From an uncultured Candidatus Saccharibacteria bacterium (GTDB taxonomy: Bacteria > Patescibacteriota > Minisyncoccia > Phycocordibacterales > WO2-35-19): DNA of 25,683 nt. The stretch spans positions 1 through 25,683 of the forward strand of contig CAYXQM010000001.1 in NCBI GenBank assembly GCA_964467495.1, given 5' to 3'. How positions within the stretch are numbered: the stretch's first letter is position 1; each line of letters opens with the position of its first letter. This document shows, in pieces, positions 1 to 25,683 of the stretch. Under the pieces are notes generated by a model, which saw nothing but the letters and a program-made list of their open reading frames with translations, searched no databases and was not told the DNA's origin. Position numbers and translations under genes: made by a program.

Positions 1-792
1 GAACTTGAAAGAGTTAGGGAAGAGTTCACAGGGATGATTGTCCACGAATTACGTTCACCTCTTGATGGTATTAAAAAAATAGTAGAACTTATCGTTTCTG
101 GGGCTATTTTACCCGACTCTGATCAGTTTAAAGAATATTTAAATATGGCTCACCAAAGTTCCGCCTCTATGCTCGAGCTTGTCAATGATATTTTGGATCT
201 TTCCAAACTTCAATCTGGAAAGTTTGAAGTCAATAAGGAATCAGCTAGTATCAGAGATGTTATAGAAAACAGAATTGCTTTCTATAAAATATCAGCTGAT
301 ACTCGAAAAGTTTCTTTATCAACCTTCCTTCACTCAAGCTTGCCGGATAAGACGGATTTTGATCCTCAAGCTTTAAAACAAATTCTGAATAACTTCCTGT
401 CCAATGCTTTAAAATTCACTTCTCAAGGTGGTTCCCTTTTGGTTTCCGCTTTTGTTTATGATAAAAAAGAATTTTTCCCGAAAGATTTACTTGAAAATAT
501 AGATAAATCAAAAGCTCCGGTTTTTCCAAACCCTAAGGATATAAAAACCAAAACAACTTCTCTTTGTGTAGTAGTTTCAGATACTGGCATAGGCATACCG
601 GAAGATAGTGTAAAAGACTTGTTCCACACCTTTAAACAGGCAAGACTAAGTCCGGTAGATAAAGAGAGCAAAGGTACAGGATTAGGTTTGGTCATTGCTA
701 AGGGTATTGCAGAGGCTCACGGTGGTTCTGTGGGTGTGGTTTCGACCGAAGGTAGTGGTACCAGTTTCTTCTTTACCATTCCTCTTAATTAG
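1..792 (+). CDS. Sensor histidine kinase, C-terminal part (HisKA + HATPase_c); start lies upstream of the window
   Basis: Frame open from base 1 (ELERVREEFTGMIVHELRSPL = H-box); N box ILNNFLSNALKFT, G1 VSDTGIGI, G2 GTGLGLVI, G3 GSGTSFFFTIP. Confidence 0.93.
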   Translation, partial: ELERVREEFTGMIVHELRSPLDGIKKIVELIVSGAILPDSDQFKEYLNMAHQSSASMLELVNDILDLSKLQSGKFEVNKESASIRDVIENRIAFYKISADTRKVSLSTFLHSSLPDKTDFDPQALKQILNNFLSNALKFTSQGGSLLVSAFVYDKKEFFPKDLLENIDKSKAPVFPNPKDIKTKTTSLCVVVSDTGIGIPEDSVKDLFHTFKQARLSPVDKESKGTGLGLVIAKGIAEAHGGSVGVVSTEGSGTSFFFTIPLN

Positions 793-828
793 TGCTAATA
801 TTTATACATTACAAATAAACCTACCATT

Positions 829-1212
829 ATGAAGAAGATACTTGTTATAGATGATGACCAATTTTTTTGTAAAACTCTAGAAGCAGCTTTACCAAAAAAT
901 AAGTACACTTTAGTAGCTGCCGAAGACGGAGAGATAGGACTCGCCAAATTACAGTCGGAAAAACCAGACCTCATTATTCTTGACTTAATGATGCCGAAAC
1001 TTGATGGCACCGAGTTTATGAAAAAACTTCAATCTTCTCCTGATTTACACAAAGCGCCGGTTTTGGTTTCTTCTAATCTTTCTAGTGTCAAAAAAGTTAG
1101 TGATGTGATGGCTTTGGGGGCAGTGGGTTATGTTATAAAATCAGACGAAAGCATGGCTTCCATTGTTCAGGATATAGAACGAATTCTTGGGGAAGAACAA
1201 AAATCGCAATAA
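829..1212 (+). CDS. Single-domain response regulator (CheY-like receiver)
   Basis: ILVIDDD, KPDLIILDLMMPKLDG with phospho-acceptor Asp, conserved Lys in GYVIKS; directly after the kinase. Confidence 0.93.
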   Translation: MKKILVIDDDQFFCKTLEAALPKNKYTLVAAEDGEIGLAKLQSEKPDLIILDLMMPKLDGTEFMKKLQSSPDLHKAPVLVSSNLSSVKKVSDVMALGAVGYVIKSDESMASIVQDIERILGEEQKSQ

Positions 1213-1224
1213 TTAATCCGCCAG

Positions 1225-1794
1225 CTAAAATATTTTAGTGATAATTACTCCGGCATAAACGGTTATAATATTGCTTGGTATGAGGCCAAGTACGGTGCCT
1301 ATGATATAGTCTTTAACACTTATTCTAGAGACTCCCATGAGAACATTTAGAATATTGAATGGCATTATTGGAGAGATTCTAAAAAATATAAGATCCCAAA
1401 CCGCCCCCGCTTCTAATCTCTCATTGTATTTTTTGAGTATCCCCAGATATCTATTCTTTAAAGCGCTTTCAACCCATGTTTTTCCAAGTTTTCTACCTAT
1501 TTCAAAAACTAAGATTGAACTTACAAAACCTCCAATGACAGTATATAGAAGACCGTACCAAAATCCAAAAAGAATTCCCGCTATTATCATAAAAGGAGTT
1601 GAAGGAAAAAAGATAGTGCCGGCGGCATAAAGGATTAAGAATAAAAATGGAGCCCAAACACCAAAATCTTTTATACTCTGACGTAAGGTTTCGGTTGAGA
1701 CATTATCTCCCAAGGTCAAATAAAGAGTGATTGAGATTACAATAAGAAAGATAAAAATTCCAAACCCCCATTTTTGCAATTTTTGCCCAAACAT
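1225..1794 (-). CDS. TVP38/TMEM64 (DedA/VTT) family membrane protein
   Basis: Hydrophobic helices; P-x-T-P-F-x-x-x-A-G-x-L-F-G; RISPIMPFNILN motif. Confidence 0.85.
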   Translation of the reverse strand: MFGQKLQKWGFGIFIFLIVISITLYLTLGDNVSTETLRQSIKDFGVWAPFLFLILYAAGTIFFPSTPFMIIAGILFGFWYGLLYTVIGGFVSSILVFEIGRKLGKTWVESALKNRYLGILKKYNERLEAGAVWDLIFFRISPIMPFNILNVLMGVSRISVKDYIIGTVLGLIPSNIITVYAGVIITKIF

Positions 1795-1808
1795 AGGAAT
1801 ATAATAGC

Positions 1809-2723
1809 ATGATTTTATACGGAGCTCCGGTAAGGGAGGAAATAAAGAAGAAATTGATAAAAAGAGTCAAAAGGCTTAGAAAAAAGCCTTGTTTAGCTAT
1901 TATCCAAGTTGGAGACAAAGAAGACTCAAATATTTATATAAGAAAGAAAGAGGAGTTTGGAAAGGACATAGGAGCAGAAGTAGTTGTTAGAAAATTTAAA
2001 CTCGACACAAACACACGAATAAAAGCGAATGACACAAACGGAAAAAAAGTAATAGAAGAGATAGAGAAATTAAATAGAGATAAAAAAGTAAATGGTATAA
2101 TTGTTCAATTGCCACTGCCGGTAGGTCTTAATACCAAAAAAATAATTCAAGCTATTGATGCAGATAAAGATGCTGACGGATTAAGAGAGATTAAGGAAAA
2201 GAGAGAAAATGGAGTGCTGATTACTCCAGCTACCGCCAAAGCGGTAATGGCTTTACTTGATTTTTATAAAATCAAGATGAGAGATAAAAAAGTGGCAGTC
2301 ATTGGGCAATCAATTTTAGCGGGTAAACCAATCAGTGATGAATTTGAAAAAAGAGGGGCAAAAGTTTTTCGTTGTGATACCAAAACTCAAAACATTCCGG
2401 CTATTGCAAAGAAGTGTGATATTTTAATTTCTGCAGTTGGAAAAGCCGGGTTAGTGACCAAAAAATTTGTAAATAAAAAGCAGGCGGTGATAGATGTGGG
2501 AATAAATAGGACCCCACCCCCTGGTCCCCTCCCCAAAGGAGAGGGGGTTTCGGATTCCCTTCCCCTTGGGGGAAGGGCTGGGGATGGGGTTTCTAAATTA
2601 GTGGGAGATGCTAAATTTGAAGAAATAGAGCCAATTGTTAGGGCTATTACTCCCGTCCCTGGTGGTGTCGGCCCTTTGACCGTAGCTTGTCTGTTTGAAA
2701 ATCTTCTTGATTTATGTAAATAA
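1809..2723 (+). CDS. folD: Bifunctional methylene-THF dehydrogenase/cyclohydrolase FolD, carrying two in-frame insertions
   Basis: LAIIQVGD, GIIVQLPLP, KDADG, IGQSILAGKP, VIDVGINR, ITPVPGGVGPLTVACL. Confidence 0.93.
   Translation: MILYGAPVREEIKKKLIKRVKRLRKKPCLAIIQVGDKEDSNIYIRKKEEFGKDIGAEVVVRKFKLDTNTRIKANDTNGKKVIEEIEKLNRDKKVNGIIVQLPLPVGLNTKKIIQAIDADKDADGLREIKEKRENGVLITPATAKAVMALLDFYKIKMRDKKVAVIGQSILAGKPISDEFEKRGAKVFRCDTKTQNIPAIAKKCDILISAVGKAGLVTKKFVNKKQAVIDVGINRTPPPGPLPKGEGVSDSLPLGGRAGDGVSKLVGDAKFEEIEPIVRAITPVPGGVGPLTVACLFENLLDLCK
2511..2590. repeat. GC-rich REP/RPE-like palindromic element (two inverted hairpin halves) inserted in frame in folD
   Basis: Ends accccacccc (2511-2520) and ggggatggggt (2580-2590) are inverted; two internal hairpins; 54/80 G+C; 21 nt (2526-2546) identical to 23179-23199. 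Confidence 0.85.
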
Positions 2724-2773
2724 CGGTGCTATACTTAATAAAATTATAAATTTTTTAGTTTTAATCAACACAT

Positions 2774-3586
2774 ATGTTCAATCAATTTTTTGGAGAAGAA
2801 GGAGCAAAAAGAGTATCAAAATGGACTGCGTCCGTTCTATTTTTTCTATCCATTTTTTTGGTAGTAAAAATTATCGCTGACCTGAAAGCACTACCAGATA
2901 TTGGCCGAGACATTTATCCACAGTCAACTATTATGGTTAGCGGTGAAGGCGAAGCTTTCGCTATTCCTGACATTGCCTCATTCTCATTTTCAGTAACCGA
3001 AGTAGGTGAATCAGTAGCCGCTGCCCAAGGTTTACTTGATACCAAAATTAATCAGGCTTTAGCTGTATTAAAGGATGCCGAGATAGAAGATAAAGATATA
3101 AAAACTACCGGCTACAATGTTTATCCAAAATATGAATGGCAACAAGTGTATTGCGTTACTTACCCTTGTCCTTCGGGAAAAAATAAACTAATTGGTTATG
3201 AAGTAAGCCAAAGTGTAACAGTTAAAGTAAAAGAAATAGATAAAGCAGGAGATTTGGTTAGCAAAATAGGCGCCGTAAATGTTTCCAATATTAGCGGTGT
3301 GGAATTTACTGTAGACAACAGAGAAGATTTTGTCTCTCAAGCCAGAGAAGAGGCCATAAAAAAAGCCAAGGAGGAAGCTAAGATTTTAGCTAAACAACTC
3401 GGAGTTCGTCTGGGGAAAATTATTTACTACAACGAAAATGGCAATTACCCGATTTATTATGGGATGGAAGGAAAAGGTGGTGGTACTGATATGGCAGTTT
3501 CTTCCATAGCTCCATTGAGGGCAGAATTACCACAGGGCGAAACCAAGATTACTTCACAGGTTACTATCACTTACGAGATAAAATAA
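2774..3586 (+). CDS. SIMPL domain (DUF541/YggE-like) protein with N-terminal membrane anchor
   Basis: TIMVSGEGEAFAIPDIASFSFSV, IKTTGYNVYPKY, AREEAIKKAKEEA, C-terminal VTITYEI. Confidence 0.85.
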   Translation: MFNQFFGEEGAKRVSKWTASVLFFLSIFLVVKIIADLKALPDIGRDIYPQSTIMVSGEGEAFAIPDIASFSFSVTEVGESVAAAQGLLDTKINQALAVLKDAEIEDKDIKTTGYNVYPKYEWQQVYCVTYPCPSGKNKLIGYEVSQSVTVKVKEIDKAGDLVSKIGAVNVSNISGVEFTVDNREDFVSQAREEAIKKAKEEAKILAKQLGVRLGKIIYYNENGNYPIYYGMEGKGGGTDMAVSSIAPLRAELPQGETKITSQVTITYEIK

Positions 3587-3591
3587 TCTGG

Positions 3592-3619
3592 TTGACAGGA
3601 GTTTTGGTTTGTGTATAAT
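3592..3619 (+). promoter_or_regulatory. Sigma70-type promoter for secE-nusG-rplK
   Basis: TTGACA (3592-3597), 16-nt spacer, TATAAT (3614-3619). Confidence 0.7.
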
Positions 3620-3635
3620 GGAGGAACAATTTAAT

Positions 3636-3661
3636 AAAAAAGACCCCGAAAGGGGTTTTTT
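3636..3661. terminator. Intrinsic terminator-like hairpin, possibly bidirectional
   Basis: A-tract, g-acccc-GAAA-ggggt, T-tract. Confidence 0.6.
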
Positions 3662-3673
3662 AAAAGCAAAAAT

Positions 3674-3853
3674 ATGTCAATCATAAATTATTTTAAAGAG
3701 ACAAAGGGAGAGATGCAACATGTCAATTGGCCGACCAAAAGGCAATCAGTCATTTTCTCTATTGTGGTTATCATTATTTCTATTTTGACAGCCTTCTTTT
3801 TGGGTCTATTTGATTTCATTTTCTCCAGAATTTTAAACTTAATTGTAGGATAA
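3674..3853 (+). CDS. secE: Preprotein translocase subunit SecE (59 aa, below the ORF-track cutoff)
   Basis: Hand translation MSIINYFKETKGEMQHVNWPTKRQ followed by a TM helix ending GLFDFIF; immediately upstream of nusG. Confidence 0.92.
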   Translation: MSIINYFKETKGEMQHVNWPTKRQSVIFSIVVIIISILTAFFLGLFDFIFSRILNLIVG

Positions 3854-3857
3854 ATTT

Positions 3858-4403
3858 ATGTCTAAACAACAAATAGAAGAAGGCAGGAATTGGTATGCTG
3901 TTCATACTTATTCTGGATATGAAAATGCGGTATTGAGAAACCTCAAACAGCGTATTGAATCTTTGGGTATGGAAGACAAAATTTTCAACGTTATTGTGCC
4001 TACCGAAAAAAAGATAAAAATAAAAGGTAATAAAAGAGTGGAAGAGGCGGAAAAAATTTATCCCGGTTATATCTTAGTAGATATGATTGTTTCTGAAGAT
4101 TCGTGGTATGTAGTTCGTAATACTCCCCGGGTAACCGGTTTTGTTGGTTCGGGAGTCTTTCCGGTTAAGCTAGATCCCAAAGAAGTGGAGGAACTTTTCA
4201 AGAGAATGAATTCAGAAACAGTTAAACATAACATTGACCTTTCTTTAGATGATGCCGTTAAAATTGTTGACGGGCCATTTAAAGATTTGGAAGGTAAAGT
4301 GGGGGAGGTAAACGAAGAGCAAGGCAAGGTTAAAGTTTTGGTGCCTATGTTTGGTCGCGAAACTCCGGTGGAATTGGACTTCTTGCAAGTTAAAAAGATA
4401 TAA
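3858..4403 (+). CDS. nusG: Transcription termination/antitermination factor NusG
   Basis: WYAVHTYSGYE, YPGYILV, VRNTPRVTGFVG, KOW domain GPFKDLEG...MFGRETPVELDF. Confidence 0.97.
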   Translation: MSKQQIEEGRNWYAVHTYSGYENAVLRNLKQRIESLGMEDKIFNVIVPTEKKIKIKGNKRVEEAEKIYPGYILVDMIVSEDSWYVVRNTPRVTGFVGSGVFPVKLDPKEVEELFKRMNSETVKHNIDLSLDDAVKIVDGPFKDLEGKVGEVNEEQGKVKVLVPMFGRETPVELDFLQVKKI

Positions 4404-4418
4404 GGTAGATTAACGCGC

Positions 4419-4841
4419 ATGGCAAAGAAAATAACAAAAAAAATAAAATTGGTCATAACAGCAGGTAAAGCCACACCGGCTCCACCTGTGGGCACGGCTC
4501 TTGGACCAGCCGGTATTAACATTGGTGAGTTTGTCACTAAATTTAATGATGTCACTAAGGGTATGGAAGGTTTGGTGCCAGCTGAAATTTCTGTTTATGA
4601 AGACAGGACTTTTGATTTTATATTAAAGACTCCGCCTACTTCGAGTCTTATTCTTAAAGCTTTGGGTATTGAAAAAGGTGCCGGCAAACCGCCTGCTCAA
4701 AAAGTAGGTACTATCACTTACAAACAACTTGAGGAAATCGCCGAAAAGAAAATGGTTGACCTTAATGCCAACGACCTTGCTTCTGCCGTCAAAATCATCT
4801 CCGGCCAATGCCGTAGTATGGGCGTTGAGGTGAGGGGGTAA
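4419..4841 (+). CDS. rplK: 50S ribosomal protein L11
   Basis: [38 protein letters not shown]. Confidence 0.97.
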
Positions 4842-4852
4842 AAATTACACAC

Positions 4853-5617
4853 ATGGTTCCAAATATGAAGTTGATAAAGGAAGTCTGTGAAGAAGAAGGC
4901 TTCCTTTTTCGTTCCATAGATAAATCAGGTAATTTGATAGAAATGAAATATTCTGGCATATCTTACATGTTTGCTTATACTACCACTCCGTTTAATAGAG
5001 AAGATATACAACATGTTTGCAATGATAAGTTTCTTACATATGAACTTTTACACAATAAAATAAAAATGCCAAAAACCAAAAAATATTTACGACCAGATTT
5101 AAACCCAACTTGGCACGACACAATAGAATTTTCTTCTGTACTAAAAATTACCAAGGATATCCAAAAAAACTTCAGCTTCCCTTTTATTGTCAAAATGAAC
5201 GCTGGGTCGTTGGGGAGAAATATCTTTAAATGTGATAATGAAAAAGATATTAAAAATGCTATAGCAAAAATATTTAAAGAAGATTGGGCGCTTTTGGCTC
5301 AAAAATTGATTCATAAAAAAGAAGAATTTAGAGTAATAATTGTTAATAATTCCGTAGAGCTTGTATATCATAAAGGGGGTAAAGAGTTTTTCTATAAGGG
5401 AGATGAAATATTTGAAAAAATTAAGGATTTTCTCAATCCGATTAGCAAACACTTAAACTTAGGCTGGGCAGGATTAGATGTCACCTGCGATAAAAAGAAT
5501 AAATTTTGGCTTATAGAAATAAATTCCAGGCCTTCTTTCGTTTCGGCAATTAGGGAGGGGAAGAAAGAAATTTTGAAGCCTTTATATAAGAAAGCTTTTC
5601 AGGAGATTTTACAATAA
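4853..5617 (+). CDS. RimK-like ATP-grasp domain protein
   Basis: FPFIVKMNAGSLGRNI, LLAQKLI, EEFRVII, WAGLDV, WLIEINSRP (ExN). Confidence 0.8.
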   Translation: MVPNMKLIKEVCEEEGFLFRSIDKSGNLIEMKYSGISYMFAYTTTPFNREDIQHVCNDKFLTYELLHNKIKMPKTKKYLRPDLNPTWHDTIEFSSVLKITKDIQKNFSFPFIVKMNAGSLGRNIFKCDNEKDIKNAIAKIFKEDWALLAQKLIHKKEEFRVIIVNNSVELVYHKGGKEFFYKGDEIFEKIKDFLNPISKHLNLGWAGLDVTCDKKNKFWLIEINSRPSFVSAIREGKKEILKPLYKKAFQEILQ

Positions 5618-6023
5618 TCCAATCAACGGGTTGATCATGGGGTTTTTGTGCAAGAGGTTTAGTGGAGAATTGTGTGGAATGGCAGACTCCGATTCGAGGC
5701 CATTTTCTTGGTACTTTAGATAAAAAGCGATCGTACCACCCGCCACCATTTCCGTGGCGGGTACCACAAATATCAAACTTTCTGCCTGGAATCAAAATAA
5801 AAGTCTTTCTATTTTTGCATTCTGTCGTAATTTTGTTTGCCCACCAAAACGGATCACTATTTCTGTCACAAGGTATAAAAATATTTGAGGCAGGAATTTT
5901 TAAATGGAATAACGCGTCTTTATGACTTATTTCATTTGTGAGTGGTTTATACAAAATAACCACCTCACATCCTGATATTATTTTTTTAAATTCTTCTAAA
6001 GAATCTTTATATTTATCCTGCAT
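5550..6023 (-). CDS. 5-formyltetrahydrofolate cyclo-ligase family protein (short form)
   Basis: ILIPGRKFDICGTRHGNGGGWYDRFL and HDQPVDWII match the GxRxGxGGGxYDR and HDxxxD motifs; coupled behind folA. Confidence 0.82.
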   Translation of the reverse strand: MQDKYKDSLEEFKKIISGCEVVILYKPLTNEISHKDALFHLKIPASNIFIPCDRNSDPFWWANKITTECKNRKTFILIPGRKFDICGTRHGNGGGWYDRFLSKVPRKWPRIGVCHSTQFSTKPLAQKPHDQPVDWIIVKSPEKLSYIKASKFLSSPP

Positions 6024-6024
6024 T

Positions 6025-6534
6025 CTACCTTTCCAAAATTACATAATCAAATGGAGGAGTGTGGTTGAGGTGGAGTTCGCGGGAGACTTCTTTTTTGAAA
6101 TTGGAATAATCGGGGAAGAAAACATCGGCTTCTGGTTCGTCTTCTACGATTGTGAGATAAAGTCTGTCAGCAAATTTTATAGTAGCAGAGTAAACCATGC
6201 CACCACCGATTACAAAAATTTCGTCTGAATCAGCTTTCTTTCCAGCGTCCAAAGCTTTTTCTATTGAATCTACGACAATTAATTCATCAGCTTGAGGCAG
6301 ATCTTTTTCGCCAAGATGTGATATCACAATGTTTGTTCGACTGGGAAGAGGTCGGCCGATAGATAAATAAGTATTACGGCCCATTATTATAGGGTGGCCG
6401 GTAGTTAATTGTTTAAATCTCGGTAGGTCACCCTCAATTTTCCAAAGTAGCTGGTTCTTAAAACCAAGGGCTCTTTTGCTCTTACTTACAGCGGCAATTA
6501 GACTGATTTTGGGGTTTTTTGCAAGATTTGCCAT
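6025..6534 (-). CDS. folA: Dihydrofolate reductase
   Basis: LLWKIEGDLPRFKQLT, IIMGRNTYLSIGRPLPSRTNIV, FVIGGG, LYLT, DVFFP. Confidence 0.96.
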   Translation of the reverse strand: MANLAKNPKISLIAAVSKSKRALGFKNQLLWKIEGDLPRFKQLTTGHPIIMGRNTYLSIGRPLPSRTNIVISHLGEKDLPQADELIVVDSIEKALDAGKKADSDEIFVIGGGMVYSATIKFADRLYLTIVEDEPEADVFFPDYSNFKKEVSRELHLNHTPPFDYVILER

Positions 6535-6581
6535 AGAAGTTTGGGTTGCTATACTTACAAGAATAAAGGAAATGCAACATT

Positions 6582-7250
6582 ATGTCTACTTACGAAATAG
6601 AAATAAAAAGTCTTCTTGGCGCTAAAGAAAAAGCCGAAGAACTTAAGGGTAAAATAAAATCTAAAGGAGCTAAACTCACTGCTTCCAATAAGCAACTCAA
6701 TCATTATTTTATTTTGAATGATAGTAAGAAACTTTTAGATAATTTATCTCCTCATATCTCTGAAGGAAAGAAAAATTTATTTGAAAAAATTCTGAAAGAA
6801 GGGGAAAATCTTTCCGTACGCACGCGAGATACTGACGGCAAAGTTATTTTTGTGGTCAAAGCTTCTATTGGAGATGACACAAGCACAAATGGTGTATCAC
6901 GCATGGAGTTTGAAGATATTATGGATACGAGTTTAGAAAAATTAGATAAGCTTTTGCTTAAAGCTGGATTAGAATATCAGGCTAAATGGTCAAGAGAAAG
7001 AGAAGAGTATAAAATGAATGACATAAATATATGCCTAGACAAAAATGCTGGTTATGGGTATTTAGCTGAATTTGAAAAAATGGTTTCTGATCATTCGGAG
7101 GCGGACCAAACTAAAACAGAACTACTTTCTCTAATGAAAGAACTCGAAGTAGAAGAATTAATGCAAGATAGATTGGAGAGAATGTTTGCTCATTACAACT
7201 CTAATTGGCAAGATTATTATGGAACAGATAAAGTTTTTGTTATTAAATAA
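6582..7250 (+). CDS. CYTH / triphosphate tunnel metalloenzyme family protein
   Basis: N-terminal YEIEIK (ExExK), QLNHYF, VRTR, REEY, ICLD...GYLAEFE. Confidence 0.75.
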   Translation: MSTYEIEIKSLLGAKEKAEELKGKIKSKGAKLTASNKQLNHYFILNDSKKLLDNLSPHISEGKKNLFEKILKEGENLSVRTRDTDGKVIFVVKASIGDDTSTNGVSRMEFEDIMDTSLEKLDKLLLKAGLEYQAKWSREREEYKMNDINICLDKNAGYGYLAEFEKMVSDHSEADQTKTELLSLMKELEVEELMQDRLERMFAHYNSNWQDYYGTDKVFVIK

Positions 7251-7259
7251 TCAAAAAAT

Positions 7260-7823
7260 ATGTTTCTATCCGATAATGATATAAGAAAAGCGGTAAAAAA
7301 TGGTGACATAACAATTTCACCCTTTGATAAAAAACGACTTCAGCCGGCAAGTTACGATATTCTTTTGGGTAATAAATTTATCCTTACTGATGACCATGCC
7401 ACAGATGCTATTAATCCTGTAAAAAAGAAATTCGCTAAGACTCGAGAGATAATTTTAAAAAAGGGAGAGACCTTTGTTCTCCATCCGGGAGTGAGTATTC
7501 TTGGTATCTCTATTGATTATTTTGGTTCTAAGAAATATCTTGTCCAACTTCATGGCAAAAGTAGCTTAGCACGCATAGGTCTTATGGTTCACAATACTGC
7601 TGGTCTTATAAACCCCGGGCATTTTCTGCGGGTCACTTTTGAACTATGTAATCTTAATAAGGTTCCGATAATTCTTACTCCTGGTATGGAGATTGGTCAA
7701 ATCACATTCTCTCAAATGTCTTCTAATCCGGGGATTGATTATGATTACAAGAGGATTGATAGCACATATGTAGATAAGCAATGGAGGGTTAAAACTAAGT
7801 TAAAGAAAAGAAAAACTAAATAA
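7260..7823 (+). CDS. dcd: dCTP deaminase
   Basis: LSDNDI, LQPASYDILLG, GKSSLARIGL, AGLINPG, GMEIGQITF. Confidence 0.9.
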   Translation: MFLSDNDIRKAVKNGDITISPFDKKRLQPASYDILLGNKFILTDDHATDAINPVKKKFAKTREIILKKGETFVLHPGVSILGISIDYFGSKKYLVQLHGKSSLARIGLMVHNTAGLINPGHFLRVTFELCNLNKVPIILTPGMEIGQITFSQMSSNPGIDYDYKRIDSTYVDKQWRVKTKLKKRKTK

Positions 7824-7829
7824 ATTCAC

Positions 7830-8822
7830 ATGAAAAGCAAAAAACACCCTGAATACCAATATTTAGACCTGCTCAAAGATATATTAGACAACGGGGTCGT
7901 TAAGCATGACCATAATACTGGTATGGGTCTTACAAGCGTATTTGGTAGACAAATACGTTTTGACCTTTCGGAAGGATTTCCTCTTTTAACTACCAAAAAA
8001 GTTCCTTGGAACAGCATTATGCAAGAACTGTACTGGTTTATGTCTGGTCAGACCAATATAAAATACTTGGTGGATAATAAAGTGCCTATATGGAATGATT
8101 ATCCGTTTAAGATATATAAAGCAAAAGCTGACAGAGGTAAATTACCGAGTCTGACTAAGGAAGAATTTGTAGAAAAAATTGGGGAAAACAAAAAATTTGC
8201 TAGAGAACATGGGGAATTACCAAAAATTTATGGGGAACAATGGCGAGCGTGGCCAGCTTCTGATGGCAGGAAAATAGATCAGCTGGCATGGGTTATAGAT
8301 ACTTTGAAAAATTTTCCAGAACGTAAGCATGCGGTTCTCTCAGCTTGGAACCCCCAGTTTCTTTATGCTATGGCTAAACCAGGTGAAGCCCTATCCTTCC
8401 CTCTGTGTCACATAATGTTCCATTTTAATGTATCTGGAGATAAGCTTTCATGCCTTCTGTACCAAAGGAGTTGCGATATGTTCCTTGGTGTTCCATTTAA
8501 CATTGCTAGTTATTCAGCTCTAACAATAATAATCGCTAAACTCGCTGGATATAAACCTGGAGAATTTATTCACACATATGGTGATGCCCATATTTACCAT
8601 GACCATTTGGAACAGGTAAAAGAACAACTGACTCGAAAACCAAAACCTTTTCCAAAGTTGGTTTTAAGTAATAAGATCAAGGATTTAGACAGCTTCCGTC
8701 CTGACATGGTTACTCTTGAAGATTATAATCCACATCCACCACTAAGAGCTCCCATGACTGTAGCTGGGGGATTTAATGAAAAAGACAGAAAAAATTTTAG
8801 AAAAAAGAATAAAAAGAAATGA
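7830..8822 (+). CDS. thyA: Thymidylate synthase (classical)
   Basis: FGRQIRFDLSEGFPLLTTKKV, IYGEQWR, PLCH catalytic Cys, YQRSCDMFLGVPFNIASY, GDAHIY. Confidence 0.97.
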   Translation: MKSKKHPEYQYLDLLKDILDNGVVKHDHNTGMGLTSVFGRQIRFDLSEGFPLLTTKKVPWNSIMQELYWFMSGQTNIKYLVDNKVPIWNDYPFKIYKAKADRGKLPSLTKEEFVEKIGENKKFAREHGELPKIYGEQWRAWPASDGRKIDQLAWVIDTLKNFPERKHAVLSAWNPQFLYAMAKPGEALSFPLCHIMFHFNVSGDKLSCLLYQRSCDMFLGVPFNIASYSALTIIIAKLAGYKPGEFIHTYGDAHIYHDHLEQVKEQLTRKPKPFPKLVLSNKIKDLDSFRPDMVTLEDYNPHPPLRAPMTVAGGFNEKDRKNFRKKNKKK

Positions 8823-10063
8823 AAGATAAAAAAGTAGAAAAATTAATAAAAGGAGAAGAAAAGAGACAAGCCGAAGGATTAGAACTCATTCCTTCTGAAA
8901 ATTATGTTTCCGAAGATGTTTTAAGGGCAAACGGTTCGGTCTTTACCAACAAATATTCCGAAGGTTATCCGGGCCGAAGGTATTACGGTGGACAAGATTT
9001 CACTGATGGGGTGGAACGTTTGGCCATTGAGCGGGCCTGCAAACTTTTTAAGTGCAAATATGCCAATGTTCAGCCGCATGCCGGCGCGCCAGCCAACATT
9101 GCTGCTTATTTTGCTTTGATGGAGCCGGGCGACACTATTATGGGTATGGATCTTTCTCATGGTGGGCACTTAACCCATGGTCATCCCGTGACCAATATCA
9201 GCAAAATTTTCAGATTTATCAGATACAAAATGAAAAATCCGGAAACGGGAGAGATTGATTTTGACGAAATGCTCAAAGTAGCTATGAAAGAAAAACCAAA
9301 AATAATTTTGGCTGGATTTTCTGCTTATACTCGCGAACTTGATTACGCAAAATTTTCTAAAGTGGCCAAAAAAGTTGGTGCTTTAGTAATGGCTGATGTG
9401 GCTCATATTGCAGGGCTTATCGCTGGCCGAGCACATAAAAACCCATTTGATTATGGGTTTGATATTATGACCACCACTACTCACAAAACTTTGCGCGGTC
9501 CCCGTGGAGGGATGATTTTGGTTCGTGATAGCGAAGAACTTGCCAAAAAGATTGATAAAACAGTATTCCCCGGGCTTCAAGGAGGTCCTCTGATGCATCA
9601 TATAGCGGCTAAAGCTGTCTGTTTTGGAGAAGCTCTTACCCCGGCTTTCAAAAAGTATGCCAAGCAGATTATCAAAAATGCTAAAGCTATGGCTAAAGTA
9701 TTTTTAGATAATAAAATCAGACTTATAGGCGGGGGCACTGATAATCATTGTTTATTAGCTGATGTGTATGGTTCGCTCGGAGTGACAGGTAAAGAGGCCC
9801 AAACCGTTTTGGATGAAGTTGGTATAACTTTAAATATGAATGTTATAGCAGATGATCCTCGAAAACCTCTGGACCCATCGGGTATTAGATTTGGTACTCC
9901 GGCTATTACTACTCGCGGTTTTAAAGAAAAGGAATGTAAACGTGTAGCTGAGCTTATGATAGCTATCTTGAAAGACAAAGATAACAAAAAATTAAAAAAA
10001 GAAGTTCATGCAGAAATAAAAAGACTTGCTAAAAAATATCCCATTCCCAAAAAATTCGTGTAG
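8819..10063 (+). CDS. glyA: Serine hydroxymethyltransferase
   Basis: IPSENY, NKYSEGYPGRRYYGG, TTTHKTLRGPRGG, FPGLQGGP; ATGA overlap with thyA. Confidence 0.98.
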   Translation: MKDKKVEKLIKGEEKRQAEGLELIPSENYVSEDVLRANGSVFTNKYSEGYPGRRYYGGQDFTDGVERLAIERACKLFKCKYANVQPHAGAPANIAAYFALMEPGDTIMGMDLSHGGHLTHGHPVTNISKIFRFIRYKMKNPETGEIDFDEMLKVAMKEKPKIILAGFSAYTRELDYAKFSKVAKKVGALVMADVAHIAGLIAGRAHKNPFDYGFDIMTTTTHKTLRGPRGGMILVRDSEELAKKIDKTVFPGLQGGPLMHHIAAKAVCFGEALTPAFKKYAKQIIKNAKAMAKVFLDNKIRLIGGGTDNHCLLADVYGSLGVTGKEAQTVLDEVGITLNMNVIADDPRKPLDPSGIRFGTPAITTRGFKEKECKRVAELMIAILKDKDNKKLKKEVHAEIKRLAKKYPIPKKFV

Positions 10064-10072
10064 AATATAAGG

Positions 10073-11743
10073 ATGAAAATTAAAGAAAAAATTGAAAAGT
10101 GGACTAAAGAAACATTAAATACGGGAAAAGTAATTTTAGTGCACCCGAAGGATATTAAAAATGGGGATTATTCTTTTTTCTCTTCTTCTGAAAATTCAGA
10201 AAAAGATGTAGAGAGATTGAATGAAAATAAAATAAAAGAAATAGAAAAAATAGAAGTAGTTGGTAAATTTATAAATTTTCATTTATCAAAAGAATTTTTT
10301 GCTGAGGCTGTCTCTGAAATAAATAAACAAAAAGAAAAATTTGGTAGTAATAATTTACTTGAAGACCAAAAAATAATAATTGAATATACCAACACTAATG
10401 TTTTGAAACCGATGCATATAGGACATCTTATGGGCAATGTCATTGGTGAATCCTTGTCTCGGATTATTGAAAATAGTGGTGCTAAAACCAAAAGAAACAC
10501 TTACCAAGGTGATACCGGCCTGCATATTGCCAAAGCTGTGTGGGGTATAAGAAAAAATGGTGGTCAGAAAGAAGGAGATTTATCAGCCAAAGCTGATTAC
10601 ATTGGCCGATCTTACGCTTTAGGAGCGGATGCTTACGAAGATGATGAAAAAGCCAAAAACGAAATAATAGAAATAAACAAAAAGCTTTTTGAGCAATCAG
10701 ACAAAGAACTTGTTGATCTATATAAATGGGGCAGGCAAGTCTCTTTGGATCATTTTGAAGAACTTTACAAAAAACTTAGCACTAAATTTGATTATTACTT
10801 TTTTGAAAGCCAGGTAGCGGAAGATGCTCTAAAAATTGTTAAAGAAAATATTGGCAATGTTTTTGAAGAAAGCGATGGGGCCATTGTTTTCAGGGGAGAA
10901 AAATTTGATCCCAAGCTCCATACTCGAGTCTTTGTCACTAGCCAAAACATACCAACCTACGAAGCTAAGGATATCGCCCACGCCATCAGAAAAGAAAAGG
11001 AATTTAAATCGGATAAATCTATAATTGTTACCGCCAATGAACAGGACGAATATTTCAAAGTGGTTATAAAGACTTTGGAGCAAATAAATAAAGAAATTGC
11101 AGACAAGACCACCCATCTTTCTCATGGAATGCTTAAATTGCCGACCGGCAAGATGTCTTCTAGAAAAGGGAATGTTATTACTGGAGAAAGTTTGATAAAA
11201 AAAGTTGAAGAATTGGTGGTAGAAAAAATAAAAGACAGAGAATTTGATGATAAAGAAAAAAATGAAATAACAGAAATAGTAGCTATTGGAGCAATTAAAT
11301 ATTCAATACTTAGACAAGCAATTGGGGGAGACATTATTTTTGATTTTGGTAAATCGATTTCGTTTGAAGGAGATTCGGGGCCATATTTGCAATATACTGC
11401 AGTGCGCGCTAACTCTGTGCTCAAAAATGCCAAAAAATTAGACCACACTCTTAAAATATCAAAGGGCACCTTTGATACTTGGGAGACGATAGAAGTAGAA
11501 AAAATGCTTTATAGGTTTCCGGAAGTAGTAGAGAGAGCTGGAAAAGAATACGCTCCACACCACATTGTTACCTATTTAACTGAACTGGCTGCTGCTTTTA
11601 ACAGCTTCTATACAAAAGAAAAAATAATCGACGAAGCTAACCTAAATGCTTCGGCTTACAAAATTGCTCTCACTCAAGCCATCTTCCATACTCTCCACAA
11701 CGGCCTTTATCTCCTTGGTATAAAGGTTCCGGAGAGAATGTAG
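10073..11743 (+). CDS. argS: Arginine--tRNA ligase
   Basis: KPMHIGH (HIGH), GKMSSRKG, GDSGPYLQYTAVR, C-terminal VPERM. Confidence 0.96.
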   Translation: MKIKEKIEKWTKETLNTGKVILVHPKDIKNGDYSFFSSSENSEKDVERLNENKIKEIEKIEVVGKFINFHLSKEFFAEAVSEINKQKEKFGSNNLLEDQKIIIEYTNTNVLKPMHIGHLMGNVIGESLSRIIENSGAKTKRNTYQGDTGLHIAKAVWGIRKNGGQKEGDLSAKADYIGRSYALGADAYEDDEKAKNEIIEINKKLFEQSDKELVDLYKWGRQVSLDHFEELYKKLSTKFDYYFFESQVAEDALKIVKENIGNVFEESDGAIVFRGEKFDPKLHTRVFVTSQNIPTYEAKDIAHAIRKEKEFKSDKSIIVTANEQDEYFKVVIKTLEQINKEIADKTTHLSHGMLKLPTGKMSSRKGNVITGESLIKKVEELVVEKIKDREFDDKEKNEITEIVAIGAIKYSILRQAIGGDIIFDFGKSISFEGDSGPYLQYTAVRANSVLKNAKKLDHTLKISKGTFDTWETIEVEKMLYRFPEVVERAGKEYAPHHIVTYLTELAAAFNSFYTKEKIIDEANLNASAYKIALTQAIFHTLHNGLYLLGIKVPERM

Positions 11744-11773
11744 AACTTAGCTTTATTATTTTAACCATGAATG

Positions 11774-11809
11774 TTTAAAGAATGGTTCGCACGAAGGATT
11801 CCATAAAAA
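11774..11809. promoter_or_regulatory. Repeat copy 1 upstream of arsR; candidate operator
   Basis: 31/36 identical to 12125-12160; imperfect palindrome ATGG...CCAT. Confidence 0.5.
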
Positions 11810-11835
11810 CATGGAGTATGTTAAAATTAGATAAT

Positions 11836-12096
11836 ATGAAAAAATTAGAAAAAATTATAAAAGCTTTTGGAAATGAAAGTCGGCTTAAGATTCTTAAATA
11901 TTTGAAAAGTAAAAAATCTGCCTCAGTTATTGATATAGCAAAAACAAACAAACTCTCTTATAAAGCGGTCTCTAAACACCTGGGCATTCTTTATCAGGTG
12001 GATATTGTAGATAGAACTCAAAGCGGATATGAAATGCGATACAAAATCTCGAATTCTTTAGACCCCAGAGCTTTTGCTATCCTCAGATTGATTTAA
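11836..12096 (+). CDS. ArsR/SmtB family winged-HTH regulator (true start probably ATG 11836, not 11782)
   Basis: IKAFGNESRLKILKYL, SVIDIA, AVSKHLGILYQVDIV, YEMRYKI. Confidence 0.88.
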   Translation: MKKLEKIIKAFGNESRLKILKYLKSKKSASVIDIAKTNKLSYKAVSKHLGILYQVDIVDRTQSGYEMRYKISNSLDPRAFAILRLI

Positions 12097-12124
12097 CATC
12101 TCGAATTCTTTTTGCACAGTTTTA

Positions 12125-12160
12125 TTTATAGAATGGTTCGCCCGAAGGGTTCCATAAGAG
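12125..12160. promoter_or_regulatory. Repeat copy 2 upstream of the disrupted secreted-protein gene; candidate operator
   Basis: agaatggttcgcccgaagggttccataa, 26/28 identical to 11779-11806. Confidence 0.5.
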
Positions 12161-12230
12161 ATGAGGAGTAATTTTAGTTATGCACAAAAGTTTTTGTATT
12201 TTTAAAGTTTGGAACGATTTAATTTATTTA

Positions 12231-12330
12231 ATGAAGATGAAAAATGTTTGGATAATCTGTGTGTTTTCTTTTTTATTTATTTTTGCCTTTGCCAAAAATT
12301 CTTATGCGGAAATTACTTATCCGTATACAA
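12231..12330 (+). pseudogene. 5' fragment (signal peptide) of a secreted protein, cut by the IS
   Basis: MKMKNVWIICVFSFLFIFAFAKNSYA/EITYPYT: basic N-region, hydrophobic core, SYA cleavage-like site; the stop arises 3 nt inside the IS end. Confidence 0.7.
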
Positions 12331-13264
12331 CGTAATCTAATCAATAGCTTGGACGTGATTTAATAATTGTATTGGGGCGCGAAATGAAATTCCCATGTGC
12401 AATCTTTCGGTATTGTAATACTTTAAATATTTTTTAAGAGCCTCGTTGATTAAAGGAACTTCTCTCTTAACTTTGTCCAAACATTCTTCCTGCACTGTTC
12501 GATTGAATCTCTCGATGTGTGAGTTGTCATTGGGTTTGCCAATTCTGGTGTAGCGATGATTCTTTTTGATCTGACCCACAAACCACATACCAAACTCCAG
12601 TCCATGATCAGATTGAAGCATGAGGAATGAGAAGTTTGCTTCTCTTTGGGCTTCTCTCACAAAATCTAACATCATTCTGCTATTCATTTTTTCATAACAT
12701 TTTGCATACACCCATCTTGAAAAGACATCAATCAATACAAAAACATATATTCTGGTCTTTTCTCCAGTCATGAGATGAATAGTGTCAATCTCAACCAAAT
12801 TACCAGCTTTTAGAGGGTACGGACGATCTACATGAGGATGAAATCGTTTCCATGGACTTCTCTTGTTTAATAGTCCGGTTCGGTCTAGTGTGCGTTTGAC
12901 AGACGAGAGAGATATTCCAATTCCTTGATTCAGAAGCTCTTGATGTATGACCTCAGCACATCTTTTGGTCTTGAGTCTTTGGTGGAAGATTTTCCATATC
13001 ATATCATTGGTTAATTCTTTCGGATGATGTTTTGGTCTCGATGAGAGTGTCGGTATGAGATGATATCCGTATCTTTCTGCTTTCTTGACCCATTTGCATA
13101 TGGTACTGGAGCCTACACCAAACCGTCGACCGGTTTCGGTTGGTGTGTGACCTCTTCTGACCATATCTGCCGCTTGTTGACGCACTTTCGGCATGTGCGG
13201 ATTTTGTGTGTATGCCATATGCTCCGATTCTACCTTATTGCGTCCAAGCTATTGAACCATTACG
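12331..13264 (-). mobile_element. IS481-like insertion sequence, 934 bp
   Basis: Terminal inverted repeats cgtaat-ctaa-tcaatagcttggacg (12331-12355) and cgtccaagctattga-acc-attacg (13241-13264); single transposase; no target duplication visible. Confidence 0.85.
12337..13218 (-). CDS. IS481-family DDE transposase (HTH + rve integrase core)
   Basis: HTH RRFGVGSSTICKW; VEIDT, IDVFSR, QSDHGLEF, HIERFNRT. Confidence 0.9.
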   Translation of the reverse strand: MAYTQNPHMPKVRQQAADMVRRGHTPTETGRRFGVGSSTICKWVKKAERYGYHLIPTLSSRPKHHPKELTNDMIWKIFHQRLKTKRCAEVIHQELLNQGIGISLSSVKRTLDRTGLLNKRSPWKRFHPHVDRPYPLKAGNLVEIDTIHLMTGEKTRIYVFVLIDVFSRWVYAKCYEKMNSRMMLDFVREAQREANFSFLMLQSDHGLEFGMWFVGQIKKNHRYTRIGKPNDNSHIERFNRTVQEECLDKVKREVPLINEALKKYLKYYNTERLHMGISFRAPIQLLNHVQAID

Positions 13265-13990
13265 AATATTTTGACAGATAAAATAGTAGATAGCGTTGTG
13301 TATTTAAGTTGGGTTGAAAACTTACTATCAATACAACTGCAATCACCCATAGATATGGTTGTTATTGCTCCCGATGGTAAAAAAATAGGCAAAAACTTTG
13401 AAACGGGAGAAGAATACAACGAAATTCCACTGGCGTTTTATTCCGGATATCAAACAGATGATGAATATATAACTATTCCAAATCCTTTGAATGGGGAGTA
13501 TAAAATAGAAATACAAGGTACGGAAAATGGAGGGAAATATGGGGTAATAACTAGTTTTATCACAGAAGAAACACTAGCGACCAGTGAGATTATTGGCACC
13601 ACAGAACCATCCCAAATAACCAACCTATCTGTTTCTGTAGATAATCAAAATCCAGAAAATATAGAAACAGAGAAAGAAGTGACATTAGAGATATTATTAA
13701 ATGACATTAATAAATCTTATGAATTAGGGTGGATTACTGACAAAAAACTCAAAGATAAGCTCGTTAAAAAAGTAGAAAAGATAATAAAAATAGAAGATAA
13801 AATAGGAAAAACTGAAGAGAAAAATAAAAAGAACAAAGACAAAAAAATTGAAAAGATGGTAGACAGGATAGACAAAAAAGCTGCCCAAGCTTTAATTATA
13901 GAATTAAAAGGATATGAAAAAGACAAAATGAATGAACAAGCGTATAATCTTATTAAATACGATTTAGAATATTTAATAAATAATAATTAA
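13265..13990 (+). pseudogene. C-terminal remnant of a large secreted protein (SPID..IAPDGKKIG beta module plus helical tail)
   Basis: Frame opens exactly at the IS end; upstream in-frame TGA lies inside the IS; the track start TTG 13271 has no RBS. Confidence 0.6.
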
Positions 13991-13993
13991 AAA

Positions 13994-14380
13994 ATGAGAA
14001 ATAATATTTTGTTGTTTATTTTAGTTTTAGCAATAAGTCTCGCCACAGCTTCTTATTTTGGTGGTTGGTATGATTATTTTGTACCACAGTATGATTACTC
14101 ACTATTGGGAATTGATCAGGAGACTATTGTGTATGTAGCTGGTTTATTTTTTGCTTACGTATTTTTTGTCCCGTTTATATTTGAATTACTTGGGAAAGGA
14201 AGCAAAAACAAATGGATGGTTATTCTTTTGGCTCCAGTGATACTTTTTTATCTATATGATAGTGTGGCACTTGTCTACATCCCCATTATCGCCAGCATTG
14301 CCGGCTGTCTGATTGCAAAACTGACTAATCTTGTTATTCGGCAATTCAGACATCCTAACCCGCCGATGGTGATTAAGTGA
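13994..14380 (+). CDS. Small multi-pass membrane protein ending HPNPPMVIK
   Basis: About four hydrophobic segments; starts 3 nt after the remnant stop. Confidence 0.75.
   Translation: MRNNILLFILVLAISLATASYFGGWYDYFVPQYDYSLLGIDQETIVYVAGLFFAYVFFVPFIFELLGKGSKNKWMVILLAPVILFYLYDSVALVYIPIIASIAGCLIAKLTNLVIRQFRHPNPPMVIK
14356..14378 (+). repeat. 23-bp direct repeat, copy 1 (last codons of the membrane-protein gene)
   Basis: taacccgccgatggtgattaagt, identical to 15239-15261. Confidence 0.9.
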
Positions 14381-14390
14381 AGATAAAATA

Positions 14391-14426
14391 AACTCTTGAA
14401 TTAACTCTAGAGTTAATTCAAGAGTT
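14391..14426. repeat. Perfect 36-bp palindrome with no loop
   Basis: aactcttgaattaactct|agagttaattcaagagtt. Confidence 0.95.
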
Positions 14427-14443
14427 ACAAATAAATTAAAATT

Positions 14444-14974
14444 ATGGAAAAACTAGACCCAAATTTACAAAAAAAATGGGAAAGTGAACTTGCCAAGGAA
14501 GGTTTACCTGAAACTCCTTCGGGAAAAGAAACAGTTGTTGAAGAAACAGGAGGTGATATCCTTAACGCTGAAGAAAAAATGCTTGCAAAAGCCATGGAGG
14601 ATATTTTAAGAGAGTATAATGCTCTACCAAGTGAGATTCAGCAAGATATTATTGATGATATTAAAAAACGAAAAGAAGTAGGAGCAAGTTTTAAAACAAT
14701 TTCTGACCGCTTACATCTTTTGGTCCAAAAAGGTTCCGAGCTTGATGTCATGACTAACGAAGATTCAGACAGATACTACCAACCACAACCTTCACTGGAA
14801 GAAATAAAATTGAAAGAGGAAATAGAGGGAAGAAAAGAGATTGTTTCAAGGGATATTGATGACCTTTTAAAAAAATTAGAGCAAATTAAACAAAAAGGTA
14901 TTAATAAAGCAAACAGAAGAGGGAATTCTGATGAAAACAAACCGCCAAAGTTACCTCCAGATCAAATACATTAA
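14444..14974 (+). CDS. Hypothetical acidic, helical protein
   Basis: 176-aa ORF with host-like composition; no family recognised. Confidence 0.7.
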   Translation: MEKLDPNLQKKWESELAKEGLPETPSGKETVVEETGGDILNAEEKMLAKAMEDILREYNALPSEIQQDIIDDIKKRKEVGASFKTISDRLHLLVQKGSELDVMTNEDSDRYYQPQPSLEEIKLKEEIEGRKEIVSRDIDDLLKKLEQIKQKGINKANRRGNSDENKPPKLPPDQIH

Positions 14975-14978
14975 AATT

Positions 14979-15161
14979 ATGGGTAGAAAATCTTTAGAAA
15001 ATCGTAATGTAAGGAAACTTACAAAAACAGGGGGAGGGAAGAGCATCTCTGTAACTTTACCAATTGAATACATTCGAGAATTAAAATGGAAAGACCGCCA
15101 AAAGGTGATTGTAAAAAAGAAAGACAAATCCTTGATTGTTTCTGACTGGAAACCAAAGTAA
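14979..15161 (+). CDS. AbrB/MazE/SpoVT-type DNA-binding protein (60 aa; start ATG 14979)
   Basis: RKLTKTGGGKSISVTLPIEYIRELKWKDRQKVIV, swapped-hairpin pattern. Confidence 0.8.
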   Translation: MGRKSLENRNVRKLTKTGGGKSISVTLPIEYIRELKWKDRQKVIVKKKDKSLIVSDWKPK

Positions 15162-15238
15162 AAAATATACGAAGAATATCCAGCCGTTTAGACGCCCTCA
15201 AACTTCGCTCTGGTTAGCATAAAGTTTTGCTGAACAAG

Positions 15239-15261
15239 TAACCCGCCGATGGTGATTAAGT
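15239..15261 (+). repeat. 23-bp direct repeat, copy 2 (not in an ORF)
   Basis: Identical to 14356-14378; reads NPPMVIK-TAA but is preceded by an in-frame TGA at 15231. Confidence 0.9.
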
Positions 15262-15349
15262 AAAAGGGGGATAAAGGAGTGCTGGATATTTTATATTTGC
15301 TATAATTGAAGTAAGTATGTGTCCACGTTCGATTTGCTCCCCCTAGGCA

Positions 15350-15392
15350 GGGTCAGCTGCGCTCGGCGAGTGCGCGGCTGACCCCCTTTTTT
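15350..15392 (+). terminator. Strong GC-rich hairpin plus T-tract
   Basis: gggtcagc (15350-15357) / gctgaccc (15377-15384) with further inner pairing; T6 at 15387-15392. Confidence 0.7.
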
Positions 15393-15435
15393 ATGTTAAA
15401 ATAATGGCAGTTACTACTATTTAATTTGAATAAAT

Positions 15436-15840
15436 ATGATAAAAGAATTCAAACAATTTTTATTAAGAGGAAACGTGGTTGACTTGGCGGTCGGGGTGGT
15501 TATTGGTGCCGCTTTTGGAACCGTGGTATCTGCTTTAGTTTCAGATTTGCTTACTCCTTTCATCGCTGCCATTGCCAAAGTTCCAGATTTTTCCGGTTTG
15601 GCTTTCACTATCAACGGAAGTCAATTTATGATAGGCCATTTTATCAACGCTGTTATATCGTTTGTATTAGTCGCTGCCGCCATATTCTTTTTTGTGATTA
15701 AGCCCATGAATATGCTCATTTCTCGTTCTCATAAAGAACCGCCTGCTGATCCTACTACTAAAAAATGCACCGAATGTCTGAGTGAAATACCAATTGAAGC
15801 CAAACGTTGCTCTCACTGCACTCAAAAAATAGCTGAATAG
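15436..15840 (+). CDS. mscL: Large-conductance mechanosensitive channel with C-terminal 4-Cys ribbon
   Basis: EFKQFLLRGNVVDLAVGVVIGAAF, GHFINAVISF; CTEC...CSHC tail. Confidence 0.95.
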   Translation: MIKEFKQFLLRGNVVDLAVGVVIGAAFGTVVSALVSDLLTPFIAAIAKVPDFSGLAFTINGSQFMIGHFINAVISFVLVAAAIFFFVIKPMNMLISRSHKEPPADPTTKKCTECLSEIPIEAKRCSHCTQKIAE

Positions 15841-15870
15841 AAATTTTAAGGAAAAGAGTATAATGTGGCC

Positions 15871-16995
15871 ATGTCAGAACCGCTGGCCAGCAAAATACGC
15901 CCTCAAAATCTGGACCAATTCGTTGGTCAGAAGCATTTGGTGGGTAAAAATAAGCCTATTAGGGTGGCTATTGAAAAGAAGCACCTTTTTTCTTTTGTCC
16001 TGTGGGGACCGCCTGGATGTGGTAAAACTACTTTGGCTCGTATCTATTCTAAAAGTCTTGATGCTGAAATGTTTGGGCTTTCGGCTGTTTCGGCAGGCAA
16101 AGAAGATATTCGGAAAATCTTAAAACAAAAGGTTACCAGACCCAAAATTTTATTTTTAGACGAAATTCACCGATTTAATAAGGCTCAACAGGATTTTCTT
16201 CTGCCTTATGTTGAAAGCGGAGAGATGACTTTAATAGGGGCTACTACCGAAAATCCTAGTTTCGAAATTATCTCACCACTTCTTTCCCGAGCCAGAGTTT
16301 TTGTGCTGGAGTCTTTGAATGAAGAGGAAATGAGTAACATTATTGCTCGGGCGGAGGTCAAAATAAAAAAAGATGCCGAAGAGTGGCTTATTAATATGGC
16401 AGACGGAGATGCTCGGCAGGCTATTGCCGTTATTGAAGCCTCAATGAATTTATACGGTGATTGTTCCTTGGAACATTTGAAAGAAGCTTTGCAGTCAAAA
16501 TTTTTACGCTACGACAAGAAAGGAGAAGAACATTACAATATTATCAGTGCCTTTATAAAAAGTATGCGCGCCAGCCAGCCCGATGCCGCTCTCTACTATA
16601 TGTGCCGAATGATTGATGTCGGAGAAGACCCCAAGTTTATTGCTCGGCGAATGGTGGTTTTTGCCAGTGAAGACATAGGATTGGCCCAACCGACAGCTCT
16701 GGTGGTGGCCAACGCCGTTTTTCGAGCGGTAGAAACTATTGGTTTGCCAGAGTGCACTGAAAATCTGGCTCATGGAGTGATTTATTTATCCCAAGCCAAA
16801 AAAGATCGCTCGGCCTACGACGCTTACTTAAAAGCTATGGCTGACGTAAAAAGTTATGGCGCTCTGCCGGTGCCTCTCAAAATCCGCAATCCGGTGACCA
16901 AATTGATGAAGGATTTGGATTATGGTAAAGATTATGAAAAATACACCAAAGACGACCTTCTGCCTGAAAAATTAAGCGGCAAAAAATATTTATGA
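15871..16995 (+). CDS. rarA: Replication-associated recombination protein A (RarA/MgsA AAA+ ATPase); alternative GTG start at 15865
   Basis: PLASKIRP, WGPPGCGKTT, LDEIHRFNKAQQD, GATTENP, HYNIISAFIKSMR, ASEDIGLA. Confidence 0.95.
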   Translation: MSEPLASKIRPQNLDQFVGQKHLVGKNKPIRVAIEKKHLFSFVLWGPPGCGKTTLARIYSKSLDAEMFGLSAVSAGKEDIRKILKQKVTRPKILFLDEIHRFNKAQQDFLLPYVESGEMTLIGATTENPSFEIISPLLSRARVFVLESLNEEEMSNIIARAEVKIKKDAEEWLINMADGDARQAIAVIEASMNLYGDCSLEHLKEALQSKFLRYDKKGEEHYNIISAFIKSMRASQPDAALYYMCRMIDVGEDPKFIARRMVVFASEDIGLAQPTALVVANAVFRAVETIGLPECTENLAHGVIYLSQAKKDRSAYDAYLKAMADVKSYGALPVPLKIRNPVTKLMKDLDYGKDYEKYTKDDLLPEKLSGKKYL

Positions 16996-17008
16996 TAAAA
17001 TTAAAAAT

Positions 17009-17317
17009 ATGAAAAATACAAAGTTAATATTTTGGGCGGTGGTGAATTCGTTGGGGATTGTGGTTTACGCCTCTTTGGTCGCTTTTGTTATGTTTAACGG
17101 AGAAAAGTTTTTTGGAAAAGCTGACGATTTTACCGGACCCCTGATGATTCTACTTCTTTTTGTGGTTTCTGCGGTCATTACTGGCTCTCTGTTTTTGGGA
17201 CGTCCAATTTACTTATATTTTGAGGGCTTAAAAAAGGAAGCCATCAAACTTTTCTTTTACACCCTCTTCTCTCTCCTCCTCATCACCCTCATAATTTTCG
17301 CTGCTAAAATCTTATAG
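17009..17317 (+). CDS. Hypothetical 3-TM membrane protein
   Basis: Three hydrophobic segments; LFLGRPIYLY. Confidence 0.7.
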   Translation: MKNTKLIFWAVVNSLGIVVYASLVAFVMFNGEKFFGKADDFTGPLMILLLFVVSAVITGSLFLGRPIYLYFEGLKKEAIKLFFYTLFSLLLITLIIFAAKIL

Positions 17318-17336
17318 AATAGACTCTATAAGGAGT

Positions 17337-17365
17337 TTGACTTTATCTGTTGATTCATATAGTAT
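17337..17365 (+). promoter_or_regulatory. Sigma70-type promoter for the rpsS-rplE block
   Basis: TTGACT (17337-17342), 17 nt, TAGTAT (17360-17365); leader hairpin tccgcc-caa-ggcgga at 17373-17387. Confidence 0.6.
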
Positions 17366-17404
17366 ATTTGAGTCCGCCCAAGGCGGATTAAATTTACCTA
17401 TTTT

Positions 17405-17746
17405 ATGTCAAGGTCGCTTAAAAAGGGTCCTTATGTGGATCCGCGTGTACTCAAAAAGATAGAAGGCAAAAAGCCGGACGATATTGGAATTGTCAAAACT
17501 TGGTCACGAGCTTGTGTCATTGCTCCTGAGATGGTGGGTTTTACGTTTGGAGTCCACAACGGTCGGGACCATATTGAAGTCTTTGTGACTGAGGATATGG
17601 TTGGTCATCGCTTGGGAGAATTTTCTTTAACTCGCAAGTTTGTAAAACATGGTGGTAAAATGCAGAAAGATTTGGAAGCTAAGAAAAAAGAAGATGAAAT
17701 CAATGCCGCTAAATCCGCCAAAGCTTCTGTAGAAGCCAAAACATAA
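17405..17746 (+). CDS. rpsS: 30S ribosomal protein S19 with C-terminal extension
   Basis: [33 protein letters not shown]. Confidence 0.97.
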
Positions 17747-17748
17747 TT

Positions 17749-18108
17749 ATGAAAGAGATAACAGCCCAACTGAATAGTTACAGACAATCACCGAGAAAAG
17801 TGCGGGTGGTGGCCGATGCTATTAGGGGTAAAAATATTGCTGAAGCCAAGAAAAAACTCAATTTTATTATTAAACGAGCAGTTTCACCTCTACATAAACT
17901 TTTGAATTCCGCCATAGCTAATGCCAAAGATTTGGGTGTCGAGACCGAAAATCTGAAAGTCAAATCTATCACTGTTGATGGTGGTAAAATTTTATACAGA
18001 CGTAGACCGGTTTGGCATGGAATGGCTCATCCTATCCGAAAGCGCACTTCGCATATTACCATTGTTCTTTCAGAAACTAAAAACTCTAATCTAAAATCTA
18101 AAGATTAA
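17749..18108 (+). CDS. rplV: 50S ribosomal protein L22
   Basis: RQSPRKVRVVAD, LLNSAIANA, KRTSHITIVL. Confidence 0.96.
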   Translation: MKEITAQLNSYRQSPRKVRVVADAIRGKNIAEAKKKLNFIIKRAVSPLHKLLNSAIANAKDLGVETENLKVKSITVDGGKILYRRRPVWHGMAHPIRKRTSHITIVLSETKNSNLKSKD

Positions 18109-18112
18109 CAAA

Positions 18113-18772
18113 ATGACTCACATAGTACATCCATATGCGCATAGATTAGGTATTATTCGGGACTGGAAGTCGCGCTGGTTTGGCGTGAAGTCAACATACA
18201 AAGAAAATTTGAAAGGCGATGTTTTGATTTATGAATATTTGAAGAAACGCTTAAAGGGAGCTTTTGTAAATTCTATAGAGATGGAAAGAAGCGTTAAAGT
18301 TTTCAGAATTATTATAGAATCATCCCGACCGGGAGTGATTATCGGCAGAAGCGGCGAAGGTATGACTAAACTTAGGGACGATATCGTCAATTTTATGAAG
18401 CGTCGGAAAGTCAGCCTCAAGGAAGAGTTGAAAATAGACATCAAGGAAGTGAAATCACCGGAATCTTCAGCTATGATAGCGGCCCAAATGGTTGCTGAGG
18501 GTCTAGAAAAGAGAATGCCGTTTCGAAGGGTGGTTAAGCAAATGGTTGAAAAAGCTTACGCTAACCGCGATGTCCAAGGTGTCAAAATAACTTTGTCTGG
18601 CATTATGGGTGGTTCCAATATGGCCAGAGTGGAAACAAAAAAAGTGGGCCGCATTCCTTTGCAAACACTACGAGCCGATGTTGACTATGCTTTTTATGAA
18701 GCCACTGTTCCTCTTGGTAAGATAGGCATAAAAGTTTGGATTTATAAAGGGGAAATTTTTGCTAAAAAATAA
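18113..18772 (+). CDS. rpsC: 30S ribosomal protein S3
   Basis: HPYAHRLG, WKSRWF, RPGVIIGR, GRIPLQTLRADVDY, GIKVWIYKGE. Confidence 0.97.
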   Translation: MTHIVHPYAHRLGIIRDWKSRWFGVKSTYKENLKGDVLIYEYLKKRLKGAFVNSIEMERSVKVFRIIIESSRPGVIIGRSGEGMTKLRDDIVNFMKRRKVSLKEELKIDIKEVKSPESSAMIAAQMVAEGLEKRMPFRRVVKQMVEKAYANRDVQGVKITLSGIMGGSNMARVETKKVGRIPLQTLRADVDYAFYEATVPLGKIGIKVWIYKGEIFAKK

Positions 18773-18781
18773 TTTATTATC

Positions 18782-19201
18782 ATGCTTTTCCCTAAAAAAG
18801 TTAAATACAGAAAATGGCAGACTATGCGTAAAAATCCCAAAAAAATGGGACCAGCCACTCGTGGGATAGCGGTTTCTTTTGGTTCCCATGGACTTAGGGC
18901 TATGGCTCCAAACCGAATTACTTCCAACCAGATTGAATCAGCCAGAAAAGCTATCACTAAACATGTTGGTAAAACCGGCAGAGTTTGGATACGCGTTTTC
19001 CCTGACAGACCTTTCACTAAAAAACCGGCAGAAGTTAAGATGGGCAAAGGAAAGGGGGATATAGAAGGATACTGCGCTAAAGTTTCGGCTGGGCAAATTA
19101 TGTTTGAGGTGGATGGGGTGACAGATATAGTGGCCGTGGAATCTTTACGTAAAGGAGGTACCAAAATGCCGATGAAGACCAAAATAATAGCTAGAGAATA
19201 A
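18782..19201 (+). CDS. rplP: 50S ribosomal protein L16
   Basis: MLFPKKVKYRK, QIESAR, WIRVFPD, MGKGKG. Confidence 0.97.
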   Translation: MLFPKKVKYRKWQTMRKNPKKMGPATRGIAVSFGSHGLRAMAPNRITSNQIESARKAITKHVGKTGRVWIRVFPDRPFTKKPAEVKMGKGKGDIEGYCAKVSAGQIMFEVDGVTDIVAVESLRKGGTKMPMKTKIIARE

Positions 19202-19214
19202 AAAATAAGAAACA

Positions 19215-19394
19215 ATGAAAGATTCAGTTAAAAAAAGTAAAACCGACTTAATAAAAGAACTTAATGAAAAAAGTTTGGCTTTGCGCGACATTCGATTTGG
19301 AGTGGCGGGTGGTAAAAGTAAAAATGTTAAAGAATATAGCAATATAAAAAAAGAAATAGCCAGAATTAAAACAGCATTAAGTATTAAGGAATAA
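19215..19394 (+). CDS. rpmC: 50S ribosomal protein L29 (59 aa, missed by the track)
   Basis: Hand translation ...[33 protein letters not shown]; lies between rplP and rpsQ. Confidence 0.9.
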
Positions 19395-19399
19395 GTATT

Positions 19400-19663
19400 A
19401 TGGATGAAAAAAAGGAACAAAAAAATACGGAATCAGCAAAAACAAAAAGAGCTTTGAAAGGGGTAGTAGTATCAGACAAAATGAAAGATACAGCAGTAGT
19501 TTCAGTTACCAGATTTGTTAAACACCCGAAATATAAAAAATATCACAAGATAAGCAAAAGATACAAGGCTCATGATGTCGGCAATACTAAAAAAGTAGGA
19601 GACAAAGTTGAAATAGTGAGTTGTCGCCCGATTTCGAAAGATAAACATTTCAAAATTTTATGA
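19400..19663 (+). CDS. rpsQ: 30S ribosomal protein S17
   Basis: [29 protein letters not shown]. Confidence 0.96.
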
Positions 19664-20037
19664 TTCAAGTTCAAACACTGGTAAAAATAGCCGATAACTC
19701 AGGCGCTAAAATAGGGCGAGTTTTCAAGATTCCCGGTAGTTCCAAAAAGCGATATGCTAAAATCGGAGAGCTGGTAATTTTTTCAGTTCAAAAAGCCGAA
19801 CCTAGAAAGGAAATTAAAAAGAAAGCCATTTTAACCGGTTTAGTGGTTCGCCAAAAAGCACCTTTGCGCAGAAAGGACGGTTCTTACATTCGTTTTGATG
19901 AAAATGCGGTTATTGTAATAGACAAGAAAAAAGGAGAAATTACACCAAGAGCAGGACGCATTTTCGGGCCAATACCAAGAGAAATCGCTGAGGCTGGACA
20001 TCAGGCAATTGTTTCTTTGGCACCGGAGATAATCTAA
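19660..20037 (+). CDS. rplN: 50S ribosomal protein L14
   Basis: [36 protein letters not shown]. Confidence 0.96.
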
Positions 20038-20042
20038 ACATC

Positions 20043-20270
20043 ATGAAAATTAAAAAAGGAGACAAAGTAATAATCATTACCGGAAAAGATAAAGGCAAAT
20101 CAGGGCCGGTAATCAAAGCTTTCCCAAAAAATGAGATGGTGTTGGTGGAAAAAGTTAATATAAAAAAATTACATAAAAAACCCAGAAAACAAGGAGAAAA
20201 AGGCAAGATAATAGAGCAAGCTACCCCGGTGCATGTATCTAATGTTAAAAAAATACAGAACACAAAATAA
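20043..20270 (+). CDS. rplX: 50S ribosomal protein L24 (short, 75 aa)
   Basis: KIKKGDKVIIITGKDKGK, VEKVN, PVHVSNV. Confidence 0.93.
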   Translation: MKIKKGDKVIIITGKDKGKSGPVIKAFPKNEMVLVEKVNIKKLHKKPRKQGEKGKIIEQATPVHVSNVKKIQNTK

Positions 20271-20275
20271 AAAAT

Positions 20276-20812
20276 ATGAAAAGTTTCAGACAAAAAACAA
20301 AAGAAGTTTTTAAAGAACTCAAAGAAAAATTGGGGCTTAAAAATATTATGCAGTCTCCCAAAATTGAAAAAGTAGTCATTAATTCCGGTGTTGGTAAATT
20401 TAATGATAAAAAGAAAATAGATTTGGTTGTAGACAGATTGTCTAAAATCACAGGACAGAAACCCATAACCAGAGGAGCTAAAAAATCGGTGGCTTCATTT
20501 AAATTAAGAGAAGGGGATATTGTTGGGGTGCAAGTCACTTTGCGCGGTGAAAAAATGTGGAGTTTCTTGGATAGACTTTTTAATATTGCTTTACCACGTA
20601 CCAAAGACTTTCGCGGACTTTCTCTCGGGGCTGTAGATGAGATGGGGAATTATACTATGGCTGTCAGAGAGCACACGGTATTTTCAGAAACTTCTGACGA
20701 AGATATAAAAGACATCTTCGGCTTTTCGGCTACCATTGTCACTTCTCTCAAATCAAAATCAGACGCTTTAGAATTCTTCAAAGCTTTAGATTTTCCGTTT
20801 AAGAAAAAATAA
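20276..20812 (+). CDS. rplE: 50S ribosomal protein L5
   Basis: PKIEKVVINSGVG, ITGQKP, AKKSVASFKLREG, TLRG, IALPRTKDFRG. Confidence 0.97.
   Translation: MKSFRQKTKEVFKELKEKLGLKNIMQSPKIEKVVINSGVGKFNDKKKIDLVVDRLSKITGQKPITRGAKKSVASFKLREGDIVGVQVTLRGEKMWSFLDRLFNIALPRTKDFRGLSLGAVDEMGNYTMAVREHTVFSETSDEDIKDIFGFSATIVTSLKSKSDALEFFKALDFPFKKK
20774..20812 (+). repeat. 39-bp repeat, copy 1 = last 13 codons of rplE
   Basis: FFKALDFPFKKK-TAA; 33/39 identical to 21301-21339. Confidence 0.9.
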
Positions 20813-20833
20813 TTTTTGTGATATAATGCTTTT

Positions 20834-21070
20834 ATGATTCAAAATTATATTGAAAACTATTTAAAAAAAGCCAGATACGAAATAATAGACGGCGGCAGGA
20901 AATTTTACGCGGAAGTAAAAGAATTGCGTGGCGTTTGGGCTACCGGTAAAACTCTTGAAGAATGCCGATATAATCTTGCTAACACCATTGAAGGTTGGTT
21001 GATTTTGAGATTGAAAAAAAATCTTTCTATTCCGAATTTCAGAGTGCCTAGTGCCCGTCTGAAAGTTTAA
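20834..21070 (+). CDS. hicB: HicB-like antitoxin (no C-terminal DNA-binding domain)
   Basis: FYAEVKELRGVWATGKTLEECR...IEGWL. Confidence 0.85.
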   Translation: MIQNYIENYLKKARYEIIDGGRKFYAEVKELRGVWATGKTLEECRYNLANTIEGWLILRLKKNLSIPNFRVPSARLKV

Positions 21071-21078
21071 TTTTTTAT

Positions 21079-21300
21079 ATGTCTAAGTTAGGTCCGATAT
21101 CGTGGATCAAATTTGTAAGGAGAATGAGAGTTCTCGGTTTTAACGGACCTTACCAAGAAGGCAAACATCCTTATGTGATTAAAGGTAACATTTCTATTAC
21201 TATTCCAAATCCTCATGATGGAGAAATCAGCGTAGATTTACTCTCCCGCATCCTTCGCCAAGCTGGTGTTTCTAGAAACGTCTGGATGAGATTTAAATAA
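21079..21300 (+). CDS. hicA: HicA family mRNA interferase toxin
   Basis: LGF...EGKH (catalytic His), TIPNPH, LLSRILRQAG. Confidence 0.88.
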   Translation: MSKLGPISWIKFVRRMRVLGFNGPYQEGKHPYVIKGNISITIPNPHDGEISVDLLSRILRQAGVSRNVWMRFK

Positions 21301-21339
21301 TTTTTCAAAGCTTTGGGTTTTCCGTTTAAGAAGAAGTAG
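21301..21339 (+). repeat. 39-bp repeat, copy 2 = displaced rplE 3' end
   Basis: FFKALGFPFKKK-TAG; abuts the hicA stop. Confidence 0.9.
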
Positions 21340-21346
21340 TTCACTA

Positions 21347-22012
21347 CTAATGTGCGATAAAAAGGCCGACGACACGGCGGGCTCCAACAGAAAAGAGAAC
21401 TCGGCGAGCTTCGGAGAAAGAAGCCAAAGTGGTGTAAACATCATCCAAAACTATTATGGTGCGGTGGCCGACCCCAGAAGAGTCGGCCATCATGCTATTC
21501 TTTACATTCAAAAGTCGCTGGTCTCGTCCGAGCTCTGTTTGTCTCTTGGTCTCTCTGATCTTGCGGAGCGCCGTGTAAGAAATATCAAGATTACCCCCGG
21601 CCATTTTTTCAACCTCTTTTAAAAGTTCCTCGCATTGGTTAAAGCCCTTTTTTTGCTTTTCTTTTTTACTCATTGGCATAGGTACCAGAAGTGGCGGAGC
21701 GCCGTCAAATAAAGAAATATCAGAGGACATTTCCATTATTTCGTCATACAAATATTCGGCAATTCTTTTTCGCAAACCGGCATTGTTTTTGTATTTTATA
21801 GACCTGACTACGAGCTTTACTATTCTATTATCGTAATCAAACAAAACAAAAAGGTCTTTGACTCTGGTCTTGGATGAAGGCAGAAGGTTTCTCATTGTGG
21901 CGGCATCAAGCTCCAAAAGCCTTTGAATTTTGCGGTCTTCGGGTGCCAGCAGGTCTAGTGCTCTCCCCAGGGCATTTTTTACCCAACTTGCGGCTGACTT
22001 TAAAATAAACAT
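21347..22012 (-). CDS. comF: ComF/GntX-family phosphoribosyltransferase-fold competence protein
   Basis: SIKY, LVPMP, KGFNQ, KRQTEL, IIVLDDVYTT, GARRV. Confidence 0.82.
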   Translation of the reverse strand: MFILKSAASWVKNALGRALDLLAPEDRKIQRLLELDAATMRNLLPSSKTRVKDLFVLFDYDNRIVKLVVRSIKYKNNAGLRKRIAEYLYDEIMEMSSDISLFDGAPPLLVPMPMSKKEKQKKGFNQCEELLKEVEKMAGGNLDISYTALRKIRETKRQTELGRDQRLLNVKNSMMADSSGVGHRTIIVLDDVYTTLASFSEARRVLFSVGARRVVGLFIAH

Positions 22013-22056
22013 TGTGTTATAATTATCACTTAATTAAACAGAATTTCATAATTTTT

Positions 22057-23166
22057 ATGAGCTTTTTCTCGGATATTTTAAAAAAGAAGAACATTAGTGC
22101 TTTGGGCATTGATATCGGCTCTTCTTCCATAAAAGTAGTTCAGCTTCGAAAGAAAGGGGATAAAGCCATACTGGAAACTTATGGCGAATTATCATTGGGC
22201 CCATACGGCGGAGTTTCAGTGGGAGAATCTACAAATTTGCCAACTGAAAAAATTGCTCAAGCCATGAATGATCTCCTTTCTGAAAAAGAAGTTGCCGTAA
22301 CCACCAAAGTTTGCGGCATAGCCATTCCTTTTAGGGCTTCCTTGATGTCGGTTATAGAGATGCCAGCTAACATAAAAGAAAAAGAGTTGGCGACTATGAT
22401 ACCCATAGAAGCTCGAAAATATATACCAGTACCAATTTCCGATGTTACCATTGATTGGTCAATAATACCTAAACTAGAATCTGAAGACGAAGCTTCTAGG
22501 ACTGCTAATGTAAATAAGCCAGAAACAAGAGAAATTCTTTTGGTGGCTATTCATAATCGCATCATTGACCAATATAAAGAGATTGTCACTAAGTCCGGTC
22601 TGGATGCTAAATTTTTTGAAATAGAAGTTTTTAGTTCTATGCGAGCAGTCTTGGAAGGAATTAAAGGTGCTGTTATGATTTTTGATATGGGGGCTTCAAC
22701 TACTAAACTTTATATTGTGGAAAGAGGACTGATTCATTATTCGCATACTATCAACAGAGGGTCTCAGGATATTACTGCCAACATTGCCCGAATTATAAAT
22801 GTTTCTACAGAAGAAGCCGAAGTTCTCAAAAGGTCTGTGGGTATGGGTAAAACCTTGGATGGAGCAGATTTGTCGGAAGCGGTTTCTGTGGTGGCAGACC
22901 AAATATTTTCGGAGGCCAATAGATTTTTGCTAGATTTTCAAAAGAAAGAGAACCGAAATGTTAAATCAATCTTTCTAACCGGTGGTGGCTCGGCCCTCAA
23001 GGGATTTAGAGAACTGGCAGCTCAGAATTTTAAAATAGAAGTAGTAGCCGGCGATCCTTTTGAAAAAGTAGAAACTCCAGCTTTTCTAGAAGAAATCCTT
23101 AAGGTCACTGGTCCTGAATTTACTGTTTCCGTCGGCGCTGCTTTGAGGTGTTTGGGGGAACTCTGA
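22057..23166 (+). CDS. pilM: Type IV pilus assembly protein PilM (start probably ATG 22057)
   Basis: LGIDIGSSSIKVVQL, EARKYIPVP, FDMGASTT, LTGGGSALKG. Confidence 0.93.
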   Translation: MSFFSDILKKKNISALGIDIGSSSIKVVQLRKKGDKAILETYGELSLGPYGGVSVGESTNLPTEKIAQAMNDLLSEKEVAVTTKVCGIAIPFRASLMSVIEMPANIKEKELATMIPIEARKYIPVPISDVTIDWSIIPKLESEDEASRTANVNKPETREILLVAIHNRIIDQYKEIVTKSGLDAKFFEIEVFSSMRAVLEGIKGAVMIFDMGASTTKLYIVERGLIHYSHTINRGSQDITANIARIINVSTEEAEVLKRSVGMGKTLDGADLSEAVSVVADQIFSEANRFLLDFQKKENRNVKSIFLTGGGSALKGFRELAAQNFKIEVVAGDPFEKVETPAFLEEILKVTGPEFTVSVGAALRCLGEL

Positions 23167-23199
23167 CCCCACCCCTAACCCCTCCCCAAAGGAGAGGGG
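23166..23199 (+). repeat. REP-like half element of the same family as the folD insertion
   Basis: accccacccctaacccctccccaaaggagagggg; starts on the last base of the pilM stop. Confidence 0.85.
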
Positions 23200-23231
23200 A
23201 ACGGCTCAACGAACAATCCCGTTGAGCCGTT
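23200..23231. terminator. Perfect 12-bp stem-loop downstream of pilM
   Basis: aacggctcaacg-(8 nt)-cgttgagccgtt; only a short T run follows. Confidence 0.5.
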
Positions 23232-23275
23232 TAAAACCCTTTATTTAAAGCCATATTTTGACAAGTTGTTTTCTC

Positions 23276-23305
23276 TTGACTTTTTGTATTATTATGTGCT
23301 ATACT
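23276..23305 (+). promoter_or_regulatory. Sigma70-type promoter inside the pilM-pilN interval
   Basis: TTGACT, 18 nt, TGc-TATACT. Confidence 0.5.
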
Positions 23306-23345
23306 TAGCATTAGATTCAGCTTGTATTTTGGGGCTGAAAATTGA

Positions 23346-23522
23346 CAAAGGAAAAGGAGAATGGTTCGTAAAATCCGTGATCTAAAAAATAAGATGAATC
23401 AAGGGTTGATTTCAGATGAATATTTTAACAAATCTATTAATTCGTACATGGGAATATTAATGCACTGTAAGGGGCATAAAATTTATGATCAAATCTCGAA
23501 AATGGTCAGAGCCCCCTCTTAA
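23346..23522 (+). pseudogene. Probable C-terminal (thumb) remnant of a group II-like/DGR-type reverse transcriptase
   Basis: Hand translation QRKRRMVRKIRDLKNKMNQGLISDEYFNKSINSYMGILMHCKGHKIYDQI resembles the K-R-M...S-Y-x-G-x-x-x-H pattern; no YxDD region present. Confidence 0.5.
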
Positions 23523-23546
23523 AATAAGAGGGGGCAGGGGGTGTGA
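23511..23546 (-). repeat. REP-like half element in opposite orientation
   Basis: gccccctctt-aaaat-aagagggggc (perfect 10-bp stem) followed by agggggtgtga; same C-run / hairpin architecture. Confidence 0.65.
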
Positions 23547-23620
23547 TATTTAGAAGAACAAAGTAATCAACATAAAAGATTTACACTTGCTTATTTTTTT
23601 AGAGTATAATTAATGATGAT

Positions 23621-24304
23621 ATGGCATCTAATTTTCAATCATCATTTATACCGAGTATCCCCAAAGATCCAACCTCTAAAGAGGTCTTTAAAAAGAAAAA
23701 CACCAGTATTCTCGGGATATTGGCGATGATTCTTTTTATTATTTCTTTGTTGATGGCAATTGGGATATATGCATACAAAAGCATTTTGCGGAATGATATA
23801 ATAACTTTACAGGCAAAGATGGCTGATGCTGAAGGGAGTATAGATAAAGAAACCATAAACGATATGGCCAAGTTCAGCGGGAAATTGGGTATTGTCAGGT
23901 CGATTGTTATTAAGCATCAGGTTGTTTCGAATTTTTTGGATGTTTTAGCTAAAGATACTGTTAGTTCGGTCTATTTCACTAGTTTCGATTATGATGCTCT
24001 TTCGCCGAATGAATTGTCCGTTACTATGCAGGGCAGAGCATCTAATTATGCCAGTTTGGCTTTACAAGATAGCGTTTTTTCAAAAAATAAGAATTTCAGA
24101 TCCGTGGATTTCTCTAATCTAGATTTGACCGAAGGAGGTCTGGTTTCTTTTAACTTGACCATTTCTGTTGACCCACAAATTGCTGTCTTTAATGCTGTTC
24201 CTGAAAAAGAAATTAATGAGACCACAACCGCGAGTAGCACTGCAGATATAGACGATGTCTCTTCAGAATTAGACGCATTAGAAAATATGGATTTAGGTAT
24301 TTAA
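23621..24304 (+). CDS. pilN: PilN-like type IV pilus assembly protein
   Basis: N-terminal TM, coiled coil, then a ferredoxin-like segment (VTMQGRASNYASLALQ...VSFNLTI); position after pilM. Confidence 0.65.
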   Translation: MASNFQSSFIPSIPKDPTSKEVFKKKNTSILGILAMILFIISLLMAIGIYAYKSILRNDIITLQAKMADAEGSIDKETINDMAKFSGKLGIVRSIVIKHQVVSNFLDVLAKDTVSSVYFTSFDYDALSPNELSVTMQGRASNYASLALQDSVFSKNKNFRSVDFSNLDLTEGGLVSFNLTISVDPQIAVFNAVPEKEINETTTASSTADIDDVSSELDALENMDLGI

Positions 24305-24308
24305 AAAT

Positions 24309-24851
24309 ATGAGCAGTACTTCAACACTTACATGTTTTGTTCTGGCCTTAGCTATAGGATACGCTTTTGTTTTCCCAGCTTTTAGTGAGGTTTCAATACT
24401 CATGGAAGATAAGCAAGGATATGAGGATTCTTTAAAAATGGTTGCCGAAATTGAAAATAGAAAGAATGAGTTACTGACAGAGTTTAATAACATATCAGAA
24501 ACAGACAAGAAAAATATAGAAACAGTTTTGCCGGATTCCCTAGATTATGTGAAGTTGGTTTCTGATATTGACGCTGTAGCTGCTCTTCATGGAATATCTA
24601 TAGACAAAATTACCAAAAAAGAATTGGATTCTTCCGTGGGTGACTCTATAGAAAATGCAGAACCCCAGAAAGCGTATAAATCTGGGATTATCGGTTTTTC
24701 TTTCGTAGCTTCCCATCAGAGATTTAATGATTTTATAAGTAATTTAGAAACAAGCTTACGTATTTTGGATATAAGATCTCTTAAAATCGAGGCTCAAGAA
24801 AATGGTCTTTACGCCTATGACATAGAGTTTGAAGCTTATTGGTTTAAATAA
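24309..24851 (+). CDS. pilO: PilO-like type IV pilus assembly protein
   Basis: TM, coiled coil, VLPDS, FISNLETSLRILDI; position after pilN. Confidence 0.7.
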   Translation: MSSTSTLTCFVLALAIGYAFVFPAFSEVSILMEDKQGYEDSLKMVAEIENRKNELLTEFNNISETDKKNIETVLPDSLDYVKLVSDIDAVAALHGISIDKITKKELDSSVGDSIENAEPQKAYKSGIIGFSFVASHQRFNDFISNLETSLRILDIRSLKIEAQENGLYAYDIEFEAYWFK

Positions 24852-24864
24852 TGGATTTAGTGAA

Positions 24865-25152
24865 ATGAAAAATTTAAAAAACAAACGCACCACAATTTTA
24901 GCAGTCATTCTTATTGGACTTCTTTTCGTGGCTTATAAAGTAATGTTTGTGGTTCCTCCGGAAGAGGTAGAATTTGATGAAAATATAGCCGCTAGCCAAA
25001 GAGTAGAGGGTATCTTGCTTCAAGTGGAAAGTATTAATTTTGACACCAATGTGGTAAATGATTCCATCTTTGGTGCTCTGAGAAGTATTGAAACGCCTCT
25101 CATTTCTCTACCTGTAGGCAAGGCTAATCCTTTTTCTGCGTCCGGCAATTAA
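24865..25152 (+). CDS. Small single-TM protein of the pilus locus (PilP-like position)
   Basis: Basic N-terminus, TM, C-terminal GKANPF; ATG 24865 preferred over the track start. Confidence 0.65.
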   Translation: MKNLKNKRTTILAVILIGLLFVAYKVMFVVPPEEVEFDENIAASQRVEGILLQVESINFDTNVVNDSIFGALRSIETPLISLPVGKANPFSASGN

Positions 25153-25162
25153 TTTTAAAATT

Positions 25163-25683
25163 ATGAGTATTTTAGATATTCTTGTAAAACAAGGAGTCAT
25201 TGATGCTAAAGACCTTTCTTCTATTAGGGGAGAAAGTCAAGATTCAGAAAAAAATATTGAAGAGAAACTTCTGGCTATGGGGGTTAGCGATGAAGACATT
25301 CTTAAAGCTAAGAGTGAATACCATTCCGTACCCCTTAAAGACGTTGATCTTTCTTCAATCACCAGTAAAATTCTTGATTACATTCCGGAAGAAGCAGCTG
25401 TCTATTATCAGTTTGTACCAGTGGGTATAGAGAAAGGTGTTTTGGAAGTTGGAATCTTAAATCCTGATAACATTTCTGCTCGCGATGCTTTGAATTTTAT
25501 ATCTTCTAAAGTTAATCTTCCTTTTAAGTTATTTTTGATATCAAAAGATGATTTTGATCAAATAATTAATCTCTACAAGGGCCTATCTGGCGAAGTAACC
25601 AAAGCTTTGACAGAATTAGAGACCGAATTTATCACTGATACCAAAACAGATGATGAAGAAGATTCAAAAACAAAAAAACAAAA
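25163..25683 (+). CDS. pilB: PilB/GspE-type assembly ATPase, N-terminal domain; runs off the window
   Basis: Hand translation MSILDILVKQGVI...IPEEAAVYYQFVPVGIEKGVLEVGILNPDN; frame open to the end, so absent from the track. Confidence 0.8.
   Translation, partial: MSILDILVKQGVIDAKDLSSIRGESQDSEKNIEEKLLAMGVSDEDILKAKSEYHSVPLKDVDLSSITSKILDYIPEEAAVYYQFVPVGIEKGVLEVGILNPDNISARDALNFISSKVNLPFKLFLISKDDFDQIINLYKGLSGEVTKALTELETEFITDTKTDDEEDSKTKKQ

Follow-up and report, generated by a model that had tools for sequence, protein, structure and literature searches.

Duplicated gene ends around two small recombinase-less cassettes in a Saccharibacteria genome

Insertions that duplicate or replace gene ends

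Insertion with long target duplication is known for restriction-modification genes that carry no recombinase; the duplications extend across start or stop codons, and most of the species concerned are naturally competent (Nobusato et al. 2000, Gene 259:99; Furuta, Abe & Kobayashi 2010, PMC2853133); the criterion of the 2010 study was a target duplication of >30 bp (PMC2853133). The loci described here, two of which lie in the window (the whole 25,683-nt stretch of Candidatus Saccharibacteria DNA that was analysed), resemble these insertions: they are small addiction-type units without a mobility gene, the direct repeats that flank them match a target present once in empty-site genomes, frequently extend over a stop or start codon, which leaves the target gene intact, and are able to drive amplification, and the hosts are mostly naturally competent bacteria. 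They differ in the cargo, which is toxin-antitoxin-like (HicAB, Fic, AbrB-like) rather than restriction-modification, in the size of the repeats in the window (26 and 43 nt as against >30 up to about 400), in the host, a Patescibacteria (CPR) genome, and in that the copies of the second repeat are allelic (86%) rather than near-identical. Given this cargo, the DNA-breakage explanation proposed for restriction enzymes cannot apply. The original prediction of an undescribed acquisition system is not sustained: this is no new gene-capture machine, because insertion with long target duplication has already been described for restriction-modification genes. It is here extended to toxin-antitoxin cargo in a CPR bacterium.

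CIMEs are integrase-less, att-flanked remnants, and both e14 in icd and tRNA-targeting islands replace the 3' end of a gene. Like the present loci, such elements have repeats derived from a gene 3' end, a spare end that keeps the gene intact, no internal recombinase, and a tendency of several cassettes to accrete at one site; the present units differ in that neither a parent element with an integrase nor a common att core was found, in having many unrelated targets, and in being far smaller (0.5-0.9 kb). The minimal mobile elements of Neisseria, reportedly described by Saunders and Snyder in 2002, are said to be hotspots between conserved genes, swapped by flanking homologous recombination. 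The rplE|comF and gapA|rpiB sites considered below are likewise fixed, with cargo that varies by lineage, but a minimal mobile element does not duplicate a gene end. Integron cassettes, among them those of chromosomal superintegrons that hold toxin-antitoxin genes, are comparable in being promoter-poor, sub-kilobase, often toxin-antitoxin and circular when excised; here, however, there is no bounding attC-type site and no integron integrase context, and the boundaries are copies of the neighbouring gene. Identity as an integron cassette was rejected on account of these gene-tail boundaries, a generic hairpin and a lone tyrosine recombinase on another contig. Homology-facilitated illegitimate recombination in transformation usually produces insertion with deletion (de Vries & Wackernagel 2002; Prudhomme et al. 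2002; summarised in PMC3240628), and a duplicated stretch of homology marks a single crossover with a circular molecule (PMC3240628). The present loci share with the former homology on one side, within a conserved gene, a putative 5-nt microhomology (AATTT) at the other joint, where such products have 3-10 bp, a competent host and strain tracts that end inside rplE, but the recipient tail is duplicated, not deleted.

Two cassettes between gene-tail copies

Cassette 2 is a 527-bp unit, consisting of a putative extended -10 promoter and hicB-hicA, between rplE and comF:

20276-20812, + strand: rplE (ribosomal protein L5), target gene of cassette 2 (PF00281 and PF00673)
20772-20814: repeat copy 1, the working rplE tail with its TAA stop (repeat search)
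20799-20827, + strand: putative hicBA promoter, a -35-like TTAAGA within the rplE tail followed by a TG-extended TATAAT (promoter scan)
20834-21070, + strand: hicB antitoxin gene (PF21748, E 4e-26)
21079-21300, + strand: hicA toxin gene (PF07927, E 3e-8)
21299-21341: repeat copy 2, the relic rplE tail, FFKALGFPFKKK-TAG (repeat search)
21347-22012, - strand: gene of the ComF family, convergent with rplE, which marks the right-hand border of the hotspot (TIGR00201, E 2e-19, under the NCBIfam curated cut-off)

The repeat copies (43 nt, 6 mismatches, 527-nt spacing) are 86% identical, with a longest perfect run of 15 nt. Copy 1 closes rplE and copy 2 directly follows the hicA stop; at five of the six mismatches it is the third base of a codon that has changed (chance probability 13/729 = 0.018). 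Only 7 nt separate the relic tail from the comF stop, as in the ancestral geometry of the empty sites, and comF is syntenic with rplE in relatives. The genes for HicB (UPF0150/RNase H-like fold) and HicA, 8 nt apart, have the composition of a type II HicAB toxin-antitoxin system, and the TGTG-N-TATAAT leader ahead of hicB is found at other hicBA loci as well.

Cassette 1 is an 883-bp unit made up of a hairpin, an orphan open reading frame and a gene with a weak AbrB/MazE-like match:

12337-13218, - strand: IS481-type rve transposase, context only (profile match; inverted repeats)
13994-14380, + strand: 128-aa membrane protein, target of cassette 1, with a tail (HPNPPMVIK-stop) kept in relatives (ORF and homologues)
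14356-14381: repeat copy 1, the working gene tail with its TGA stop (repeat search)
14391-14426: perfect 36-nt palindrome, a terminator-like hairpin (terminator scan and homologous loci)
14444-14974, + strand: orphan 176-aa helical, acidic protein, cargo (ORF, no family match)
14979-15161, + strand: AbrB/MazE/SpoVT-like 60-aa putative DNA-binding protein, cargo (PF04014, E 8e-4; TIGR02609, E 4e-3)
15239-15264: repeat copy 2, the relic tail NPPMVIK-TAA, outside any ORF (repeat search)

Here the copies are 26 nt long, with one mismatch and 883-nt spacing. The homologues of the membrane protein in two relatives (G024 and G018) end in KHPN(S/P)PMV(I/V)K followed by TAA, and the TAA of the relic tail is the stop used by the relatives' genes. 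Synteny of the right flank with relatives was searched for and none was found. The 176-aa protein has no family match in Pfam or NCBIfam and no informative Atlas match; a single homologue cluster (47% identity) was recovered among 5.8 billion proteins, and the 175-aa homologue sits behind argS as an ordinary gene of the chromosome that has neither repeats nor palindrome. Homologues of the AbrB-like gene (60-76% identity) stand alone in varied contexts. The 22-nt core of the palindrome occurs at 13 loci, all in Patescibacteria and mostly just past gene ends, with a covarying outer stem; the palindrome was accordingly rejected as a cassette-specific site and is a generic Patescibacteria terminator-like hairpin.

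Toxin-antitoxin genes had been expected in each cassette. Judged from domain matches, the identity of the pair is clear for cassette 2 only. Pfam and NCBIfam scans of the cargo ORFs of cassette 1 revealed no recognisable toxin, and its AbrB/MazE-like matches (E about 1e-3) are under the cut-off; with this weak match and an orphan ORF, the label is only half supported.

Both repeat pairs are real and not due to chance. A genome-wide scan of the kind that had been proposed detects 20 local direct repeats of >=20 nt in the whole 566-kb genome (G000), compared with 0-2 in shuffled genomes, and the two cassette pairs score 46 and 44 bits, above the best shuffled score of 36 bits. Each repeat is found at only its two places in the genome. 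The same junctions recur in contigs from at least five other samples, so that they are not assembly artefacts. The prediction that the repeats end at a stop codon holds for both pairs, and Pfam and NCBIfam scans of all cargo ORFs bear out that neither cassette contains a recombinase or mobility domain. The copies do differ in the stop codon (TGA/TAA and TAA/TAG), but this feature is incidental, as one strain contig (L052) has TAA in both rplE copies. With respect to the size criterion for target duplications, repeat 2 is above 30 bp and repeat 1 below it.

Empty sites, strain mosaics and further cases

In seven relatives from six genera, rplE and comF abut, 3-35 nt apart, with a single rplE tail, so that the target of cassette 2 is single-copy in these empty sites. 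Six more relatives carry other cargo at this junction, namely a receiver-domain gene, a RibD_C/DHFR-like gene, an ABC transporter, a methylase/AAA_15/GmrSD-HNH island and a 5-kb block; no repeats flank the inserts of these relatives. For cassette 1, the correspondence is partial: the single tail in relatives precedes a different downstream gene. The hicBA genes form a minimal promoter-hicB-hicA unit that is placed at several sites, including positions after comM, a tRNA and an mraY-like gene. In one relative (G023), the unit lies 84 nt past rplE and is flanked by an 11-nt imperfect repeat, the target of which is single-copy in another genome (G014). The 5-nt microhomology AATTT is common to the G023 sequence past the hicA stop and the start of the relic in G000, a joint inferred with G023 as the donor proxy. 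The hicBA pair adjoins comF in more distant contigs too (L079, L080/81), so that the insertion is perhaps an old one, with a repeat pattern that arose in part later.

Among co-occurring strains, recombination in short tracts is dense and gives mosaic sequences. One strain contig (L054) has 28 SNPs in rplE (20273-20677) and then none through hicBA to 21403, with the tract break inside rplE at about 20678; in another (L052), the differences run from the right half of the relic rplE tail on into comF, and the relic tail is polymorphic among strains. Saccharibacteria are naturally competent (PMC10633639). ComEC, ComF, the pilus locus and RecA are all present in this genome; DprA was not found in the assembly, which is 76.6% complete. 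The predicted neighbours rarA, a ComF-family gene, PilM, a weak PilO and a PilB-type MshEN domain were recovered, but the adjacency of comF and pil genes is family-wide synteny, not a functional link.

The prediction of recurrence beyond the two cassettes is upheld. A third case, on another contig of the same genome (C27), has the order gapA-PemK-[relic rpiB head]-fic-rpiB, with Ser codons AGT and TCA distinguishing the copies of the rpiB head; relatives have gapA|rpiB, the single-copy target, or gapA-fic-rpiB without the relic. Other Patescibacteria contigs contain a duplicated mraY-like tail around hicBA (L087), a duplicated PIN-gene tail (L102), a duplicated gene head (L100) and a relic TatD head around higBA-abrB-deaminase (L116). 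Flanking repeats of >=20 nt accompany seven of about 27 distinct hicBA loci, compared with five of 400 random placements in G000, and several cassettes have accreted at one site in three cases (L080, L089, C27). The outcome that had been named as a refutation, an absence of further cases or a match of each to remnants of prophages or ICEs, was not observed.

Origin of the scars

The sequences themselves show that the cassettes are inserted when compared with empty sites, that the hotspot takes alternative cargo, that such cases recur elsewhere and that recombination tracts are mosaic; they show no internal recombinase and no core shared by the repeats. These data fit acquisition by host recombination in a competence-equipped, strongly recombining population, and the interpretation favoured here, with modest confidence, is that the scars reflect recombinase-independent insertion of small addiction-type modules precisely at a gene boundary, an insertion with long target duplication that host recombination would drive. 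The route through transformation and the precise way in which the ends are joined are the parts that we infer. DNA of a relative, containing a conserved gene end and a cassette, would enter a cell of a competence-equipped, heavily recombining Patescibacteria population and would be integrated on one side by host homologous recombination within the conserved gene. The other side would be closed either by illegitimate joining at a microhomology, perhaps from one sister chromatid to the other, or by one crossover in which the incoming fragment is a circle. The product would be gene, intact tail, cassette and left-over tail. Selection would retain only products in which the essential gene is whole, which could account for repeats that have a stop codon at their end or a start codon at their beginning, and the toxin-antitoxin-like cargo would oppose loss of the cassette. 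Short tracts of homologous DNA that come from relatives without the cassette, and that are anchored in the gene downstream, would overwrite the relic tail, which would for this reason stay coding-like; the repeats may later drive tandem amplification or looping-out. Neither a cassette-free strain of the same species nor the donor was found among the sequences searched. Classical homology-facilitated illegitimate recombination usually yields deletion and not duplication, so that an interchromatid joint or a circular substrate has to be assumed in addition. Single crossovers driven by RecA would have perfect identity over 15-23 nt to work with, which is very short.

The same scars could be left by att-flanked elements that lack an integrase, either CIME-like or left over from integrative elements, and that are integrated and excised in trans by a site-specific recombinase from another locus, with the duplicated end being an attP-borne replacement of the target 3' end, as in e14/icd and tRNA-targeting elements. 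Such restoration of gene ends is classical for tyrosine integrases, and the genome encodes one Xer/phage-type tyrosine recombinase, on another contig beside phage-like genes, one 541-aa large serine recombinase adjoining a terminase, and two partial resolvase matches; moreover, some related hicBA units, and a 666-nt insert in one relative (G001), sit directly at tRNA 3' ends, and one contig of cassette 1 is of the circle type. Nevertheless, this origin appears unlikely. The dedicated system with a shared core and a cognate recombinase was looked for, and neither was found: the three repeat pairs (the two in the window and that of rpiB) have no core in common, and their targets, together with the mraY-like gene, the PIN gene and TatD, are unrelated, so that several recombinase specificities would be needed. 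In the 40 relatives that were searched, rplE, rpiB and the tail of the 128-aa gene carry no integrase-bearing insert. The hotspot inserts of relatives lack repeats, and the copies of repeat 2 agree at no more than 86%, with 15 nt as the longest perfect run.

The circle-type MEGAHIT contig (L046; ERZ27248895, k141_768563) comprises 1024 nt, i.e. 883 + 141, its first and last 141 nt being the same, and joins the end of cassette 1 to its start through one repeat copy, which suggests a circle or a tandem copy but could be a small-k assembly artefact. Together with the orphan status of the 176-aa protein, it raises the prospect of a dedicated mini-element, an 883-bp circle that would replicate or persist outside the chromosome and home to gene tails by short homology, with mobility conferred by this protein or the palindrome. 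This is highly improbable: of the seven assemblies, a single one has the head-to-tail form, contigs built at k = 31 in four runs carry integrated junctions only, and the smallest k of MEGAHIT (21) is below the 23-nt exact repeat, so that a false loop could form where coverage is low and persist up to k = 141. The homologue past argS, the generic hairpin and the commonly stand-alone AbrB-like gene also count against it. A broader view, that ultra-small, naturally competent Patescibacteria have a general way of gaining genes without any recombinase, as minimal addiction cassettes of the form gene end plus cassette, perhaps via circles of the 883-bp type, homing by 20-40 bp homology and leaving through the repeats, is distinctly doubtful, capture of circles being one possible route that depends on the same contig; if true, it would amount to a self-propagating life cycle by host recombination alone.

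That no mobility was involved, and that old local duplications, gene conversion or assembly errors arose beside vertically inherited genes, is barely credible. The residence of hicBA beside comF in distant contigs is perhaps ancient, but the seven empty sites contradict and largely refute this reading, cargo varies among relatives, and the junctions were seen again in independent assemblies. The related proposal of a variable-/template-region pair of a diversity-generating retroelement draws on such tail repeats in relatives (L157, beside a reverse transcriptase). It was rejected, given that no reverse transcriptase lies beside either cassette, that the repeats are 26 and 43 nt compared with about 100-150 nt, and that the A bases are in the coding and not the noncoding copy, the reverse of the retroelement pattern; the genuine pair in L157 has a different appearance.

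The source organism is an ultra-small lake bacterium. The IS481-type transposase, 1.1 kb upstream of cassette 1, belongs to an element with 15-nt inverted repeats (12341-12355 and 13241-13255) that truncates a lipase-like gene, of which a full-length 764-aa homologue is present in a relative (G007).

Two repeat-flanked cassettes and their setting

The window, which comprises all of contig C1, belongs to a 566-kb metagenome-assembled genome (G000; 107 contigs, 76.6% complete, 37.6% G+C) of an ultra-small CPR/Patescibacteria bacterium; the DNA matching it comes from lake-water metagenomes, and the genomes of its relatives span 0.5–0.9 Mb. The competence and recombination genes of G000 include ComEC, ComF, a pilus locus and RecA, and competence of Saccharibacteria is experimentally established (PMC10633639). 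The two pairs of direct repeats claimed in the original prediction are present at these positions:

14356–14381 and 15239–15264: repeat pair of cassette 1, 26 nt, 1 mismatch, 883-nt spacing
20772–20814 and 21299–21341: repeat pair of cassette 2, 43 nt, 6 mismatches, 527-nt spacing

In either pair, the first copy closes a real gene at its stop codon (that of a 128-aa membrane protein in cassette 1 and of ribosomal protein L5 in cassette 2), and the second, a relic that stays in frame up to a stop of its own, does not lie within any ORF. As proposed, no cargo ORF contains a recombinase domain, and rarA, a ComF-family gene, pilM, a weak pilO match and a pilB-type N-terminus are found nearby. Toxin–antitoxin cargo had been assigned to both units; cassette 2 indeed carries a clear HicB–HicA pair, but in cassette 1 there is only an orphan ORF and a gene whose AbrB/MazE-like match falls below threshold. 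The use of different stop codons in the two copies, noted in the original prediction, is an incidental feature, as both rplE copies of a co-occurring strain end in TAA.

Chance is ruled out as the origin of both pairs, because the genome-wide scan yields 20 local direct repeats of at least 20 nt in G000 versus 0–2 in shuffled genomes, and because the two pairs score 46 and 44 bits versus a shuffled-genome maximum that never exceeds 36. Nor are the junctions assembly errors, given that at least five further samples yielded contigs with the same ones. Repeats of the kind left by 55-mer overlaps in SPAdes flank N gaps on contigs C4, C16 and C100; this source was rejected for the cassette repeats on account of their smaller length, their imperfect match and their recurrence elsewhere.

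Further local repeats of G000 differ in kind: palindromic sequences, probably operators, that surround an ArsR gene (11774/12125) or lie on C81; hairpins of terminator type on C95 and C31; sequences at ribosome-binding sites and gene boundaries that recur within a phage-like region (C96, C61); and paralogue repeats on C22 and C89. The ArsR-family gene (11818..12096) is bracketed by a 33-nt direct repeat (11774–11806 and 12125–12157), each copy of which contains the 22-nt dyad GAATNNTTCGNNCGAANNATTC, and a comparable dyad pair surrounds a 112-aa ORF on C81 (2613–2640 and 2936–2963); both are probably operators rather than insertion scars.

The target of cassette 1, the tail KHPN(P/S)PMV(I/V)K-TAA, is kept in the nearest relatives, where another gene directly follows, so that the relic, with its TAA, looks native. 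The interior of the cassette has no DNA match among 40 relatives, its right flank (mscL) is without synteny in them, and no contig with an empty site was retrieved by the exact sequences of the 128-aa, mscL and 230-aa proteins. When metagenomes were searched for exact copies of the 23-nt core of the repeat, in a collection apparently withholding records close to the genome of the window, no match emerged. For the 176-aa ORF, 5.8 billion proteins yielded just one cluster of homologues, which represents a normal gene located behind argS and lacks both the repeats and the palindrome; family, Atlas and structure searches gave no lead. Homologues of the AbrB-like gene are numerous, stand alone and share 60–76% identity with it. 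The perfect 36-nt palindrome (14391–14426) shares its 22-nt core with 13 loci, every one from Patescibacteria (L061–L073), mostly immediately after gene ends and in several cases between A and T runs, with covariation in the outer stem. It is nearly letter-identical in Saccharibacteria, Kaiserbacteria, Parcubacteria and other Patescibacteria, with at most three copies per genome (another in G000 is at C52:1279–1301), and has no Rfam match at gathering scores. From these features, it looks like a generic, phylum-wide terminator-like hairpin or protein-binding site that is not specific to the cassette.

The surroundings of cassette 1 have features of their own. The 170-nt noncoding stretch between the relic tail and mscL (15265–15435; 42% G+C versus ~36% around it) contains a box resembling TTGCTATAAT as well as a strong G+C-rich hairpin with a T run behind it; the stretch lacks an Rfam match at gathering scores and may be a small RNA or leader. 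Upstream (within 12337–13990), an IS481-type element with 15-nt inverted repeats (12341–12355 and 13241–13255) has severed the N-terminal ~530 residues of a lipase-like protein, 764 aa long in the relative G007, leaving the ORF 13271..13990 as the C-terminal fragment.

The rplE–comF hotspot

Cassette 2 lies at a junction with differing cargo among relatives, which is therefore a hotspot. Seven relatives from six genera have empty sites, with the stops of rplE and comF 3–35 nt apart; in the gap of others, G018 and G008 carry a receiver-domain gene, G024 a RibD_C/DHFR-like gene, G002 an ABC transporter, G001 a 5-kb EcoRI-type methylase/AAA_15/Bro-N/GmrSD-HNH island and G007 a 5-kb membrane-protein block. 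The relic tail of G000, with a 7-nt spacer and the comF stop behind it, has the empty-site geometry, and among the relatives compared the rplE-tail duplication at this junction occurs only in G000.

The mobile hicBA unit is minimal, consisting of a TG-extended −10 promoter, hicB and hicA; in G000, the −35-like hexamer of the promoter is situated within the rplE tail. In G023, the unit lies 84 nt past rplE between 11-nt imperfect repeats of a sequence present only once in G014, where the site is empty. Further positions are after comM (G031, L085), after a tRNA (L082) and after a gene called mraY-like on motifs only, as it has no Pfam match (L084, L087, L088). Among more distant contigs, L079 has rplE, 325 nt, hicBA and comF without a relic, and L080 and L081 have a GmrSD/HNH gene, then a truncated hicBA, then comF; these arrangements are those of accretion and age at the hotspot. 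The island of G001 (locus L020) is defence-like, with an EcoRI-type adenine methylase, an AAA_15 ATPase, a Bro-N protein and a GmrSD_N/HNH nuclease, and it is the nuclease gene of this island that lies directly upstream of the truncated hicBA in L080 and L081.

In G006 (locus L030, contig C10), the rplE tail is extended to DFPFKKTAEKKK, and segments 1470–1499 and 3502–3530 agree at 25 of 29 nt; the downstream segment is the beginning of a 78-aa ORF (MSKVIDFPFKKT...), 2 kb past the rplE tail and behind an insert of 41% G+C, and may represent a second rplE-tail duplication, in another genus. Across the family of G000, the S10–spc ribosomal-protein operon is interrupted after rplE, which is convergent with comF–pilM (17405–22012 in the window; L003–L027 in relatives), and S14–S8–L6–L18–S5 are located elsewhere, e.g. 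at L133 in G011.

Co-occurring strains (L043, L050–L054) differ from window positions 10600–25000 in clusters of 10–28 SNPs per 50–400 nt separated by kilobases of identity, which indicates frequent short-tract homologous recombination with donors 7–15% diverged. L054 has 28 SNPs across rplE (20273–20677) and matches the window throughout the tail, hicBA and the relic; in L051, 14 SNPs fall inside 100 nt of pilM, and L043 shows several clusters of 50–80 nt each. In L052, the differences run from the right half of the relic across the spacer into comF, so it appears that functional rplE alleles supply tails that overwrite the rplE relic from the direction of comF. Such overwriting would explain why five of the six differences between the rplE tail copies are third-position changes (P = 0.018), with no need for the original event to have joined two alleles.

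Recurrence of the scar

The scar extends beyond the two cassettes to a third case in G000, on contig C27, where the genome-wide scan found gapA, PemK, 236 nt, a 39-nt relic of the rpiB head, a promoter, fic and an intact rpiB. Both heads encode MKIYFASD(H/Y)AGF, with TCA in one versus AGT in the other for Ser; in relatives, gapA is followed directly by rpiB, or by fic and rpiB without the relic. No common core motif unites the three G000 repeats.

Among ~27 distinct hicBA loci (from 35 metagenomic hicB loci), seven have flanking direct repeats of at least 20 nt, versus 5 of 400 random placements in G000; the alternative background, other places on the same contigs, gives 103 of 985 and is inflated by REP-rich contigs, so the enrichment is semi-quantitative only. 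The repeat consists of the final codons and stop of the upstream mraY-like gene in L087, straddles the stop of a PIN gene in L102, begins at a stop in L089 and L090, and comprises a promoter and gene head in L100. At L116, a locus with an AbrB homologue, a relic TatD head of ~105 nt precedes higB–higA–abrB–deaminase and then the intact TatD gene. A census of seven relatives (0.8 Mb) added one small repeat-flanked insert, at a tRNA flank (L122), the remaining local repeats being mostly REP-like, retroelement, tRNA or paralogue repeats.

Origin of the cassettes

On balance, we lean towards the cassettes being products of host recombination with the anatomy of insertion with long target duplication, with which they share recombinase-less addiction genes, repeats that amount to one target copy and repeats across stop or start codons (PMC2853133). 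That process, described for restriction–modification systems, occurs mostly in competent hosts and allows amplification via the repeats (PMC2853133). Homologous recombination in a conserved gene might have been combined with an illegitimate joint at microhomology, for which a 5-nt AATTT overlap inferred from G023 is a candidate; alternatively, a circular molecule of gene end plus cassette could have entered by a single crossover, a documented source of duplicated homology (PMC3240628). Interchromatid pairing triggered by transformation is a way to duplication instead of deletion (PMC3784515). Searches found neither a donor of the cassettes nor a cassette-free strain of the species of G000.

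Site-specific recombination acting in trans, as for CIMEs, is the main rival; candidate recombinases are encoded in G000, but with no shared core in the repeats, many unrelated targets and parent elements lacking, it seems unlikely. A dedicated mini-circle system is thinly supported and quite improbable. The metagenomic contig L046 (ERZ27248895, MEGAHIT k141) is 1024 nt long, i.e. 883 + 141, with ends identical over 141 nt, and links the end of cassette 1 via one repeat copy to its start, the form expected of a circle or tandem array. It is suggestive only, because the exact repeat (23 nt) exceeds the smallest MEGAHIT k of 21, so that low coverage could create a false loop carried to higher k, because six other assemblies have the integrated form, and because Logan k = 31 contigs of four runs (4–6x, uninformative for rare forms) contain integrated junctions but neither a head-to-tail joint nor an empty site.

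The acquisition system was predicted to be undescribed; the same anatomy is known for restriction–modification genes as insertion with long target duplication (PMC2853133). What is new here is the toxin–antitoxin cargo and the CPR host, the phenomenon itself being already known. To our knowledge, insertion with long target duplication is the sole described recombinase-less route with such anatomy, and it was linked to the DNA breaks that restriction enzymes make. The presence of the same scar next to non-nuclease cargo (HicAB, Fic and HigBA-type) points to transformation and recombination by the host, and not to the cargo, as the mechanism. How chromosomal toxin–antitoxin modules move and become fixed is an open question (PMC2654758), and the scars suggest a regular route by which streamlined genomes gain small selfish or defence genes, in a setting of tiny genomes dependent on DNA uptake, with clustered recombination tracts visible between co-occurring strains.

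Several other known systems were rejected. Target-site duplication by a transposase does not fit: terminal inverted repeats are missing, lengths of 26 and 43 nt are too great for it, and the copies are allelic. A Xer/dif-type site was rejected because inspection revealed no dif-like dyad and because the three repeats have nothing in common. An integron was rejected as well, the palindrome being a generic hairpin of Patescibacteria. Comparison of the repeat copies ruled out a diversity-generating retroelement as their source. Such an element is likely at L157 (G005, contig C15, ~79–82 kb), where a 102-nt repeat, 84% identical, comprises the 3′ end of a 209-aa gene and a noncoding copy adjoining a 365-aa ORF that resembles a reverse transcriptase, making it a confounder for censuses of duplicated gene tails. 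At L136 (G011, contig C2, ~65–72 kb), at least six unrelated small genes form an array, each preceded by a conserved ~90-nt element with the palindrome TGTGGTTAAGCCACA, and several terminate in a common CCAGTTCTAACATCGTACACTAG tail; the arrangement represents a regulon or else a structure resembling a cassette array.

Follow-up and report, generated by a model that had tools for sequence, protein, structure and literature searches.

A hicBA toxin-antitoxin pair lying between two copies of the rplE 3' end in a Patescibacteriota genome

Related systems and the structure of the rplE locus

Phage 21 and e14 in icd, as well as islands in tRNA genes, are elements that bring with them a replacement 3' end for the gene that they target, and integron gene cassettes carrying toxin-antitoxin (TA) pairs are found in Vibrio superintegrons. 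The original work on homology-facilitated illegitimate recombination was reportedly performed with Acinetobacter, Streptococcus and Pseudomonas. As defined in PMC3240628, this process combines one homologous anchor with one microhomology joint and involves no element-encoded enzyme. The minimal mobile elements of Neisseria (PMC3787668, PMC8627216) are sites between conserved genes that hold varying whole-gene cargo, which is exchanged by DNA uptake and flank homology. Insertion with long target duplication has been described for restriction-modification genes (2000, Gene 259:99; Furuta, Abe and Kobayashi 2010, PMC2853133); the duplications are long and variable, are formed without a mobile element, often span a start or stop codon, and were observed mostly in naturally competent species (PMC2853133).

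The window analysed here is a stretch of 25,683 nucleotides (contig CAYXQM010000001.1) from an uncultured Zambryskibacteria (CPR) bacterium. A repeat search of the window yielded a two-copy direct repeat of 43 nt at positions 20772-20814 and 21299-21341, both on the + strand, with 37/43 positions (86%) identical and a start-to-start spacing of 527 bp. Copy 1 (tail 1) is the working 3' end of rplE, an intact gene for ribosomal protein L5 (20276-20812, + strand, 178 amino acids; Pfam Ribosomal_L5 75 bits, L5_C 93 bits) whose product equals the L5 proteins of relatives in length. The codons of tail 1 (20774-20812) read FFKALDFPFKKK-stop (TAA). Copy 2 (tail 2) is a non-coding former rplE end, and its codon register (21301-21339) reads FFKALGFPFKKK-stop (TAG). 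The original prediction stated that the rplE tail is repeated after the hicA stop with six differences, five of them synonymous third-position changes (TAA/TAG counted in) and one an Asp/Gly exchange, and the two copies matched this pattern exactly when read in codon register. All of the differences (6/6) are transitions, no indels were seen in tail 2, and the longest exact run common to both tails is 15 nt. The Asp residue is in tail 1, with Gly being present at this position in the closest sister lineage (L150) and in the relatives G024, G018 and G022.

We scanned all 608 long open reading frames of the 566-kb assembly for downstream copies of their tails with a 30-nt probe and a threshold of at least 25/30. 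The rplE tail was the only one with such a copy; given that it is the sole case among 608, the copy is far beyond chance, and the architecture is therefore not pervasive in the host genome. Scanning with a 21-nt probe added a 14360/15243 pair and one paralogue pair on contig C96. The former, a candidate second cassette at 14356-15263, was not counted as support because its 22/23 repeat may be a paralogue relic; the host gene at this position is one of a multi-copy paralogue family whose members often lie in tandem.

The proposal that only an extended -10 promoter and hicBA lie between the repeat copies was borne out by open reading frame, Pfam and promoter scans, which revealed a promoter-like site, hicB, hicA and nothing else. 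The promoter-like site (20799-20827, + strand) comprises a -35 element TTAAGA, a 17-nt spacer and a TG-extended -10 element TATAAT, with 10/12 matches; the -35 element, at 20799, falls within tail 1, and TATAAT ends at 20827. A TGTGaTAtAAT motif is kept 5' of hicB in G023, G043, G044 and G045. The hicB gene (20834-21070, + strand) encodes an antitoxin of 78 amino acids that is filled by a single UPF0150/HicB NH2-terminal domain (Pfam PF21748, UPF0150/HicB-like, 91 bits, full length). A COOH-terminal DNA-binding domain is common, but not obligatory, in the HicB family, and no such domain (RHH or HTH) was found by Pfam in this protein, which is thus of the short HicB form. Its identity to the rplE-adjacent HicB of four other lineages is 86-88%, and NCBI lists its homologues as HicB family antitoxin. 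The hicA gene (21079-21300, + strand), which follows hicB on the same strand after a gap of 8 nt, encodes a toxin of 73 amino acids with a HicA_toxin domain (PF07927) at residues 11-64 (34.2 bits, cut-off 27). Its stop codon TAA abuts tail 2, which, as read from the coordinates, continues in the hicA reading frame. As judged from these domain matches, hicBA is an apparently intact type II TA pair with the antitoxin gene hicB first. In G043, hicA has an internal deletion and hicB is intact, and such an order of loss, with hicA going first, would be the decay expected of a real toxin.

As had also been stated, the TA pair is not accompanied by a mobility gene: open reading frames and Pfam matches within the 527-bp unit gave HicB and HicA as its sole products. 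A search for a terminator at the hicBA locus found none, and the position of a TA gene 22 nt 3' of a ribosomal-protein operon, with no intervening terminator, may couple TA expression to ribosome synthesis. The locus resembles integrase-borne elements in that the target is kept intact by a substitute end that is mostly synonymous with the displaced one. Those elements, however, encode a tyrosine integrase and have a fixed att core, whereas the present unit has neither and measures 527 bp. With the TA cassettes of integrons it has in common a promoter-bearing TA pair, a unit size of roughly 0.5 kb and the occasional formation of arrays, but there is no attC-like imperfect palindrome and no IntI beside the site, and the repeats here are locus-specific ends of neighbouring genes.

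Relatives, independent assemblies and strain variants

Tail 2 lies 7 nt from the stop codon of a convergent comF-like phosphoribosyltransferase gene (21347-22012, - strand; NCBIfam TIGR00201 comF, E = 2e-19, below the curated cut-off), homologues of which are named ComF family in their source annotations and which forms the right-hand conserved flank of a variable site. The type IV pilus assembly gene pilM (22012-23166, + strand; Pfam PilM_2, 148 bits), which belongs to the DNA-uptake machinery, is also located near the hicBA site.

Genomes with an empty site, which the original prediction had called for, were found. The rplE and comF genes abut with a single tail in nine family relatives, with a stop-to-stop distance of 2-30 nt, and in the closest sister lineage, L150, one rplE tail directly faces comF. 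Because the single tail of these relatives occupies the same place facing comF, tail 2 is regarded as the displaced resident rplE end, and the comparison supports the interpretation of the 527 bp as an insertion into an ancestral convergent rplE-comF junction. Different cargo at the same site was likewise found in several genomes, as anticipated: the rplE-comF gap contains hicBA, a response regulator, a RibD-like reductase, a glycosyl-phosphotransferase or nothing, depending on the genome, and the site is empty or differently filled in the nearest members of the genus (G024, G018 and G022). Varying cargo in a gap between conserved genes, with TA pairs as a common cargo, is a feature shared with minimal mobile elements; in these, however, the exchange through the two flanks is clean, and no second copy of a gene end stays behind. 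Relatives in which hicBA follows rplE without a downstream tail, a layout that the original prediction had taken to speak against itself, do exist, with the same hicBA being so arranged in four other genomes, alongside the empty sites in the nine family relatives and L150. No second tail was detected in the rplE loci of 30 relatives at a level of at least 70% over 45 nt.

Comparison of the tails with rplE of relatives had been expected to identify both resident and donor. Position points to tail 2 as the resident, whereas sequence alone does not tell one from the other: tail 1 and tail 2 each differ from L150 at 4/39 positions, and, given that they are equally distant from this lineage, donor and resident were assigned by position only. 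With L150 as the outgroup, three changes were polarised onto each tail, those on tail 2 all being third-position A-to-G changes, against the AT bias of the genome. Tail 1 was probably imported together with the hicBA cassette. Sliding-window analysis of rplE identity with 12 relatives and L150 gave no clear shift that would mark the original left crossover, the sampled relatives being too distant for a mosaic signal. A near-identical hicBA in another rplE background, as expected of a donor, was not found, with the best HicB outside the species being 83-88% identical. A site that is empty at the strain level was also not found; all three ComF variants of the species adjoin hicBA.

The original prediction had named a chimera of two strains as a possible source of the second copy, and the window is indeed part of a metagenome-assembled genome that is fragmented into 107 contigs and for which strain variants exist. 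The order tail 1, hicBA, tail 2 and comF is, however, also present in three ENA assemblies (ERZ27248939, ERZ27248895 and ERZ27248953) and in one Logan contig, and Logan contigs from separate lake-water runs span each of the two junctions with 0 mismatches. In addition, the 15-nt longest exact match between the tails is too short to mislead an assembler operating at k = 141, the value given in the contig names. Since four independent assemblies carry the identical layout, the second tail is not a chimera, and we consider the probability that a mis-join gave rise to it to be negligible.

Strain variants also provided information on recombination at the locus. Relative to the window, L146 carries more than 20 differences in 20290-20677 but none in 20678-21403, and L148 is the same as the window up to 21332, after which the end of the relic, the spacer and a 3' patch of comF are replaced. 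Recombination breakpoints therefore fall within rplE (L146) and within tail 2 (L148). A 20-nt loose end in run X2, the sole assembly match of which was a chance 14-mer on contig C21, was accounted for by strain L148.

Insertions with long target duplication resemble the locus in several respects: a small addiction-type unit without a transposase or integrase is flanked by local direct repeats of tens of base pairs (more than 30 bp, here 43 nt), the empty site of a relative has a single repeat copy (here L150 and the nine family relatives), and the repeats often span the start or stop of a neighbour that remains intact. The cargo here is a type II TA pair rather than a restriction-modification system, however, the host belongs to CPR/Patescibacteria, and the two copies are not identical or nearly so (37/43) but differ in a coding-like pattern. 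The event had been called unusual; it has a precedent in the restriction-modification insertions (PMC2853133), of which it would be a TA counterpart in CPR.

Flank repeats in the hicBA family

Among 51 distinct loci of this hicBA family, 19 were flanked by direct repeats of local sequence, compared with control rates of 2/300 (cross-locus), 3/51 (reverse-complement) and 5/55 (pseudo-cassette); some of the 19, including L106 and L120, are palindromic or dispersed repeats and may represent a different phenomenon. The flank repeats vary by locus in sequence and length (11-260 nt) and span the stop or start of the neighbouring gene at at least eight of the repeat-flanked loci. Near-identical repeats were observed at L097 (40/40), L102 (28/28), L129 (20/20) and L091 (59/61), and coding-like differences between copies in the window and at L096, L125, L134 and L142. 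Cassette arrays with repeated tails between the units are present at L096 and L134, and ParE and MNT/HepT cassettes occur in the same arrays.

When the copy differences were pooled, 42/58 were found at third positions, a pattern with a simulated P of about 8e-5 under duplication followed by decay; for the window alone, the corresponding P for at least 5/6 third-position differences was 0.03-0.05. The differences at L142 are distributed over the three codon positions as 2/2/11 and affect 11 codons synonymously and 4 non-synonymously, with the non-coding part being twice as diverged. Copy B of L134 shows conservative and synonymous changes relative to the functional tail, with both frame and stop kept. 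Such coding-like differences therefore indicate that one copy comes from the functional gene of another lineage and not from a fresh duplication. The claim that both copies evolved as functional ends of different lineages is thus marginal for the window and strong for the pooled loci, and the survey shows that at least some long target duplications are orthologous ends from two lineages rather than duplications.

The genomes of CPR/Patescibacteria are tiny and contain few classical mobile elements, and the gain of accessory genes by these bacteria is poorly understood. The locus and its look-alikes suggest a simple route, in which the end of a conserved gene serves to join DNA taken up from relatives and addiction modules are the cargo likeliest to persist. 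The presence of the same layout around related cassettes elsewhere suggests that genes are gained without an integrase, by recombination between relatives. Long target duplication would in this way be extended from restriction-modification systems to type II TA pairs, and displaced gene ends represent fossils of the recipient allele that can be dated and with which donors and recipients in uncultured populations could be traced.

Origin of the insertion

The explanation that we favour, and consider reasonably probable, is that DNA of a relative was taken up and became integrated, pairing homologously within rplE at one side and being joined through short homology at the other. The donor would have been a related lineage already carrying hicBA just 3' of its own rplE. 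On the left side, the incoming DNA would have paired homologously within rplE; on the right, joining would have occurred at AATTT, a stretch that occurs both behind the hicA stop and at the beginning of the resident tail. Such a process would be a form of homology-facilitated illegitimate recombination with no dedicated integrase, and its topological equivalent would be a circularised fragment integrating by a single crossover through the short tail homology. The insertion point is 39-43 nt 5' of the original rplE stop, where rplE meets the comF-like gene head-on. L5 remains full length because the inserted DNA opens with its own version of the final 13 codons, and the original end stays behind between hicA and comF as a dead remnant. 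The TA pair would thereafter presumably resist loss by addiction, and the whole segment may have spread among co-occurring strains by ordinary homologous recombination in its flanks. The same process would explain the frequency with which hicBA-family cassettes elsewhere are bracketed by copies of the end or start of a neighbouring gene.

The AATTT sequence at the right joint and the L146 breakpoint inside rplE fit homology-facilitated illegitimate recombination. Experiments usually result in deletion of recipient DNA at the illegitimate joint, however, whereas in the mechanism proposed here 39-43 nt would be duplicated. The host genome encodes RecA (458 bits), a partial ComEC, a ComF-like protein and PilM/N/O, and on the basis of this gene content appears to be equipped for DNA uptake and RecA-dependent recombination. 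The exact tail match of 15 nt is short for a RecA-dependent crossover, which counts against the favoured explanation. With regard to the earlier proposal that a foreign tail together with the TA pair displaced the resident tail, the insertion, the displaced tail 2 and the completion of L5 by copy 1 were retained, but no donor was found.

De novo formation of a long target-site duplication would entail insertion of the promoter-hicBA segment at a staggered break of about 40 nt in rplE that generated identical tails, copy 1 then changing only synonymously and copy 2 decaying. Such an origin is compatible with the many identical or near-identical flank repeats of the family, including those of L097, L102, L129 and L091, with the presence in G023 of an 11-nt duplication of a site that is empty in G014, and with the near-identical repeats of known restriction-modification cases (PMC2853133). 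A neutral relic should, however, accumulate changes at every codon position and do so more rapidly than the copy under constraint. The simulations for the window and for the pooled loci, the excess of synonymous codons at L142, the kept frame and stop of L134 copy B, and tail 2 itself, with its lack of indels and its three third-position A-to-G changes despite the AT bias, all argue against this origin, which we consider unlikely. A single old insertion into the rplE-comF gap of an ancestor common to G000, G043-G045 and the L155 lineage, inherited vertically and with the good preservation of the relic in G000 being due to repeated refreshing of tail 2 by recombination with the functional tails of empty-site strains, would account for the presence of hicBA after rplE in at least five lineages with a nucleotide divergence (76-84%) resembling that of rplE and rplX (69-78%). 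A 15-nt remnant of the end of rplE may also have been kept in L155 and L156, where it is fused to hicA, and, as L148 demonstrates, tail 2 can have its distal half swapped along with the spacer. The spacers and junctions differ in every lineage, however, with conservation being confined to the region that runs from the promoter to the stop of hicA, and the sites of L150, G024, G018 and G022 are empty or differently filled. G023 gained hicBA after its split from G014 (rplE 93% identical at the nucleotide level), and HicB is more conserved than L5 between hosts, with amino acid identities of 94% and 79%, respectively, for G044 versus G045. We therefore regard descent from such an old insertion as quite improbable.

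Very unlikely, in our estimation, is a true site-specific micro-cassette, that is, a 527-bp circle of tail, promoter and hicBA that enters and leaves the rplE end through a recombinase acting in trans in an integron-like or Xer-exploiting manner. A replacement 3' end with synonymous differences is the layout of integrase-borne elements such as e14 and phage 21 in icd, the arrays of L096 and L134 contain repeated tails, and the assembly (genome 76% complete) holds one tyrosine recombinase. No common recognition site is apparent, however, with the flank repeats differing in sequence and length, and in four genomes the same hicBA follows rplE with no second tail. No attC-like fold was obtained for either strand of either tail (z scores of 0.45, 1.2, -0.75 and -0.71). 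No recombinase is encoded near the site in the window, the only gene of the Phage_integrase family being located on contig C5 and likely encoding a housekeeping Xer protein. The circular junctions whose detection had been proposed were sought as joints of a 527-bp circle in Logan assembler contigs, and none were seen. The notion of a discrete mobile 527-bp micro-cassette was thus not supported, given that the contigs examined contained no circle joints, that folding of the tails was not seen and that the search for a donor gave none.

A broader version of the favoured explanation, uptake of a relative's DNA with pairing in rplE and a short-homology joint, would be that TA cassettes of this hicBA family in CPR constitute a recombinase-free class of mobile cassette, which would use the end or start of its former neighbour as a homing arm, integrate by short homology into the orthologous gene of a new host, keep that gene intact and leave the resident end as a fossil. 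We put this forward only tentatively and regard it as doubtful. If it were correct, other TA families (ParE, MNT/HepT) might behave likewise, and arrays would arise through successive insertions at the ends of essential genes, among them rplE and the L28-like gene of L134. The neighbouring gene of L134 was examined as a candidate for ribosomal protein L28; it gave no Pfam match, and, because its NCBIfam L28 match (E = 5e-4) falls below the cut-off, we refer to it only as L28-like.

The hicBA cassette within rplE

The window constitutes the entire contig C1 (25.7 kb) of a metagenome-assembled genome of 566 kb (107 contigs, approximately 77% complete). A repeat search of the window yielded a single outstanding direct repeat, with two 43-nt copies (20772–20814 and 21299–21341) that are 86% identical and 527 bp apart. 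In codon register, copy 1 reads FFKALDFPFKKK-stop and forms the end of rplE, the full-length L5 gene (20276–20812), and copy 2 reads FFKALGFPFKKK-stop. The six differences between these two tails are transitions throughout; five are at third positions (TAA versus TAG included) and one is Asp versus Gly. Between the copies lie a promoter-like site, with its –35 within copy 1 and a TG-extended –10, as well as hicB (UPF0150/HicB-like, 91 bits) and hicA (HicA_toxin, 34 bits). Tail 2 begins immediately after the hicA stop, in unchanged frame, and ends 7 nt from the stop of a convergent comF-like gene. The TAA of hicA is followed by 12 in-frame relic codons and a stop (21298–21339), such that read-through would append FFKALGFPFKKK to HicA; this shared register is probably a coincidence, with a chance of one in three.

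Logan contigs from separate lake-water runs matched the locus with no mismatches, that of run X1 spanning 20542–21332 and that of X3 spanning 21136–21700. Three more ENA assemblies and one Logan contig encode either this exact L5 protein or a 97% variant, and each shows the same order of rplE, tail 1, hicB, hicA, tail 2, and comF. The locus is real DNA, and a mis-join is excluded. The original prediction had thus described the repeat, its differences, and its contents correctly in every detail, as judged by the repeat search, codon-register comparison, and domain matches, and the assembly chimera that would have undermined it was contradicted by the shared order in independent assemblies and by the mismatch-free Logan contigs.

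Resident and inserted ends of rplE

Order-level relatives have the usual arrangement, with rplE, rpsN, and rpsH kept together in this order. In the family of the window, the spc operon is split after rplE, with a comF-like gene convergent with rplE and stops 2–30 nt apart (nine genomes). The S14-S8-L6-L18-S5 genes of the genome are on another contig, C60 (= L002; 2.5 kb, 415–2524), where they are preceded by an unrelated minus-strand ORF; the split operon region in the window is 19400–20812. The closest lineage found, the sister lineage L150 (L5, ComF, and PilM 88%, 78%, and 91% identical, respectively), lacks hicBA, and its single rplE tail is separated from the comF stop by 10 nt. Given that the relatives and L150 have a single tail facing comF, tail 2 occupies the exact ancestral position of the rplE end, and comparison of these sequences indicates that the insertion consists of 527 bp: tail 1, the promoter, and hicBA. 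Polarised with L150 as outgroup, the differences comprise three changes in each tail; all three in tail 2 are third-position A-to-G changes, and those in tail 1 include Gly-to-Asp. The proposed comparison of both tails with rplE of relatives thus identified the resident by position but not by sequence distance: each tail differs from that of L150 at 4 of 39 positions, so donor and resident are not separable by sequence alone.

A HicB 86–88% identical to that of the window is encoded downstream of rplE in G043, G044, G045, and the L155/L156 lineage, with hicBA placed between rplE and comF or a response regulator gene; in G023, a genome of a different genus, hicBA likewise follows rplE. Conservation among lineages extends only from the TGTG-extended –10 to the hicA stop, with spacers and junctions being lineage-specific, and no 40-nt tail copy was found at the rplE-hicBA loci of other lineages. 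The site is empty in G014, whose rplE is 93% identical to that of G023 at the nucleotide level, and the G023 insert is bracketed by an 11-nt piece of this empty site; the alignment indicates that G023 gained hicBA after its split from G014. In L155/L156, a 15-nt copy of the rplE end may, tentatively, have been kept, fused to the hicA stop. Elsewhere in the family, the rplE-comF gap contains a response regulator, a RibD/DHFR-like reductase, a glycosyl-phosphotransferase, or unknown genes, and this differing cargo marks the gap as a variable site. Both the empty sites (L150, G014, and family genomes with rplE facing comF) and the alternative cargo for which the original prediction had suggested a search therefore exist. 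In the G043 lineage (L035/L043/L154), hicA has an internal deletion that joins residues 1–27 to the C-terminal end; hicB is intact and is preceded by an added gene of 389 aa, which by eye resembles DUF262/HNH.

Two strain contigs of the same species diverge from the window on opposite sides of the cassette. L146 has more than 20 differences in 20290–20677 but none between 20678 and the contig end at 21403, being approximately 5% diverged over the first three quarters of rplE and identical through hicBA into comF. This pattern is a clean recombination mosaic, with a breakpoint within rplE approximately 135 nt before the stop. L148, from a co-occurring strain, matches 19502–21332 (1.8 kb) exactly and then diverges (window 21333–21614 versus L148 1832–2130): its relic end reads AAAAAATAA and that of the window AAGAAGTAG, its relic-to-comF spacer is 21 nt versus 7 nt, and five mismatches are present in the comF 3' region up to 21614. 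The L148 breakpoint is thus placed by the alignment within tail 2. A branch past 21332 in run X2 corresponds to the L148 variant, and the two relic-end versions differ synonymously only. The genome encodes RecA, ComEC (cut by the contig end), a ComF-like gene, and pilM/N/O adjoining the site.

Flanking repeats of hicBA loci and origin of the insertion

From approximately 90 hicBA-family loci in species-representative genomes and metagenome contigs, 60 were retained (51 distinct) in which the pair was intact and both flanks reached 150 nt or more, and the best flanking direct repeat inside 400 nt was scored with a threshold of at least 14. This threshold was reached by 19 of the 51 real loci, compared with 2 of 300 cross-locus flank pairs (Fisher's test, P = 7e-16), 5 of 55 pseudo-cassettes of equal size beside the real ones (P = 9e-4), and 3 of 51 in the reverse-complement control. 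The repeats are local, locus-specific sequences of 16–260 nt, and they span the stop or start of a neighbour in at least eight cases. The repeated sequence is the end of an AMP-binding-enzyme gene at L125, where the downstream copy still touches the ATG of the next gene, and the end of the upstream ORF at L135. At L134, the 3' end of a 68-aa L28-like gene occurs three times (2386–2455, 3046–3081, and 3729–3806), always with its frame and stop kept; these copies separate a ParE-type cassette from the hicBA cassette, and the locus resembles a small array assembled where a probable ribosomal-protein gene ends. At L096 and L097, the repeat is the tail of a small gene, and an MNT/HepT pair belongs to the array; at L096, a 91-nt exact repeat (1298–1388 and 3018–3108), accompanied by a third, diverged copy, includes a small ORF end and separates the MNT/HepT toxin-antitoxin pair from hicBA. 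Gene starts are represented by L091 (the first 11 codons and upstream region of a ThiF-family gene) and L142 (260 nt, of which 163 nt are the 5' coding region of a gene). A few further cases (L106, L120), with palindromic or dispersed repeats, may reflect an unrelated phenomenon. The repeat at L048 (2965–2987 and 3634–3656) and L120 is a promoter-like stretch starting with TTGACT; one copy precedes hicB, and the second precedes the following gene, which in L048 looks clpP-like by eye.

We simulated a staggered-cut model in which the relic decays without regard to codon position and outpaces the constrained copy. Such duplication and decay placed 0.40–0.45 of differences at third positions, giving P values of 0.03–0.05 for the five of six in the window; the pooled coding-overlap loci yielded 42 of 58 (expectation 0.47, P approximately 8e-5). 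First, second, and third codon positions in the coding part of L142 differ at 2, 2, and 11 sites, respectively, with 11 codons changed synonymously and 4 conservatively, and its non-coding part is twice as diverged; the middle copy of L134 has an intact frame and stop, with synonymous or conservative changes relative to the functional tail. Given the third-position excess and these patterns, both copies in the diverged cases appear to have evolved as working gene ends, so one end would have arrived with the cassette from another lineage or been replaced later from such a lineage. Identical repeats at L097, L102, and L129 fit either a very close donor or true duplication.

Compared with the empty sites, the window carries an insertion: rplE is completed by a substitute tail that is functional, the relic lies where the ancestral end was, and strains show recombination breakpoints on either side. 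We consider it reasonably probable that the insertion arose by uptake of a relative's DNA, with a homology joint on the left and a short-homology joint on the right. DNA in which hicBA already stood just after rplE would have carried in the cassette; the left junction would have formed by homology within rplE and the right at a 5-nt identity, AATTT, found both past the hicA stop and where the resident tail starts. AATTT-bearing sequence after the hicA stop is also present in G023 and G045. A circularised fragment with a single short-homology crossover could give the same product. Selection would retain those gene-end insertions that bring a replacement end, and the toxin-antitoxin pair would then withstand loss. 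De novo long target duplication with later divergence would account for the paired ends but is unlikely given the third-position excess both in the window and in the pooled loci, and slightly less likely still is an old vertical insertion whose relic was refreshed through recombination with empty-site alleles. A true site-specific cassette served by a recombinase in trans is improbable; no mobility gene was found within the 527 bp, and the only tyrosine recombinase in the assembly is on another contig. An assembly artefact has a negligible probability. No attC-like fold was found in the tails and no recombinase in the window near the site; the unit is not an integron cassette. Phage 21 and e14 in icd carry a substitute 3' end together with an integrase; the window resembles them in the former but is without the latter.

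Units with long target duplication, described for restriction-modification genes, lack a transposase or integrase and have direct repeats of tens to approximately 100 bp, one copy of which is present in the empty site of a relative; a start or stop codon frequently falls within the repeat, leaving the neighbouring gene intact, and most cases come from naturally competent species (PMC2853133, PMC3874152). The window conforms to this description in all but two respects: its copies fall short of near-identity, and it carries a toxin-antitoxin pair as cargo. Its working resembles homology-facilitated illegitimate recombination (PMC3240628), and the rplE-comF site behaves as does the minimal mobile element of Neisseria (PMC3787668). 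The original interpretation, that a 527-bp hicBA unit brought the rplE tail of another lineage and displaced the resident one, was largely right; the implied autonomous mobility of the unit was not borne out, and, given that long-target-duplication insertions are known, the arrangement is not unusual in kind. The literature searched did not yield a description of such an architecture in type II toxin-antitoxin pairs or in CPR bacteria, although its absence is not proven. The novelty lies in the lineage and the cargo, in a ribosomal-protein gene serving as the anchor, in the recurrence across the hicBA family, and in paired ends that appear orthologous rather than duplicated.

A second repeat in the window

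Another direct repeat (14356–14378 and 15239–15261, 22 of 23 identical) comprises the last seven codons and stop (TGA versus TAA) of a 128-aa membrane-protein gene and encloses a 36-nt palindrome, a 176-aa ORF, and a 60-aa AbrB/MazE-like gene. In relatives, the family to which the host gene belongs is multi-copy and often arranged as tandem paralogues; this repeat may therefore be a paralogue relic, unlike the insertion at rplE. A 293-aa ORF (12337–13218, minus strand) lies 1 kb upstream of this second repeat-flanked unit, and its HTH and rve integrase-core domains indicate an IS-type transposase.
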